NCBI RefSeq assembly: GCF_053078305.1 | Contig: NZ_CP166879.1 | DNA length: 64,000 nt | Reading direction: 5' to 3' (one strand) | Shown here: positions 1-64,000 of the stretch, piece by piece | How the letters are laid out: each line of letters opens with the position of its first letter | How positions within the stretch are numbered: the first letter of the stretch is position 1 | Notes under the pieces: generated by a model | The model's input: the letters and a program-made list of their open reading frames with translations, nothing else | Told to the model about the DNA's origin: nothing | The model's database searches: none | Position numbers and translations under genes: made by a program

Positions 1-516
1 TGCTGTCACCCCCACATCATTGTTTTCCGCATCCGTCCAGAAAAACGCCTCCGGCAGTTTCCCCGCTTTCGCTGCCGCCACCGATGGCTCAAGACGCGTC
101 TGCGTTGACTTCCCGTAGTCCCATTTACGCCCATTGTGCTCAAACGTGTAGTTCGCCGCTTCCATCGCATTACGCCAGGCGTTAATTTCATCGCCCTTCA
201 TCCCTCGCGCTTTCTCCGCGGTCAGCAGGTCCGTGATTTTCTCCCCGTCAAAACCCCAGCGCCCCGAGATGTCAGCTTTGCGGTTTTCTTCCGTATCCGC
301 CACCTCCACCACACTCTGGCCCACTGGCCACAGAACTGATGCCACCCTGCTGATGCCGGTAATGACTCCGGCACTGTTATAAACCACCTTCAGCGTCTCT
401 GCTGAAAATAACGACTGACACTCATACCAGTCCTGACCATCCTCTGATTTCAGGTACATCGCACCCGGCACATCCGGATTTTCCGGCGTGTATTGTCTGA
501 AATTCTTTATGTGCAT
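1..516 (-). CDS. Tail fibre assembly protein (Tfa family), partial; C-terminus beyond window start
   Basis: ATG at 516 read from sequence; translation MHIKNFRQYTPENPDVPGAMYLKSEDGQDWYECQS... continues without stop to position 1; lies immediately downstream of the tail fibre gene. Confidence 0.7.
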   Translation of the reverse strand, partial: MHIKNFRQYTPENPDVPGAMYLKSEDGQDWYECQSLFSAETLKVVYNSAGVITGISRVASVLWPVGQSVVEVADTEENRKADISGRWGFDGEKITDLLTAEKARGMKGDEINAWRNAMEAANYTFEHNGRKWDYGKSTQTRLEPSVAAAKAGKLPEAFFWTDAENNDVGVTA

Positions 517-557
517 CTGTAAGTCCTCCCGGTTACATGTCTGAAAGATGATGCGCT

Positions 558-2285
558 TTATAATGGAAAATACTCAAACCCCGAAGCTCCTGACGACACA
601 TACTCACCCACGCTGACTGTACGCCACTGAGAACCATCAAATGTCACCTGAAGCGGCCTGTAAGATACCCTGTCAATAAGGGTTTTGTTTCCGTCGTTGT
701 AACCGCCAATCCCCGTAATCATTGCACCAATATCCAAATCCACTGCCCATGTAGTGCTGTCTGTTTGCGGCGCATAAGTCTGTTTATTACCCAGCCTGAT
801 ACCCACAACCCGGCTCTTCCCGTCTGATGCCCCGGGCGGCCCCATCGGCCCGGTTTCTCCACGCTCACCTCTGGGACCGGGGTCTCCTTTCTCCCCTTTC
901 GGTCCCTGCGCTCCCCGCGGACCAGCGGGGCCTGTTGCTCCCGTTTCACCTTTCGGACCCTGTGCTCCGGGGTCGCCTTTCTCTCCTTTCGGACCGGGAA
1001 CACCACCTCCTGCTGCAGCCTCTTCTGCCTTTGTTTTCGCTTCATTTGCCACATCCATTGCCGCCTTCACGGCCTTCGGCGTGGCTGCCTTTGTTTCGTC
1101 ATTACTGCCAGTATCACTGCTTAACTGCACCACACCTTTCTGCGTCGTGCTGGCATCCCGCTGGCTGACCGTATCCGGTTTGTTTTTTGTGCTGTAATCC
1201 ACCCGCCAGTGGAAATACCGTGTGTCGCCGTAAACCGTACAGGTACAGACCGTGCCATTAATAAACCCCGTTGCACCGTATTCGCCAATGGTGACCCGGA
1301 CTATGGCAGCCTCATACGTTCCCATCACCTCAATGACACAGCCACCCAGATTGAGTTTTCCCGGTCCGACATCCGTGATGACTTTATTCATTGACGCAAG
1401 CAGTGATGCCTTCATCATCCAGTAAGGCTGGTCAAATGCCCCTTTTTCTTTCAGCCAGGCAACAAACTCGCGTGTTTTCCATTCACCGGCCCCCGTATGA
1501 ATGTCCCGCCCGTATACTCTGGCTGCTCCCACGGTGTTCAGAAACTTCACCTTATCCGGGATATCGTCACCGTTTTTCGCTTTCTCCAGGCATCCGTCCG
1601 CTTTGTCCATTGCCGCTTTCACCGCTTTCGGGGTGGCTGCCTTCGTTTCATCATCACTGTCCGTTGCGCTGCTTAACTGCACAATTCCCTTCTGTGCCGT
1701 CGTCGCATCCGGCCCTCCCGGCTCGCCTTTTTCGCCCTTCTCTCCCCGTTCACCTTTCACACCCTGAAGCCCCTGTGGTCCTGTCTCACCACGCTCACCC
1801 TTTGGCCCCCGCTCGCCGGTATCGCCTTTTGGCCCGGGAATACCCTGCGGCCCGGTGTCCCCCTTATCCCCCTTCGGTCCCCGTGCATTCTCTGCCCGTT
1901 TTTTTGCCTCCTCCGCACTGGCTGCGGAGGCTTCCGCACGTTTCAGGATTTCCGCTGCCACCGCTTCCAGCTCTGCAAGGGCTTTCGGGTAATACTGTGC
2001 GTCTTCCAGGTCCATCAGAAATTTATTCAGCGTTCCCGGTGCAGAATCCGCCTTCACCAGAATGTCACCCACATATGACGGCGCGTACCCTTCCGTGTTC
2101 AGCGTCACCCGGTACAACCCCGGCTCAACATCCATACTGTAACTGCCGGTTTCCCCCGGCAGACCATACGCCACCGTGGTGACAATCACCGTCTCCGTTG
2201 TGCGTCGCGCTTTCAGCTCTATCGTGCATCCCGGTACCGCTTTTCCCGTACCATCCTTCAGCACACCCGATATTCTGACTGTCAT
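558..2285 (-). CDS. Side tail fibre protein with collagen-like Gly-X-Y repeats
   Basis: 575-aa ORF; two blocks of [13 protein letters not shown]... triplet repeats; GGGGGA RBS upstream of ATG at 2285; position downstream of J. Confidence 0.85.
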
Positions 2286-2427
2286 GGATTTCCCCCATAA
2301 AAAAACCGCAGTACCGGTTTCCCGGCCTGCGGTAAAATTTGTGGTTTGTTGGTGTTAAAACGGTGCCATCCGGCTGACCACCCTCAGCAACCGGTCGGCG
2401 GGGGATATTCTCCCCCGCCACGGTTTC

Positions 2428-2568
2428 TTACTGCTTACACTGTAAGAACGCCGCAATCTCCGCGCCCGCTATCCGGAACCGGAACTCGCACAGTGAACTG
2501 TGGGTGATCCAGATAATGAGCACTACCGTGATACAAATCACGGTGGTTTTTAACGGTTTTTGCGACAT
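2428..2568 (-). CDS. Hok/Gef-family type I toxin-like small membrane protein (46 aa)
   Basis: Read by eye (below ORF-track size cutoff): MSQKPLKTTVICITVVLIIWITHSSLCEFRFRIAGAEIAAFLQCKQ; hydrophobic helix then LCExRxR...AAF motif as in Hok/RelF; AAGGAG RBS 9 nt upstream. Confidence 0.5.
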   Translation of the reverse strand: MSQKPLKTTVICITVVLIIWITHSSLCEFRFRIAGAEIAAFLQCKQ

Positions 2569-2766
2569 AAACGCTTGCTCCTTTTACGGAGAGGCGCTAA
2601 CCTTCCACTTGTTGAAGGTAGGAACGTCAGGCCTCGGGTTAAACATGAATGTTTGTCCGGGGCCTTTTCACATCCGGCCTTCAGGTGCTCCCTCCGGCCA
2701 TCAGCCAAAGGCACCCGCGCATAATGTACGGTTTTTGTCTCCTTCCGGCAATCCGGCTCCTCATGA

Positions 2767-5700
2767 TCACGAAATACTGATACCCGCCGTGGACTTCTTC
2801 ATCACGACAACCAGCAGATCGCTGATACTCGCTGTCGGGTACCATCCATTCACCAGCCAGGCAGACACAGAAAACTCCAGCGTCATATGCCCCCTTCCTG
2901 CAGGCATATCAATCACCCCTGAATACACCTGAGACTCAGCCAGCGCCGTCCTTTCAAAAAGCACCCTGCCGTTACATTTCACCATCAGCCGGCATGATGA
3001 ATAAATATCGTTATGCTCTCTCTCATGTTTAGCGCCGCTGAAAGCCACTGCCGGGATCACAATTTGCCGGTCAAAAGGCTGATCGTCATAAATCCTGACG
3101 GTAATGGTCCCCGATGGCCACCGCTCCGGTGCGCGGGAGTCCCGCGGGAAAGCCTTCCCCACGGTTTTAACAATATCGCCTTCAATCTGGTTGGCAGACA
3201 GTTTTCCAAGTATCCGGCAGTTCTGGTTAATGGTCACATTATTGAGCGTGCCCGAGTTCGCACTGATATGTCCGCTGATGTCCGCATTGCGGGCCGTCAG
3301 CCTGCCCTCCGGCGTCAGGGAGAACGTCGGGGGATTGCCGGACGAGGTGATGCTCACTGCAAACAACCGCTTCAGGAACACATCGTTCATGAACAGCTGA
3401 TTCCCCTGCGCCACAAACAGCGGCGTGGTGTTGCCGTTCTCCGGGTTAATCATCGCGATACGGTCCGCCTGCAGCAGTATATTGCTCAGGGGCTGGCCAT
3501 CAGCATCCTCAATCCCCGCACCAATACCGGCAACATACGGAATGCCGTTTTTCGTTTTCTGCACCTTCAGCATGTACAGCGCAGCCAGGTCGTTATTTGT
3601 GTCTGTCTGCACCCGCTGTATCTGCTGTATGGTGGCACTCTGGTCTTCCAGGGTTTTACTGACCGTCTGCGTGATTTCATTGCGGGTTTCGGTGATGGTG
3701 GTCTTCATCTCCGCCATCTCATCATCAAGCTGGCTGTTATCAATCAGCTCCCACATCCCCTGTGCCAGATGTGTCTTCCCGATTTCTCCTCTGAAAAAGT
3801 CCAGATACCCTTCCGCATCATTGCTGGCCCGGCCACTGGCTTCCACAAACGCAGATTTCCCCACCAGGTTGACGCTGCGCACATAAAACCAGAAATCCTT
3901 CCCCGGCTTAATGTGCGGGCCGGAGACACTCCACTGGCGGCCTGTCCCCAGATAACGGGCAGAGGTTTCCACCTGAGATGTGTCTGCGATTTTTGCCTCC
4001 GAAAACCAGAACTCAAATTGTACCGTCGGGTCATACACCGTAAGATGCGGGACCGCCGTTATCTGATAATACCCCGGCGTCAGCTCAATGCTGTCCGGTG
4101 CTGCCGGGGCGTTAATCCGGAACGTGGTGGTGGCAGGTTCGCCCTGCTGGCCGTAGCTGTTTATCGCCCTGACCGTCAGGGTGTATTCCCCGGGCGGCAG
4201 GCCACTGAAACGGTGCTCCGTATCGGCAGTGATGGCGCTGGTCACCAGGCGGCTGTTTTCACCACTGCCACTGGTCAGGCGCAGACTGAAGCGCACGCCC
4301 TTCACCACCCGCGGCGTGTCCCATTTTGCCAGCGCCATATACTGGCCGTCTGAGGCACTCACCTCCACCGTGAGGTGCTGCACTGCCGGCGGGATGACGC
4401 TGTTCAGTGAACCGGAGAGCGGCTCAAAGCGGGCCCCGTTATCCACGATGGCTTCTTTTTCCGGTACGTGCTGCACTGCCGTGATGGCAAAGGTGCCGTC
4501 CGTGTTTTCCCGGATGGAAACACAGCGGAACAGGCGACGACGCAGTGACGGCAGGGAGAGTCCCCACACACCGTATGTCTCCACGCCATCCGGCAGGGCG
4601 CTGACCTGTATCCGGTCAGGGGCGGGGTGTGCAGTGATGTCCACGCGCACCGGCTTACCGCTGCCGTTAATCAGGTTCACCGTCGATGTACCTGCTTCCG
4701 GCAGTGTCACCTCACGGTCCAGCGTCAGTGTGCGGCTGGCGGCATCGATGGACAGGATGCGTCCACCGGTCAGGGTCCCGGCATAGTCGTTATCACAGAT
4801 TTCAATGATGTCACCGGGCGTGTGCCGCAGCCCCTGTGACCCGAGCATGAAATCCACCGTCTGTGTTTCCAGCAGTTCTGTCTTTATCACCCACAGTCCG
4901 GCACGGTGGGCCTGACCGCGGCTGGTACAGCCGAACGCATCCATCTTCAGCAGATTGCGCCCGTAGCGCAGGATGGCGTCCGGGTCTTCCACCAGTTCCG
5001 TGGAAGTCTGCCAGCCGTTCTGCGGGTCAGTGTAATTCACCTCCACCGCCGTGTGCCGGTCCTTCAGGGCACTGAAGCTGTAGCGGAACCCCACGCCGTT
5101 ATCATCCACCACCACATCGCTGTTGGTGTACGGCCACACCACATCCGACGGACGGTCCTGAACGAACGTCAGCGTCTGGCCGTTCCATACCGGCATACAG
5201 CGCATCGCCGAGCAGAAATCCCCCAGGACATCCCACACCTTACGCTGCTGTGACAGGTACGCATTGAAAGTCATCCGCGGCTCTGTTCCCCCGAAACCAT
5301 CCGGGACCGTCTGGTCACAGTACTGCCCGATGGCATACAGTGCCCACTTGTCCACGTCCGGGGCCCCCAGGCGTTTTCCCATCCCGTAGCGCGGGTGGGT
5401 CAGCATGTCCCACAGGCACCAGGCCGGGTTATTGCTGTATGCCGGTTTCAGACTCCCGTCCCAGATACCGCTGTAGGTGCGTTTTTCCGGGTCATAGTTT
5501 GACGGCACCTGAATGATGCGACCACGGATATGGTAGTTCACCGTCAGCTGCTGGCCACCAAACTGCTCCGCATCCACCTGCAGCCCCACAATGGCCGTGT
5601 TCGGGTAGCACTGTTTCACATCGATGATTTCGGTGTATGACGACCACAGCGTTCTGTTCTGCAGCTGGTCCGTGGTGCTGTCCGCCGTCTCCCTGACCAT

Positions 5701-6240
5701 CCGGATGTTAAAGGGGCGCTCAGGGAGATTATTCAGAATCACCGACGTCAGGTACTGCGAGGTGGTCTTGCCGTTAATGGTGATATCCTTCTCCGTCACC
5801 CAGTGCCCGTTACGCTCAAGCTGAATCAGCAGGCGGACAGAAGAGGGATTACGGTCACCCTTTGAGGTGGTCTCCACCAGTGACTGTACCCCGAAGGTGA
5901 CCCGCAGACGGTCAATGTTCGCTGACGTGATGGTGCGCGTCACCGGCTTTGCCTTCGTCACCTCCACGCCCAGTGCGGTTTCCGCCCCGGAGGACTCAAA
6001 GCCTTCCGGCGGTGTCTGCTCCTGCTCCCCGGCACGCCAGACGGCGGTCACACCGTGTATCACAGGATTACCGTCCGTGTCCGTCAGCGGGGTTTTGTTC
6101 ACCAGAATACTCTGCAGTCCCTTCACCGGGCCTTCCACCGGTCCCTCACCAATGGCATCAATCACGCTCATCATCTGCGTGGATTTGAGATTGTCCTTCG
6201 CCTCACGCGGTGTGTGCCCCTTGCCGCCCCCTTTACCCAC
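2767..6240 (-). CDS. J: Tail tip / host specificity protein J
   Basis: Track ORF 2767..6291; likely GTG start at ~6240 ([17 protein letters not shown]..., GAGGGGGA RBS); length and sequence are lambda J-like throughout. Confidence 0.9.
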
Positions 6241-6284
6241 TCTGTCCCCCTCTCCTGTCTGATGTCTGAATCTGTTTATGCCCA

Positions 6285-6311
6285 AAAACAACAGGCACCC
6301 CGGAGGGTGCC
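6285..6311 (-). terminator. Intrinsic terminator-like hairpin ~45 nt upstream of J start
   Basis: Minus strand CAGGCACCC-TCCG-GGGTGCCTG followed by TTGTTTTT. Confidence 0.45.
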
Positions 6312-6327
6312 TGTGTCATGACGGAAT

Positions 6328-6488
6328 AAAATTTCTGAAATTCTTCACATTTCCGGCAATTGCCTGTAGCCACTATAATGACGCAGCGTTACAGTTTTTT
6401 TGCTCAATAAAAGCAATAATTATCAGACCTCCTTAAGGTGACTATTCGTCTCCCGTCAGTATCCGGCGATATTACGGGAGATTTTTTT
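6328..6488 (+). ncRNA. Candidate small RNA mini-cassette, copy 1 of 3 (promoter-like box to intrinsic terminator)
   Basis: Box AAATTTCTGAAATTCTTCACATTT, TATAAT at ~6374, hairpin CTCCCGT...ACGGGAG plus T7 at ~6449-6488; no convincing ORF. Confidence 0.3.
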
Positions 6489-6566
6489 GCTTCAGCCACA
6501 CCACAACATCCTGCTCATTTACGCCACTGGTACCCTGGCGGTCATCCGTTCTGTAAACCTGCGACA

Positions 6567-6722
6567 GAAAAAGTCTGAATTTCTTCACATTTTCTGTACG
6601 TTCCCGTGGCAGATATCATTCCGGGGCGTTACAGTTTTTTCGGGTCAATAAAAACAAAACTCCTTGAACGTTAATCTTCATCGGTTCTGTCCCGCAGTCT
6701 CCGGACTCTGCGGGATTTTTTT
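6567..6722 (+). ncRNA. Candidate small RNA mini-cassette, copy 2 of 3
   Basis: Same 5' box (AAGTCTGAATTTCTTCACATTTT), TATCAT at ~6614, hairpin CCCGCAG...CTGCGGG plus T-run at ~6690-6722. Confidence 0.3.
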
Positions 6723-6795
6723 ATCCCTTAACCCCGGCATGATGTTTTCTGTCTTCTGCCACAGATACCCGGCAAGCTCCCTGCACCTCTGCAGC

Positions 6796-6950
6796 AAAAA
6801 ATTTCTGAATTTCTTCACATTTTCGCAAAATCCATGTGGCGCTTATAATTTCGCTGCGTTAATGTTTTTCTGCCCAAAAAAATAACTCCATAACGTTAAT
6901 CTTCATCGTTATTTCCCGCAGCTCCGCTAACTCTGCGGGATTTTTTTTAT
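6796..6950 (+). ncRNA. Candidate small RNA mini-cassette, copy 3 of 3
   Basis: Same 5' box, consensus TATAAT at ~6844 with TTCGCA 16 nt upstream, hairpin CCCGCAG...CTGCGGG plus T8 at ~6916-6950, abutting the stop of I. Confidence 0.35.
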
Positions 6951-6952
6951 TT

Positions 6953-7633
6953 TTATCCCCGCCCGATAACCACCACTTTCCCGTCTCCGCCCTCATCACG
7001 GGTGCTGATATCCTGGGATATCCGTCGTGAACCAACCAGCATTTCACCGTAAGGCACCGGCATCGGGTTACCCTGGGCAATCATGTTGTCCAGTGACGAA
7101 AAATACGTGTTCTGTTTACCGTTATCCGTACTTTTATACTCCGGCGTCTTTGCCTTCGGGGCCAGCATCTGAGCCACACCACCCAGTATCATGCTGGCAC
7201 CCAGTGAGAACAGCATCGTGGTGGCAGTCAGCCCTCCGGCACTCAGGGCTGCGCCCCATGCCGCCAGTGTTGCACCACCAGTGAAAAATGACCCGACAAT
7301 CGCTGCAACCCCCAGCACCACCTGAAAAACACCATTTCCCCCGGCTCCGGCCAGTCGCGGCACAATGTGGATGACCGCTCCCTCACCCAGTTGTTCGTGA
7401 AGACGGGCGTACACCGCCTCCGGTGCGGTATCCTCACCGGCAATACGTATCTGATACCAGCCTTCGTTCATCTGACCGCGGAATCCCGGCACCTGCAGCG
7501 ACAGGGCACGGATGGCCTCCGCTGCCGTGTTCACATACAGGCTGATGCGGCGACCAAATCGTTGTAAATCCCCGTGAAGGCAGATGCGGACCAGTGGCGG
7601 TGACGCCAGACAGAATGCGTTCGTCGTTGCCAT
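6953..7633 (-). CDS. I: Tail assembly protein I
   Basis: 226 aa; conserved ...RICLxGDLQRFGRRI...NGKQNTYFSSLDNM... throughout; overlaps end of K as in lambda. Confidence 0.9.
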   Translation of the reverse strand: MATTNAFCLASPPLVRICLHGDLQRFGRRISLYVNTAAEAIRALSLQVPGFRGQMNEGWYQIRIAGEDTAPEAVYARLHEQLGEGAVIHIVPRLAGAGGNGVFQVVLGVAAIVGSFFTGGATLAAWGAALSAGGLTATTMLFSLGASMILGGVAQMLAPKAKTPEYKSTDNGKQNTYFSSLDNMIAQGNPMPVPYGEMLVGSRRISQDISTRDEGGDGKVVVIGRG

Positions 7634-8274
7634 TTCTCTGAATACCTCTCCCGTTTACTCAGTTGTTCAGGTATATGGTGAAGCAGTTCACCGTTGCCAC
7701 AGTAAATGGCGGCATGATTCGGCACCGATGAACCAAAGCAGCACAGCAGGATATCGCCCGCCTGTGCACAGGACGGAGACACCCGGTAAAAGCCGTTGTC
7801 TGCCAGGTTGTCCAGGTACAGGTTCTGACCGTTGCGCCACCAGTCATCCTCACGCACAAAATCCGGCAGCGTTATCCCCGCCAGATGGTATGCATCCCGG
7901 AACAGGGTGTAACAGTCCGTCACACCGTGTTCAAAGCGCCGTCCGGTCAGGTGCGGCACACAGCGGAACCGGTGAATTTCACCCCGGCAGACCAGCCACC
8001 AGGGCAGGGCACTCTTTATCTGCAGCCGCCGGTCCGCCTCGCTCAGCCAGGGCAGACCACCGGGATGACTGTGGACCAGCGCCACAATCTCCCCCTGCAT
8101 CTGTGCCTGCAGCCAGTCTTCCGGTGTAATACGAAAATACGCCTCCGGCTCTGCGGAGATATTCACGCAGGGCTGGTACCGTTCGCCCTCCGGGGTGCTT
8201 ATCACGAAGCCGCACGACTCCGCTGGCGCACACCGCCGGGCATGCACCAGAATCGCTGATTCAGTCTGTGTCAT
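7531..8274 (-). CDS. K: Minor tail protein K
   Basis: Internal ATG at ~8274 in track ORF 7531..8535 gives MTQTESAILVHARRCAPAESCGFV...HSHPGG (lambda K-like). Confidence 0.85.
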   Translation of the reverse strand: MTQTESAILVHARRCAPAESCGFVISTPEGERYQPCVNISAEPEAYFRITPEDWLQAQMQGEIVALVHSHPGGLPWLSEADRRLQIKSALPWWLVCRGEIHRFRCVPHLTGRRFEHGVTDCYTLFRDAYHLAGITLPDFVREDDWWRNGQNLYLDNLADNGFYRVSPSCAQAGDILLCCFGSSVPNHAAIYCGNGELLHHIPEQLSKRERYSEKWQRRTHSVWRHRHWSASAFTGIYNDLVAASACM

Positions 8275-8284
8275 AAACCGGGAT

Positions 8285-8983
8285 TTACTGCGAAAGTTTA
8301 TTGATGGAAAGGAAACCGCCAAAATTGACCGCCATGCCGCGCATCTCACACCCGCGCATGCATTTACTGCATCTGTCCTTCCGGATATCCGTGGTAGGGT
8401 TGTCGAACTCATCCGCCACTGCCGGACCGTTATACCCGCACTCATCGCCCCGGTAATCCCACATACAGGTGTTCGCCAGCATGATGCGACCGGGAAACAG
8501 CGCCCCGTCCGTCTCCGTCGGTGTCGCCAGCACAAACGAGGCCGTCATGGCCGTCAGCGCTGATAACTGCTCCACCACCCACCGGTCCGTCAGCTCCTGC
8601 TCCGGGTCTGCCTCCGGATTCCCCGCCACAAAGTTCACCGCATCAAGAAAACGCGCATACACCCGGCGGCGGACCACCGTGGCACCCACCAGGCTCTGCA
8701 AATCCTCCGCCATCCCGGTGACAAGGCCGAAAAGATTGGACACCGTCAGCGACGGGCGGGCACTGCTGCCCTTTCCGTTCATCTCAAAGCCGCTGCCCTC
8801 AATCGGGTACGCCTGATATTCACGCCCCTGCCAGGTCACCGGCTCCCCTTTTTCATTCAGCTCATTGCAGAAAAAATACCGCTCACCGCCCTGCACCGTC
8901 AGGTCGATTTCCCAGAGCACCACCCGCGGTGACTGCTCTGACTTAACCGACTCGTTCAGGCTTTCTTCGTGAATATCCTGCAT
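8285..8983 (-). CDS. L: Minor tail protein L
   Basis: Internal ATG in track ORF 8285..9025 gives MQDIHEESLNE...GFLSINKLSQ, 232 aa as lambda L. Confidence 0.9.
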   Translation of the reverse strand: MQDIHEESLNESVKSEQSPRVVLWEIDLTVQGGERYFFCNELNEKGEPVTWQGREYQAYPIEGSGFEMNGKGSSARPSLTVSNLFGLVTGMAEDLQSLVGATVVRRRVYARFLDAVNFVAGNPEADPEQELTDRWVVEQLSALTAMTASFVLATPTETDGALFPGRIMLANTCMWDYRGDECGYNGPAVADEFDNPTTDIRKDRCSKCMRGCEMRGMAVNFGGFLSINKLSQ

Positions 8984-8994
8984 ATATCCGCCCA

Positions 8995-9019
8995 TAAAAA
9001 AGGGGCGCAGACGCGCCCC
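8995..9019 (-). terminator. Intrinsic terminator between porin moron and L
   Basis: Minus strand GGGGCGC-GTCT-GCGCCCC followed by TTTTT, just upstream of the L RBS. Confidence 0.5.
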
Positions 9020-9192
9020 GAACAATAAAAGTCCAATTTAAAATAAAACCAATAAAGGTAATAACAGAAAGTTAAATCAGCACATGCCAGATGGCAATTG
9101 CTGATCGCAGTGACCAATGAAAACTGTGTTTTCATTGATACAGGCCGCCTGTAAGGGCAGACGGCCCGTATTTATTAACTTATCAGCAATAA

Positions 9193-10347
9193 TCAGAACT
9201 GATAAGTCATACCCACAGCAACGATATTATCTGTCGCAACACCGGCTTTCCGGGTAAATTCACTTTCATCAATCAGGTTAATTTTATAATCAACATAGGT
9301 GGACATATTCTTGTTAAAGTAATAAGTCGCACCGACATCAATATATTTAACCAGATCCTGATCGCCATGGTTCACACCACCAACCATAACATCCTGTCCG
9401 CGGGACTGAAGGTAGGCAAGGGACGGGCGCAGACCAAAATCAAACTGATACTGAACAACGGCTTCGATATTCTGAGCTTTATCCGCAACACCTTGATCAC
9501 CAAAGGTCGTCATATTCTGGGTTTCAGAATACACTGCTGCCAGATACAGGTTATTGGCATCATATTTAAGACCAGTTCCCCAGAATTCAGCATGTTTACC
9601 TTTTGCCACACTACCTGAGTCAACTGTTTTTTCTCCAACCTTTTTACCTGATTCAGGATCAAGAACATCTGCAGTACCGTTCAACCCCTGAACCTGCTTA
9701 TCGGTACGATCTGACTTGGTATACGCAGCGACAAAACCAAAACCATCAAACTCATAGCTGGCCGAGAAACCATACCCGTCGCCATTAGCCTTCTGAAGGT
9801 CATCACGCTCATTTTTGCCCTGATACTGCGCCGCAAAATTCAGACCATCAACCAGTCCGAAGAAGTCTGTATTACGGTAAGTCAGGACACCGGAAGTTCG
9901 GGCCGTCATAAAGTTATCGGTCTGCGTCCAGCCATCACCACCAAACTCAGGCAGTACGTCAGTATATGATCCGACATCGTAAGCAATACCATAGTTACGT
10001 CCGTAATCAATGGTACCAACATCTGCAAATCTCAGACCTGCAAATGCCAGACGGGTTTTATTTCCCGCGGAACCTTCAGATTCCGTTTTGTTACCAGAGA
10101 ACTGGTATTCCCACTGACCAAATCCGGTCAGTTGATCATTAATCTGCGTTTCGCCTTTAAAGCCGAGACGAGCATAAGTCTGGTCTCCGTCATTACCTTT
10201 ATCATCCGAGAAGTAATGCAGAGCGGTTGCACGCCCGTAAAGATCCAGTTTATTACCATCTTTATTATAAACTTCTGCTGCCTGCGCCCCCGCAGCAAAC
10301 ATCACTGCCACTGCTACAGCAGAAAGTGCCACTGTCATTTTTTTCAT
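9193..10347 (-). CDS. OmpC/OmpF/NmpC-family general porin (prophage moron)
   Basis: 384 aa with signal peptide; [15 protein letters not shown]... and C-terminal ...YVDYKINL...F typical of enterobacterial 16-strand porins; AT-rich upstream region 10348-10545. Confidence 0.9.
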
Positions 10348-10545
10348 GATTTAATCCTTATTTAAACTGAACTATTCATGCATTCAGATGTCATGAACAA
10401 AAATTAAAATATTTTAATACAAATTCTTAGTTCAATTTATATTATGTAACAAAATGTAAATACAAGATCGATTTCGCACTTTCTGACAAGACAGATTAAA
10501 AATAATTAACAACTAAACAATAAAGAGTGATTTATAGGATAATTC

Positions 10546-10887
10546 TCATCTGACTACCTGCTCTATCGTGCAACTGAAATCACTGTACCGGGCGTTATCC
10601 GTAATACTCCACTCCCGGCACACCACCCTGACCGTCCGGTTATGTTTCGGGGGCTTCCACAAAAAAGCCCGGTAACCACCATGCCATGACAGAAACGCGG
10701 ACAGTGCCTCCCGCTCAGCATCCGTTGTCACCCGAAAAACCACCTGAAAGGTCTTCAGTTGCGCATTCAGTCCTGCCGGACGACGTTGCTGATAACCGTC
10801 GCCAAACTTCACCGTCACCACCGACGGTTTCTCCGTCACCTGCATCCCTTCCCGGGGACACCAGTGAAGGGTCTTAATCTCATCCAC
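10546..10887 (-). CDS. M: Minor tail protein M
   Basis: 113 aa; ...FGDGYQQRRPAGLNAQLKT...; immediately downstream of tape measure. Confidence 0.85.
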   Translation of the reverse strand: MDEIKTLHWCPREGMQVTEKPSVVTVKFGDGYQQRRPAGLNAQLKTFQVVFRVTTDAEREALSAFLSWHGGYRAFLWKPPKHNRTVRVVCREWSITDNARYSDFSCTIEQVVR

Positions 10888-20401: not shown

Positions 20402-22339
20402 TCAGCCGCCGGACGCACTGCCGTAGTTCACACCGGTGATCACCGCCACCGCCGCGGTACGGCGACGACGCCAGTTGATCCAGCGCTCCGCACGGATGGC
20501 CACACTGCCTGTCTGGAACATGGAAACCAGCTCCACCGGCGACGGCGTGGTACTGTCGCCGGTCGGCTCAGACTGCATTTCCAGTGATGCCTCGCGGGAC
20601 ATATCCACTGCCACGCCGCCGTCATCCGCCAGATAAATATCCGGGGCATTCACCAGCACCAGCTGGTCACCCACGTACTGGGAGACAATCACCGGCAGCC
20701 CCTGGAAGGAGCCACCCAGCAGGGTCATGTCCGGGTATTCTTTCTGACCCAGCGCATTTTTACGCATGGACAGTGCCAGGGCATTGGTGCTGGACATCAG
20801 CCAGACCGCACCGGTGGGTTGCAGGTTTGCTGCCACAAACTGTCCAAACGCAGCCTCTGCATCCGCATCCGGGTTACCGCTTGATGCCGTGCCCTTCACA
20901 TCATGGGTGATGGACGCCGGGGAGACATCTGCCACCGCCGCTTTTTTCGGGTCCACAAAGTCTGTATCCAGACGCGCCACCACCGCTTCCGCCAGCGCAT
21001 TACGGACCAGTGCATCAGCAGCCGGACTGGAAAAACGGATCAATTCTTCCGTCAGTACCGCAATGGCCGACACCTTCGCATGACTGAAGGTGATGGATTC
21101 AAAATCAAACTTCGTCAGGGGTTTTGCCTTACCCTCACCCACCCAGCCGGCAGCACCGCCGGACACCTGGGCGTGCACACGGATATTGAACGGCACCTGA
21201 CGAAGTGCAGGGATCCCGCCCTGACCAAATCGCCCGATAATGGTCTGAGGACGCAGGTAATCAATAAAGTCCTGTGCGTATTCCTGATATTCAGACAGGC
21301 TGCCTGCCCACTGCGGATCCGTGGTGGTCCCCGCGCCCACTGCCGATTTCAGGACATGATGCAGACGACTGTCATCCGGATACTGACGACGGGCCACTTC
21401 CAGGGCTTCAGAGCGGACACCTTTAGCCGCAGCCAGCGATTTGGCAAAACGTGCGAAACCAATCCCCTTATCCAGTTTCTGCTCCACACGGATCACCGGC
21501 GCAGAAGCCACCGCGGCCACATTCCCGTTACCGGCCTGTTTCACCGGCTGCGCCGTGGCGGCCTTACCGGCTTCCAGTTCACGCAGGCGCTTCAGGTGCG
21601 CATCCACCTGACGGATTTCCGCTGCGGTGTTGTCGTAATGCTCTTCCTCCTCCACATCCAGCGTGCGCCCTTCCTCTGCGGCTTTGGTCATGACCTCCTC
21701 AAGGGAGGCTGCCAGCGCTGCACGCTTGTTTTCAAAACTTTTAATCTGTTCGCCAATATTCATTATGGTCTTTTCCTTATGAAAAACGGTTGTTGACTGT
21801 GCCGCAGCGCCGGCAGAAGATGCGATTTTCACCACCGGTTTCCGGTTGCCGGACGCGGCAGAAAACGGGCGGTCGTAAGATTTAATGGTCCGGATAGTGC
21901 ATTCCGCATTCGCGGGCACGGTGACGGCAGACACCTCCATCAGCTCCCAGCGCAGAAAATGCACTCCGCCTCCGTCCAGAAAGGTGTATTCATGAGGACG
22001 GAAGCCCACGGACAGCCCCCTGACCAGCCCGGTCTTAATGGCCGCCCAGACCTCATCCAGCCGGGCAGCCAGTTGCGACGGCATATCCGGTACGGGTTTC
22101 ACCAGTGTTGCCGTGATTTCCAGCCCTTCGCTGACCCGGCGCACCGTACACTGCCCCACCGGGCGGGAATGGTCATGCTGCCAGAGAAACGGGATCGCAC
22201 TGCCAAACTCCGCGCCCTCCGGCTCCAGGATGTCACCATCCCGATCCGGAGAAGGCGTTGACGCAATCCCGGTGATCACCCGCTCATCCTCACTGAAGGA
22301 TTTCACCGTCAGCAGGGAGCAGGCCCGTTTAAGAGTCAC
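20402..22339 (-). CDS. Prohead protease - major capsid protein fusion (HK97 fold)
   Basis: 645 aa; N-terminal ...GIASTPSPDRDGDI... protease domain, C-terminal HK97-type capsid domain. Confidence 0.8.
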   Translation of the reverse strand: MTLKRACSLLTVKSFSEDERVITGIASTPSPDRDGDILEPEGAEFGSAIPFLWQHDHSRPVGQCTVRRVSEGLEITATLVKPVPDMPSQLAARLDEVWAAIKTGLVRGLSVGFRPHEYTFLDGGGVHFLRWELMEVSAVTVPANAECTIRTIKSYDRPFSAASGNRKPVVKIASSAGAAAQSTTVFHKEKTIMNIGEQIKSFENKRAALAASLEEVMTKAAEEGRTLDVEEEEHYDNTAAEIRQVDAHLKRLRELEAGKAATAQPVKQAGNGNVAAVASAPVIRVEQKLDKGIGFARFAKSLAAAKGVRSEALEVARRQYPDDSRLHHVLKSAVGAGTTTDPQWAGSLSEYQEYAQDFIDYLRPQTIIGRFGQGGIPALRQVPFNIRVHAQVSGGAAGWVGEGKAKPLTKFDFESITFSHAKVSAIAVLTEELIRFSSPAADALVRNALAEAVVARLDTDFVDPKKAAVADVSPASITHDVKGTASSGNPDADAEAAFGQFVAANLQPTGAVWLMSSTNALALSMRKNALGQKEYPDMTLLGGSFQGLPVIVSQYVGDQLVLVNAPDIYLADDGGVAVDMSREASLEMQSEPTGDSTTPSPVELVSMFQTGSVAIRAERWINWRRRRTAAVAVITGVNYGSASGG

Positions 22340-22402
22340 ATCAGCCTCCTGAAAATAAAAAAACCGCCGCAGCGGTCCATGATGGTTACAGGGTGAACAG
22401 GG

Positions 22403-24064
22403 TTATATGAAAAAAACCGCATATTCTTTCTTTTTGGGCTCCGGATTCAGGGACATCAGGGATACCGCATTGAACAGCGCCATCAGCGGGTCAATTTTCC
22501 CCCGTCCGCTGGCCTGTTTGGTAATAAGGATGGCGTTACCTTTAGGCTCCACCCGGGCATTGCCAACGCACCAGGCCATCAGTGGCTGACCACCATGCAC
22601 CAGCACTCCCTCAGCCAGTTTGCGCTCGGTGGTTTTGATGGCCCCGCCCAGCTTCCAGCCCTGGCTTATCCCCACAACAATTCCGTCGGGGATCCCGGCT
22701 TCTGCCAGTGAATCCAGAATCTGCCCCACACCTGACGGGTCAATACCGATATGGTCCAGTAACTCAGCCTCATGAATACGACGCACATACTCCGCCACTT
22801 CCGCCGTGTCATCCCCGACCCGACGGACAATCGTCATGTCTCCACTGGCCACAAAATCCTGAAACCGGGATGCCTCACTCTTCCGTCTGACCACCGCGGT
22901 TTCATGCGCCCAGGCATGGCCCCAGCCCAGCCATTCGCGGGTTTCCCTGTCACGACCAATCACGTACATTCCCAGCAGATCATCCAGGCCCCCGCCGTCA
23001 ATCCCCACCGTCACCACATCAGCGCGCTGCAGGATATCGTCCAGGCTGACGCGCCTGCCCTGCTGCTCCCAGAAATCCGCACCCGCCCAGCGGTCAGAAC
23101 GCAGGGCAAGACCAATTTCCACATTGGCGTGTTTTGACATGAAGCCACGAAATGCCTCCTCACCAGCCTCCCGGGCTTTACGGTACTCCCGGTACAGAAA
23201 AGCCTCATCCACCGAATAACCGAGATTCGGGTTAACCATGGCGAGGTTTTCCATCAGCAGGTGCTCACCGCGCTCCACCATCTCCGGCGGATGCTCAAAT
23301 ATCACCGGCAGAAAGTGCGGATCATTAATTTTGCCGTCGCGCACATCCCGGGCGTACTGCAGTTTCTGTCTGAACACCCCGGCGGGCGGCTCATTCGACT
23401 GGGTGGTTGTGTACACCACAAACCCTTCCGGGCGGGAGGCAAGGCCGCCGATGGCTTCACGTAACATGTCCTCCGCTTTGTACTGCTTGCCAAATAACCA
23501 CAGTTCATCAATCAGCGTCCCCACGGACTTGATACCGGACACCGTATTCGGATCGGCAGCCACCACCTTAAGGGTGGTGTCCGTCACCCGATGGGTGATG
23601 GTCCGGATATGTGTCTGCACCTGACAGAGGTCATCCAGATCATCGTCCCGTCGTACCATATCCCTGGCAGGGTTGAAGGCGTTAGCCGCCACCTCCACGG
23701 TCGGGGCCAGAATGGTGTAGCCCGCCGCCTGCCGCCAGTTCAGTAACAGCGCCGTCATCATGATCCCGGCAGCCAGCGTGGACTTGCTGTTTTTTTTGGG
23801 TATCAGAATGAACACTTCCTTTATATGGCGTACACCGGTCTGCGCATCGTAGGAGCCAAACAGGGCAGCCACCAGATCAAACACCCACGGTGCACAGGAC
23901 TCCCCGAACGTCGGGCTGCCCGGTGCATCCACAATCCGCAGTTGTTTAAAAATCGCCAGGGCATGTGCGGCCTGGTCCGGGTAAATCGGAGCCGGAATAA
24001 TCGACAGCCCCTTTTTCAGACGCTCTGCCCAGTCCGGGCAGGCCGTGCTCCACACAGGTATCAT
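22403..24064 (-). CDS. Terminase large subunit
   Basis: 553 aa; position between small subunit and capsid gene. Confidence 0.85.
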   Translation of the reverse strand: MIPVWSTACPDWAERLKKGLSIIPAPIYPDQAAHALAIFKQLRIVDAPGSPTFGESCAPWVFDLVAALFGSYDAQTGVRHIKEVFILIPKKNSKSTLAAGIMMTALLLNWRQAAGYTILAPTVEVAANAFNPARDMVRRDDDLDDLCQVQTHIRTITHRVTDTTLKVVAADPNTVSGIKSVGTLIDELWLFGKQYKAEDMLREAIGGLASRPEGFVVYTTTQSNEPPAGVFRQKLQYARDVRDGKINDPHFLPVIFEHPPEMVERGEHLLMENLAMVNPNLGYSVDEAFLYREYRKAREAGEEAFRGFMSKHANVEIGLALRSDRWAGADFWEQQGRRVSLDDILQRADVVTVGIDGGGLDDLLGMYVIGRDRETREWLGWGHAWAHETAVVRRKSEASRFQDFVASGDMTIVRRVGDDTAEVAEYVRRIHEAELLDHIGIDPSGVGQILDSLAEAGIPDGIVVGISQGWKLGGAIKTTERKLAEGVLVHGGQPLMAWCVGNARVEPKGNAILITKQASGRGKIDPLMALFNAVSLMSLNPEPKKKEYAVFFI

Positions 24065-24618
24065 CCGTTGCCCTCATTATCATTATTCACCACCAGGCGG
24101 GGTGGTGGTGGCACCGCAAAACGGTTAGCCGCTTTTTTCGCCGCGTCACCTTTTGCCGATTTTTTACCGGCATCCCCTTTTTTGTGGTGCGTGAACTGCG
24201 CCAGTCGCCAGGCTGCATCCAGAGCCAGTTTCGGATCAATGCTGATGTTTTCCACCAGGATCCGACCCATGGCTTTCACAGGATCAGGAAGGCCGTCCTC
24301 CATGTAATCAATACCGGATAGTGGAGAGAAACTTTGCCCGTCATCCGGTGGCACTGAAACCTGGTTTTTCTTTTCCACCGGAGGAACTTCCCGGTGGCAC
24401 GCCTGCGTCTTTTTCTGCCGGTAAACAGGAACCTCATCCACCTCCACCGTCTCGCCCTGCTTACGGGCTATAAACGCGAGCACTTCCGGATCTTTTGCCA
24501 GTTGTGAGCCTTTACATCTGGCGGACTTTTCCGAGTAACCAGCCTCAATAGCAGCAGCCGTTCTGTTTTTGCCCGACATGAGCGCCAGCGCAAATTTTCT
24601 TTTTTGCGTCGTCAGCAT
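24061..24618 (-). CDS. Terminase small subunit
   Basis: Internal ATG (MLTTQKRKFALALMSGKNRTAAAIEAGYS...) with GGAGG RBS in track ORF 24061..24654. Confidence 0.7.
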   Translation of the reverse strand: MLTTQKRKFALALMSGKNRTAAAIEAGYSEKSARCKGSQLAKDPEVLAFIARKQGETVEVDEVPVYRQKKTQACHREVPPVEKKNQVSVPPDDGQSFSPLSGIDYMEDGLPDPVKAMGRILVENISIDPKLALDAAWRLAQFTHHKKGDAGKKSAKGDAAKKAANRFAVPPPPRLVVNNDNEGNG

Positions 24619-24901
24619 TCTTTCCTCCGGGGAAAAACAGAAAAACGTCAGCAATCCTCCCGGTAAGAATGGAGGCGGCAGGGAAAATGTTTACCGCTGC
24701 CCTGTAAACATTTTGCGAAAAAAAGGTATAAACATTTACCTCCCACAACGTTATGAATAAAAAGAAAAAAACGGTAAAAATCCATCAGTAGGTTATAAAC
24801 ATGTTTATAACTTCTGAAGGGGAATTTTTTCTCTGCGTGAGAGGGGGCGCGGTGTCCGGAGCGATCGTTTTTTACGCCGGATGATACCCCCCCGGGTCGG
24901 G

Positions 24902-25267
24902 TTACAGTCCGATGATGTCGTCCGCTCTGCCACTACCTCCGGACACCTCCGGCAGTGTCGGGTCCGGCATACCACCCGCCGCTTCACGAGCAGACTTTTG
25001 TCGATGGCATTCGGTACAGAGCGTCCAGAGATTCGTCTCCTCATTACCACCACCGAACTGAAGTGCAATTCGGTGATCGAGTTCACTGTCACAGAGGTCA
25101 ACCACACGACCACAGAGACAGCACTGCCCGGCATCCCTGAGCCAGATATGACGCTTGAGGGAAACACGTGCACTGCCACTGACACGACGCTGTTCACCCT
25201 TCAGAATATTCACCCGTCGGGTATTCAGTGTTTTGATTCTGCTCTGGAGTGTACGAAGCTCAGCCAT
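24902..25267 (-). CDS. HNH endonuclease (terminase-associated)
   Basis: 121 aa; CxxC...DHRIALQFGGGNEETNLWTLCTECHRQKS HNH motif. Confidence 0.85.
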   Translation of the reverse strand: MAELRTLQSRIKTLNTRRVNILKGEQRRVSGSARVSLKRHIWLRDAGQCCLCGRVVDLCDSELDHRIALQFGGGNEETNLWTLCTECHRQKSAREAAGGMPDPTLPEVSGGSGRADDIIGL

Positions 25268-25308
25268 GTAAAATCCCCGTCATAAGGCAATCAGTAAAGG
25301 AAATAAAT

Positions 25309-25509
25309 ATGTCATCGAAAAACCGGACCCGCAGAACCACAACCCGCAATATCCGTTTCCCCAATCACATGATTGAACAGATCAACATCGCCCTTGAGCA
25401 TAAAGGGTCCGGTAACTTTTCAGCGTGGGTTATTGAAGCCTGCCGGAGAAGGCTGGCAACAGATGCAACGCACCTGCGCCCGGCCAGCATGACAAATAAC
25501 GAGAAATGA
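25309..25509 (+). CDS. YlcI/YnfO-family small protein (DUF3950-like)
   Basis: MSSKNRTRRTTTRNIRFPNHMIEQINIALEHKGSGNFSAWVIEACRRRL; internal start of track ORF 25249..25509. Confidence 0.6.
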   Translation: MSSKNRTRRTTTRNIRFPNHMIEQINIALEHKGSGNFSAWVIEACRRRLATDATHLRPASMTNNEK

Positions 25510-25641
25510 ACGTTCGGTTACAGGAGCAGGTACCCACTGTCCTCCAACAATATTTCATCTTCATACCCGGCGGAACAAGACTTACCCAGCCGGGGATGTA
25601 CAGAATAACAACAGAGTGATAATTAATTTCTGATGAAATAA

Positions 25642-25989
25642 TCAGGGTGCAGAAGGACTAAAGATAAACGTTTTCTTCACGCCTTTACGCGGCCTGTCCT
25701 TCTCAAATCGCCATTTTGCCATCGCCTTTACAACCTGCTCATCAAACAGATGGTGCGGCTCTGAACGGATAAACTCAATTCGGGTGACAGTACCATCAGC
25801 ACCAATATCAAACTTCACATCAACCCGTCCCTTTATATAATTTGCCGCTGCATAGGCCGGATATTGTGGTAATGCCTTAACCAACTGTCGGGGCATATCT
25901 GTTTTATGTTGCGTACAGCCCATAACCAGAGAAGACAACAAAATAATTAACGGAAGATTTCTTTTCATTTTCATTTTCATTCCCGGCAC
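25642..25989 (-). CDS. TonB C-terminal-domain lipoprotein (moron in the bor slot)
   Basis: Signal peptide with lipobox VMGC; ...LPQYPAYAAANYIKGRVDVKFDIGADGTVTRIEFIRSEPHHLFDEQVVKAMAKWRF... matches the TonB_C signature. Confidence 0.7.
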   Translation of the reverse strand: MPGMKMKMKRNLPLIILLSSLVMGCTQHKTDMPRQLVKALPQYPAYAAANYIKGRVDVKFDIGADGTVTRIEFIRSEPHHLFDEQVVKAMAKWRFEKDRPRKGVKKTFIFSPSAP

Positions 25990-26318
25990 AGATAAGAATA
26001 AGTCTTATTCTAACAATGCCACCCTGTCGGCCATCAATCCTCTGCTTAATGGCAACGACAATTATCCGACTTAAATCACAAATCAGACACATGACATAAC
26101 AGGTCTTGCGAGGTAACACATCGTCCGGTTTCTTCCACCATCGCACCGGACCAGCGACCATGAGGGGACAACGCCGCGCTCCGTTAACGCGGTAAACCCC
26201 GGTGTGTATCGTTTTTGATTATCCCCGCACACTCGCGCAGAGGAGTCTCCCGGTCGGGCTGCGGTCTCTGTTAATGCAGGAATACGGCGACAATACCGCG
26301 CATGAATAATAAGGTCGC

Positions 26319-26543
26319 TCAACACACTGGCTGTAATGCAGCGGATACCATGCGGCATTTAGCGGCATTCATCGTATACTCAACGGTTAGCTCTTCATTC
26401 GTGGCATTCACCTGAAAGGTCCGGGAGTGTAATTGCGTACATTTACCACTGAACGAACCTTCAACAAGAACACGACCACGCTGCAAAATACGGAACGGAA
26501 TTGTTCCCTGAAAAGGCTTTACGGTTACCAATAATTTCTGCAT
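26319..26543 (-). CDS. Hypothetical protein
   Basis: Track ORF; MQKLLVTVKPFQGTIPFRILQRG...; no recognisable family. Confidence 0.3.
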   Translation of the reverse strand: MQKLLVTVKPFQGTIPFRILQRGRVLVEGSFSGKCTQLHSRTFQVNATNEELTVEYTMNAAKCRMVSAALQPVC

Positions 26544-26566
26544 GCATTCTCCGAATAACAAAAATA

Positions 26567-27040
26567 CTAGTTAATACACTGAGTGCGGATATATTCCTGA
26601 AGCATTCTCAATGCTGCCTGGTCGCTGATGATTCCGTCTCTGATACCGAGAACGTTTCGTCCAGCAACCGGAGAGAGTTCGACGGCGGCATCATTGCCCA
26701 CGCCGGAGGTGCCGGTGGCTTCACGCACGGTACCGGGGCAGGTGGCGTTGATCCGCAGGCGCTTACGACCAGCGGCAACATCAGCACGCAGAGTTTCATT
26801 TTCAGCTCTCGCATCGGCTAATTCCCTCGAGTATTTTGCATCGAGCGCAGCAACATCGCGCTGGCGCACCTGCATATCAGTAATGGTTGCGTTTGCCAGC
26901 TCCAGCTCTCTGGCTTTTTTATCACGCTGCGCTTTGTAGGTGATGGCGTTATCGCGGTAATGATTCAGCCCCAGACTAAGCGCACCACAGACCACCAGCA
27001 GAATAACGGTAAACGCGGAAAGCATTCGGTTTATGCTCAC
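26567..27040 (-). CDS. Rz: Rz i-spanin
   Basis: 157 aa; N-terminal TM segment, coiled-coil periplasmic domain; Rz1 embedded in alternative frame. Confidence 0.85.
26608..26802 (-). CDS. Rz1: Rz1 o-spanin lipoprotein (embedded in Rz)
   Basis: [36 protein letters not shown]...; lipobox, Pro-rich. Confidence 0.75.
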
Positions 27041-27168
27041 CCCAGCATCCCCGACGAAGATAACATCATCCAGCCCATGGAAAGAAAAAGAGCAACCAGC
27101 ATTAGTGAAAATGAAATGCCGATGATTACACAGAGGATCTTCGCCAGCATTATGAGTTTGTCTGACAT
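27037..27168 (-). CDS. Small membrane protein (43 aa) between endolysin and Rz
   Basis: [55 protein letters not shown]; stop overlaps Rz start. Confidence 0.45.
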
Positions 27169-27190
27169 GTTTAATCCTCCCTTCACGATT

Positions 27191-27367
27191 TCAACGCAAT
27201 GACCAGTTTTGCCAGCCCATACAGCATCGGAGACACAGCGATATACCGACCGCCACCCACTTAATAGCAAAAGCCAGTGCTCTGCTGATGTCATCAGTTA
27301 CTGGCGCTTTCAGTTCAAGGCCGTTTTTCATAGTCAACCTCAACAGAATTCGTTTATACTTTTCCAT
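27191..27367 (-). CDS. Small protein (58 aa) with C-terminal hydrophobic segment
   Basis: MEKYKRILLRLTMKNGLELKAPVTDDISRALAFAIKWVAVGISLCLRCCMGWQNWSLR; AAGGGAGAA RBS. Confidence 0.4.
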   Translation of the reverse strand: MEKYKRILLRLTMKNGLELKAPVTDDISRALAFAIKWVAVGISLCLRCCMGWQNWSLR

Positions 27368-27523
27368 GTTCTCCCTTGCCTTATCCAAGGTCAGAAACAC
27401 AAAACCCCGCTTGCTGCCAACAAACGGGGTTTTTACTTTTATTCACTTAGGTTTTGCCAGTTCGCAGGATTTCGTGTTATCCGTCCGCGTTGGCCAACGT
27501 CATTTTTCAGCAAAATATTCTGC

Positions 27524-28057
27524 TTATCTGTCGATACCCCAGCACGCCAGCGCGCTCTCCTGGTCACGACGGGATACCTGACCATAACAGTTATTTGAGC
27601 GGATACGGCAGTCTCTGCCACCGTCCTTAATCCACCAGCGAAGCGCCTCACACGCTCCCCTGCGATCTCCTGCATTAATTCGTTTATAAAACGTCGACGT
27701 GAAACACTTACCCGGGCCAATGTTGTAAGGACAGAATGACGCAATACCCGCTTTCTGGGGTTCAGTCAGTGGCACTCTGATGTTTTTCTCCACCCATGCC
27801 AGCGCCTTATCCCGTTCAATGGCGTTAACCTGGTCGCATTTTTCCTTCGACAGCTTCATGCCAGGGACGACAGGCTTACCATCCACCCGGGTGGCACCAC
27901 GGCAGATGGTCCAGATACCCGCACCATCACGGTATGCCGTGGTGTGGTTACCTTCTTTTTCGTCAAGAAACTGGTCGAGGATTTCAGGCGCAGAAGCACC
28001 TGCAGCAATCAGCGCCAGAACGACCGCTGATAAACCATAGCGGAATTTCCTGCTCAT
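27524..28057 (-). CDS. R: SAR endolysin (phage lysozyme, R21-like)
   Basis: 177 aa; N-terminal SAR/signal-anchor helix, lysozyme catalytic region. Confidence 0.9.
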   Translation of the reverse strand: MSRKFRYGLSAVVLALIAAGASAPEILDQFLDEKEGNHTTAYRDGAGIWTICRGATRVDGKPVVPGMKLSKEKCDQVNAIERDKALAWVEKNIRVPLTEPQKAGIASFCPYNIGPGKCFTSTFYKRINAGDRRGACEALRWWIKDGGRDCRIRSNNCYGQVSRRDQESALACWGIDR

Positions 28058-28061
28058 CAGC

Positions 28062-28277
28062 TTACTCTCCCCGCGCCGCCTTACGCCGGTCCTCTCTGAT
28101 TTTGAAATACAGGTTCGTCAGATATGTCAGCAGCCCAAACAGCAGACTCCCCAGCACGCCTATTGCCGCCCACTGAGACGGGGAAACCCTGTCCAGCAAC
28201 TGCAGGAACCAGTAGCCCGTTCCCACCGCTGACGTGGTGTATGACACACCTGTTGTGATTTTTTCCATCTGGTACAT
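28062..28277 (-). CDS. S: Pinholin (S21-like), dual-start
   Basis: [71 protein letters not shown]. Confidence 0.9.
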
Positions 28278-28353
28278 ACCCCGTCTCCCGCAAGCCGGAA
28301 GCTCACAACAATATAAAGACCACCGGCACACACCGATGGTCCCTTGCGCATGC

Positions 28354-28599
28354 TTACATCATCATGTCGCTGTCAGGTGTGGGGTCACCGCCATCTGAAG
28401 CACTCCCCTCACCCGCGATACCTTCCGGCTCCGGAACTGCCGGTGCGCCCAGCAGTTCATCCAGAATGGCATCCACTTCTGCATCAAGACGCGCCTCAAG
28501 GTTCTGGCGGAGTTTCTGTTTCAGTGCGCTCAGGACTTCTTCAGAGCGCAGGACTTCCTTCACTGCCTCTGCAGTGACCAGGGATGTAATTTCTGACAT
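28354..28599 (-). CDS. Hypothetical acidic protein upstream of holin
   Basis: Internal start [28 protein letters not shown]... of track ORF 28354..28773. Confidence 0.35.
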
Positions 28600-28639
28600 G
28601 GGATTTTCTCGTCGAAAGGTGTGATTAAGAAAGTTGCAG

Positions 28640-28819
28640 CTAAATGAGCGGCTCTTCGGGTTTGCTTCCGGCTGACTGACTGGCGCTGATTTTCTCTGCG
28701 GCCCTTTTATCAATCTGCCTGCGCCAGAAATCGCGCACTGCCCTGTACCCACCCGAAAGAAGATACAGCACACAGACCGCCGTACAGAAGTACAGCATTA
28801 ACTGGTTCAGAAATGTCAT
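28640..28819 (-). CDS. Small membrane protein (59 aa)
   Basis: Read by eye: MTFLNQLMLYFCTAVCVLYLLSGGYRAVRDFWRRQIDKRAAEKISASQSAGSKPEEPLI. Confidence 0.3.
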   Translation of the reverse strand: MTFLNQLMLYFCTAVCVLYLLSGGYRAVRDFWRRQIDKRAAEKISASQSAGSKPEEPLI

Positions 28820-28969
28820 GGTTTCTCACCGTGATAGTTGACATGATTTACTTATTTTTGTAGAAAAACACCGCAGACTTCGGTGTCATCATGGTCGTTT
28901 TACCAGCCGCCAGCATTCATGTAGTGGACACAGTTCATCCCTTTCCTTCATTGCTGGCGGCCTTTTTTA

Positions 28970-30937
28970 TCATGCCGCGGCGTCCGCGTTGTTCACTTCC
29001 ACCTTCACACTGTCAATCAGCAGCGTATATGTCGCCGCCTTTGATATGCCTGTCAGTTGCAGTTTGTCCGCCGCCCCTGATGCCGGAGATTTCACCAGTG
29101 TGAACGGTGTACCCCGTTTCTCATCCAGTACCGGCGTCACCTGAATGCTGTTGTTTCCGGCAAACTCAAAAGCCAGTGTGTGCCATCCGTTATCAAAGAC
29201 CCCGAACGTATCCAGCTTCGCATTCTGCTTCTTGTGGTACATCGCGTTCAGGTTCGTCGCATCCGTCTGCAGGAAGAAGGACATCAGCATGTCGTTGCCT
29301 TCCTCTGCCAGCGTCACTCCCTCCGGCAGGGACGACAACTGCCAGTAAATACCCAGGGCAAACTGATTCGGCACCAGTGCGCCCGGCACCTTAAACCGCA
29401 CGCTCACACGTCCGCCTTTCTTCAGCAACTCTGCCCCCTTCCCGGCGGCATCATGCTCCAGAAACCAGATGTGGCTTTCCGGTTTGTTCAGTTGCAGGGC
29501 CTTACCACCGGTGGCACCCTCATCACTGACCACGGCCTCAGCGATGTTTTTATCAACACTGTCTCCGCTCGCCGGTTTGTGATAATAGCGCCAGCCCTGT
29601 GATGCCAGGTCTTCACCGGACGCCAGCAGACTCATCAGGGTTCGGTTACTGACCGGGGCTTCCGGCTCTCTCTCCGGGCCTTCACCGGAAGGTCCGGTGG
29701 GCTTCACCGTATCAGGCTGTTTTCCGGTAATGAATTCAGCGGTTCTCCCGGCATGCACCAGAATCGCCGTTGCCAGACGGTCGGAAATAATCCCACGGCG
29801 AGCCCATGAACTGAAATGGCTGGCCCTGTCCACAGATGTCCAGGTCTTCTGGTCATTACGCCACTTTGAACCGTAATAACCGACGGCTTCCAGGTCCGGG
29901 TCTTCTGCCGGGTCATTGGTCTGCACATTCGCACCATTCTCATCCGTCATTAACGGTACAAAGAAAATGTTCTGCGACTCCTTACCCTTATACCCTCCGT
30001 ATACTGATGCATACCCTTCCGCATGACGCTGCTTCCAGAAATACGTTGTGTCCCCGCAAATCCACGGTACCGCTGATGCGCTGCCTCCTGTGCTCTGTGA
30101 TGCCTGACCGGCAAGCTCCGTTCTGAACTGATTCACCATCGCACTAAACAGCCCCGGATGCTGCGCATGCGTCCCCACTGCCGCATCACCTTCTCCCTGC
30201 ATCCACACCACCGCAAGCAGACGGTTTTTCGGGTTCTTCGCCAGTGCGGCTTTAGTCCGGCTCACCAAATCCTGATACAGCGGCTTACCCACACCCCAGC
30301 GCAGTGAATTTTCCGATGCACCGGCTGATTCGTTGTATGTGCCGTCTGCACCCGTTGTGAATGCCGAAGCACCACGGCAGCACGGAACCAGCAGAATGCC
30401 CGCATTCGCCGGTATAAACGGCAGCAGTTTTTTGGCGATATGCAGCCCCTGCCCCACGGTTCCGTACTGCCCCTTTGACAGGTCCGCTTTCGGATGGTTA
30501 AGACGGCTCATGTCCTGCACATCATGCAGACAATGGTCCGCCGGAATAATGTCGTTATACTTACAGGCGGCACCGCCCGGTGTCACCGTACTGCGACGCG
30601 CCAGCTGCTTAATACGCGGGTCCGGACGGTCATATGTCTCCGGCAGCGGAAGGCCTTCACCATACGACATGCCGTTTGACTGCCCTGCCAGAACCACAAC
30701 AAAGTAATACTCCGGGTCGCTGGTGGCGCTGATTACTGTGCCTTCTCCATCCGACGGCTTCACCACCACAGGTGTGGTGACATCACCTTCCGCCGCAATG
30801 GCCTGCATCAGGGTATAAGGCGTGATGGCCACCGGGCTGCCAAATGGCTGCCACCCCTCCTTCAGTTTTTGAGTCAGTCGCTCCGCAAGGTCTGACGGCG
30901 ACGCCGCCCTGACCACGTCATAGTGTTTAAATGCCAT
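28970..30937 (-). CDS. NanS-p-type sialate O-acetylesterase (SGNH/DUF303 with C-terminal lectin-like domain)
   Basis: 655 aa; VVLAGQSNGMSYG motif; position between the toxin slot and the holin as in Stx prophages. Confidence 0.8.
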   Translation of the reverse strand: MAFKHYDVVRAASPSDLAERLTQKLKEGWQPFGSPVAITPYTLMQAIAAEGDVTTPVVVKPSDGEGTVISATSDPEYYFVVVLAGQSNGMSYGEGLPLPETYDRPDPRIKQLARRSTVTPGGAACKYNDIIPADHCLHDVQDMSRLNHPKADLSKGQYGTVGQGLHIAKKLLPFIPANAGILLVPCCRGASAFTTGADGTYNESAGASENSLRWGVGKPLYQDLVSRTKAALAKNPKNRLLAVVWMQGEGDAAVGTHAQHPGLFSAMVNQFRTELAGQASQSTGGSASAVPWICGDTTYFWKQRHAEGYASVYGGYKGKESQNIFFVPLMTDENGANVQTNDPAEDPDLEAVGYYGSKWRNDQKTWTSVDRASHFSSWARRGIISDRLATAILVHAGRTAEFITGKQPDTVKPTGPSGEGPEREPEAPVSNRTLMSLLASGEDLASQGWRYYHKPASGDSVDKNIAEAVVSDEGATGGKALQLNKPESHIWFLEHDAAGKGAELLKKGGRVSVRFKVPGALVPNQFALGIYWQLSSLPEGVTLAEEGNDMLMSFFLQTDATNLNAMYHKKQNAKLDTFGVFDNGWHTLAFEFAGNNSIQVTPVLDEKRGTPFTLVKSPASGAADKLQLTGISKAATYTLLIDSVKVEVNNADAAA

Positions 30938-31149
30938 GAATCCTCCCGGTCGGGATAATGTTGTGAGTCAGATAAGGGGCGGGCTGAAGTCCGGAAGTTA
31001 CAGGACAATGACAGAAGGAAGACTACAGCCCGCAATACGAAAAAGGCCGCGCAGTTGCGCAGAGTGATTACTGTCGGGTATTATTCGCCAGCTGAAAAAT
31101 TGATTACTTCACGTTTTGTTGTTTATTCCTTGCTGCCCGCATCTCACCA

Positions 31150-31960
31150 TGCGGGCTTTTTTTATCCATAAGAAAGCCCCTCCGGAGAGGGGCTGGAGTA
31201 GCGCTATGTACCGTTCATTGCATGATGCCGGGTGCCTCCCGGTGAGTTCAGCCCGGTGCCACCGAACCCGCGTCATTCTCGCTAACGATCATCAGAGACC
31301 ATACCGTACACCAGCCGCCCCTCCGCACAGGGGGATTCATCATGCAGAAATTTTTTAACAAATTCTCAGTCGGGAAGACAACCTTCAACTGACTGAATTG
31401 TGAGCAACATAGCATTTAACGGGGAACCTGTTTTCTGCAGTAAAAAGGCCCACCGGAGCGGACGGGCCTGGAAGGATAGCGGTCATGTGATGCCGGTTTC
31501 CCGGTAACTCAGCACCGGTATCTGAGTCAACGTTTTCTCTACTGGGTCATTTCCGATACGCCCTGCCTGCTGACAGGCTTTCATCACATCTGAAAATATA
31601 GCACCCTGACTGATACTGTAGTACCCAAGGTTCCAGAAACTGTGATGTATCCGGCACAGAAAAGCCCCTCCGGAGAGGGGCTGACGCTGCGTATCTGTAT
31701 CATCATGCGCATGGTGCCGGGTGCCTCCCGGTGAGTTCAGTATCAGCACCTGAACCCGCACAGAAAGGATAAGGGATGTAACCAAACACCTGTCGCTGAT
31801 ATGCCCCTCCGCTCAGGGGGATTCACCATGCCAGTTTCTTTTAACAAACTCCCCGCAAATCAGACAACTGTCAACCGTCTGAATTGTGAGACATTTAAAA
31901 TTTTCGGGGCAACAGGAAGACAATCATCACGACACCGGCAACCAGCGACCGGCACCAGAT
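31150..31960. repeat. Two diverged copies (~490-bp spacing) of a structured non-coding element
   Basis: Shared segments AAGCCCCTCCGGAGAGGGGCT, TGCCGGGTGCCTCCCGGTGAGTTCAG, CCCCTCCGCxCAGGGGGATTCA, CTGAATTGTGAG at ~31174/31664, 31223/31713, 31317/31804, 31394/31879. Confidence 0.6.
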
Positions 31961-32956
31961 TTAACGTATGTGCACACAACCTGAACCGGCATCAAAAAAC
32001 AAACCGTGCACTGACAGAAAACGGGAAACCTCCGTCCGCTGATCATCACTCATTAAGGACCACACAAAGGCGTTATGCTCATCTTCAAGTTTCCGTCTTC
32101 TTGTTTGCCTTACAAGCAACTCAGCCGTCACCTGTACAATGTCAATGACCTCCTTCTCTTCAGCAATGTACGGCCTGTTCCAGTTGTCTGTGTTAATCTT
32201 CTCCGTCACCGGCGCTGACTTTTTGCAAGTTTCCCCATTAAACCCGACGCCATAAACAACAACATCATCGCTTTGCTTTTCGTTATCAATAATGACGAAT
32301 AATACAGAAACCGATGTATCAGCGAACCCGCCTGAAATCTGAACCAACTCAACAACGCGGTTGCCAAAATACTGACGCATTGCCAGCTCACCACGCCTGT
32401 AACCAACCCCGGGAAAGCACAAAAAAAATGAAAATCTTGCCTTCATGCTCGCCAGAACATAAAACGCGTCATCCAGAACACCGGAGGTCTTTTTATAAGG
32501 CATCATCGCTGAAATCTTCTCCCTGATATCCGCGCTCTGTGCTTTGTACTGTAGCGAAAAAGGCGGATTCATGATGACACAATCGAACGTGTCCGTGTCA
32601 CTGACATCATCGATGGCGTTGAAGAAATTTTCATTGACCGTCTTCACTGTGGCATCCGGGAAATTATCCGGGATATGCACCAACGGAGAGGCCTGTATAT
32701 CCACAGCATACAGACTTCCCACCGTGAGAAACTGCTCCAGTTGCCCGGAGCCACACGCACCATCAAAAATACTCAGGGGCAGATCACCACAATATTCCCG
32801 CACTTTTTCAGCGACAAACCGACGCAAAGGAACGGACGTGATGTACTCTGCGTATTTTCTGGCGACATCGCGATTATTGGACTCCTGAAAAACCATTTGT
32901 GAAAGGCTCTGTGGTTGATATGCGCCGGGCGTGGCGCGGAGGCAAAAAAGGCCCAC
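31961..32956 (-). CDS. DNA N6-adenine methyltransferase, gamma-like motif order (orphan)
   Basis: FDGACGSGQL (motif I) followed by VIMNPPF (motif IV); start may be internal at ~32896. Confidence 0.7.
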   Translation of the reverse strand: MGLFCLRATPGAYQPQSLSQMVFQESNNRDVARKYAEYITSVPLRRFVAEKVREYCGDLPLSIFDGACGSGQLEQFLTVGSLYAVDIQASPLVHIPDNFPDATVKTVNENFFNAIDDVSDTDTFDCVIMNPPFSLQYKAQSADIREKISAMMPYKKTSGVLDDAFYVLASMKARFSFFLCFPGVGYRRGELAMRQYFGNRVVELVQISGGFADTSVSVLFVIIDNEKQSDDVVVYGVGFNGETCKKSAPVTEKINTDNWNRPYIAEEKEVIDIVQVTAELLVRQTRRRKLEDEHNAFVWSLMSDDQRTEVSRFLSVHGLFFDAGSGCVHIR

Positions 32957-32981
32957 AAAAGCGAGCCAGGAAAAATAAGTG

Positions 32982-33058
32982 TGGTGCGTTGTACTGGATT
33001 CGAACCAGTGACCGATTGCTTAGAAGGCAATTGCTCTGTCCGGCTGAGCTAACAACGC
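32982..33058 (-). tRNA. argO: tRNA-Arg (anticodon TCT), argO-like
   Basis: Cloverleaf read by eye; anticodon loop CTTCTAA; GGTTCGAATCC T-arm; CCA end. Confidence 0.8.
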
Positions 33059-33071
33059 AGTGTACAGATAA

Positions 33072-33148
33072 TGGACCGCCATCGAGGACTCGAACCCCGC
33101 GCAACCAGCTTCGAAGGCTGGCGCTCTATCCCGATGAGCTAATGGCGG
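33072..33148 (-). tRNA. argN: tRNA-Arg (anticodon TCG), argN-like
   Basis: Anticodon loop CTTCGAA; GGTTCGAGTCC T-arm. Confidence 0.75.
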
Positions 33149-33155
33149 TATGTGA

Positions 33156-33231
33156 TGGTGGCCCTTGCTGGATTTGAACCAGCGACCTGGCGATTATGAG
33201 TCGCTCGCTCTCACCACTGAGCTAAAGGGCC
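33156..33231 (-). tRNA. ileZ: tRNA with CAT anticodon, ileX-like (tRNA-Ile2), ileZ-like
   Basis: GGCCCTTTAGCTCAGTGG...GACTCATAATCGC...GGTTCAAATCC...CCA; close to E. coli ileX. Confidence 0.75.
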
Positions 33232-33271
33232 GGGCGCAGGATAATAACGGTACGTAACTAATCCTGCAATA

Positions 33272-34330
33272 TCATCCGTTCTGACTGGCTAAATCCTGAA
33301 CTTCCCTGACCGTCTGCTCAAAACGTTCAGTCTCCAGCTCAACGCCAGTTGCACGACGCCCCAGCGCCATCGCTGCTTTGACTGTCGAACCCGACCCCAT
33401 GAAAAAATCTGCAACCAGGTCACCCGGACGACTGCTCGCGCTGATTATCTGCTGCAGCATTTCTGCCGGTTTTTCGCACGGATGTTTCCCGGGATAGTAC
33501 TGCACCGGTTTATGCGTCCACACATCGGTGTACGGCACCTGCGCCGTCACGCCAAAATACCGCCGCAGATGCTTATATTCACTCTGCAGTTCCGTATAGT
33601 GTCGGTTCAGTTCACTGTATGTGCTGACCAGTTGGTGATGTGGCTTTTCCAGTTCTCCGCGCTGATGCTTCTCTTCTGCCACCCGGGCAAACAGCGCCTG
33701 TAATTTCAGATAATCGCTTTCGTCCGGTAGCTGCCACTGACTGGCACTGAACCAGTGCGACACCATGTTTTTCTTTCCTGTGGCATCAGCAATCTGTTTT
33801 GCCGTTATCCCCAGGGCAGCACGTGCATCACGAAAGTAAGCAATCAGCGGGGCCATCACATGCTGTTTCAGTGCCCTGCCCTTCGCCTCATACCCGGCAT
33901 CTTTCGGACGATACGGCCCCTGATAATGTTCCGCGAACAGAATGCGCTCTGTGGCGGGGAAATACGCCCTCAGGCTTTCCTTGTTGCACCCGTTCCAGCG
34001 TCCGGACGGCTTCGCCCAGATAATATGGTTCAGCACACTGAAGCGTTCACGCATCATGATTTCAATGTCAGATGCCAGGCGATGGCCACAGAACAGGTAA
34101 AGACTTCCGGCAGGTTTCAGCACCCGCCAGAACTGCGCCAGACACTGGTCCAGCCACTTCAGGTAATCATCGTCGCCCTTCCACTGGTTATCCCAGCCCT
34201 CAGGCTTCACTTTAAAGTACGGCGGGTCCGTGACTATCAGGTCAACAGAATTTTCGGGTAACGACCGGATAAATTCCAGGCAGTCGGCGTTGATTAACTC
34301 ACAACTGGATATTTTTACAGTATTAAGCAT
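33272..34330 (-). CDS. DNA methyltransferase, beta-class (N6-adenine or N4-cytosine), orphan
   Basis: 352 aa; DPPY (motif IV) near N-terminus, FFMGSGST (motif I) near C-terminus. Confidence 0.85.
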   Translation of the reverse strand: MLNTVKISSCELINADCLEFIRSLPENSVDLIVTDPPYFKVKPEGWDNQWKGDDDYLKWLDQCLAQFWRVLKPAGSLYLFCGHRLASDIEIMMRERFSVLNHIIWAKPSGRWNGCNKESLRAYFPATERILFAEHYQGPYRPKDAGYEAKGRALKQHVMAPLIAYFRDARAALGITAKQIADATGKKNMVSHWFSASQWQLPDESDYLKLQALFARVAEEKHQRGELEKPHHQLVSTYSELNRHYTELQSEYKHLRRYFGVTAQVPYTDVWTHKPVQYYPGKHPCEKPAEMLQQIISASSRPGDLVADFFMGSGSTVKAAMALGRRATGVELETERFEQTVREVQDLASQNG

Positions 34331-34480
34331 GGATCATTAAGCCTGTCTCTGATAGGCTCATTCTGCTTTTGCGCAAAGCAGTGGGCCTGAGGTTTGCTTG
34401 TGATCCGGACGCATGAGCAGATGGCTGGTGAGTGCCCCTAACACCCACCAGCCGCCCATTTACCACAAATAAAAAAGCCT

Positions 34481-34678
34481 TCAGGACTGAAGGCGTCTGT
34501 AACAACCGAACTGATAGTCTGCCAGACCCGCCATAACAAGCTGGGTCAGTATTAACTGGCAGCGTTCACGTGAAAGATAAGTATTCTGCGCAATCTCCCC
34601 GACTGTCGCCGGTTCGGTGGCACTTAATTCATTAAACACCACTCTGGCGGTTTCTGTCATATCCTGCTGTTTCAGCAT
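34481..34678 (-). CDS. Small hypothetical protein (possible DNA-binding)
   Basis: Internal start MLKQQDMTETARVVFNELSATEPATVGEIAQNTYLSRERCQLILTQL... Confidence 0.3.
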   Translation of the reverse strand: MLKQQDMTETARVVFNELSATEPATVGEIAQNTYLSRERCQLILTQLVMAGLADYQFGCYRRLQS

Positions 34679-34801
34679 GTCTTTTTCCCTTTTCCGGTTA
34701 ACGTGACACACCAATAACTCTTGTCAAAAAAGCCAGCAAGCTGAAAGACCGGTATTCACCACCACCAGCGCGTTTACTGTACTGACGAGATTTTCGGACA
34801 T

Positions 34802-34826
34802 AAAAAAAACCACCTGGCGGTGGTTT
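34802..34826 (-). terminator. tR-prime-like intrinsic terminator downstream of Q
   Basis: Minus strand CCACC-GCCA-GGTGG followed by T8. Confidence 0.6.
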
Positions 34827-34837
34827 TTTCTTACTTT

Positions 34838-34885
34838 GCCATCGCGTACAAAATCGGCAAAATATCAGATTTATACGAAACATAC
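34838..34885 (-). promoter_or_regulatory. Candidate late promoter pR-prime
   Basis: Minus strand TTGCAA, 17 nt spacer, TATGTT between Q stop and the terminator. Confidence 0.35.
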
Positions 34886-34890
34886 GCGAT

Positions 34891-35580
34891 TTAATTGACT
34901 TTTGCAATATCTCGTCGTGAAAAGGTCGCTTTTTGTTGCGCTCTTATTTTCACGGAGCAAATCAAGGATTCTCTATCGAGGCGCTTAAAAATATCGCACA
35001 TCTCACGCCAGTAGTTCGCATAATTATGGCTCCAGTTATCAGGCTTAACTCCACACAGTCTGGCAAGCTCCTGTCTCTGGTAGACCTCACACCCGGTAAC
35101 CCATCCTCTGACATCCTGTGCCGCCAGCCAGATCAACTTCTTCACACGCTCCAGCGTTTTCACTGCAATTTTTCTGGAGCCGGACTGAGTTTTAAATTCA
35201 CTCCACACCCACTGTGTTATGGTGACCTGATCTTCCCAGCAAACATTTCCACTGTAGCACCACAGTAACCACGCCTTCTGATGTTCTTCCAGTTCCAGAA
35301 CGGCACGCCGCCACGATGATGTTGCAAACTCAACCGGACTGACCAGAGCAATTGACGTCCCTTTCGCCAGTGATTGTTTGCCCGGGATCGGTGGATTATC
35401 CCGCGTGATCATTTTTCCGGTTACCTCATCGCGGTAACGAATTTTTTTACGTCTGTAACGCCCTGTATCGAACAGGGCATTTTCCTGCCAGGCTTCCAGC
35501 TGGCCTTTTGTCGACCCACTGAGATCCGCAGTGGCAATCATGAGTTGCTCACGAACAAACTGTAAATACTGGCTATTCAT
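34891..35580 (-). CDS. Late-gene antiterminator Q-like protein
   Basis: 229 aa at the Q position (downstream of rusA, upstream of promoter/terminator pair); Cys-containing; family not verified. Confidence 0.5.
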   Translation of the reverse strand: MNSQYLQFVREQLMIATADLSGSTKGQLEAWQENALFDTGRYRRKKIRYRDEVTGKMITRDNPPIPGKQSLAKGTSIALVSPVEFATSSWRRAVLELEEHQKAWLLWCYSGNVCWEDQVTITQWVWSEFKTQSGSRKIAVKTLERVKKLIWLAAQDVRGWVTGCEVYQRQELARLCGVKPDNWSHNYANYWREMCDIFKRLDRESLICSVKIRAQQKATFSRRDIAKVN

Positions 35581-35935
35581 GCACACCCACCTCTGTAATT
35601 CTTATCTCCAGCCGTCCACCAGATACTGGCTGGCCACGTACAATATTGATTTCATCAAACTGCTCATCGTCCATTAACAACCCCGCGTGCGTCAGCGCAT
35701 CCAGCGGTGCTTTCAGAATATTGTCCAGGTCACGGCGGCGCTTATCCGGTGGCTCTGCAATAATTTTTATTGCCAGCCGTCCGGACAGGCTTAATTTCAG
35801 TCGCTGCTGGCGAACAATAAGCGCCACTGCCCGGCGATAACGCTCCCCGGCTTTTGATACAAAATATGTGCTGCCACGGCGTCGCCAGTAAGTGTTCACC
35901 GTCGGCGGGTAAGGTAAAACCAAATCTATGAGCAT
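35573..35935 (-). CDS. rusA: Holliday junction resolvase RusA
   Basis: 120 aa; ...DKRRRDLDNILKAPLDALTHAGLLMDDEQ...GGRLEIRITE. Confidence 0.9.
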   Translation of the reverse strand: MLIDLVLPYPPTVNTYWRRRGSTYFVSKAGERYRRAVALIVRQQRLKLSLSGRLAIKIIAEPPDKRRRDLDNILKAPLDALTHAGLLMDDEQFDEINIVRGQPVSGGRLEIRITEVGVHE

Positions 35936-35947
35936 CAGTCACCTCTT

Positions 35948-36997
35948 TTACCCGAGCACGCCAGTCGCAAAGGCGTGATCAAGAAAACGAAAAATTAACT
36001 CAATCTGAGAGCCGTACTTTTTCTCAAACTCCAGCGGGTCTGCATGAAGTTCGTTGTGGTGCTCCCGGCACAACGGTAGCGTGAAAATATCGTGGGCCTT
36101 TGTCCCCATTCCCCCCTGACCATGACCAATCAGGTGATGCGGATCGTCAGCAGGCTTACCACAACACGCACACGGCTGTGTCTTTACCCAGCGCGTGTAT
36201 TTCTCATTAACCCAACGGCGACGTTTAGGCCGCCTCATGAACGATTCAGGAGACTCCGGATCAACGGCGATACTGACAACCGTTTTTTTCTGTGGTGGAT
36301 TTTGTTGCTGGTGGACGTGAAGTGGCAGCGCAATATTTTTTGTGCGCTGCTTCAGTATGCTGATGGCTGTCTGTTCTCCCGGTACGATGTCACTCTCACG
36401 GTATACGGAGCGGATTTTTTCCGCTGGTAATCCCAGCGAACGACGCGCTACTGCCTCAGGTAGTGCATCCACCACCTGATTGCAGGCCGCCCACCAGGAT
36501 AATTCGGCCAGCGATAACTCCCTCTCCTGCGTGCCGCTTATTGCGTGACGGATGACGTCAATCATCCAGGCAACCAGATTCTGCTGAGCAAGTTGATCGA
36601 GTGATTCTGATGTCTGGTCGCGCAGCTGGTTGTCACAGTGCCAGCACAACACCATCGCGCCGGTACCGTAACGGTGAATGACGGTTTCGCTGTGATGATA
36701 ATCGCCGTGTGGCCACTGGCAGGATTTCACGTGACGTAATAACCAGTCAGACAGTGCACCTGCACCACCCGCAGCACGAATCACCCGTTCGTTGCTGAAA
36801 AATGGCAGTAATGTTTTATCCTCTGCCAGCGGCTGTCGAACGGCGGGAACGACTCCGGACGGCAGACCGCGCATGTTTTTCGGTTCCGGCTCCACCAATA
36901 TTCTGCCGTTATGGAATGCTGACATTGATTCACGGCCCGGCTTAAGGAGCACCATCCCGAGTTCCGGTACCAGAACAGGTCGAAGTAATACCCGCAC
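35948..36997 (-). CDS. DUF968-like phage protein with C-terminal HNH-like Cys/His motif
   Basis: 349 aa; ...CACCGKPADDPHHLIGHGQGGMGTKAHD...CREHHNELH. Confidence 0.55.
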   Translation of the reverse strand: MRVLLRPVLVPELGMVLLKPGRESMSAFHNGRILVEPEPKNMRGLPSGVVPAVRQPLAEDKTLLPFFSNERVIRAAGGAGALSDWLLRHVKSCQWPHGDYHHSETVIHRYGTGAMVLCWHCDNQLRDQTSESLDQLAQQNLVAWMIDVIRHAISGTQERELSLAELSWWAACNQVVDALPEAVARRSLGLPAEKIRSVYRESDIVPGEQTAISILKQRTKNIALPLHVHQQQNPPQKKTVVSIAVDPESPESFMRRPKRRRWVNEKYTRWVKTQPCACCGKPADDPHHLIGHGQGGMGTKAHDIFTLPLCREHHNELHADPLEFEKKYGSQIELIFRFLDHAFATGVLG

Positions 36998-36998
36998 G

Positions 36999-37268
36999 TT
37001 ACCTCCAGATGCGCTGCTGGAATGTGCGGGACGGACGCGGTGGGCGTTCGGAATAAGGGAGCCTGACGGAGATTATCCAGTGACGACGATCGAAGCTGAG
37101 ATCTTTCTGAAACTCGTAACCACGTCTGCGGTAGCACTGGATCAGCCATTCGGCCTGTTCTTCAGTGCATGGGGGATGCTGGTACCAGTCGGTTTTAAAT
37201 ACGTGCGAACGCCGCCCTTGCCTACTGGCAAGGGCGGCAGAATTGTGCAATCTGGTATCGTGCGCCAT
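36999..37268 (-). CDS. Hypothetical nin-region protein
   Basis: Track ORF; no family recognised. Confidence 0.3.
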   Translation of the reverse strand: MAHDTRLHNSAALASRQGRRSHVFKTDWYQHPPCTEEQAEWLIQCYRRRGYEFQKDLSFDRRHWIISVRLPYSERPPRPSRTFQQRIWR

Positions 37269-37321
37269 CGGGATCTCCGGTGGCACGGTGTTTCTCAGCG
37301 ACGGTTCAAGTCAGCCTGATT

Positions 37322-37594
37322 TTATAGCTGCTTCTGAATATCATCAACAGGTAATCCTGCCAACTCTCTTACCTCAGAAAGAAGAGAAAGGCTTACAACA
37401 ACCTCATTACTTCGCATAACAAAACCACATTGAAAAGAACCATCACTGTTTCTGTAAACAACAACCGGGCGCGTGCTCTCATAAAACCCCGGGATCAAAC
37501 TGGCTGGGATTTTCACAACACCTCCTGACGTAAAGGAAATGAAATGCATTATCGCTTCTCTCGGACTATAACCATGAAAAGAGACGCATTTCAC
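37322..37594 (-). CDS. Hypothetical nin-region protein
   Basis: Track ORF; no family recognised. Confidence 0.3.
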   Translation of the reverse strand: MKCVSFHGYSPREAIMHFISFTSGGVVKIPASLIPGFYESTRPVVVYRNSDGSFQCGFVMRSNEVVVSLSLLSEVRELAGLPVDDIQKQL

Positions 37595-37772
37595 TCAGTA
37601 AATCTGAGGATTTTATGCGCAAAAACAATGACTTTTTCTGTCTGCCGTTTATACAATCTGAATTACGTCTGTTTTTTGAACAACGATAAATCAGCAAACA
37701 TTCTCAAATAAAGATTGCCTCCATAGTCCACATGGTGTAACACTATGTGTTATATAAAATGCAGAGGCAGGT

Positions 37773-38144
37773 ATGCGAATTTTCAAAAACGCCTGGTTTG
37801 AACGTTTCGCCCGAAAACATCGGATTTCCGATAAATCGCTGCGCGAAATCGTGGAGCAGGCCGATAAGGGGATCATATCCGCAAATTTGGGTAGTGGTGT
37901 CATTAAACAAAGATTAGCCCGAAGTGGTGGCGGAAAATCAGGCGGTTACCGGACAATAATTTTTTACCGCGTTGCAGAAAAAGCCTTTTTCATCTACGCA
38001 TACGCAAAGAATGAACGAGAGAATATCACCGCTATAGAGGAAAATGCTTTTCGAAAAGCCGCTCCCCATGTCCTCAATCTTACTGATGAACAGCTGGCAC
38101 AATTGATTCTACAAGGCCAGTTCACGGAGGTACCCAATGAGTAA
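37773..38144 (+). CDS. Type II toxin, Gp49/RelE-like (DUF891-like)
   Basis: 123 aa; ...GGYRTIIFYRVAEKAFFIYAYAKNERENITAIEE...; 8-nt overlap with downstream HTH gene. Confidence 0.6.
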   Translation: MRIFKNAWFERFARKHRISDKSLREIVEQADKGIISANLGSGVIKQRLARSGGGKSGGYRTIIFYRVAEKAFFIYAYAKNERENITAIEENAFRKAAPHVLNLTDEQLAQLILQGQFTEVPNE

Positions 38145-38454
38145 AAATTACCGCAGTGATGCACTTGCATCTGTACATGAAATGATGGAGTCACTCCATG
38201 ATATCGGTGCAATCACAAAACAAACTATGCGCGAATTCGATGAAACTTGTCTTCAGCCTGCGCCGGTAATGTCTCCAGAAAGGATCCGTGCACTGCGAGA
38301 ACGAGAGCATCTGTCTCAACCTGTTTTTGCCAGATACCTCAACGTCAGTAAAAACCTGATATCAGACTGGGAACGAGGAGTGAAACGCCCGGGAGGTGCA
38401 GCTCTTCGGCTTCTTTCAGTTGTCGAGAAAAACGGGATCCAGGTAATATCCTGA
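38137..38454 (+). CDS. XRE-family HTH antitoxin / regulator
   Basis: 105 aa; ...LREREHLSQPVFARYLNVSKNLISDWERGVKRP... helix-turn-helix. Confidence 0.6.
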   Translation: MSKNYRSDALASVHEMMESLHDIGAITKQTMREFDETCLQPAPVMSPERIRALREREHLSQPVFARYLNVSKNLISDWERGVKRPGGAALRLLSVVEKNGIQVIS

Positions 38455-38556
38455 TATTCTAATACAACAAAACCCGCCGAAGCAGGTTAAGTGCGGGTGC
38501 GTTGAGGATGCCTGGCACATCAGAGGTGGCGAGGGATTTCTCCCTCGCCTGGTCTC

Positions 38557-38712
38557 TTACTCCTCAGGTTCGTAAGCTGTGAAGACAGCGACCTCCGTCT
38601 GGCCGGTTCGGATTCGTACCTCGCAGAGGTCTTTCCTCGTTACCAGTGCCGTCACTATGACGGTTAAACAGATGACGATCAGGGCGATTAACATCGCCTT
38701 TTGCTGCTTCAT
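38557..38712 (-). CDS. hokD: Hok-family type I toxin (HokD/RelF-like)
   Basis: MKQQKAMLIALIVICLTVIVTALVTRKDLCEVRIRTGQTEVAVFTAYEPEE, internal start of track ORF (a mok-like upstream extension). Confidence 0.9.
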   Translation of the reverse strand: MKQQKAMLIALIVICLTVIVTALVTRKDLCEVRIRTGQTEVAVFTAYEPEE

Positions 38713-38983
38713 AGCCTGCTTCTCCTTGCCTTTCGGCACGTAAGAGGCTAACCTACATTTGTGAGACATAGATTGGGCCTCAGATTAATGTTAAGCGTCT
38801 TGCAGGACGCGAAATGTTAACTGGGGCTTTTCTCTATCTGCCTTTTGGTGTTCATGCCTGAGACAGATAGCCTCAAGCACCCGCAGCGATTTTACAGAAA
38901 TAAGTTATTATTTTCTATCTCACCCTTCACTTATCTCATTCCTAGCTATACTCATCGTTCACACAACATTAAAGGGCATAAAA

Positions 38984-39157
38984 ATGACCGTTCATGGTAT
39001 ACAGGAAGGCAGTATTGTTAACTTACGTGAAAAAGATGGGGAATGGCTTGTAGTACAAACTATTAAAAACGACGACCTTACATATCAACTCCGAAATACA
39101 GATACCAGCGAAGAAGTAAACGTCGCACTTCAGGACATTATCTCCCCAAATAAATAA
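38984..39157 (+). CDS. Small hypothetical protein (57 aa)
   Basis: Read by eye: MTVHGIQEGSIVNLREKDGEWLVVQTIKNDDLTYQLRNTDTSEEVNVALQDIISPNK; AAAGGG RBS. Confidence 0.3.
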   Translation: MTVHGIQEGSIVNLREKDGEWLVVQTIKNDDLTYQLRNTDTSEEVNVALQDIISPNK

Positions 39158-39279
39158 TCAAATTAGCGGGGCGAACAATGCCCCGCACTGTGCTACTTAT
39201 CATCCCCAGCGGCAAATCGAATACACCACCAGCGCCACCGCCATTGCAATACCAACATTTGAGAAGGCTTCAGGCCAGC

Positions 39280-39633
39280 TCATTGGCGCACCTCCTTCGG
39301 CGGTTCTGGTAGCGACATCCAGTGTGTGGCTTCACACACGATGGGCGCACCGAAACACTGCGCATACTGGAAGTCACCCGTATTATCCAGGTTAAAACCT
39401 GTAAACTGTTCACCCGTGCTGGACACAAACAGTTGTACATCAACACCAACTGGCGGCATTCGCTCACTACAGCTTATCCAACCATCCGGAGTTACCGGAG
39501 AATTGCCAGCCTTGCGCATGGCAATCTCCATGATTTCAACCATATCTCCTGGTGGAATTTTACAAAGTTGCCCAATACATTTCTGCTGCCTGGCATATTC
39601 GAGGATGTGCTCCAGCTTGATACGATTAATCAT
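39280..39633 (-). CDS. DUF551-like phage protein
   Basis: 117 aa; ...WISCSERMPP...; nin region. Confidence 0.5.
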   Translation of the reverse strand: MINRIKLEHILEYARQQKCIGQLCKIPPGDMVEIMEIAMRKAGNSPVTPDGWISCSERMPPVGVDVQLFVSSTGEQFTGFNLDNTGDFQYAQCFGAPIVCEATHWMSLPEPPKEVRQ

Positions 39634-39983
39634 GATTTATCTCCCTGAAGCATGGCTTCGCGGCAGTCGTTCCAGCCTTCAGCATAATCACTATACGCAA
39701 GAGGCCAACCGTTTATGTATTCACGCGGCAACTTATCAGGCACTGGCGGGGCGGCGTATAGCTGGTGCGTTCCATCAGGCAGCGAGTGACCAACATACTC
39801 ACCGAACCCGTCAACACACATGCACCCATCTTCAATAATACATGAAGCTACAGGCTTCGCTTCCAGCGATGCCAGTGCGATAAGAGCCAGCTCACGAATT
39901 TCACCGCCGTCTATATCGTCAATGTCATCGCGGCCAGAAATGTTAGCCAGCCATTGCAGTCGCTCTTTGGTAATAGTGGTCAT
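39630..39983 (-). CDS. Hypothetical nin-region protein
   Basis: 117 aa; stop/start overlap with neighbours. Confidence 0.45.
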   Translation of the reverse strand: MTTITKERLQWLANISGRDDIDDIDGGEIRELALIALASLEAKPVASCIIEDGCMCVDGFGEYVGHSLPDGTHQLYAAPPVPDKLPREYINGWPLAYSDYAEGWNDCREAMLQGDKS

Positions 39984-39984
39984 C

Positions 39985-40329
39985 TCACTCTCCTTCTATG
40001 CGAATACCAGCAGCAGTCAGTACTGCATTGACCTCATCAGCGTAGTAGTACGTTAATCCACTTGATGATTTAGCCAGCTTGAATGGTTCTGGTAACTTCA
40101 CTGTGCGGGACTCCTGCTCGTCGATACGCTGTTTTGCTTCCTCCAGTTCATCCAGCAAATCAGCGATAATATCCACTTCACGATGACGGATTTCACGCTT
40201 AAACGCAGCCAAAGCTGCATCACAATCCTGCTCAGCGTTTGGACTGTCTGGTTTCTCCTGATACCACGCCAGCATCGACCGATAGTTTTGTGCTGCCTCA
40301 CGCAGCGCCTGATAATTAATCCCACTCAC
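39985..40329 (-). CDS. Hypothetical protein (start uncertain)
   Basis: Possible GTG start with AAGGAGG RBS inside track ORF 39985..40509. Confidence 0.35.
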   Translation of the reverse strand: MSGINYQALREAAQNYRSMLAWYQEKPDSPNAEQDCDAALAAFKREIRHREVDIIADLLDELEEAKQRIDEQESRTVKLPEPFKLAKSSSGLTYYYADEVNAVLTAAGIRIEGE

Positions 40330-40441
40330 TGGTTGCCTCCTTTGTGGATCTGCGCTGCGATGCACGAAAAAAAAAGACTCCCGCGTATGACTGTTAAGAG
40401 CTGGTGCGAACGCCGCGTTAAGAACGGCAGCATCACAGCCG

Positions 40442-40762
40442 TCATTGATATAGAGCGCAATTTTTTCTCCAGGCGCGCTTTGGCTTCCTGCAACTGCATA
40501 CCCCGGCACGCACGCGGGATATACTCAGCAATTTGAGCGATAGATTTTTCGTTCTGTTTAAACATGCTTCACCTCGACAGGCTTGATGGTGTCGATCAGT
40601 AGTCGGCGGCGCGTATTTTCTGCAAAGTGGCGGCGTCCGGTTTCTTTGTGGTAAAACTCGTTTTTGTCGACGACCCACATCCGCTCCGTCTGGTGCAATT
40701 TTTTTTACCTGCGGACCGTCTTTGGTGATCACGATGCCGGTATGGGTTTTTACGATTGTCAT
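40442..40762 (-). pseudogene. ORF whose plausible reading frame changes at a homopolymer run (possible frameshift, or separate short gene from internal ATG)
   Basis: After MTIVKTHTGIVITKDGPQVKK the track frame becomes low-complexity and basic; the alternative frame reads ...MWVVDKNEFYHKETGRRHFAENTRRRLLIDTIKPVEVKHV and ends overlapping the next ATG. Confidence 0.25.
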
Positions 40763-40861
40763 GCCACCACCTCTTCGAATTTCAATTGTTCACCCCAGAT
40801 TTCACATGACTCTGAACACGAGCCGGTATCGAATCGCCTGGCCTGCACCATCGCCTGATAG

Positions 40862-41047
40862 TTAATCTTCATCATCCTCACCCCACTCATCACAATAAGC
40901 TTCAACCGGAGTTTTTCCTGCTTCATAGTCATCACGCCATGCTTCAGCATCGGCGGCACTTCCACCGCGTAACTCTGCATAGTCCATTAACAGTTCATGC
41001 CATTCTTCAAAACTGGCGTTATATTTAGTTGAACCAAAATCAGCCAT
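40862..41047 (-). CDS. Small acidic protein
   Basis: 61 aa; track ORF. Confidence 0.35.
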   Translation of the reverse strand: MADFGSTKYNASFEEWHELLMDYAELRGGSAADAEAWRDDYEAGKTPVEAYCDEWGEDDED

Positions 41048-41222
41048 TTTGTTCTTCCTCTTCGTCTTTTATTTCGTGATATGAGTAATTGCAGTAGTTA
41101 AAGAAAATTTCTTTTGCTTCGTCATGAATTTCATCAGGTGTTGCGTCATCGTCCACTTCGAATACATCCTCGAAACCTCCACCGGCTATTCCCGTTTCAA
41201 TAATTATTTTGAACTTTCGCAT
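41040..41222 (-). CDS. Small acidic protein
   Basis: 60 aa; track ORF. Confidence 0.35.
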   Translation of the reverse strand: MRKFKIIIETGIAGGGFEDVFEVDDDATPDEIHDEAKEIFFNYCNYSYHEIKDEEEEQNG

Positions 41223-41369
41223 TTCACTACCACCCTGCCGGGCGGTCTCCTGATGTTCTGAGGGTGCAGGAATCCCTCCTGTTAAGGATTAAATTTTATT
41301 TACAGTGCTGATTTTAATTATTCAGATCTGGATTATGCTTTCTCTTTTACCTGCCGTAGTTCCTGGTAA

Positions 41370-41675
41370 TTAATTTCGCTCACTGGTTGCCTCCTGGAAA
41401 ATAACGGCATGTCCCAGTTTCTCCGCCAGTGCCAGTTCTGCCTTAGCGCCTGCCGACCGCTGCCAGCCTTTCAGCATATAAACCGCATCCACACAACGAA
41501 TCATTGCCATGCAAATATCCATGTAATGTGGCTGAGTCAGCCCGTCCGGAAGTACTGCCGGGTTTAAAACGGTATGCCCTTCCCGTTTCAGTGCTTCTTC
41601 CGCCTTGTGAAATGCCTCGCAGTTGAAATTTTCATATCCCGTCATTGGACCGGCGATATAAACCCTAACCCTCAC
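41370..41675 (-). CDS. DUF4406-like (nucleoside 2-deoxyribosyltransferase-like) protein
   Basis: 101 aa; MRVRVYIAGPMTGYENFN... Confidence 0.45.
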   Translation of the reverse strand: MRVRVYIAGPMTGYENFNCEAFHKAEEALKREGHTVLNPAVLPDGLTQPHYMDICMAMIRCVDAVYMLKGWQRSAGAKAELALAEKLGHAVIFQEATSERN

Positions 41676-41926
41676 TCCTGAATCCTCCTGTCGAAATAAA
41701 CGTAGTTATTCACTGTGCGCAACTTCATTCCGAACTTTTCGGCAATTTCCCGTCGGGGTACGCCGCGCTGATACAGTTGCCGCGTCAGCTCAATATCACG
41801 CTGTGAATATTTTGCCGACGGGTGAAAATCGCCACGTAACATCATGCTGATGCCCAACTCCCGTGCCTTCGTTCTCACTGCCGCTTCAGTTCGTCCGATA
41901 AGTGCGCCAATGCTTTTCACCTTCAT
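41672..41926 (-). CDS. Small HTH DNA-binding protein
   Basis: Internal start MKVKSIGALIGRTEAAVRTKARELGISMM... in track ORF 41672..42073. Confidence 0.4.
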   Translation of the reverse strand: MKVKSIGALIGRTEAAVRTKARELGISMMLRGDFHPSAKYSQRDIELTRQLYQRGVPRREIAEKFGMKLRTVNNYVYFDRRIQE

Positions 41927-41985
41927 AGTTCCCGCACACTGACGGAGTATCAGGATTTCAGCCCGGCACCACTTCTTCCAGCCAC

Positions 41986-42699
41986 TCACTGCTGCTCTCT
42001 GGTGGCGGTAATATCCCGGAGAATATCCCGGCACTTGTTCAGCTCCCGCAGAGCGGCACAGACTCGCTCCCACTTCTGAACCTGACCTTTTGCCCGGCGC
42101 AGCTCGCGGTTAGCCACATGCAGCGATGGTAGAATCAGGTCATCTGCTTTCGTTTCGGTGACCGATGGCTGTAACTTCACAATGTCTTCCACGATTTCTG
42201 TTTTCATTTCTTCCTGTGTTTCCGCTTCCCGGACTGGTAACGCAACACCTGCTGGCTGAGGAAAGGCTTTACCATCGTTTTTCTCTGCGGATGTAACTTC
42301 CAGCTCTGCTGGTAAATCAGCGCCCGGTATGCAGTAACGAAATTTACCGCCCTGATTCACGCGAATCAGACGCCCTTTGCTGATTGCCATGGCCAGCGAT
42401 GAATTCGCCCGGCGGGAGGTAATCCCGAACATCAGTGCCAGCTCATCCGCCGTTTGTGGGCCATGTTGTTCAATCGCCTCAGTCAGCATTTGCGCTGTCA
42501 CTTTCGGTACCGGTGACACTGGTTCACTTTCACCAGCCTGAATCAGCCACCACATCGACCCCTTGTTATCCGCTTCACCGCGGCGCTTCAGTTTCCACAG
42601 TTCGTTGACAGCATCTTCGCGGCTGATTCCAAGGCGCGATGCCACTACCTGTGAAGAGGCTCTTTTCAGTGCTTTCAGTGCGTCAAATACGGTTTCCAT
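41986..42699 (-). CDS. Hypothetical replication-module protein
   Basis: 237 aa immediately downstream of the DnaC-like gene. Confidence 0.4.
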   Translation of the reverse strand: METVFDALKALKRASSQVVASRLGISREDAVNELWKLKRRGEADNKGSMWWLIQAGESEPVSPVPKVTAQMLTEAIEQHGPQTADELALMFGITSRRANSSLAMAISKGRLIRVNQGGKFRYCIPGADLPAELEVTSAEKNDGKAFPQPAGVALPVREAETQEEMKTEIVEDIVKLQPSVTETKADDLILPSLHVANRELRRAKGQVQKWERVCAALRELNKCRDILRDITATREQQ

Positions 42700-42728
42700 T
42701 AAAATTTCCTCCGGATAAAAATTACTTC

Positions 42729-43469
42729 TCAGTTCCTGTGCTGGCTGACGTTCGGACGCCAGCTCTCCCAGTTAAACGTCACCCAGCGACCACCGTTCAT
42801 GGACATGCGGTCCATCACCCGCTCGCCGAGAAGTGTATTCATCGCTGCATGGTTAAGATTTGTCAGCATCCCCACACTGAGTAACGATGCCGTTCTGCGG
42901 TCAACAATCTGATTCAGCGTGACCTGCTCATTACGCGTATCCCGTTGCATGCCAATTTCATCCAGTACCAGCAGGTCAACGCCACACAATCCCTGCAAAA
43001 ATTTTTCGCCCGAGTTTTTGTTGTCGTAGCTGCCATGTAACGCCAGCATCACATCCGCCACTGTTATCACAATCACACTGCGACCTTTCGCCAGAAGGTG
43101 GTTGCCAATAGCCGCCGCCAGGTGGTTTTTTCCTGTGCCAGGCCTGCCACTGAAAACAAAATTCGTACAGCCGCCTTCCAGCTCTGCCGCAATGGATTTC
43201 GCCTGACTCAGGGCATGGCGCTGACCATCGTTCTGCACCCGGTAGTTACCGAACGTACACTTCCGGTGAAGCGGCTGGATACCGGAGCGGTTAATGATTT
43301 TTTCAACCCGCGTCTGATGATTCAGACGATTAACCTCCTCGCTTCGCTTACGCCCTTCAGCAAGCTGCCATTCCCGCCACTCCGCCACCGTACGGTACGG
43401 AGGGATTGCATCCTGCGGCACAAATCTGCTGACTCTTGCCAGAACACCACCTGACGTAATGTTTTTCAT
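42729..43469 (-). CDS. DnaC-like helicase loader (AAA+ ATPase)
   Basis: 246 aa; Walker A GRPGTGKNHL, Walker B LLVLDEIG. Confidence 0.85.
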   Translation of the reverse strand: MKNITSGGVLARVSRFVPQDAIPPYRTVAEWREWQLAEGRKRSEEVNRLNHQTRVEKIINRSGIQPLHRKCTFGNYRVQNDGQRHALSQAKSIAAELEGGCTNFVFSGRPGTGKNHLAAAIGNHLLAKGRSVIVITVADVMLALHGSYDNKNSGEKFLQGLCGVDLLVLDEIGMQRDTRNEQVTLNQIVDRRTASLLSVGMLTNLNHAAMNTLLGERVMDRMSMNGGRWVTFNWESWRPNVSQHRN

Positions 43470-43475
43470 GATGCG

Positions 43476-44465
43476 CTACCCCCTGAAACCCGGCGGAATT
43501 TCGGTATCCGGTTCAGAAATATGATTCACGCAACGCTGCGCGGGACCACGCCACAGTCGAATAACCAGTTCATCCCATTTCTCACGGAGTTTTTCCGGGC
43601 TCTTGATGTTTTTTATCCAGAACGGATCCCGTTGTGCCCGGCTGAACATTTCGCAAATTTGTCTGTGACTTCTTCCATCCAGCATCCGCATTGTGCGCAC
43701 GTCATTGGCCCACGCCGTCCAGTTGGGCTCTTTCGGTCGCGTGATCTCACCATCGTCACTGGCAGCCTGTTCGTACAGGTTTACAACCCGCCCCCAGATC
43801 CACTGCGCACACGTCAAATCCTCCCGGGTTCCCCACTGGCGTTTTTTCACGCTGAACACAACTGCATCAGGATGGCGGGTTAAAAACGCCTGTTCAGCCG
43901 TCAGCTCGTCCGGTTGCGAAGCGTCCGGACAAGAGAGTTTTTTATTCTCTGTTGTATTCTCTGTTGTATTCTCTGTTGTATTCTCTGTTGTATTCTCTGT
44001 AGGATCATCGGGCCATTTTGACCTGATGACATTGGGCCGTTTTGAACCAATGGAACGTTTCATTTTGACCTCTTCCATCGTGTCATTTTGACCTGATGGA
44101 GTGGCGCATTTTGACCCGATGGATTCGTTCACTTTGCCATCATCTAAAAGCGCGCTATCGTAGTTAATTGTGTAAAAATTAGTCATATCACGCTTCGATT
44201 TATTGAGCTTTTCGCTACGCAAAAGCCCCAGCGCTTTCAGACTTGCAAACGCACGCTTTAACGTTGACTCTGACCAGAACGGAAACTGTTCCAGCCATTG
44301 TTCCGTTGTGTTGTAAATCCAGCGAACGCCATCACATTCCATGCCGGAACTGGTATCCCTCAACCAGTAATGCAGTTGCTGCAACACAATGGCTTCGTTT
44401 AAACCAATCTTCATCGCCAGCTGTGTGTTTATAACCAGCGGGCGTTCAGCAAAAAGAAGGCTCAT
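43476..44465 (-). CDS. Replication initiator (O-like) containing origin iterons
   Basis: Internal start in track ORF 43476..44507; central TENTTENTTENTTENTTEN encoded by 12-bp tandem repeats. Confidence 0.65.
   Translation of the reverse strand: MSLLFAERPLVINTQLAMKIGLNEAIVLQQLHYWLRDTSSGMECDGVRWIYNTTEQWLEQFPFWSESTLKRAFASLKALGLLRSEKLNKSKRDMTNFYTINYDSALLDDGKVNESIGSKCATPSGQNDTMEEVKMKRSIGSKRPNVIRSKWPDDPTENTTENTTENTTENTTENKKLSCPDASQPDELTAEQAFLTRHPDAVVFSVKKRQWGTREDLTCAQWIWGRVVNLYEQAASDDGEITRPKEPNWTAWANDVRTMRMLDGRSHRQICEMFSRAQRDPFWIKNIKSPEKLREKWDELVIRLWRGPAQRCVNHISEPDTEIPPGFRG
43941..44001. repeat. About five tandem 12-bp repeats (TTCTCTGTTGTA), candidate origin iterons
   Basis: Seen directly in sequence inside the initiator gene. 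Confidence 0.7.
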
Positions 44466-44967
44466 AATTCCATCCGGCTTTTTGTTGGTACTGGTGACGA
44501 TAGGCACGCTTGAAAGCGATTGCTTTTTCTATAAGCTCGTCTGTCTCACGTTCCACAACAGCTGGATCTGCAAAAAGCAGCCCGGACTCCACCACATCGC
44601 CATATTCTTTGTTTAACCCGGCAATCATGTACGTAATGCTTTTTCCGTCAGTAATTTCGCGGTACAACCTGAAATCACTAATCCGGATAGCCTCCATAAT
44701 TGCCGGAATCAGCGCCGTGAATTTTTCTCGCTTATCCCTGGTGTCGATAGCCTTCCAGCGTTCGAATATCTTCACCCGGTTAACGCCAAGCGCACGCTGA
44801 TCAACCCCGCCATCATCAAGCGTGACACGCTGAACATCGATGTTCGGGCGTTCCTGTAGAGCCCAGAAGGCTTCAGTAATTAATATCGTCGCCTGCTCCT
44901 GCGTCATTCCTGGTCGGCTTATCCAGGCATCCAGGGCATCGCGTGCCTGCTCAAGGGTGATTTTCAT
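44446..44967 (-). CDS. Hypothetical protein in the cII slot
   Basis: 173 aa between cro-like gene and initiator. Confidence 0.4.
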   Translation of the reverse strand: MKITLEQARDALDAWISRPGMTQEQATILITEAFWALQERPNIDVQRVTLDDGGVDQRALGVNRVKIFERWKAIDTRDKREKFTALIPAIMEAIRISDFRLYREITDGKSITYMIAGLNKEYGDVVESGLLFADPAVVERETDELIEKAIAFKRAYRHQYQQKAGWNYEPSFC

Positions 44968-45181
44968 TGTTCAACCGCCCCGCCCGCTTCGTCTTACGAT
45001 ATTCGTCATAAACTTTGGGGTCATACTGAAGCTCCCCGCCGGATGCCTCTTGCAGGCGCATCGCGCGACCTTCAGGTACTAGCTCCCCTTTCCAGCTATA
45101 AAGCGAAGCCAAACGAATACCAGCAGCTTGTGCGAGTTTTGTTTTTGAACCGAAATACAAAAGTGCGTCAGTTTTAAGCAT
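44951..45181 (-). CDS. dicC: Cro-like repressor DicC
   Basis: MLKTDALLYFGSKTKLAQAAGIRLASLYSWKG...; divergent from dicA. Confidence 0.85.
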   Translation of the reverse strand: MLKTDALLYFGSKTKLAQAAGIRLASLYSWKGELVPEGRAMRLQEASGGELQYDPKVYDEYRKTKRAGRLNNENHP

Positions 45182-45264
45182 TTAAAGCACCCTGAATGTT
45201 AGTCATGACTAACAAAATAGATGTTAACAAAAACATAGTCAATAAGATTTAGCATTAGCTAACT

Positions 45265-45672
45265 ATGGATACAAAAAATTTAACCATTGGCGAACGCATT
45301 AGATATCGCCGAAAAAGCCTCAAATACACCCAAAGGTCTCTTGCTAAAGCCCTGAAAATTTCTCATGTATCGGTTTCACAATGGGAACGGGATGACAGCG
45401 AACCGACAGGGAAGAATCTTTTTGCCCTCAGCAACGTACTGCAGTGCTCGCCAACATGGATTCTATTTGGCGATGAAGACAAGCAGCCATCACCACCTAT
45501 TGAGGAGCCAGTTGCTCTATCCCCCAAAGAACATGAGCTCCTTGAGCTTTTTAATGCATTGCCTGAATCAGAACAGGATGCTCAGCTCACCGAGATGCGC
45601 GCCCGAGTAAAAAATTTCAACAAACTCTTTGAAGAGTTATTAAAAGCCCGTCAACGAACAAACAAAAGATAA
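45265..45672 (+). CDS. dicA: Immunity repressor DicA (HTH XRE)
   Basis: MDTKNLTIGERIRYRRKSLKYTQRSLAKALKISHVSVSQWERDDSEPTGKNLFALSNVLQCSPTWILFGDEDKQP... Confidence 0.9.
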   Translation: MDTKNLTIGERIRYRRKSLKYTQRSLAKALKISHVSVSQWERDDSEPTGKNLFALSNVLQCSPTWILFGDEDKQPSPPIEEPVALSPKEHELLELFNALPESEQDAQLTEMRARVKNFNKLFEELLKARQRTNKR

Positions 45673-45838
45673 CGCAATCAATGCGTTATCTTTTTGATCG
45701 CTAAAAATGTTAGCCATAACAAACAAAAGCACTTGACCGGATTGTTAGTCATAGCTAATCTTACTTACATCAAGACACCGCACGGTGTTCTCAGCAAACA
45801 GTTCCGCTACCCCGGCGTTAAGGGGAAATGAGGTCAAC

Positions 45839-45991
45839 ATGGATACGCTCAATCTTGGCAACAACGAATCTCTGGTATGCGGCGTGTTTCCCAACCAGGA
45901 CGGCACGTTTACCGCGATGACGTATACCAAAAGTAAAAAGTTTAAAACCGAAGCTGGCGCGCGTCGCTGGTTAGCCAGAAACACTAACTGA
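45839..45991 (+). CDS. ydfA: YdfA-like small protein
   Basis: MDTLNLGNNESLVCGVFPNQDGTFTAMTYTKSKKFKTEAGARRWLARNTN. Confidence 0.55.
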   Translation: MDTLNLGNNESLVCGVFPNQDGTFTAMTYTKSKKFKTEAGARRWLARNTN

Positions 45992-46249
45992 TTAGCACCA
46001 GTAAAAACAGGTTGCCACTGGTTAATTTACCCTGAAAAGTCAGGGCATAACACGAAAGCGCACGGAGAAGCTCGTCTCTCTGTACTTTGTCGCTAAATTT
46101 AATTCGACCGTGCGCTTCCGGTTGTGGCAATCCGCGAAATGGCGCGGCGGTAAGTATGGCTGGGGTTTCCTCCATTGCTCCAGAAAATGCACCGGGTTGT
46201 CAGGTTGACCATACGCTTAAGTGACAGCCCCGCCACAATACCCATGTGT

Positions 46250-46300
46250 AGTCTTTGGTGGCATCAGTTCTACTCCGTGACTGCTCTGCCACCCTTTTTA
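46250..46300 (+). ncRNA. dicF: DicF-like small RNA
   Basis: ...TGGTGGCATCAGTTCTACTCCGTGACTGCTCTGCCACCC followed by TTTTT; similar to my recollection of E. coli DicF with terminal hairpin. Confidence 0.55.
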
Positions 46301-46788
46301 AAGTGAATTTTGTGATGCGGTGAATGCGGCTAAGCGCACGCGGAACAGTTAAAACCGTAAAGTGGTCTTTTACGGGGCGTAACGGGCATACTTCTGTATT
46401 CCGGCGTTAATTGTTAACTGGTTAACGTCACCTGGAGGCACCAGGCACTGCATCAACAAAGTTCACTTCGGTGATGAAGGGTAAGAGAAAATGTTGAATG
46501 TAGCTATTGAAAACCAGAACGGGTGGAATTATAGTGCACCTGCACCTCATAAAACGGGTGCCGGGCGTGGAAACCCGATGATGATCAACGCGCATAACCG
46601 CGCTCAGGCGGTTTTTTTTATGCGTCAAGCACAGCCACATTCAAATTATGGTGGGGCGTGCAGGGCAGCTGCAAGGCTGGCCGGCTCCGTTGGTCACCGG
46701 TATTTCCACCCCTGTACGTCTCACCACCTTTATGGTCGTGGAAAACCTCGGTGGTGAGTTATTTAAACTGATCAACGAGGCTGCCATC

Positions 46789-47346
46789 ATGGCTACTACC
46801 CTTACCCTTTCTCACCCTGACGTAACCATCGAAAATGGTCGCGCAGTCACCACGTCTGTTGCAGTTGCAGAGTTCTTCCACAAACTGCATAAAAACGTCA
46901 TTCAAAAAATTGAAGCTCTGGAATGTTCCGACGAATTCACTGAGCTTAATTTTCAGCCCAGCGAATACACCGACACAACCGGTCGCAAACTCCCAATGTA
47001 CCAAATCACCAAAAACGGCTTCGTTTTCCTGGTGATGGGCTTCACCGGCAAAAAAGCCGCTGCATTTAAAGAAGCCTACATCGCTGAGTTCGATCGCATG
47101 GAGAAAGAACTGCGCCAGAATAACGCCCCGTCTCCCGACAAAATGATTCACGGGGACGGACGTACCCTGGTTATCCGTCTCGACGAACACGGCAATATCA
47201 AATTCACTGAAACCGTTCCGGACGGCGCAATGGTCTGCACCCTGGATACCTTCCAGTTTTATCTGGAAAAACAAGGCTGGACTCTTGTAAACCGGAGCGC
47301 AATTAAAAATATGACTGTGGAGCAATTACTAAAAATTCATTGTTGA
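46789..47346 (+). CDS. Rha-family phage regulatory protein
   Basis: Internal start MATTLTLSHPDVTIENGRAVTTSVAVAEFFHKLHKNVIQKIEALE... in track ORF 46648..47346. Confidence 0.65.
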   Translation: MATTLTLSHPDVTIENGRAVTTSVAVAEFFHKLHKNVIQKIEALECSDEFTELNFQPSEYTDTTGRKLPMYQITKNGFVFLVMGFTGKKAAAFKEAYIAEFDRMEKELRQNNAPSPDKMIHGDGRTLVIRLDEHGNIKFTETVPDGAMVCTLDTFQFYLEKQGWTLVNRSAIKNMTVEQLLKIHC

Positions 47347-47356
47347 GGACGCGATA

Positions 47357-47545
47357 ATGGAAACGTTATTACCAAACGTTAATACGTCTGAAGGGTGTTT
47401 TGATATTGGTGTTCTGCTCAGTAACCGGGAGTTTACTGAAGATGCCATTAAGATGAGAAAATATGAGCCTTATCTTCTCAATGATAATTCCATACTCTCC
47501 AGAATTGCCCTTCTTAAACTTGGTATTTTCGGGGGGCAGCAGTGA
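47357..47545 (+). CDS. dicB: Cell division inhibitor DicB-like
   Basis: METLLPNVNTSEGCFDIGVLLSNREFTEDAIKMRKYEPYLLNDNSILSRIALLKLGIFGGQQ. Confidence 0.8.
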   Translation: METLLPNVNTSEGCFDIGVLLSNREFTEDAIKMRKYEPYLLNDNSILSRIALLKLGIFGGQQ

Positions 47546-47730
47546 CTTCTGCATTTGCACTGGTAATGACTGTTTTTCTTATAACGGGTGAGCCACAGAA
47601 TGTGATTACCGGAATTTATGCCAGTAAAGAATCATGCCTCCGGGCAAGAGACGAGCAAAAAATTTCTGGCGAATGCCTCCCGTTAAAAAAAGTATCGCTG
47701 TACCTGAATAACGAAATACCGGCTGGATAA
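47542..47730 (+). CDS. ydfD: YdfD-like lysis protein
   Basis: MTSAFALVMTVFLITGEPQNVITGIYASKESCLRARDEQKISGECLPLKKVSLYLNNEIPAG. Confidence 0.65.
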   Translation: MTSAFALVMTVFLITGEPQNVITGIYASKESCLRARDEQKISGECLPLKKVSLYLNNEIPAG

Positions 47731-47822
47731 TCCACCAGCCATATTAACGCCATACCCGTTGATTAAGCATGCCAGCAATGGCAGGGGTTCGTACAACCTT
47801 AAAATAGTTATGAGGTTTATCC

Positions 47823-50261
47823 ATGAGCACTGATAAAGAAGAATTTTCGCTATATTGCGAAGCAAAAAATGACAAGGTCAGAAAACGCCTTGGGATTAAA
47901 GGGGGTTTTTACTGGACTACAGCAAAAAAATTATCTGTTGCCATCTCACGGTGCGTTGTTGCAATGGACGAGGCAGGCTACGACGCTGATGATTTCAAAA
48001 AACCTGTCCGCGTCCATTTCCCCGTTGTGAATGACCTTCCACCGGAAGGCGTGTTTGATACCGAATTCTGCAACCGCTATGAAAAAGGCGGGGAAGATGG
48101 CATCACAATGATATTTATAGCGCCTTCCCCCTCAGTTCAGGACAAACCAGCCAGCACTGACAATACCAACGTCAATGGCGAAGACATGGCTGAGATTGAG
48201 GATAATATGCTCCTGCCAATTTCCGGTCAGGAACTGCCCATTCGCTGGCTTGCGCAACATGGCTGCGAAAAACCGGTAACGCACGTTTCACGGGAAGAAC
48301 TTCAGGCATTACATATCGCACGAGCTGAAGAACTGCCGGCTGTTACTGCCCTGGCTATTTCCCACAACACAAAGCTGCTCGACCCGCTGGAGATTCGCGA
48401 CCTTCACAAACTGGTACGCGACACAGACAAAGTTTTCCCTAATCCCGTTAATTCCAGTCTGGGGTTAATGACTGCTTTTTTCGAAGCATACCTGAACGCT
48501 GACTATACCGATCGAGGTCTGCTGACAAAAGAGTGGATGAAAGGAAATCGTGTTTCTCGCATCACCCGCACGGCTTCCGGTGCAAATGCCGGTGGCGGAA
48601 ATAAAACGGATCGTAATCCTGATTTAGTACACACCCTCGATACTCTGGATGTGGAGATTGCAGCAGCCACACTTCCGATGGATTTTAATATTTATGAAAT
48701 ACCCGTGAGCGTTTATCGTCGCGCAAAAGAAATCGTCCTGAAAAAAGAAAGTCCGTTCAGGGAATGGTCCCCAGCACTTCGCGCAACCCCTGGTATCCTG
48801 GACTATTCCCGCGCAGCTATTTTTGCACTTATCCGGAGCGCCCACCCTGAGTTTTATCACTACCCGGGACGTCTTCAGGGGTATATCAATGCCAACCTGA
48901 CAGAGACCGATCATGAGAATCCCACAACTGAAACTCTCACGGCTGCCCGGCATACACCGGAAAAAGATATCCTGGAAGAAATTAACGGAGGACTGGCTGC
49001 TGAGTGCAAAACAGAAGAAGAAAAAAATGATGAAGAAAACCCGCAACCATCTGGCGCAATGGCAGATGAACAGGCAACGGCTGAAACAATGGCAGCGGAT
49101 ACAGTTGAACATCATCAGGACCCGCAGCCGCTGGATGACAAGTCACAGGTAAAAGTTACTGCTGAAGAAGTAAATAAAATTATGGAGGCAGCAGACATCA
49201 GTCGACCAGATGCCGACAAATTGCTTGCCGCTTCTCGTGGTGAGTTTGTTGAAGGGATTAGCGACCCGAATGATTCGAAATGGGTTAAGGGGATTGAAAC
49301 CTGCGATTCTGTGAACCAGAACCAGCAAGAAACGGAACAGAACGGTCAGAAAGCGGAACAAAACAGCCCAAATGCGTTACAAAACGAGCCAGAAACGAAA
49401 CAACCTGAACCAGTCGTGCAACAGGAAGAGGAAAAAGTTTGTACCGCATGCAATCAGACTGGTGGTGGTAACTGCCCTGATTGTGGCGCAGTGATGGGTG
49501 ACGCAACCTACCAGGAGACATTCAACGAAGAAAGCCAGGATGAAGCCCGGGAAAAAGATCCGGAGGAAATGGAAAGTGCCGGACTCCCGAACAAGGAGTG
49601 CACCGAAGGCGATCAACATGCCAATGGCAATAATGAAACAGGCGAGACAGCAAATCCCTTAATTAAGGTGAACGGTCATCGTGAAATCACATCCACCAGC
49701 AGGTTGTGGCACCATCTGATGATTGACCTTGAAACAATGGGCAAAAATCCTGACGCACCAATAGCCTCAATAGGCGCTGTATTTTTCGATCCACAAACCG
49801 GAGAGCAGGGGCCTGAATTCAGCAAAATAATTGATATGGGTACATGTGGCGGCACTGTAGACATAAGCACCATCGAATGGTGGCTTCAACGCTCTGGCGA
49901 AGCCCGTGCCGCCATTTTAGCTGATCGAATACCGCTTGATGATGCGCTTTTACAATTACGGGAATTTATAGACGAAAACTCCGGTGAGTTTTTTGTTCAG
50001 GTCTGGGGAAATGGAGCCAACTTCGACAACGTGATTTTACGCCGTTCATATGAACGGCAGGAGATCCCCTGCCCGTGGCGTTACACCAATGATCGCGATG
50101 TAAGAACGATGGTCGCTCTGGGGTTGGTGATGGATTTCGATGCCCACAACGTCACCACATTTGAGGGTGAACGCCATAATGCCCTGCACGATGCGCGTTA
50201 CCAGGCAAAATACGTTTCAGCTATCTGGCAAAAACTGTTCCCGAGTCAGGCTGATTTTTAA
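47823..50261 (+). CDS. Large early-region protein with C-terminal DEDDh-type 3'-5' exonuclease domain
   Basis: 812 aa; C-terminal MIDLETMG..., ...WGNGANFD..., ...[11 protein letters not shown]...; acidic linker; [16 protein letters not shown]ys cluster. Confidence 0.6.
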
Positions 50262-50319
50262 TGTTCAACCCTGATCGCCGCTAACCGCATATAGTTAGCG
50301 GCGGTTATGAGATATAGCT

Positions 50320-50523
50320 ATGAGCAGCTTATTTTTAACCGAAGATGAATTGCTAATATTAACGGGCTGCAAATATGCAAGCCACCAGCGCAACTGGTTA
50401 ATAAAAAATGGGCTTCCGTTCTATACCAATCGTAGTGGAAAACCGATCGTCAGTCGGGAACTGTTTACCTGTAGAAACACTTTACCACCACGTGAGGCTG
50501 AACCTGATTTCGGTGCGATCTAA
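50320..50523 (+). CDS. Excisionase-like protein (DUF4224-like)
   Basis: 67 aa immediately upstream of integrase; ...LTEDELLILTGCKYASHQRNWLIKNGLPF... Confidence 0.5.
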   Translation: MSSLFLTEDELLILTGCKYASHQRNWLIKNGLPFYTNRSGKPIVSRELFTCRNTLPPREAEPDFGAI

Positions 50524-51548
50524 TGGGAAGACGAAGGAAAAATCCCGAACACGAAAAATTACCGCCAAAGGTATACCCCAATAAATATAGTTATGTATGG
50601 AAACCGACATCCAGAGAATCTGTAACCTTAACTGCAATCGAGGATGGTTTAGCCGCATTATGGAAAAAGTACGAAGAAACAATTAACCATCGCGATCGGG
50701 CAATGACATTTGGGCGTTTGTGGGAAAAATTTCTCGCCAGCGCCTATTACAGCGATCTTAGTCCCAGAACGCAAAAAGATTATCTGCAACATCAAAAAAA
50801 GCTGCTGGCCGTATTCGGTAAGGTGCTGGCCGATTCTGTAAAACCAGAGCACATCAGACGATACATGGACAAAAGGGGCGAGCAGAGTAAAACGCAGGCA
50901 AACCATGAAAAAAGCAGCATGTCACGCGTTTACAGTTGGGGGTATGAACGAGGGTATGTAAAGGCTAATCCTTGTGCCGGTGTAAGTAAATTCAAGGCCA
51001 AAAACCGAGAGCGCTATGTGACTGACAAAGAATACCAGGCCGTATTAAGCGTGGCTCCTGTGCCTGTTTTTATCGCAATGGAAATTGCATACCTGTGCGC
51101 AGCAAGGATTTCCGATGTGTTGTCTCTGAAATGGGAACAGATCGGAAACGACGGGATCTTTATCCAGCAAGGTAAAACAGGAAAGAAACAGATAAAAGCC
51201 TGGAGTCCCCGTCTGCAATCAGTTATAGAAAAAGCTAAACAGCTACCCAAGTCAGCCTATGTAATCAGCAATCAGTACGGCAACCGTTACATGTATAAAG
51301 GATTTAATGAAATGTGGGTTGAGGCAAGAAATTTGGCTGGACAAATATCAGGGATCGCGACGGATTTTACATTCCATGACCTTAAAGCCAAGGGGATATC
51401 AGATTACGAAGGTAGTAGCCGGGATAAGCAACTTTTCTCTGGTCACAAGACCGAAGGACAGGTGCTAATCTATGATAGAAAAGTAAAGATCTCACCCACA
51501 CTGGATGTACCATTACCCCAGAATATTCCAACAAAATATTCCAAGTAA
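50523..51548 (+). CDS. int: Tyrosine integrase
   Basis: 341 aa; phage integrase family; adjacent to tRNA 3' end. Confidence 0.9.
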   Translation: MGRRRKNPEHEKLPPKVYPNKYSYVWKPTSRESVTLTAIEDGLAALWKKYEETINHRDRAMTFGRLWEKFLASAYYSDLSPRTQKDYLQHQKKLLAVFGKVLADSVKPEHIRRYMDKRGEQSKTQANHEKSSMSRVYSWGYERGYVKANPCAGVSKFKAKNRERYVTDKEYQAVLSVAPVPVFIAMEIAYLCAARISDVLSLKWEQIGNDGIFIQQGKTGKKQIKAWSPRLQSVIEKAKQLPKSAYVISNQYGNRYMYKGFNEMWVEARNLAGQISGIATDFTFHDLKAKGISDYEGSSRDKQLFSGHKTEGQVLIYDRKVKISPTLDVPLPQNIPTKYSK

Positions 51549-51600
51549 TTCCAAGTGTGATTTTCGTCATTGACTTAATGATGTGTAAGTGATTGAATTC

Positions 51601-51690
51601 TGGTGGAGAGAGGGGGATTTGAACCCCCGGTGGAGTTGCCCCCACTCCGGTTTTCGAGACCGGTCCGTTCAGCCGCTCCGGCATCTCTCC
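51601..51690 (-). tRNA. serU: tRNA-Ser (anticodon CGA), serU-like; prophage attachment site
   Basis: GGAGAGATGCCGGAGCGGCTGAACGGACCGGTCTCGAAAACCGG...GGTTCAAATCCCCC...CCA read from minus strand. Confidence 0.85.
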
Positions 51691-51783
51691 GTTCAGATGG
51701 TTGCCATGATGCCAGGAAATTTGGCATTTTAACAGTCCCTGTCCGTGCAATTTTGTTCAAGTGACGAGTTTGCGAGCAAAACG

Positions 51784-52581
51784 ATGATTAAGTGGCCCTG
51801 GAAAGTACAAGAATCAGCACATCAAACTGCCCTTCCCTGGCAGGAAGCACTATCGATCCCCCTTTTAACGTGTCTGACGGAACAGGAACAAAGCAAATTA
51901 GTCACTCTTGCCGAACGTTTTTTACAGCAAAAGCGGCTTGTTCCTTTACAGGGCTTTGAACTGGATTCATTAAGAAGCTGCCGGATAGCACTTCTATTTT
52001 GCCTACCCGTTCTGGAGTTAGGACTGGAATGGCTGGATGGTTTTCATGAAGTCTTAATTTATCCTGCGCCATTTGTGGTCGATGATGAATGGGAAGACGA
52101 TATCGGTCTGGTGCATAACCAACGTATTGTTCAGTCAGGTCAGAGCTGGCAGCAAGGGCCTATCGTTTTGAACTGGTTGGATATACAAGATTCTTTTGAT
52201 GCTTCTGGTTTTAACCTGATTATTCATGAAGTCGCTCATAAGCTGGACACCCGTAACGGCGATCGCGCCAGCGGAGTTCCCTTTATTCCGTTGCGTGAGG
52301 TTGCTGGCTGGGAACACGATCTTCATGCTGCAATGAACAACATTCAGGAAGAAATCGAATTGGTTGGCGAGAATGCGGCGAGCATTGATGCTTATGCTGC
52401 CAGTGATCCTGCTGAATGTTTTGCCGTACTTTCTGAATATTTCTTTAGCGCCCCAGAACTTTTTGCTCCTCGTTTCCCTTCATTGTGGCAACGTTTCTGC
52501 CAATTTTATCAACAAGATCCTTTGCAGAGACTGCATCACGCTAATGATACAGACTCGTTTTCGGCGACGAATGTTCATTAA
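51784..52581 (+). CDS. mtfA: Mlc titration factor MtfA (zinc-dependent peptidase)
   Basis: [20 protein letters not shown]...; HEVAH motif; internal start of track ORF 51745..52581. Confidence 0.9.
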
Positions 52582-52681
52582 TTAACAACTTTGCAGATTA
52601 ATTAACCAATTGAAATGACTTATGAAATTTAGTGTTGACAGACAAGGTACCGCTAAGTAATATGCGCCCCGTTCACACGAT

Positions 52682-52757
52682 TCCTCTGTAGTTCAGTCGG
52701 TAGAACGGCGGACTGTTAATCCGTATGTCACTGGTTCGAGTCCAGTCAGAGGAGCCA
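52682..52757 (+). tRNA. asnT: tRNA-Asn (anticodon GTT)
   Basis: TCCTCTGTAGTTCAGTCGGTAGAACGGCGGACTGTTAATCCG...GGTTCGAGTCC...CCA. Confidence 0.9.
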
Positions 52758-53069
52758 AATTCTAAAAATTCGCTTCTTAGCGCAATGTCACTAACCTTAG
52801 TTGAACATTGTTTTTTAACGGATAGCGGGTTTTTAACATCTTAAGCGCCCTCGACCTTTATGGTTGAGGGCGTTTTGCTATGAATGCCATCACCATTTTC
52901 CCCTCGATTATAAAACTTGAGTTATTCAGTAGTCTCCCCTCTTGCAACTCACACCCAAAACTGCCTAACGAAAAGTTATTAATTTTCAATCATATTGCTA
53001 TCAGGATTTACATTTTTTCGCTGTGCTAGAAAGGGCGCATTTATGTTAGCTCGTTCAGGGAAGGTAAGC

Positions 53070-61070
<8,001 letters not shown>

Positions 61071-61651
61071 TTTTTCGCTATATTTTCTTACAGAGTGCTC
61101 CATTCGGGGCGCTCTGCTTTTACATTCGTTTGCTATCAAACGCTCCATTAATATACCTGCATTTTCCCATACCTCCCTGTTAGTCTGAAGATAGTCGAGC
61201 CTCCTTTCGTTTTTAATAAACGCTTTCACACATGGTATAACCACCTGTTCCACGCCAGCGGGAAACAAAGTATATGATCTATTTTGATAACGATCATTGT
61301 TGCTATGTAGTCAAATTACGTTAATGTTTAGCTAAGTACATCAAGGAGGAAGATATGTCAGGACGTACAAACAATATCAGTTCATATTTCAATATTACAA
61401 ATTACATCAGTACCACTCATAATAATGTATGCCTGTTAACGGGGATTTAAGTTCAGGTTGTCTTATTTATGATGGTGAAATACATTACAATGTTTTAGTT
61501 CCACCAGATTCGCGTTCGGTGTGACTATGATCGTATCCGGTGAGTACAGCTTTGATCCAAAGGCTGGTTTTCTGTGATGATTGACCAGCCTCAGAGTATT
61601 GATGACACCACCGTTCATAACAGATCGGCATTACTTTGCATACGTACTGCC

Positions 61652-62704
61652 TCAAATTCTCGCCAAAACACTTTTTAATGCCTTTGCGAATTCATCCAGA
61701 CTTATATTGTCAATTTTTTTCCCAACGACGACTGACTCCGAAACATCGGCCATTGCGGGCCATCGCGTTTTGTAATCAGCATAAATTGCAACAACGGGAG
61801 TATTATAGGCACTTGCCATATGTAATATTGAGGTGTCAGGAGTTATTGCGATATAAGCATCTTTTATGATTGCTGCTGAACGTTTAATCGAGGGTGATAA
61901 GGATAAACGGTAGACATTATTATAACAATCCACTAATACCCTGGCTTTATCTTCCCCTTTTGGTCCATGAACGATCACTATTGGTATATCTGTTTCACTT
62001 TGAATTTTTTCTATTAGATTTTCTGCAATCGATAGTGAAAATGTACGTTCCTGCGAGCTACCTTCTAAATTAAGCGCAATGTAAGATCCTAACGATCGCA
62101 TTTCCTCGCGCACCTCATCGAGTACATCCTCACTTAGTGGCAATTCATATATTGGCCTGACTGCTGGAAAACCCGCCTCACGCATCATAAATGCCCATGT
62201 CATGGGTACGGGAGCCCGGAGATTCTGATCCATCCGGGACGCGTTCTTACACACAGGGGAATAGCACTTCATGGTTAAACCAACAACCTGAAAATTCGTT
62301 TTTGCTTTCAACTTACTGATAAATAACATCGTTTTCAGGTTCTTTTTACGCATCGCCTCTATACAAAGATCCGGCGTACCGTATTGCTGTGTTATGTTCT
62401 TCGCTAAATCTTTTATTTCTTTTAATGTTGCGTGATCCTGCATAGTCATTGTGACTAATGTTAATTTAGTCTGTTCAAGTTTGAGCGCATTAAAGACTTC
62501 TAAATTAATTGTCGACGTAACAATTAGTAGATGCTTAATTTTATGCAATTCAAGCGCCCGAATAACAGGAAAGATGGCCATAGCATCGCCAATCTGATCG
62601 GGAATATGGATGACAACAAAATCTGTTTTTTCAATATTGAAATTATAAGCTTTATAATCGTAGTAACTAAATGCAATATGTCTCAACAATGATGCTAAAA
62701 ACAT
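61652..62704 (-). CDS. yeeL: Glycosyltransferase family 9 (heptosyltransferase-like), YeeL-like, apparently intact
   Basis: 350 aa single ORF; chromosomal position between yeeJ and shiA. Confidence 0.65.
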   Translation of the reverse strand: MFLASLLRHIAFSYYDYKAYNFNIEKTDFVVIHIPDQIGDAMAIFPVIRALELHKIKHLLIVTSTINLEVFNALKLEQTKLTLVTMTMQDHATLKEIKDLAKNITQQYGTPDLCIEAMRKKNLKTMLFISKLKAKTNFQVVGLTMKCYSPVCKNASRMDQNLRAPVPMTWAFMMREAGFPAVRPIYELPLSEDVLDEVREEMRSLGSYIALNLEGSSQERTFSLSIAENLIEKIQSETDIPIVIVHGPKGEDKARVLVDCYNNVYRLSLSPSIKRSAAIIKDAYIAITPDTSILHMASAYNTPVVAIYADYKTRWPAMADVSESVVVGKKIDNISLDEFAKALKSVLARI

Positions 62705-63008
62705 ACCTAACCTCGCCTCCCTACTGGTTATAATGCAATGCAGTCTATCAGACTCATCAGGGTGCCATTTTGTGCATATGCGGACTTTTATGTTTCATAT
62801 CTCGAACCTGTGGGTCCTCTGCTTAATCCTTAAACAACACCAGCAACTCCCGCGCTTTCATCTTCCAGCGAATTTTTCATGTTGCCGCTAATCAGCCATA
62901 AAATCATTTGCAGATGCGCTCTGTCGAGGTAGTCTCATAAGGTTCGTTTATAGATCGACGGCAATGTGAGTTACCTTTTCCATACTAATTATAAAAAGAC
63001 AGTACAAA

Positions 63009-64000
63009 CAGGATCATTATGGACTCCACGCTCATCTCCACCCGTCCCGATGAAGGGACGCTTTCGTTAAGTCGCGCCCGACGAGCTGCGTTAGGCAGTT
63101 TCGCTGGTGCCGTCGTCGACTGGTATGATTTTTTACTCTATGGCATCACCGCCGCACTGGTGTTTAATCGCGAGTTTTTCCCGCAAGTAAGCCCGGCGAT
63201 GGGAACGCTCGCCGCATTTGCTACCTTTGGCGTCGGATTCCTTTTCCGTCCGCTCGGCGGTGTCATTTTCGGTCACTTTGGCGACCGACTGGGACGTAAG
63301 CGCATGTTAATGCTGACCGTCTGGATGATGGGTATCGCGACAGCCTTGATTGGTATTCTTCCTTCATTCTCGACCATTGGGTGGTGGGCACCTATTTTAC
63401 TGGTGACGCTGCGTGCCATTCAGGGATTTGCCGTCGGCGGCGAATGGGGAGGCGCGGCGTTGCTTTCCGTTGAAAGTGCACCAAAAAATAAAAAAGCCTT
63501 TTACAGTAGCGGTGTACAAGTTGGCTACGGTGTAGGTTTACTGCTTTCAACCGGACTGGTTTCATTGATCAGTATGATGACGACTGACGAACAGTTTTTA
63601 AGCTGGGGCTGGCGTATTCCTTTCCTGTTTAGCATCGTACTGGTACTGGGAGCATTGTGGGTGCGCAATGGCATGGAAGAGTCCGCGGAATTTGAACAAC
63701 AGCAACATTATCAAGCTGCCGCGAAAAAACGCATCCCGGTTATCGAAGCTCTGTTACGACATCCCGGTGCTTTCCTGAAGATTATTGCGCTACGACTGTG
63801 CGAGTTGCTGACGATGTACATCGTTACCGCCTTTGCACTTAATTATTCAACCCAGAATATGGGGTTACCGCGCGAACTTTTCCTTAATATTGGTTTGCTG
63901 GTAGGTGGATTAAGCTGCCTGACAATTCCCTGTTTTGCCTGGCTTGCCGATCGTTTTGGTCGCCGCAGGGTTTATATCACAGGTGCGTTAATCGGAACGT
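63009..64000 (+). CDS. shiA: Shikimate transporter ShiA (MFS), partial; continues beyond window end
   Basis: Read by eye: MDSTLISTRPDEGTLSLSRARRAALGSFAGAVVDWYDFLLYG... open to end of window. Confidence 0.85.

What the first reader, a model, noticed from the sequence alone, without database searches (positions are those of the whole stretch)
47823..50261. 812-aa early-region protein combining an unknown N-terminal region, acidic linker, Cys cluster and DEDDh exonuclease domain
This is the only large gene between the immunity region and int, the slot where lambdoid phages carry recombination and exclusion functions. The C-terminal ~190 aa carry three DEDDh-type exonuclease motifs ([24 protein letters not shown]). 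The N-terminal ~450 aa have no motif I recognise. A central acidic low-complexity stretch and a CxxC...CxxC cluster are present. It could be a recombination exonuclease or a nuclease-based exclusion or anti-defence factor.
Basis: partly seen in the sequence, partly recalled or inferred. Interest (0 to 1): 0.45.

Follow-up and report, generated by a model that had tools for sequence, protein, structure and literature searches.

The report
RecE-like protein with swapped exonuclease head
This prophage gene encodes the N-terminal three-quarters of the recombination protein RecE joined to a T4-DexA-like 3'-to-5' exonuclease in place of RecE's own nuclease; it never has the partner annealing protein RecT, and it is very common in E. 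coli, already annotated, but functionally untested.

Summary
The "unknown" N-terminal region is not unknown. Residues 50-614, including the acidic linker and the CxxC..CxxC cluster, are 56% identical to residues 42-591 of Rac RecE (Pfam PF06630). Homology stops where RecE's PD-(D/E)XK nuclease begins. A DEDDh domain takes its place (PF16473, E 2e-62), with all five catalytic residues; its closest solved relative is T4 DexA. The gene sits in the recE slot, as the last early-left gene before xis-int. Among 53 loci from different Enterobacterales species, 22 DEDDh-headed genes have no RecT within 10 kb. All 14 clearly PD-(D/E)XK-headed genes have recT directly downstream. A third, nuclease-less tail type also exists. 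The N-terminal region folds confidently but matches no solved or viral structure. Full-length copies occur in 1220 of 5426 complete E. coli genomes, annotated "exonuclease" or "exodeoxyribonuclease VIII". My best reading is an early phage function that processes DNA 3' ends on the RecE scaffold without an annealase. The main rival is an EcD/HREX-like nuclease against modified-DNA phages. It is a variant of known kinds and of moderate interest.

The parts
47812..47815 (+). Ribosome-binding site GAGG, 7 nt before the ATG
   Evidence: Read directly from the sequence. No promoter-like site above chance and no + strand terminator lie between dicB/DUF1482 and the gene.
47823..50261 (+). Whole coding sequence, 812 aa: RecE-type N-terminal region + linker + DEDDh exonuclease
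   Evidence: ORF list; Pfam PF06630 + PF16473; an identical protein is already in NCBI, named 'exodeoxyribonuclease VIII' (P0001).
47823..48125 (+). N-terminal alpha/beta domain (aa 1-101); contains the nearly invariant [11 protein letters not shown] block (aa 66-76)
48168..48956 (+). Helical domain (aa 116-378) of the RecE-type N-terminal region; includes the most conserved block AGGGNKTDR...PGILDYSRA (aa 256-332)
   Evidence: AF2 pLDDT is mostly >85. It has no solved or viral structural relative. 56% identical to RecE. The conserved block retrieved 52 loci in other species.
48957..49697 (+). Acidic, predicted-disordered linker (aa 379-625), homologous to the RecE linker
   Evidence: 23.5% D+E, net charge -39; pLDDT <50 over most of it; aligned to RecE up to residue 591.
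49224..49283 (+). Conserved short motif [20 protein letters not shown] (aa 468-487) inside the linker, next to a helical island (aa 447-471)
   Evidence: It appears in the family consensus LAAxRGExVxGISDPxDPKW, with both head types. Modest AF2 confidence, 55-61.
49440..49484 (+). CxxC-N7-CxxC knuckle (C540, C543, C551, C554), probably Zn-binding
   Evidence: Positions. Conserved in K-12 RecE (CNACGQTGGDNCPDCG). Absent from 21 non-E. coli DEDDh-headed relatives. Low AF2 confidence. Metal binding is inferred, not shown.
49662..49703 (+). Mosaic junction: end of RecE homology (aa ~614) and start of the DEDDh domain (aa ~628)
   Evidence: BLASTP homology to RecE ends at aa 614 / RecE 591. The NCBIfam RecE model covers aa 1-614, model positions 1-602 of 877. 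RecE's own PD-(D/E)XK domain is at 615-850. PF16473 starts at aa 630.
49704..50246 (+). DexA-like DEDDh 3'-5' exonuclease domain (aa 628-808); catalytic D635, E637, D735, H785, D790
   Evidence: PF16473 E 1.9e-62. Profile search against PDB finds only T4 DexA 8KEL/8KEN, E 1.8e-16. Foldseek top hits are DexA, RNase T, Orn and REXO2. Catalytic columns are conserved. pLDDT is about 85-92.

Best explanation
The gene encodes a head-swapped paralogue of the Rac-prophage recombination exonuclease RecE. The RecE N-terminal region comprises two confidently folded domains, the acidic disordered linker and a Cys knuckle. It is retained here as a scaffold or targeting module. RecE's 5'-to-3' PD-(D/E)XK nuclease is replaced by an active DexA-like DEDDh exonuclease that removes nucleotides from 3' ends.

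The gene is transcribed with the early-left (pL/dicB-type) operon after induction or infection. I infer that it acts on the phage's own DNA metabolism. It would be brought to DNA ends or recombination intermediates by the RecE-type region. There it would either resect 3' strands of duplex ends to leave 5' tails, or trim 3' tails and flaps. It therefore needs no dedicated RecT annealase.

Shown here: the domain identities, intact catalytic residues, gene position, and strict absence of an annealase partner. Inferred: that the enzyme is active, that its substrate is DNA, that the N-terminal region targets it, and that the biological role is end-processing or recombination.
For: The head swap is precise. 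aa 50-614 are 56% identical to RecE 42-591, with no similarity afterwards. RecE has PF12684 at 615-850, whereas this protein has PF16473 at 630-802.

The five DEDDh residues are conserved across relatives. The closest solved relative by sequence and by fold is T4 DexA, a DNA 3'-5' exonuclease (PMC12153337).

The gene occupies the same slot as recE: last early-left gene, directly before xis-int, after kil/dicB-type genes.

Head type predicts partner. 22 DEDDh-headed loci have no RecT within 10 kb. All 14 PD-(D/E)XK-headed loci have recT directly downstream (Fisher p 2.6e-10). No annealase is detectable anywhere in the window.

No own promoter rises above chance and there is no upstream terminator. 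The gene lies downstream of DicF and dicB in one operon.

Stand-alone homologues in unrelated phages sit mostly in replication or recombination modules: erf-ssb-exo-abc2 in g341c, and next to a recombinase, helicases, or a Cas4-type exonuclease and DNA polymerase in others.

There is a precedent for annealase-independent joining after 3'-5' resection: XthA-dependent iVEC, which is independent of RecA and RecET (PMC6379578). DexA's 3'-5' activity contributes to T4 intron homing (PMC12153337). Full-length RecE improves linear-linear recombination over the nuclease domain alone, so the N-terminal region has some end-related role (PMC11611040).
Against: No experiment exists on this protein or any RecE-N/DEDDh fusion in the literature I could search.

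The function of the RecE N-terminal region is still described as unknown (PMC11611040; PMC13048471), so 'targeting' is a guess.

A 3'-5' single-strand exonuclease destroys the 3' tails used in annealing recombination. Deleting host ExoI raises RecET assembly more than 70-fold. The head could therefore be anti-recombinogenic rather than recombinogenic.

The Pfam family is named after an exoribonuclease, so RNA cannot be excluded as the substrate.

The one tested bacterial DexA homologue, EcD, behaves as an anti-T4 defence nuclease.

Expression timing is inferred from operon position only.
Confidence: 0.42

Rival explanations
1. It is an HREX/EcD-like exclusion nuclease. The DexA-like head would selectively degrade hydroxymethylcytosine-modified DNA of incoming T-even phages, protecting the lysogen or the induced cell from competitors. 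The RecE-type region would be an accessory.
For: DexA is the closest solved relative. Kang et al. 2025 show that a stand-alone E. coli DexA homologue (EcD) cuts only 5hmC DNA and protects against T4 when carried on a plasmid. They report that bacterial DexA homologues are most common in Escherichia, Citrobacter and Klebsiella. Those genera are among those where I find DEDDh-headed fusions. The DexA D169 equivalent is kept (D771, mapping).
Against: The gene lies inside the repressor-controlled early-left operon with no promoter of its own above chance, so it is probably silent in the lysogen. DexA W152, which that paper requires for 5hmC recognition, aligns to T755 here. EcD is a stand-alone protein (starts MIDTET, ends TIPETY), not a RecE fusion. 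No PADLOC model matches. Stand-alone homologues in lytic and temperate phages sit in replication or recombination modules.
Confidence: 0.2
2. It is an anti-recombination or competitor-interference factor. It would use the same N-terminal module as RecE to reach the same DNA ends, then erase the 3' single-stranded tails that RecE/RecT or lambda Red systems of co-resident or superinfecting phages need. This would block their recombination or end-dependent replication.
For: It shares the N-terminal region with RecE but has opposite nuclease polarity. Host 3'-5' ssDNA exonuclease ExoI strongly antagonises RecET and Red. E. coli genomes often carry several copies or relatives, with a median of 2 matching places per genome and up to 9, so RecE-type and DEDDh-type genes can coexist. 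The strict absence of RecT fits a protein that does not promote annealing.
Against: There is no evidence that the N-terminal region targets DNA ends. No benefit to the carrying phage has been demonstrated. Stand-alone homologues co-occur with annealases in g341c and the Yersinia and Proteus phages, which is hard to reconcile with an anti-annealing role.
Confidence: 0.12
3. It is an RNA 3'-end exonuclease (Rv2179c-like or RNase T-like). It would act on phage or host RNAs, for example maturing or degrading tRNAs or small RNAs of the early operon.
For: The Pfam family is named for an exoribonuclease, and NCBI names many copies '3'-5' exoribonuclease'. RNase T and oligoribonuclease are close structural neighbours. 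The prophage carries three tRNA genes and three small RNA genes.
Against: The closest relative by sequence and by fold is a DNA exonuclease, DexA. The fusion partner and gene slot are those of a DNA recombination protein. Relatives in other genera were not checked for tRNA genes. RNase T itself also trims DNA.
Confidence: 0.08
4. It is a non-functional mosaic relic produced by illegitimate recombination between a recE gene and a stand-alone phage exonuclease gene, and it drifts in defective prophages.
For: Lambdoid early regions are highly mosaic. The closest complete-genome copies are split into two pieces (pseudogene 'RecE family' plus '3'-5' exonuclease'). K-12 ydfE is a truncated remnant of a related gene. 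Many representatives are truncated.
Against: Intact 812-aa copies at 98-100% identity are seen on hundreds of contigs. 1220 complete E. coli genomes hold at least 80% of the gene. The same architecture recurs at 33-60% identity in at least 21 other species, with catalytic residues conserved. That pattern indicates purifying selection.
Confidence: 0.05

Closest known systems
RecE (exonuclease VIII) of the E. coli Rac prophage, with RecT
   Same: 56% identity over aa 50-614, covering the N-terminal domains, the acidic linker and the CxxC..CxxC knuckle. Same Pfam PF06630. Same position in the early-left operon, before xis-int.
   Different: RecE's C-terminal PD-(D/E)XK 5'-3' dsDNA exonuclease (PF12684, aa 615-850) is absent and replaced by a DEDDh 3'-5' exonuclease. 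No recT follows the gene. The score is below the NCBIfam RecE equivalog cutoff, 880 against 1269 bits. The common database name 'exodeoxyribonuclease VIII' is therefore a misnomer.
T4 DexA (exonuclease A; PDB 8KEL/8KEN)
   Same: It is the closest solved relative of the C-terminal domain by sequence (E 1.7e-5 single sequence, 1.8e-16 profile) and by fold (Foldseek rank 1). All DEDDh catalytic residues align.
   Different: DexA is a 227-aa stand-alone protein of a lytic phage with extra loops, and only about 22-24% identical. Its proposed 5hmC-recognition Trp (W152) aligns to Thr here. The temperature-switch residues are only partly kept: S87 aligns to P704 and D90 to D707.
EcD / HREX (E. coli DexA homologue, GenBank HAK9828821.1; Kang et al. 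2025)
   Same: It is a bacterial or prophage-borne member of the same DexA-like DEDDh group. It is the only such protein with experimental data: a 5hmC-specific exonuclease that protects against T4.
   Different: EcD is a stand-alone protein with different termini (MIDTET... to ...TIPETY). It has no RecE-type region, and its genomic context is not described in the paper. I could not obtain its sequence for direct comparison (one search gave only a chance match).
Rv2179c of Mycobacterium tuberculosis (namesake of Pfam PF16473)
   Same: The domain matches the Pfam family built around Rv2179c, end to end (profile positions 1-177 of 177).
   Different: Rv2179c is described as an exoribonuclease of a bacterium, not a phage DNA enzyme. 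No Rv2179c chain appeared in the PDB sequence searches at E<=0.1, so the relationship is distant.
XthA-dependent in vivo cloning (iVEC) in E. coli
   Same: It is a functional analogy only. A 3'-5' exonuclease resects duplex ends to 5' overhangs, which anneal without RecA or RecET. This shows that reverse-polarity resection can support joining without an annealase.
   Different: XthA is an unrelated fold (exonuclease III family) and a host repair enzyme. There is no evidence that the protein studied here acts on duplex ends.

Membership tests
RecE / exodeoxyribonuclease VIII (NCBIfam NF007259 equivalog) | RecE-type N-terminal region (Pfam PF06630) | tested here: met
   PF06630 E 6.3e-34, 118 bits against a cutoff of 25. 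56% identity to K-12 RecE residues 42-591.
RecE / exodeoxyribonuclease VIII (NCBIfam NF007259 equivalog) | C-terminal PD-(D/E)XK 5'-3' exonuclease domain (PF12684; RecE aa ~606-866) | tested here: not met
   No PF12684 hit. No BLASTP similarity beyond aa 614. RecE itself has PF12684 at 615-850.
RecE / exodeoxyribonuclease VIII (NCBIfam NF007259 equivalog) | Whole-protein score at or above the curated equivalog cutoff | tested here: not met
   880.5 bits against a cutoff of 1269; only model positions 1-602 of 877 are matched.
Two-component phage recombinase (exonuclease + single-strand annealing protein; RecET / Red type) | Adjacent gene for an annealase (RecT, Red-beta, Erf, Rad52-like) | tested here: not met
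   xis follows the gene directly. No annealase Pfam among the early genes. No tblastn hit in the whole window with eight queries (seven annealase/recombinase-type sequences plus the RecE PD-(D/E)XK domain) at E<=0.1. 0 of 21 related DEDDh-headed loci have RecT, against 14 of 14 PD-(D/E)XK-headed loci.
Two-component phage recombinase (exonuclease + single-strand annealing protein; RecET / Red type) | 5'-3' resection of duplex ends leaving 3' tails | not testable with these tools
   The fold predicts the opposite polarity (DEDDh family). A biochemical assay is needed.
DEDDh (DnaQ-like) 3'-5' exonucleases, Pfam PF16473 Rv2179c-like | Family profile match above the gathering threshold over the full domain | tested here: met
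   E 1.9e-62, 210.6 bits against a cutoff of 27; profile positions 1-177 of 177.
DEDDh (DnaQ-like) 3'-5' exonucleases, Pfam PF16473 Rv2179c-like | Five catalytic residues D-E-D-H-D in three Exo motifs | tested here: met
   D635, E637, D735, H785 and D790 align to the DexA catalytic residues. They are invariant in the domain alignment and conserved in 13 of 14 DEDDh-headed representatives.
DEDDh (DnaQ-like) 3'-5' exonucleases, Pfam PF16473 Rv2179c-like | RNase H-like DEDDh fold | tested here: met
   The AF2 domain has pLDDT about 85-92. Foldseek matches DexA, RNase T, Orn and REXO2 at probability 1.00, TM (target-normalised) 0.58-0.74.
DEDDh (DnaQ-like) 3'-5' exonucleases, Pfam PF16473 Rv2179c-like | Metal-dependent 3'-5' exonuclease activity | not testable with these tools
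   Requires a nuclease assay of aa ~615-812 and D635A/E637A controls.
HREX (DexA/EcD 5hmC-recognising exonucleases; Kang et al. 2025) | Homology to DexA with conserved catalytic residues | tested here: met
HREX (DexA/EcD 5hmC-recognising exonucleases; Kang et al. 2025) | Trp equivalent to DexA W152 (5hmC stacking) | tested here: not met
   In the HMMER alignment, W152 (PCKFWNQRD) aligns to T755 (PWRYTNDRD). Relatives have W, Y, C or V at this position.
HREX (DexA/EcD 5hmC-recognising exonucleases; Kang et al. 2025) | Acidic residue equivalent to DexA D169 | tested here: met
   D169 (LVRDMTT) aligns to D771 (LVMDFDA). The alignment confidence there is moderate.
HREX (DexA/EcD 5hmC-recognising exonucleases; Kang et al. 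2025) | Loss of the tetramer-forming residues (DexA S87/D90), giving a dimer-only, 5hmC-only enzyme | tested here: inconclusive
   S87 aligns to P704 but D90 aligns to D707, which is retained. This is a loop region and the oligomeric state was not modelled.
HREX (DexA/EcD 5hmC-recognising exonucleases; Kang et al. 2025) | Selective cleavage of 5hmC DNA and protection against T4 | not testable with these tools
   Needs in vitro assays on modified DNA and plating assays.
Known anti-phage defence systems (PADLOC-DB v2) | Match to any defence-system protein model | tested here: not met
   0 families at E<=0.01. The library dates from 2023 and predates HREX.

The most novel reading that the evidence does not exclude
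The RecE-type N-terminal region has a confident fold with no solved or viral structural relative. It may be an autonomous platform, the conserved core of the last early-left gene of many enterobacterial lambdoid prophages. That platform would carry interchangeable effector heads: a 5'-3' PD-(D/E)XK nuclease that always comes with RecT, a 3'-5' DexA-like nuclease that never does, or a nuclease-free tail. On this reading the DEDDh version would define a reverse-polarity, annealase-independent route of phage DNA end-processing. That route would replace the Red/RecET and Gam functions in a very common class of E. coli prophages. It would also offer a handle on the long-unexplained function of RecE's N-terminal 600 residues.
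Probability: 0.25. Interest if true: 0.6.

Novelty: new variant of a known kind. Interest (0 to 1): 0.36.

Why it matters
RecE/RecT is a workhorse of recombineering, yet the function of RecE's large N-terminal region is still called unknown in 2023 and 2026 papers. This gene shows that the same region is naturally combined with a nuclease of opposite polarity, and also with no nuclease at all. Only the 5'-3' version travels with RecT. That gives a natural head-swap series for working out what the N-terminal region does.

It also flags a widespread mis-annotation: 'exodeoxyribonuclease VIII' applied to a protein that lacks the exonuclease VIII domain.

Finally, it places the recently described DexA/EcD 'HREX' family in its likely genomic home, prophage early operons. 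The published work on HREX does not mention that context. If the head turns out to discriminate modified DNA, these very common prophage genes would be relevant to phage therapy and to contamination control. If it instead processes the phage's own DNA, the defence interpretation of bacterial DexA homologues would need qualifying.

Tried and rejected
1. I guessed that K-12 ydfE (Qin) was a truncated copy. Direct BLASTP to the window protein found nothing. ydfE is related only to variant N-terminal segments of other family members, so it is a relative of the family, not of this allele.

2. PADLOC scan: no hit.

3. The first word-index homologue search was saturated by near-identical E. coli entries and gave no diversity. 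I replaced it with the 50%-clustered search.

4. The first literature search matched 'receptor' and was wasted.

5. The Gifsy-1/RtcR paper and the retron paper mention 'exodeoxyribonuclease VIII' but concern other genes or authentic RecE.

6. A locus survey with the broad N-terminal alignment failed because no block was conserved enough. It was redone with a 112-aa block.

8. An attempt to recover the EcD gene from its published primers gave only a chance match in an unrelated contig.

9. Own promoter: one weak 9/12 site at 47778-47805, no more than shuffles give. I do not treat it as evidence.

10. A third Pfam domain in the 'neither head' representatives: none found.

11. Gam or Abc2 in the neighbourhood: none in 53 loci (Gam query validated). 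This is compatible with an end-protection role but does not show one.
Full report
OBSERVATION. A GAGG ribosome-binding site lies 7 nt upstream. The three exonuclease motifs are at aa 635-640 (DLETMG), 729-735 (GNGANFD) and 785-795 ([11 protein letters not shown]). The Cys cluster is C540/C543/C551/C554. The central stretch aa 379-625 is 23.5% Asp+Glu with net charge -39.

CONTEXT. The window holds a lambdoid prophage integrated at tRNA-Ser(CGA), next to mtfA, tRNA-Asn and yeeJ. The early-left operon reads as follows:
- a DicA/cI-like repressor (45265-45672);
- the small RNAs DicF, IsrK and C4;
- a Rha-family protein, DicB and a DUF1482 protein;
- the gene in question;
- a DUF4224 excisionase-like protein and the integrase.

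No promoter-like site above chance and no terminator separate the gene from dicB. It is therefore most likely co-transcribed with the repressor-controlled early operon. This is an inference from position.

WHAT THE PROTEIN IS. Pfam finds PF06630 ('Enterobacterial exodeoxyribonuclease VIII') at aa 51-189 and PF16473 ('Rv2179c-like 3'-5' exoribonuclease') at aa 630-802, the latter with E 1.9e-62. NCBI's RecE equivalog model matches aa 1-614 to model positions 1-602 of 877. The total of 880 bits is below the 1269-bit cutoff.

Direct BLASTP against K-12 RecE gives 56% identity for aa 50-614 against RecE 42-591. That span includes the acidic linker and the Cys knuckle (CNACGQTGGDNCPDCG in RecE). 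Nothing aligns after residue 614. RecE's own nuclease domain (PF12684, PD-(D/E)XK) occupies RecE 615-850. So the protein is RecE with its nuclease head exchanged at the domain boundary. The 'unknown N-terminal region' is the RecE N-terminal region.

PGAP sees the same thing. In a 97%-identical but disrupted copy, it calls the 5' piece 'RecE family exodeoxyribonuclease' and the 3' piece '3'-5' exonuclease'.

THE HEAD. The only solved relatives by sequence are T4 DexA wild type and its S87A/D90A mutant (8KEL/8KEN). The E-value is 1.7e-5 with the single sequence and 1.8e-16 with a domain profile. D635, E637, D735, H785 and D790 align with the DexA catalytic residues. They are invariant in the domain alignment and kept in 13 of 14 DEDDh-headed representatives. 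The full-length AlphaFold model gives pLDDT of about 85-92 for aa 628-808. Its best structural matches are DexA, then RNase T, oligoribonuclease and REXO2.

The linker (379-625) is predicted disordered, except for a helical island at 447-471 next to a motif conserved across the family, LAAxRGExVxGISDPxDPKW. Reviews and primary papers from 2023 and 2026 still state that the function of RecE's N-terminal part is unknown. Full-length RecE does improve linear-linear recombination.

DISTRIBUTION. The exact protein is already in NCBI under the names 'exodeoxyribonuclease VIII', 'exonuclease' and '3'-5' exoribonuclease'. Near-identical copies are seen on hundreds of contigs. Of 5426 complete E. coli genomes, 1220 hold at least 80% of the gene and 4694 hold some match.

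The RecE-type N-terminal region itself is a narrow family, with 259 representatives at E<=1e-3 among 1.84 billion cluster representatives. Of 80 representatives of 450 aa or more, 14 carry the DEDDh head, 20 the RecE-type head and 46 neither. The 46 have no third Pfam domain. Many of them share a conserved non-nuclease tail.

HEAD TYPE PREDICTS PARTNER. A conserved 112-aa block retrieved 52 loci from different Enterobacterales species. They break down as follows:
- All 21 DEDDh-headed loci lack RecT within 10 kb.
- All 14 recognisable PD-(D/E)XK-headed loci have recT directly downstream.
- 8 further loci with recT have a head too divergent for tblastn. Three that I inspected resemble the P0140-type PD-(D/E)XK head.
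- 9 have neither a recognisable head nor RecT.

 With the window included, this is 22 against 14 (Fisher p 2.6e-10). The gene neighbourhoods agree. DEDDh-headed genes lie directly before xis-int, after kil/dicB-type genes. The PD-(D/E)XK-headed gene is followed by recT, as in Rac. The whole 64-kb window has no annealase by Pfam or by tblastn with eight queries (seven annealase/recombinase-type sequences plus the RecE PD-(D/E)XK domain).

None of the 53 loci has a lambda Gam or P22 Abc2 homologue nearby (the Gam query was validated). In other genera the DEDDh head follows the N-block after about 130-150 aa and has no Cys knuckle. The long linker of the E. coli version is therefore specifically RecE-like.

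RELATIVES OF THE HEAD IN PHAGES. Stand-alone ~180-aa homologues (31-57% identity in the neighbourhoods sampled) occur in many phages. Their positions are:
- In the P22-like phage g341c, the gene lies between erf/ssb and abc2.
- In Yersinia phage P840, it is in the early region, about 2 kb downstream of a 'DNA recombinase' gene.
- In Proteus phage 2207-N35, it lies among helicase and recombinase genes.
- In Rhodobacter phage RcRios, it lies in a run of genes reading Cas4-family exonuclease, a hypothetical protein, the exonuclease, then DNA polymerase.
- In mEp460 and Vibrio phage K270, it lies immediately before xis or int.

This pattern favours a role in phage DNA metabolism.

THE ONE EXPERIMENTAL PRECEDENT. 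Kang et al. (NAR 2025, PMC12153337) solved the DexA structure. They showed that a stand-alone E. coli homologue, EcD, degrades only 5hmC-modified DNA and protects against T4. They named the strategy HREX. They report that bacterial DexA homologues are commonest in Escherichia, Citrobacter and Klebsiella. Those genera are among those where I find the fused genes. The paper does not mention prophages or RecE fusions.

I mapped their specificity residues through the HMMER alignment. W152 aligns to T755, so it is not conserved here, although it is Trp in mEp460 and g341c. D169 aligns to D771, which is conserved. S87 and D90 align to P704 and D707. Membership of HREX is thus only partly supported. 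The gene's position in a repressed operon also argues against a lysogen-expressed defence.

MECHANISM. What is shown: the architecture, an intact active site, the recE slot, and no annealase. What is inferred: that the enzyme removes 3' nucleotides from DNA, and that the RecE-type region delivers or regulates it.

Two published facts frame the possibilities. First, 3'-5' resection of duplex ends by XthA yields 5' overhangs that anneal without RecA or RecET. Second, the 3'-5' ssDNA exonuclease ExoI antagonises RecET and Red more than 65-fold.

The first makes an annealase-free, reverse-polarity end-processing role plausible, and it explains why RecT is dispensable. The second supports the rival idea of an antagonist of annealing recombination. 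I rank the readings as follows:
- end-processing of the phage's own DNA, 0.42;
- HREX-like exclusion, 0.20;
- anti-recombination interference, 0.12;
- an RNA substrate, 0.08;
- a decaying relic, 0.05. The relic reading is contradicted by conservation across at least 21 species and hundreds of intact copies.

VERDICT. This is a real gene and a correct domain call, but not a new kind of protein. It is a common, already annotated and often mis-named head-swap variant of RecE carrying a DexA-like exonuclease. What appears to be undescribed is the modular pattern (one N-terminal platform with three alternative tails) and the strict linkage of RecT to only one of them. Interest is moderate.

Noticed in passing
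window 46243-46294, 46542-46618, 46644-46731 (+), then ORF 46783-47346: Rfam gathering-level matches to DicF, IsrK and the C4 antisense RNA lie in a row in the early-left operon. The C4 RNA is immediately 5' of a Rha-family (PF09669) ORF. This resembles a P1/P7 immI-like antisense-controlled antirepressor module combined with a Qin-type dicF-dicB operon.
   Followed up: partly
L002 6079-6999 (K-12 ydfE) versus P0161 aa 225-404 and L058/L061/L063: The K-12 Qin pseudogene ydfE is 58% identical to an insert in a DEDDh-headed family member. It is 22-24% identical to the N-termini of nuclease-less members, but has no match to the window protein. So ydfE is a truncated remnant of a variant of this mosaic gene family, in the same slot after dicB-ydfD.
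   Followed up: partly
L058, L059, L061, L063 (Lelliottia/Enterobacter, 625-634 aa); L048/L049 (Prodigiosinella, 561 aa): These are intact family members with the RecE-type N-block but no nuclease head and no RecT. The Lelliottia/Enterobacter proteins (L058, L059, L061, L063) share a conserved non-nuclease C-terminal tail (ending ...QQLTIAALQGLCSNPAY...), which is also found in many 50%-cluster representatives; the Prodigiosinella proteins share only a short linker motif with it.
   Followed up: partly
P0128 (814 aa representative): Here the RecE-type N-terminal region appears to be fused directly to a C-terminal annealase-like region (possibly one of the two RecT-family members counted), with no nuclease between. 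This could be a real fusion or a gene-calling or frameshift artefact.
   Followed up: no
L006 14605-17043 (E. coli JNEC-KY171) and hits H1-H3: In the three closest complete-genome copies (96-97% identity) the annotation is split in two; in the one inspected (JNEC-KY171) these are a 'RecE family' pseudogene fragment and a '3'-5' exonuclease' CDS. Some copies are therefore being inactivated.
   Followed up: no
window 50277-50300: An inverted repeat CCGCTAAC-N8-GTTAGCGG lies in the 58-nt gap between the stop codon of the exonuclease gene and the start of the DUF4224 excisionase-like gene. It has no T-run, so it is not a typical terminator.
   Followed up: no
window 43476-44507 (-): A 343-aa ORF next to the YdaT-like gene contains a perfect peptide repeat, TENT TENT TENT TENT. 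It reflects a tandem DNA repeat inside the gene and is possibly origin iterons within a replication-initiator gene. No Pfam match.
   Followed up: no
window 32982-33231 (-) and 33275-34330 (-): Three phage tRNA genes (Arg-TCT, Arg-TCG, Met-CAT) lie next to a DNA methylase gene, in the region of the Q antiterminator gene. This arrangement is typical of EHEC-type lambdoid prophages.
   Followed up: no
all 53 loci (L013-L064 and the window), +-10 kb: No lambda Gam or P22 Abc2 homologue accompanies any RecE-N-type gene, whichever head it carries. These prophages have no recognisable RecBCD inhibitor in the early-left operon.
   Followed up: partly

What the first reader, a model, noticed from the sequence alone, without database searches (positions are those of the whole stretch)
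50320..51700. Prophage-chromosome junction at tRNA-Ser(CGA)
The integrase gene ends ~50 nt from the 3' end of a serU-like tRNA, and the tRNA 3' terminus reads ...CTCTCTCCACCA rather than ...CTCTCTCCGCCA as I recall for K-12 serU. This is consistent with phage-supplied reconstitution of the tRNA 3' end at the att site. mtfA and tRNA-Asn follow immediately, fixing the chromosomal context.
Basis: partly seen in the sequence, partly recalled or inferred. Interest (0 to 1): 0.35.

Follow-up and report, generated by a model that had tools for sequence, protein, structure and literature searches.

The report
Prophage end inside serU tRNA gene
This is the ordinary, well-known junction where a lambda-like prophage has integrated into the E. 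coli serU (tRNA-Ser CGA) gene and rebuilt its 3' part from phage DNA; the only unusual point is a rare G-to-A change at the tRNA's discriminator base in that phage-supplied part.

Summary
tRNA-Ser(CGA) lies at 51601-51690 (-). An intact tyrosine integrase (50523-51548, +) stops 52 nt from the tRNA 3' end, and mtfA and tRNA-Asn follow. The tRNA reads ...CTCTCTCCACCA (A73), whereas K-12 has G73.

Window 1-51600 is a lambdoid prophage whose far end lies just beyond the window's left edge. In two proxy genomes, one identical across the junction, the far end carries a displaced 62-nt serU fragment (anticodon stem to CCA). That fragment has the K-12 bases, including G73. attP-configured viral contigs carry the same segment between the two phage arms. 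SNP partition places strand exchange in the 19-nt anticodon stem-loop.

A73 is not typical of this phage. Only 3 of 5,426 genomes share the window's tRNA. One more has A73 from a related element, whose displaced copy keeps G73. No A73 locus examined was unoccupied.

serU is a documented prophage site (O157 Sakai Sp14). Verdict: already known, low interest, with a small curiosity about tRNA identity.

The parts
1..51600 (.). Lambdoid prophage. Late and tail genes are on the - strand and early-left genes on the + strand. It is truncated by the window's left edge.
   Evidence: There is mosaic colinearity with the annotated serU prophage of STEC1585, from the DUF4376/tail-fibre genes to int, and with 2012EL-2448. 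Rfam finds DicF, isrK, C4, sok, STnc100 and a phage tRNA cluster.
50320..50523 (+). Excisionase-like gene (DUF4224); its stop overlaps the int start codon.
   Evidence: Pfam PF13986, E 2.7e-14. PHROG 1266 'excisionase', E 4e-20.
50523..51548 (+). Tyrosine integrase, 341 aa, intact, transcribed towards the tRNA.
   Evidence: Pfam PF00589, 44 bits. PHROG 1 integrase, E 8.5e-53. It aligns to lambda Int structures with R195, K218, H285, H308 and Y317 in place, and K288 at the lambda R311 position.
51525..51554 (-). Three direct copies of TTGGAAT (ATTCCAA on the + strand): candidate arm-type Int-binding sites of the P' arm, overlapping the int 3' end.
   Evidence: Three of the four occurrences of this 7-mer in the 64-kb window lie within these 30 nt. 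Further copies lie in the far-end (P) arm of STEC1585 and in attP contig L006. Their function is inferred.
51549..51600 (.). Phage-derived spacer (P' arm) between the int stop and the tRNA 3' end.
   Evidence: It is unrelated to the K-12 sequence downstream of serU and matches the int-side flank of attP-configured contigs L005-L012.
51601..51662 (-). 62-nt att identity block: tRNA positions 29-90, from the anticodon stem through CCA.
   Evidence: The block is repeated at the far prophage end in STEC1585 (L002 about 6864-6925) and in 2012EL-2448 (L023), and it is present in attP-like contigs.
51644..51662 (-). Interval that must contain the strand-exchange site (anticodon stem-loop, CGGTCTCGAAAACCGGAGT).
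   Evidence: It is bounded 5' by the C/T difference at tRNA position 28 between attB and the P arm, and 3' by the variable-arm SNP. In the proxies, all phage-type SNPs are in the rebuilt tRNA and all K-12-type SNPs are in the displaced fragment. The exact 7-bp overlap is inferred.
51601..51690 (-). serU, tRNA-Ser(CGA), intact chimeric gene: the 5' part is chromosomal and the 3' part is phage-derived.
51604..51604 (-). Discriminator base A73 (K-12 and nearly all E. coli have G73).
   Evidence: It is the only tRNA difference from the nearest allele, 2012EL-2448.
51632..51643 (-). Variable-arm stem carrying the compensatory pair G48:C59 (K-12 has A48:U59) at its end coordinates 51643 and 51632; this is the common phage-type signature.
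   Evidence: The G:C plus G73 allele is exact in 1,179 of 5,426 genomes.
51784..52581 (+). mtfA, a chromosomal flank gene.
   Evidence: NCBIfam NF011939 equivalog, 541.9 bits, and K-12 synteny.
52682..52757 (+). asnT-like tRNA-Asn(GTT), a chromosomal flank gene.

Best explanation
Window 50320-51700 is the int-proximal junction (attL in lambda's naming, with int next to the bacterial arm) of a lambdoid prophage integrated into the E. coli serU gene.

The phage attP carries a 62-nt copy of serU running from the anticodon stem to CCA. Its tyrosine integrase exchanges strands in the anticodon stem-loop. After integration, the 5' 28-47 nt of the expressed tRNA are chromosomal, and everything from at least the variable arm to CCA is phage DNA. 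The original 3' fragment is displaced to the other prophage end, next to yodB, just outside this window.

The variable-arm G:C pair is the normal phage allele. A73 is a rare G-to-A transition within the phage-supplied segment. It most likely arose in the element-borne copy, which is not itself an expressed tRNA, and was installed in serU by integration. Int/Xis-mediated excision would restore G73.

Shown: the junction anatomy, the displaced fragment and attP segment in relatives, the SNP partition, and the allele frequencies. Inferred: the exact overlap site, the arm-site function, the timing of the A73 mutation, and any effect on charging.
For: Anatomy of the junction.

Occupied versus empty site: K-12 homology starts at the tRNA CCA end, and the sequence to its left is phage DNA.

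Displaced fragment: STEC1585 (junction 100% identical) has the partial serU copy with A48/T59/G73 followed by the K-12 yodB-side flank at the far prophage end. 2012EL-2448 shows the same.

attP: nine IMG/VR contigs join the far-end phage flank, the 62-nt block (G:C pair, G73) and the int-side flank.

Int and Xis calls.

Clustered TTGGAAT repeats lie in both arms.

Population: 1,143 of 5,426 complete genomes have the int-serU-mtfA junction. The tRNA alleles are K-12 type 4,161; G:C+G73 1,179; G:C+A73 3; A:T+A73 1-2.

A73 is always at an occupied site. It occurs on the window/STEC1585/L014 allele, on the roughly 7%-diverged int allele of 2013C-3033/JNEC-KY176, and in E-ge-1. The E-ge-1 remnant has an Int 58% identical in amino acids, and its displaced fragment keeps G73.

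Literature: serU is a recurrent STEC prophage site (PMC8767318, PMC7067040). Sakai Sp14 sits between yodB and tRNA-Ser(cga) (PMC8190617), and circularised Sp14 has been detected (PMC2669165). The principle of tDNA regeneration plus a displaced fragment, and the anticodon-centred attP class, are described in PMC4383910.
Against: The source genome is not in the collections; the best match to window 1-24000 is 98.6% identical over 98% of the query. Its own far-end att was therefore not seen and is inferred from proxies.

No attP-configured sequence carrying A73 was found in IMG/VR, metagenomes or species-representative genomes. A post-integration origin of A73 is therefore not excluded.

The attP search pattern itself required the G:C allele, so it cannot show that all attPs carry it.

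About 80 genomes have the G:C pair with an empty K-12-type flank. The pair is therefore not an absolute marker of occupancy.
Confidence: 0.88

Rival explanations
1. The junction is as described, but A73 arose after integration. It would be a chromosomal point mutation in a dispensable tRNA gene of one lysogen lineage and was never carried by a free phage.
For: The nearest allele (2012EL-2448) differs from the window at only 3 of 901 positions around the junction, one of which is G73/A73, so the change is very recent. No A73 attP was found in any collection. serU tolerates loss of UCG reading: supD amber-suppressor strains are viable (established knowledge).
Against: If A73 were simple chromosomal drift, it should appear mostly in the more than 4,100 genomes with a K-12-type serU. 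All four A73 loci inspected in complete genomes, plus the IMG/VR loci L013 and L014, abut an integrated element. They sit on two to three diverged element backgrounds. With about 22% of loci occupied, three independent events all falling in occupied loci has a probability of about 0.01. This is a rough figure that assumes independence. The window and STEC1585 share A73 despite divergent prophage interiors and a 98.4%-identical shiA flank.
Confidence: 0.3
2. The three differences from K-12 are ordinary strain polymorphisms of chromosomal serU and have nothing to do with the phage. The phage crosses over at the extreme 3' end or outside the gene.
For: About 80 complete genomes, such as F070, have the G:C variable-arm pair with an unoccupied K-12-type flank.
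Against: In STEC1585 and 2012EL-2448, the displaced fragment at the far end begins in the anticodon stem and carries the K-12 bases at all three sites, while the expressed tRNA carries the other bases. attP-like contigs carry the whole 62-nt block with the G:C pair. The G:C allele count (1,179) tracks the count of phage junctions (about 1,140).
Confidence: 0.03
3. A73 is a sequencing or assembly error.
For: It is a single base, and it is very rare in the population.
Against: The identical tRNA is present in three independent complete assemblies from China, the USA and Japan, and in an IMG/VR prophage contig taken from an isolate genome (L014). It is a substitution rather than an indel in a homopolymer run.
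Confidence: 0.01
4. A73 is a selected, functional change. Elements of this integrase family would deliver a serU allele with altered aminoacylation identity (less serylation, some Leu/Tyr charging) that benefits phage or host.
For: G73 of E. coli tRNA-Ser is reported as an identity determinant in vivo and an antideterminant against LeuRS and TyrRS (PMC9976931). A73 recurs on several element backgrounds.
Against: Its frequency is very low: 3 of about 1,140 lysogens of this phage type, and 4-5 of 5,426 genomes overall. That pattern is what is expected of a neutral or mildly deleterious variant. The same review says G73 does not matter for unmodified transcripts in vitro, and that SerRS recognises mainly tertiary shape and the long arm. 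No functional data exist.
Confidence: 0.05

Closest known systems
Lambdoid prophage Sp14 of E. coli O157:H7 Sakai and the serU prophages of O121:H19 and O145:H28 STEC
   Same: The integration site is the same, between yodB and tRNA-Ser(cga)/mtfA (PMC8190617, PMC8767318, PMC7067040). The int-side flank and integrase family are the same: the O157, O145 and ST131 junctions align with the window apart from a few SNPs. The gene organisation is lambdoid, with an ExoVIII-type recombination gene (PMC2669165). Circular excised Sp14 has been detected experimentally (PMC2669165).
   Different: The window's prophage is a different mosaic: many blocks are 82-97% identical or absent relative to relatives. 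Its int is intact, whereas PGAP marks int as frameshifted in the O157, O145 and ST131 examples. It also carries A73 instead of G73.
Anticodon-centred ('A' sublocation) tRNA-gene integration by tyrosine integrases (Williams 2002, cited in PMC4383910; Islander database)
   Same: The identity block runs from the anticodon stem to the 3' end. The gene is regenerated by element DNA and a 3' fragment is displaced to the far end. int lies next to the regenerated tDNA (PMC4383910).
   Different: Nothing differs in principle. The block is long (62 nt) because tRNA-Ser has a long variable arm, and it carries three mismatches between the attP-derived and attB-derived copies in this lineage.
Lambda Int / attP architecture (core sites flanked by arm-type sites; Xis as directionality factor)
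   Same: The integrase aligns with lambda Int structures (E about 1e-10). A small xis-like gene lies directly upstream of int. Short direct repeats cluster in both arms next to the core.
   Different: The target is a tRNA gene rather than the intergenic attB of lambda. The residue at the lambda R311 position is K288 in every family member seen. Arm-site binding has not been tested.
Classical tRNA-reconstituting prophages such as P22 at thrW, DLP12 at argU and P4 at leuX (from memory, not checked here)
   Same: The phage carries the 3' part of the target tRNA gene, so the lysogen keeps an intact gene.
   Different: The tRNA target and the integrase are different. In those textbook cases the supplied segment is usually described as functionally equivalent to the original; here it changes the discriminator base.

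Membership tests
Element integrated in a tRNA gene (Islander principle: regenerated tDNA plus displaced fragment) | An intact tRNA gene directly abuts element DNA, with an integrase gene at that end. | tested here: met
   tRNA-Ser(CGA) is at 51601-51690. The int stop is 52 nt from its 3' end, and K-12 homology ends at CCA.
Element integrated in a tRNA gene (Islander principle: regenerated tDNA plus displaced fragment) | A displaced 3' fragment of the same tRNA gene, in direct orientation, lies at the other end of the element. | not testable with these tools
   For the window itself there is no copy inside the window, and the source genome is not in the collections. The feature is met in the proxies STEC1585 (L002 about 6864-6925) and 2012EL-2448.
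Element integrated in a tRNA gene (Islander principle: regenerated tDNA plus displaced fragment) | The element's attP carries the tRNA segment between its two arms. | tested here: met
   Nine IMG/VR contigs have the far-end flank, the 62-nt serU block and the int-side flank. These may come from excised circles or from tandem prophages.
Anticodon-centred (class A) crossover sublocation | The attP/attB identity block starts in the anticodon stem and runs to the 3' end, and the crossover lies in the anticodon stem-loop. | tested here: met
   The block covers tRNA positions 29-90. SNP partition in two lysogens confines exchange to positions 29-47. The exact cleavage sites were not determined.
Tyrosine recombinase / lambda-Int-type phage integrase | A catalytic domain match above the curated threshold. 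| tested here: met
   PF00589 scores 44.0 bits against a cut-off of 27.1. PHROG 1 gives E 8.5e-53. Lambda Int structures match at E 6e-11.
Tyrosine recombinase / lambda-Int-type phage integrase | The catalytic residues R-K-H-R-H-Y are all alignable with lambda Int R212, K235, H308, R311, H333 and Y342. | tested here: inconclusive
   R195, K218, H285 and H308 align with the lambda Int residues, and Y317 is assigned from the LIYDRK motif because the alignment stops at residue 313. The R311 position is K288 (HDLK). This is conserved in all 16 family copies seen, including attP-configured contigs. Activity of the family is implied by the attP junctions and by the published Sp14 circles (PMC2669165).
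Excisionase (recombination directionality factor) | A small gene immediately upstream of int that matches excisionase families. | tested here: met
   The 67-aa ORF at 50320-50523 matches PF13986 DUF4224 and PHROG 1266 'excisionase', E 4e-20. Function was not tested; PMC2669165 doubted the Sp14 Xis.
E. coli serU (tRNA-Ser, anticodon CGA) | A CGA anticodon, a long variable arm, and the position between yodB and mtfA-asnT. | tested here: met
   There are 87 of 90 identities to K-12 serU.
E. coli serU (tRNA-Ser, anticodon CGA) | The discriminator G73 found in K-12 serU, reported as an identity determinant in vivo and an antideterminant against LeuRS and TyrRS. | tested here: not met
   The window has A73 at 51604, whereas at least 5,340 of 5,426 genomes have G73. 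The identity role of G73 is taken from PMC9976931. The gene is still serU by position and sequence; its charging behaviour is untested.
Lambdoid prophage | Lambda-like modular gene order: int-xis-recombination genes, immunity, replication, Q/lysis, and head and tail genes. | tested here: met
   The annotation of the colinear STEC1585 prophage shows this order, and the window aligns with it. The window also has DicF, isrK and C4, and a tRNA cluster upstream of the lysis genes.

The most novel reading that the evidence does not exclude
Integrative elements of this integrase family occasionally install a discriminator-mutant (A73) serU. This would turn the host's only tRNA-Ser(CGA) into a tRNA lacking the G73 antideterminant against LeuRS and TyrRS. 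The result would be a prophage-conferred change in UCG decoding fidelity or capacity that excision would reverse.
Probability: 0.07. Interest if true: 0.55.

Novelty: already known. Interest (0 to 1): 0.18.

Why it matters
The finding fixes the right-hand boundary of the prophage at window position 51600/51601 and defines the att block, which is useful for annotation. serU is already an established prophage hot spot in pathogenic E. coli, occupied in about a fifth of complete genomes, so the junction itself adds nothing new.

The one point of wider interest is that the phage-borne copy of a tRNA 3' segment is not itself under tRNA selection. It can therefore carry substitutions, here at an identity position, into the host's expressed gene. 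If A73 measurably changes charging, that would be a small, concrete example of prophages altering host translation through att-site sequence rather than through cargo genes.

Tried and rejected
- Search for the second att copy inside the window (exact 11-mers, and the 25-mer with 3 mismatches): none found. The window starts in the tail-fibre region, short of the far end.
- Assumed colinearity of the window with STEC1585 over its whole length: wrong. The window position predicted for yodB turned out to be tail genes, and BLAST showed a mosaic relationship.
- The INPHARED phage collection, searched for a free-phage attP: only two records at 88% identity. Both include the whole tRNA, so they are prophage excerpts, not attP.
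- Search for an attP carrying A73. The IMG/VR scan gave two hits, both intact tRNAs at occupied sites. The species-representative genome scan gave one unrelated MAG fragment. The metagenome scan gave ten unrelated environmental sequences.
- The far end of the 2013C-3033 prophage: it abuts potB rather than yodB, which points to a rearrangement involving another prophage site. It is therefore uninformative about the displaced serU fragment.
- Terminator and promoter scans around the junction: nothing above shuffle expectation.
- Williams 2002 could not be read and is cited only through other papers' reference lists.
Full report
**1. What is in the sequence**

ARAGORN places a 90-nt tRNA-Ser with anticodon CGA at 51601-51690 on the minus strand. 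Rfam's tRNA model agrees at 58.4 bits. The RNA folds as a cloverleaf with a long variable arm. Read in the sense direction, it ends ...GGTTCAAATCCCCCTCTCTCCACCA.

A 341-aa ORF at 50523-51548 (+) runs towards the tRNA and stops 52 nt from its 3' end. It is a tyrosine recombinase:
- Pfam PF00589 scores 44 bits.
- PHROG 1 'integrase' gives E 8.5e-53.
- It aligns with lambda Int structures.

A 67-aa ORF at 50320-50523 overlaps the int start. It matches DUF4224 and PHROG 1266 'excisionase'.

To the right of the tRNA lie mtfA (51784-52581; NCBIfam equivalog), tRNA-Asn (52682-52757) and a yeeJ-like ORF. This is the same order as in K-12.

**2. Comparison with an unoccupied serU**

K-12 MG1655 (L003) is homologous to the window from the tRNA CCA end rightwards. 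To the left of CCA the two sequences are unrelated.

Within the tRNA there are exactly three differences:
- The discriminator: window 51604, A73 versus G73.
- Two bases that pair with each other in the variable-arm stem: 51643 and 51632, G48:C59 versus A48:U59.

**3. The other prophage end**

The tRNA 3' segment has no second copy in the window.

The window is E. coli. 5,419 of 5,426 complete genomes match the 501 nt around the junction, and 1,143 have the whole int-serU-mtfA arrangement. The source genome itself is not in the collection (best 98.6% identity for the first 24 kb). Two relatives serve as proxies:
- STEC1585: 100% identical over window 51400-51900.
- 2012EL-2448: 3 differences in 901 nt, with a prophage that is colinear but mosaic relative to the window's.

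In both, the prophage runs from serU to the yodB side. Window position 1 aligns with the DUF4376/tail-fibre genes near the far end.

At that far end both genomes carry a partial serU copy starting in the anticodon stem...ATC|GGTCTCGAAAACCGGAGTAGGGGCAACTCTACCGGGGGTTCAAATCCCCCTCTCTCCGCCA|CTTTATCAATGAC.... This copy has the K-12 bases at all three variable positions and is followed by the K-12 sequence that normally lies downstream of serU.

**4. The phage copy**

An exact-pattern scan of IMG/VR found nine contigs with three elements in a row: the far-end phage flank, then the 62-nt serU block (G:C pair, G73), then the int-side flank and the integrase gene. That is the attP configuration. It could come either from excised circles or from tandem prophages. 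A caveat is that the search pattern itself contained the G:C allele.

Putting attB, attP and the two junctions side by side:
- The rebuilt tRNA has the chromosomal base at position 28 and the phage bases from position 48 onward.
- The displaced fragment has the reverse pattern.

Strand exchange therefore lies within positions 29-47, CGGTCTCGAAAACCGGAGT, which is the anticodon stem-loop (window 51644-51662). This is the 'anticodon-centred' class of tRNA integration sites (PMC4383910, citing Williams 2002). The likely overlap is the 7-nt loop, flanked by the inverted stem arms; this is inferred, not shown.

The 7-mer TTGGAAT occurs four times in the 64-kb window. Three of those lie within 30 nt at 51525-51554. 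Further copies sit in the far-end arm of STEC1585 and in attP contig L006. These are plausible arm-type Int sites.

**5. How unusual is A73?**

I queried all 5,426 complete E. coli genomes with 90-nt tRNA variants, where one mismatch drops identity below 99%.

| serU allele | Variable-arm pair | Discriminator | Exact matches |
|---|---|---|---|
| K-12 type | A:U | G73 | 4,161 |
| Common phage type | G:C | G73 | 1,179 |
| Window's allele | G:C | A73 | 3 |
| — | A:U | A73 | 1-2 |

A 71-nt junction probe matched 1,222 genomes but only STEC1585 exactly. About 1,140 of those genomes have the phage flank. About 80 (F070 type) have an empty K-12 flank together with the G:C pair. The G:C pair is thus the normal signature of this phage family, and A73 is a rare variant on top of it.

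A73 occurs in the following contexts, all at occupied sites:
- The window, STEC1585 and IMG/VR locus L014 share one int-att allele.
- 2013C-3033 and JNEC-KY176 carry an int allele with 101 substitutions across the 1.5 kb of phage DNA (int, xis and the exonuclease 3' end) and a different base after CCA.
- E-ge-1 has a 14-kb degraded prophage whose Int is 58% identical in amino acids. Its rebuilt tRNA has A73, and its displaced fragment has G73 plus the K-12 flank.
- L013 shows a similar flank in another genomic context.

No A73 locus that I inspected was unoccupied. The species-representative genome scan found no native A73 allele of this tRNA.

The nearest G73 allele, 2012EL-2448, is otherwise identical to the window in the tRNA and in the 37 nt of flank next to it. 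A73 is therefore a single recent transition.

My reading is that the element-borne partial copy is free to drift and that integration then installs the variant in the expressed gene. I could not find an attP carrying A73. A post-integration origin therefore remains a live rival, at about 0.3.

**6. Likely consequences**

[quoted passage not shown] It also states that SerRS relies mainly on tertiary shape and the long arm, and that G73 is an antideterminant against LeuRS and TyrRS (PMC9976931).

A73 could therefore lower serylation somewhat or allow trace mischarging. Two pieces of established knowledge, not tested here, argue that the tRNA is dispensable: the cmo5UGA serine tRNA also reads UCG, and supD (serU amber suppressor) strains are viable. 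Together with the very low frequency of A73, this fits a neutral or slightly deleterious variant better than a selected function.

**7. Relation to what is known**

serU is a documented prophage and integrative-element site in STEC O121:H19 and O145:H28 (PMC8767318, PMC7067040). O157 Sakai prophage Sp14 lies between yodB and tRNA-Ser(cga) (PMC8190617). Circularised Sp14 has been detected after induction (PMC2669165). The O157, O145 and ST131 junctions align with the window's. Regeneration of a split tRNA gene by element DNA, with a displaced fragment marking the far end, is the textbook principle behind the Islander database (PMC4383910).

The finding is therefore an already-known kind of feature, correctly read by the first stage. 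Three refinements were added here:
- The variable-arm pair as the usual phage signature.
- The crossover interval in the anticodon stem-loop.
- The rarity of A73 and its restriction, in every locus I inspected, to element-occupied sites.

**8. Limits**

- The source genome's own far end was not seen.
- Allele counts rest on BLAST identity bands, not on extracted sequences.
- The independence of the A73 backgrounds is argued from divergence, not from a phylogeny.
- No functional data exist for A73, for the arm repeats, or for the K288 integrase residue.

Noticed in passing
window 6290-6960: There are three tandem modules of about 230-240 nt (6319-6399, 6559-6639 and 6789-6869; 69-73% alike) between the tail genes. 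Each has a conserved TTTCTGAAWTTCTTCACATTT box, a -10-like hexamer and a stem-loop/T-run terminator. They look like small transcription units. None matches Rfam at the gathering threshold. STEC1585 lacks one unit (window 6496-6787).
   Followed up: partly
window 51384-51386 (Int residue K288); also L001, L005-L012 except L008, L014-L017, L019-L021 and L035: Every integrase of this serU-targeting family has H-D-L-K where lambda Int has H308-x-x-R311. The second catalytic arginine is a conserved lysine, even in the copy that is 58% identical.
   Followed up: partly
L018 (E. coli F070, NZ_AP023237.1) and about 80 other complete genomes: These are unoccupied serU loci with the K-12-type downstream flank, yet they carry the 'phage-type' G:C pair in the variable arm. 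This could be a scar from prophage loss by recombination within the 62-nt repeat, or a natural polymorphism.
   Followed up: no
L035 (E. coli E-ge-1, NZ_CP158503.1, 1184000-1198300): A 14-kb IS1-riddled prophage remnant at serU has a related Int and DUF4224 pair. Its identity block extends further 5' (GAACGGxCCGG...). The rebuilt tRNA has A73 and the displaced fragment has G73.
   Followed up: yes
L036 (E. coli 2013C-3033, NZ_CP027323.1, about 1996400-1997000): The tail-fibre end of the prophage whose int end is at serU abuts potB rather than yodB. This points to a chromosomal rearrangement involving prophages at two integration sites.
   Followed up: no
L015, L016 and L017 (O157:H7 3384, ST131 2822, O145:H28 RM12581): RefSeq annotates the serU-adjacent integrase as frameshifted in these three well-known lineages. 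It is intact in the window, STEC1585, 2012EL-2448 and 2013C-3033.
   Followed up: no
window 31164-31860, 38707-38882, 46243-46731 and 32982-33231: The prophage carries several Rfam-recognised RNAs. They are two STnc100 copies (-), sok (-), DicF, isrK and C4 antisense RNA (+), and a tRNA cluster of Arg(TCT), Arg(TCG) and Met(CAT) on the - strand.
   Followed up: no
window 51600-51605: In the window/STEC1585/2012EL-2448 allele the base after CCA is G, giving GAATTC. Most lysogens have A (AAATTC). This flank SNP is independent of A73, because 2012EL-2448 has G73 with GAATTC.
   Followed up: yes

What the first reader, a model, noticed from the sequence alone, without database searches (positions are those of the whole stretch)
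61652..62704. Apparently intact yeeL-like GT9 glycosyltransferase
A single 350-aa ORF encodes a heptosyltransferase-like GT9 protein between yeeJ and shiA. In K-12 this locus is, to my recollection, a split pseudogene, so the intact form may be functional here.
Basis: partly seen in the sequence, partly recalled or inferred. Interest (0 to 1): 0.25.

Follow-up and report, generated by a model that had tools for sequence, protein, structure and literature searches.

The report
Intact yeeL glycosyltransferase, ordinary in E. coli
The window carries an undamaged copy of yeeL, a lone sugar-transferase gene that is broken by one stop codon in laboratory E. coli K-12; the undamaged form is the usual, already-annotated state in most wild E. 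coli, so the finding is correct but ordinary.

Summary
The 350-aa ORF at 61652-62704 (minus strand) is real. It lies between yeeJ and shiA and belongs to glycosyltransferase family 9 (GT9). K-12 yeeL is the same length and colinear, and its only lesion is CAA->TAA at codon 235.

The intact state is not unusual. The locus is in 5286 of 5426 complete E. coli genomes, 11 of 14 sampled annotations are intact, and this exact protein is already in NCBI. The K-12 stop allele is a lineage polymorphism in about 14% of genomes.

yeeL is not tied to yeeJ. It occurs without yeeJ in other genera and stays intact where yeeJ has decayed.

The nearest E. coli paralog by architecture is WaaU. More distant relatives sit in surface-glycan clusters or are fused to an O-antigen-ligase domain. 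The most likely role is an accessory transferase acting on LPS core or another lipid-linked glycan, which is untested. The only phenotype hint is an unvalidated hyper-motility transposon hit in ST131.

The parts
61652..62704 (-). yeeL coding sequence: 350 aa plus stop, intact GT9 glycosyltransferase
   Evidence: ORF. Same coordinates by homology as RefSeq CDS WP_000477874.1 in O145 RM9872. Colinear with K-12 b4497. GC 38.7% and GC3 35.3%, against 51.6% for the window.
62711..62721 (-). Shine-Dalgarno-like sequence (GGGAGGCGAGG); the GAGG has a 6-nt spacer to the ATG
   Evidence: Read directly from the sequence. Not tested experimentally.
62585..62590 (-). Codons G39-D40: the N-terminal 'GD' motif, where D40 is the equivalent of the WaaC/WaaF catalytic base D13
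   Evidence: Invariant in 26 orthologs. Local alignment to the WaaF 'PSWVGD' and WaaU 'NNKLGD' motifs. Full-length hhalign to WaaU. Role of D13 taken from bioRxiv 10.1101/2021.06.16.448588.
62045..62062 (-). Codons G215-R220 (GSSQER): aligns with the WaaC phosphate-binding stretch T187-T188...K192, and R220 replaces K192
   Evidence: hhalign. G215, S216 and R220 are invariant. Residue roles.
62000..62002 (-). Codon 235, CAA (Gln) in the window; TAA in K-12, where it is the sole inactivating lesion
   Evidence: The exact K-12 allele 63-mer is found in 765 of 5426 genomes. The same haplotype with CAA is found in 1182.
61820..61837 (-). Codons D290-H295 (DTSILH): the donor-sugar/phosphate-binding motif equivalent to WaaC D261-T262-G263...H266
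   Evidence: hmmsearch alignment to WaaC and hhalign. D290, T291 and H295 are invariant. Residue roles.
61497..61651 (.). Conserved backbone 3' flank of yeeL. The variable yeeJ cassette and its allele-specific spacer (61071-61496) end here.
   Evidence: The full 581-bp spacer is present in only 187 of 5426 genomes. The roughly 150 bp next to the yeeL stop matches in about 5000 genomes.
62705..63018 (.). 314-bp divergent intergenic region between yeeL and shiA, presumed to hold the yeeL promoter
   Evidence: Gap computed. The consensus sigma-70 scan found no convincing minus-strand promoter here, so the promoter is unassigned.

Best explanation
The ORF is the intact, wild-type allele of yeeL. 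It is a stand-alone ('orphan'), horizontally acquired, cytoplasmic GT9 glycosyltransferase with a GT-B fold and an inverting mechanism, and it is probably catalytically competent. The most likely mechanism is as follows. The C-terminal domain binds a nucleotide-sugar donor through G215-S216, R220 and D290-T291...H295. ADP-heptose is the default donor for GT9, but the donor is unproven. D40 in the N-terminal domain acts as general base and activates a hydroxyl on a lipid-linked surface glycan. The most probable acceptor is a branch position of the LPS outer core, as with WaaU. An undecaprenyl-PP-linked oligosaccharide is the alternative. The modification is non-essential and is repeatedly lost, as in K-12.

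Shown: the gene is intact, it belongs to the family, the fold is complete, the motifs are retained, it is under purifying selection, it is near-universal in E. coli, and it is independent of yeeJ.

Inferred: enzymatic activity, donor, acceptor and phenotype.
For: Intactness and colinearity.

Family: Pfam GT9 above cutoff.

Catalytic and donor residues are retained and invariant in the family, with residue roles.

Closest E. coli paralog architecture is WaaU, the outer-core HepIV transferase: 302 aligned columns, probability 93%.

Selection: dN/dS 0.23 pooled over 12 intact E. coli alleles. Against other genera, pN is 0.16-0.33 with saturated pS, giving dN/dS of 0.1 or less.

Clade context: P0122 (35% identical over the full length) and P0123 lie in surface-glycan clusters. 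These hold a WcaJ-type initiating transferase, GT2 and GT4 enzymes, Wzy_C ligase/polymerase-like proteins and a second GT9. P0148 fuses an O-antigen-ligase (Wzy_C) domain to a YeeL-like domain.

Phenotype hint: in ST131 strain EC958, Tn5 insertions in yeeL were enriched in the hyper-motile pool, logFC 7.46, P<0.001 (PMC5425062). An ST131 genome checked here has the intact CDS.
Against: No biochemical or LPS-chemistry evidence exists.

Sequence similarity to characterised heptosyltransferases is weak. The NCBIfam WaaC/F/Q models score 17-38 bits against cutoffs of 134-185, and Pfam covers only the C-terminal half.

The WaaC ribose-binding E222 aligns with G250 and is not conserved, so the donor may not be ADP-heptose.

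The gene is never found in a glycan operon within its own family; it is always a singleton. The acceptor is therefore inferred only from relatives at 25-35% identity.

Frequent independent inactivation argues for at most a conditional benefit. This includes the nonsense allele in 14% of genomes, frameshifts, IS insertions and Shigella sonnei fragments.

No consensus promoter was found.

The TraDIS hit was not validated by a targeted deletion.
Confidence: 0.55

Rival explanations
1. YeeL is a protein heptosyltransferase of the BAHT type (like TibC or Aah) that glycosylates the neighbouring inverse-autotransporter adhesin YeeJ or other autotransporters.
Confidence: 0.07
2. The ORF is an evolutionary relic. 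It happens to be intact in this strain but has no current function, is silent or dispensable, and is on its way to the pseudogene state seen in K-12.
For: There is repeated independent inactivation: Q235* in 765 of 5426 genomes, a frameshift, IS1/IS5/IS4 insertions and truncations, and Shigella sonnei fragments. Within-species dN/dS of 0.23 is looser than expected for a housekeeping gene. No promoter was recognised. K-12 engineers use the locus as a neutral integration site.
Against: dN/dS is well below 1 within E. coli and 0.1 or less across genera. All 33 family-invariant residues, including the catalytic motifs, are retained. About two thirds to three quarters of sampled genomes keep it intact. 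It remains intact in lineages where the neighbouring yeeJ has decayed. There is a significant TraDIS phenotype in ST131.
Confidence: 0.12
3. YeeL is an active GT9 enzyme whose acceptor is not a surface glycolipid. It could be, for example, a soluble metabolite or another cell component. Alternatively it could be a domesticated phage lysogenic-conversion or superinfection-exclusion gene whose relevant role is altering phage receptors.
For: The gene is always a singleton with shifting neighbourhoods and foreign base composition. One homolog (62% identity) sits in the moron slot between the tail-fibre and sheath genes of a P2-like prophage in Erwinia aphidicola. PHROGs holds a family, phrog_27389, that matches YeeL end to end. 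An MFS transporter gene is adjacent in E. coli, Erwinia persicina and Rosenbergiella.
Against: There are no hits in 50,697 phage genomes. Only distant GT9s at 24-31% identity occur on IMG/VR contigs. There is no PADLOC defence-model match. The PHROG family may come from over-extended prophage calls. The adjacent MFS genes are of different families and orientations. The fold and the closest paralog (WaaU) point to lipid-linked glycan acceptors.
Confidence: 0.18

Closest known systems
E. coli K-12 yeeL (b4497) pseudogene
   Same: Same locus between yeeJ and shiA, same 1053-bp length, 96.7% nucleotide identity, colinear.
   Different: K-12 carries TAA at codon 235 where the window has CAA, plus 14 amino-acid substitutions. 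The window allele is the intact form annotated by PGAP as 'glycosyltransferase family 9 protein'.
WaaU (b3623), the putative ADP-heptose:LPS heptosyltransferase IV of the K-12 outer core
   Same: GT9. Full-length profile alignment (302 columns, probability 93%, E 2.6e-7). Shares an N-terminal extension before the first strand, the GD motif, and the DT..H....P..A.Y motif.
   Different: Only about 19% identity. WaaU is encoded in the waa cluster, whereas yeeL is an isolated gene elsewhere with foreign GC content.
WaaC (HepI) and WaaF (HepII) LPS inner-core heptosyltransferases; PDB 2gt1/2h1f/6dfe and 1psw
   Different: 12-14% identity. Sequence-level similarity is confined to the C-terminal domain. 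NCBIfam equivalog scores are far below cutoff. K192 is replaced by R220, and the E222 equivalent is not conserved. YeeL has an extra low-confidence loop at 142-158 with conserved Cys residues.
Veillonella parvula GT9 of unknown function (PDB 3tov)
   Different: 15% identity. It is itself uncharacterised, so it gives no functional transfer.
TibC/Aah bacterial autotransporter heptosyltransferases (BAHT; PDB 4rap)
   Different: Much weaker structural match than to LPS-type GT9 enzymes. Not detected by the sequence profile. No operon link, and no co-occurrence with yeeJ.

Membership tests
Glycosyltransferase family 9 (Pfam PF01075 / CAZy GT9) | Significant match to the family profile above the curated threshold | tested here: met
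   PF01075 scores 29.8 bits against a cutoff of 22, E 4.7e-7, but covers only residues 207-320. Orthologs carry precomputed PF01075 hits.
Glycosyltransferase family 9 (Pfam PF01075 / CAZy GT9) | Complete GT-B fold: two Rossmann-like domains, closest to solved GT9 structures | tested here: met
Glycosyltransferase family 9 (Pfam PF01075 / CAZy GT9) | N-terminal catalytic Asp in the G-D motif (WaaC D13) | tested here: met
   G39-D40 are invariant in 26 sequences. They align to the GD motifs of WaaF and WaaU. The equivalence rests on alignment, not on a superposed active site.
Glycosyltransferase family 9 (Pfam PF01075 / CAZy GT9) | C-terminal donor-binding residues (WaaC T187/T188, K192, D261, T262, H266) | tested here: met
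   G215/S216, R220 (a K-to-R change), D290, T291 and H295 are all invariant. The equivalent of WaaC E222 is not conserved.
Glycosyltransferase family 9 (Pfam PF01075 / CAZy GT9) | Glycosyl-transfer activity | not testable with these tools
   Needs an enzyme assay or LPS chemistry.
LPS heptosyltransferase I/II/III orthologs (WaaC/WaaF/WaaQ; TIGR02193, TIGR02195, TIGR02201) | Score above the equivalog cutoff | tested here: not met
   Scores are 38.3 against 185.3, 20.1 against 134.6, and 17.2 against 170.2 bits. YeeL is not an ortholog of any of these.
BAHT protein heptosyltransferases (TibC/Aah) | Closer sequence or structure relation to TibC than to LPS heptosyltransferases | tested here: not met
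BAHT protein heptosyltransferases (TibC/Aah) | Genetic coupling to the substrate autotransporter gene | tested here: not met
   yeeJ and yeeL are convergent. The family occurs without yeeJ. yeeL is intact where yeeJ is degraded. The prevalences are 97% for yeeL and about 40% for yeeJ.
Ortholog of E. coli yeeL | Same chromosomal slot and high colinear identity | tested here: met
   The order mtfA-asnT-yeeJ-yeeL-shiA is seen in the window and in K-12. Nucleotide identity is 96.7% with no indels.
Pseudogene (as in K-12) | Internal stop, frameshift, truncation or IS insertion | tested here: not met
   None is present in the window allele.
Known anti-phage defence systems (PADLOC) | Match to a defence-protein model | tested here: not met
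   No PADLOC hit for YeeL or for the prophage-borne Erwinia homolog.

The most novel reading that the evidence does not exclude
Most wild E. coli, but not K-12, make an additional accessory modification of the LPS outer core or another lipid-linked surface glycan, catalysed by YeeL. YeeL would be a WaaU-like orphan GT9 that moves horizontally, once caught as a P2-like prophage moron in Erwinia. The modification would alter surface properties such as motility and phage-receptor access. If so, the K-12-based picture of E. coli core biosynthesis lacks one enzyme that is present in the species at large.
Probability: 0.3. Interest if true: 0.4.

Novelty: already known. Interest (0 to 1): 0.12.

Why it matters
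As a finding it matters little. The intact gene is the normal state in E. coli, this exact protein is already deposited, and K-12's pseudogene status is in the reference annotation.

The residual value is practical. YeeL is a well-conserved enzyme under purifying selection with unknown substrate. It cannot be studied in K-12 because K-12 carries Q235*. A repaired-K-12 versus K-12 pair, or a deletion in a wild strain, would be a clean way to look for a missing surface-glycan modification. It would also test the unvalidated hyper-motility hit in ST131.

Tried and rejected
1. YeeL as a dedicated YeeJ glycosyltransferase: rejected on distribution, orientation, synteny and fold ranking.

2. Phage origin or defence system. 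tblastn against 50,697 phage genomes found nothing. The IMG/VR scan found only distant GT9s. PADLOC found nothing. The single P2-like prophage copy in Erwinia and the PHROG family are kept as leads, not as an explanation.

3. Plasmid carriage: the high-identity 'plasmid' hits are multi-megabase records, apparently chromosomes or hybrids.

4. RNA element in the flanks: only one sub-threshold chance Rfam hit.

5. Promoter for yeeL: the consensus scan found fewer sites than shuffled controls and none in the yeeL-shiA spacer on the minus strand.

6. Plain phmmer against PDB gave only a marginal WaaF hit. The family profile was needed.

7. A literature search for 'yeeL' alone is swamped by author initials. 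Combined searches gave mostly strain-engineering uses of the K-12 pseudogene locus.

8. The afdb50 fold library was unavailable.

9. The 1997 re-evaluation paper on the 'rat glutathione transporters' is not held.

10. A full census of intact versus broken alleles across all 5426 genomes was not possible. I used allele-specific 63-mers and a 14-genome annotation sample, so the intact fraction of roughly two thirds to three quarters is approximate. It is also biased by the many K-12 derivatives in the collection.

Full report
OBSERVATION. The mechanical ORF list shows a single 350-codon ORF at 61652..62704 on the minus strand, with an ATG start and no internal stop. A Shine-Dalgarno-like GGGAGGCGAGG lies 6-11 nt upstream of the ATG (sequence). 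A very long Ig-repeat adhesin ORF (yeeJ) ends at 61070. An ORF starting at 63019 is 99.7% identical to K-12 ShiA over the 327 aa that fit in the window. Upstream are serU, mtfA and asnT in K-12 order.

COMPARISON WITH K-12. MG1655 annotates yeeL (b4497) as a pseudogene at 2052276-2053328, between yeeJ and shiA. It is exactly the same length as the window ORF, with no indels and 96.7% nucleotide identity. Its only disabling lesion is TAA at codon 235, where the window has CAA. PGAP calls the same lesion 'internal stop' in a K-12 derivative. The split is caused by one nonsense codon, not a frameshift.

IS IT INTACT RELATIVE TO FUNCTIONAL GT9 ENZYMES? Pfam PF01075 passes its gathering cutoff but covers only the C-terminal half. 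The NCBIfam equivalog models for heptosyltransferases I, II and III score far below cutoff. The protein is therefore a divergent GT9 member and not an ortholog of WaaC, WaaF or WaaQ.

A 26-sequence alignment covers E. coli, a 72%-identity Escherichia-like lineage, E. albertii, Pseudocitrobacter, Erwinia and Rosenbergiella, down to 54% identity, plus one 25% outlier. It shows that the window protein is colinear and full length, with 33 invariant positions.

Profile alignments place YeeL residues on WaaC residues as follows:
- D290, T291 and H295 on D261, T262 and H266.
- G215-S216 on T187-T188.
- R220 on K192.
The N-terminal 'IGD' (G39-D40) aligns with the 'GD' motif of WaaF and WaaU that holds the catalytic base D13.

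The roles of these WaaC residues (D13 as catalytic base; T187/T188/K192 on the pyrophosphate; K192/D261/H266 on the heptose) are taken from bioRxiv 10.1101/2021.06.16.448588. The one exception is the ribose-binding E222, whose equivalent (G250) is not conserved.

IS THE INTACT STATE UNUSUAL? It is not.
- The locus is found in 5286 of 5426 complete E. coli genomes.
- The protein belongs to a 90%-identity cluster of 10,923 member sequences named 'glycosyltransferase family 9 protein'.
- The window's exact sequence is already in NCBI (for example EGO4341467.1) and has been seen on 37 contigs.
- I opened the annotation of 14 loci taken down the identity ranking. Eleven are intact 1053-bp CDSs, including O145, O157:H7, environmental isolates, the B2 strains IHE3034 and ST131, an ETEC and O39. 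Two carry the K-12 stop and one is frameshifted.
- In the same 40-row spread, three loci are IS-interrupted and three are truncated or deleted.
- An allele-specific 63-mer shows the K-12 TAA haplotype exactly in 765 of 5426 genomes (14%). These include many lab K-12 derivatives but also animal, water and human isolates. The same haplotype with CAA is in 1182 genomes.
- Shigella sonnei contributes many partial proteins.

Roughly two thirds to three quarters of genomes keep the gene intact. This is an approximate figure from a small sample.

SELECTION. Nei-Gojobori dN/dS pooled over 12 intact E. coli alleles is 0.23. Against homologs in other genera, synonymous sites are saturated (pS 0.69-0.82) while pN is 0.16-0.33, so dN/dS is about 0.1 or less. 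The gene is under purifying selection. Within E. coli that selection is looser than one would expect for a core housekeeping gene, which fits the repeated losses.

RELATION TO yeeJ. The tempting idea is that a heptosyltransferase-like gene next to an adhesin gene glycosylates that adhesin, as TibC and Aah do. The evidence argues against it.
- The two genes are convergent.
- yeeJ is in only about 40% of E. coli (PMC5595812), against 97% for the yeeL locus.
- In B2 and several other strains yeeJ is a degraded fragment while yeeL is intact.
- In Pseudocitrobacter the order is amn-shiA | yeeL | mtfA with no yeeJ. A 72%-identity lineage also has yeeL beside mtfA and shiA without yeeJ.
- The window's 581-bp yeeJ-yeeL spacer exists in full in only 187 genomes. 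Only the roughly 150 bp next to yeeL is universal, so the variable yeeJ cassette ends before yeeL.

WHAT THE FAMILY LOOKS LIKE. The gene is always a singleton and its neighbourhood shifts:
- the shiA/mtfA slot in Escherichia and Pseudocitrobacter;
- between a tonB-like gene and yciA in E. albertii;
- after an MFS gene near a LysR gene in Erwinia persicina and Rosenbergiella;
- between maeB and the eut operon in another enterobacterium;
- once between the tail-fibre and sheath/tube genes of a P2-like prophage in Erwinia aphidicola.

In the window its GC is 38.7% (GC3 35%) against 51.6% overall. This is the signature of an old horizontal acquisition.

It is not commonly phage-borne. There were no hits in 50,697 phage genomes, only distant GT9s on IMG/VR contigs, and no PADLOC match. 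PHROGs does contain a family of unknown function that matches YeeL end to end. I suspect this comes from over-extended prophage calls, but I did not test that.

FUNCTIONAL INFERENCE. An exhaustive profile search of 1.84 billion representatives shows the family proper as a single 50%-identity cluster. It is followed by about a dozen full-length relatives at 214-304 bits, then by generic GT9.

The two nearest relatives examined are P0122 (35% identity over the full length) and P0123. Both lie in surface-glycan clusters. These hold a WcaJ-type undecaprenyl-phosphate glucose phosphotransferase (above the NCBIfam cutoff), GT2 and GT4 enzymes, Wzy_C ligase/polymerase-like proteins and a second GT9. 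P0148 is a fusion of an O-antigen-ligase (Wzy_C) domain with a YeeL-like domain.

Among E. coli paralogs, the YeeL profile aligns over its full length only with WaaU, the outer-core HepIV transferase (302 columns, probability 93%). WaaC and WaaF align only in the C-terminal domain.

I therefore consider an accessory transferase acting on a lipid-linked surface glycan the best-supported mechanism. An LPS outer-core branch is the most likely acceptor and ADP-heptose is the default donor. Donor, acceptor and activity are all inferred.

One published hint exists. In a TraDIS swim screen of ST131 EC958, insertions in yeeL (EC958_2299) were enriched in the hyper-motile pool (logFC 7.46, P<0.001). 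yeeL was not among the seven genes validated by deletion (PMC5425062).

VERDICT. The observation and the cautious interpretation are correct, but the feature is ordinary. It is the common, already-annotated wild-type allele of a gene whose K-12 copy is a known pseudogene. Novelty: already known. Interest is low. The residual interest is that the substrate of a conserved enzyme, silent in K-12, remains unknown.

Noticed in passing
P0075 (homolog list); corresponds to window 61652-62704: A database protein named 'glutathione transporter [Rattus norvegicus]' (353 aa) is 76% identical to YeeL. It carries the K-12-specific residues (G117, Q131, I143, N146, F148, L151, S157, K161, F211) and has frameshift-like garbling. 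It looks like K-12 yeeL DNA cloned and sequenced as a rat cDNA, the old RcGshT/RsGshT story. A 1997 re-evaluation paper is cited in PMC4998144 but is not held.
   Followed up: partly
window 53070-61070 (+) and 61071-61496: yeeJ here is the long variant: about 2647-2666 aa depending on the start codon, against 2339 aa in K-12. BLASTP identity to K-12 YeeJ is only about 64-65%, in line with the two length variants described in PMC5595812. Its 3' spacer is allele-specific, and the full 581-bp yeeJ-yeeL spacer occurs in only 187 of 5426 genomes. A strong terminator-like hairpin follows yeeJ at 61091-61116.
   Followed up: partly
L019-L022 and L024-L026 (B2 and other E. coli strains): In many strains the gene upstream of yeeL is annotated as a roughly 2.1-kb frameshifted, incomplete 'Ig-like domain-containing protein' fragment, which is a yeeJ remnant. 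yeeL next to it is intact.
   Followed up: partly
L004 8001-9134 (Erwinia aphidicola CP188307.1): A 62%-identity YeeL homolog sits on the opposite strand between the tail-fibre gene and the sheath/tube genes of a P2-like prophage. This is the classical P2 Z/fun moron position. It was the only phage-borne family member found.
   Followed up: partly
phrog_27389: PHROGs contains a 350-position family of unknown function that matches YeeL end to end (E 4e-232). Yet no deposited phage genome matched by tblastn. It possibly comes from prophage predictions that ran over the yeeL locus.
   Followed up: no
P0148 / L040 1955-4288: A 777-aa metagenomic protein fuses an O-antigen-ligase-type Wzy_C domain to a YeeL-like GT9 domain (25% identity over the whole of YeeL). 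It lies next to a GT4-polysaccharide-deacetylase fusion.
   Followed up: partly
window 62230-62280 (codons 142-158) and codon 114: Three nearly invariant cysteines (C114, C147, C152) cluster around the only low-confidence loop of the model (residues 142-158). This loop has no counterpart aligned in WaaC or WaaF. It could be an acceptor-binding or metal-binding element; this was not tested.
   Followed up: no
P0012, P0014, P0016 and similar (alignment): A common E. coli allele of 346 aa has an in-frame 4-residue deletion (VLDE, residues about 194-197) in the inter-domain region. It is seen on more than 100 contigs.
   Followed up: no
window 28970-51548: A lambdoid prophage appears to be integrated at serU. 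It includes a phage-integrase ORF at 50523-51548 abutting tRNA-Ser(CGA) at 51601-51690, a RecE/exonuclease VIII-like ORF at 47823-50261, a Rha/Ash-type regulator at 46648-47346, and a tRNA-Met/Arg/Arg trio at 32982-33231. The trio is followed on the minus strand by a 331-aa and a 655-aa ORF that I did not identify.
   Followed up: partly
yeeJ-yeeL intergenic region (window 61071-61651): A paper reports a secondary phi80 prophage integration site 'between yeeJ and yeeL' in K-12 derivatives (PMC6016239). No att-like sequence was looked for here.
   Followed up: no
L009-L011 (72%-identity YeeL lineage): In this lineage the gene order is hchA, yeeL(+), mtfA(-), shiA(+), amn. This is consistent with an inversion of the mtfA..yeeL segment relative to K-12 together with absence of yeeJ.
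   Followed up: no
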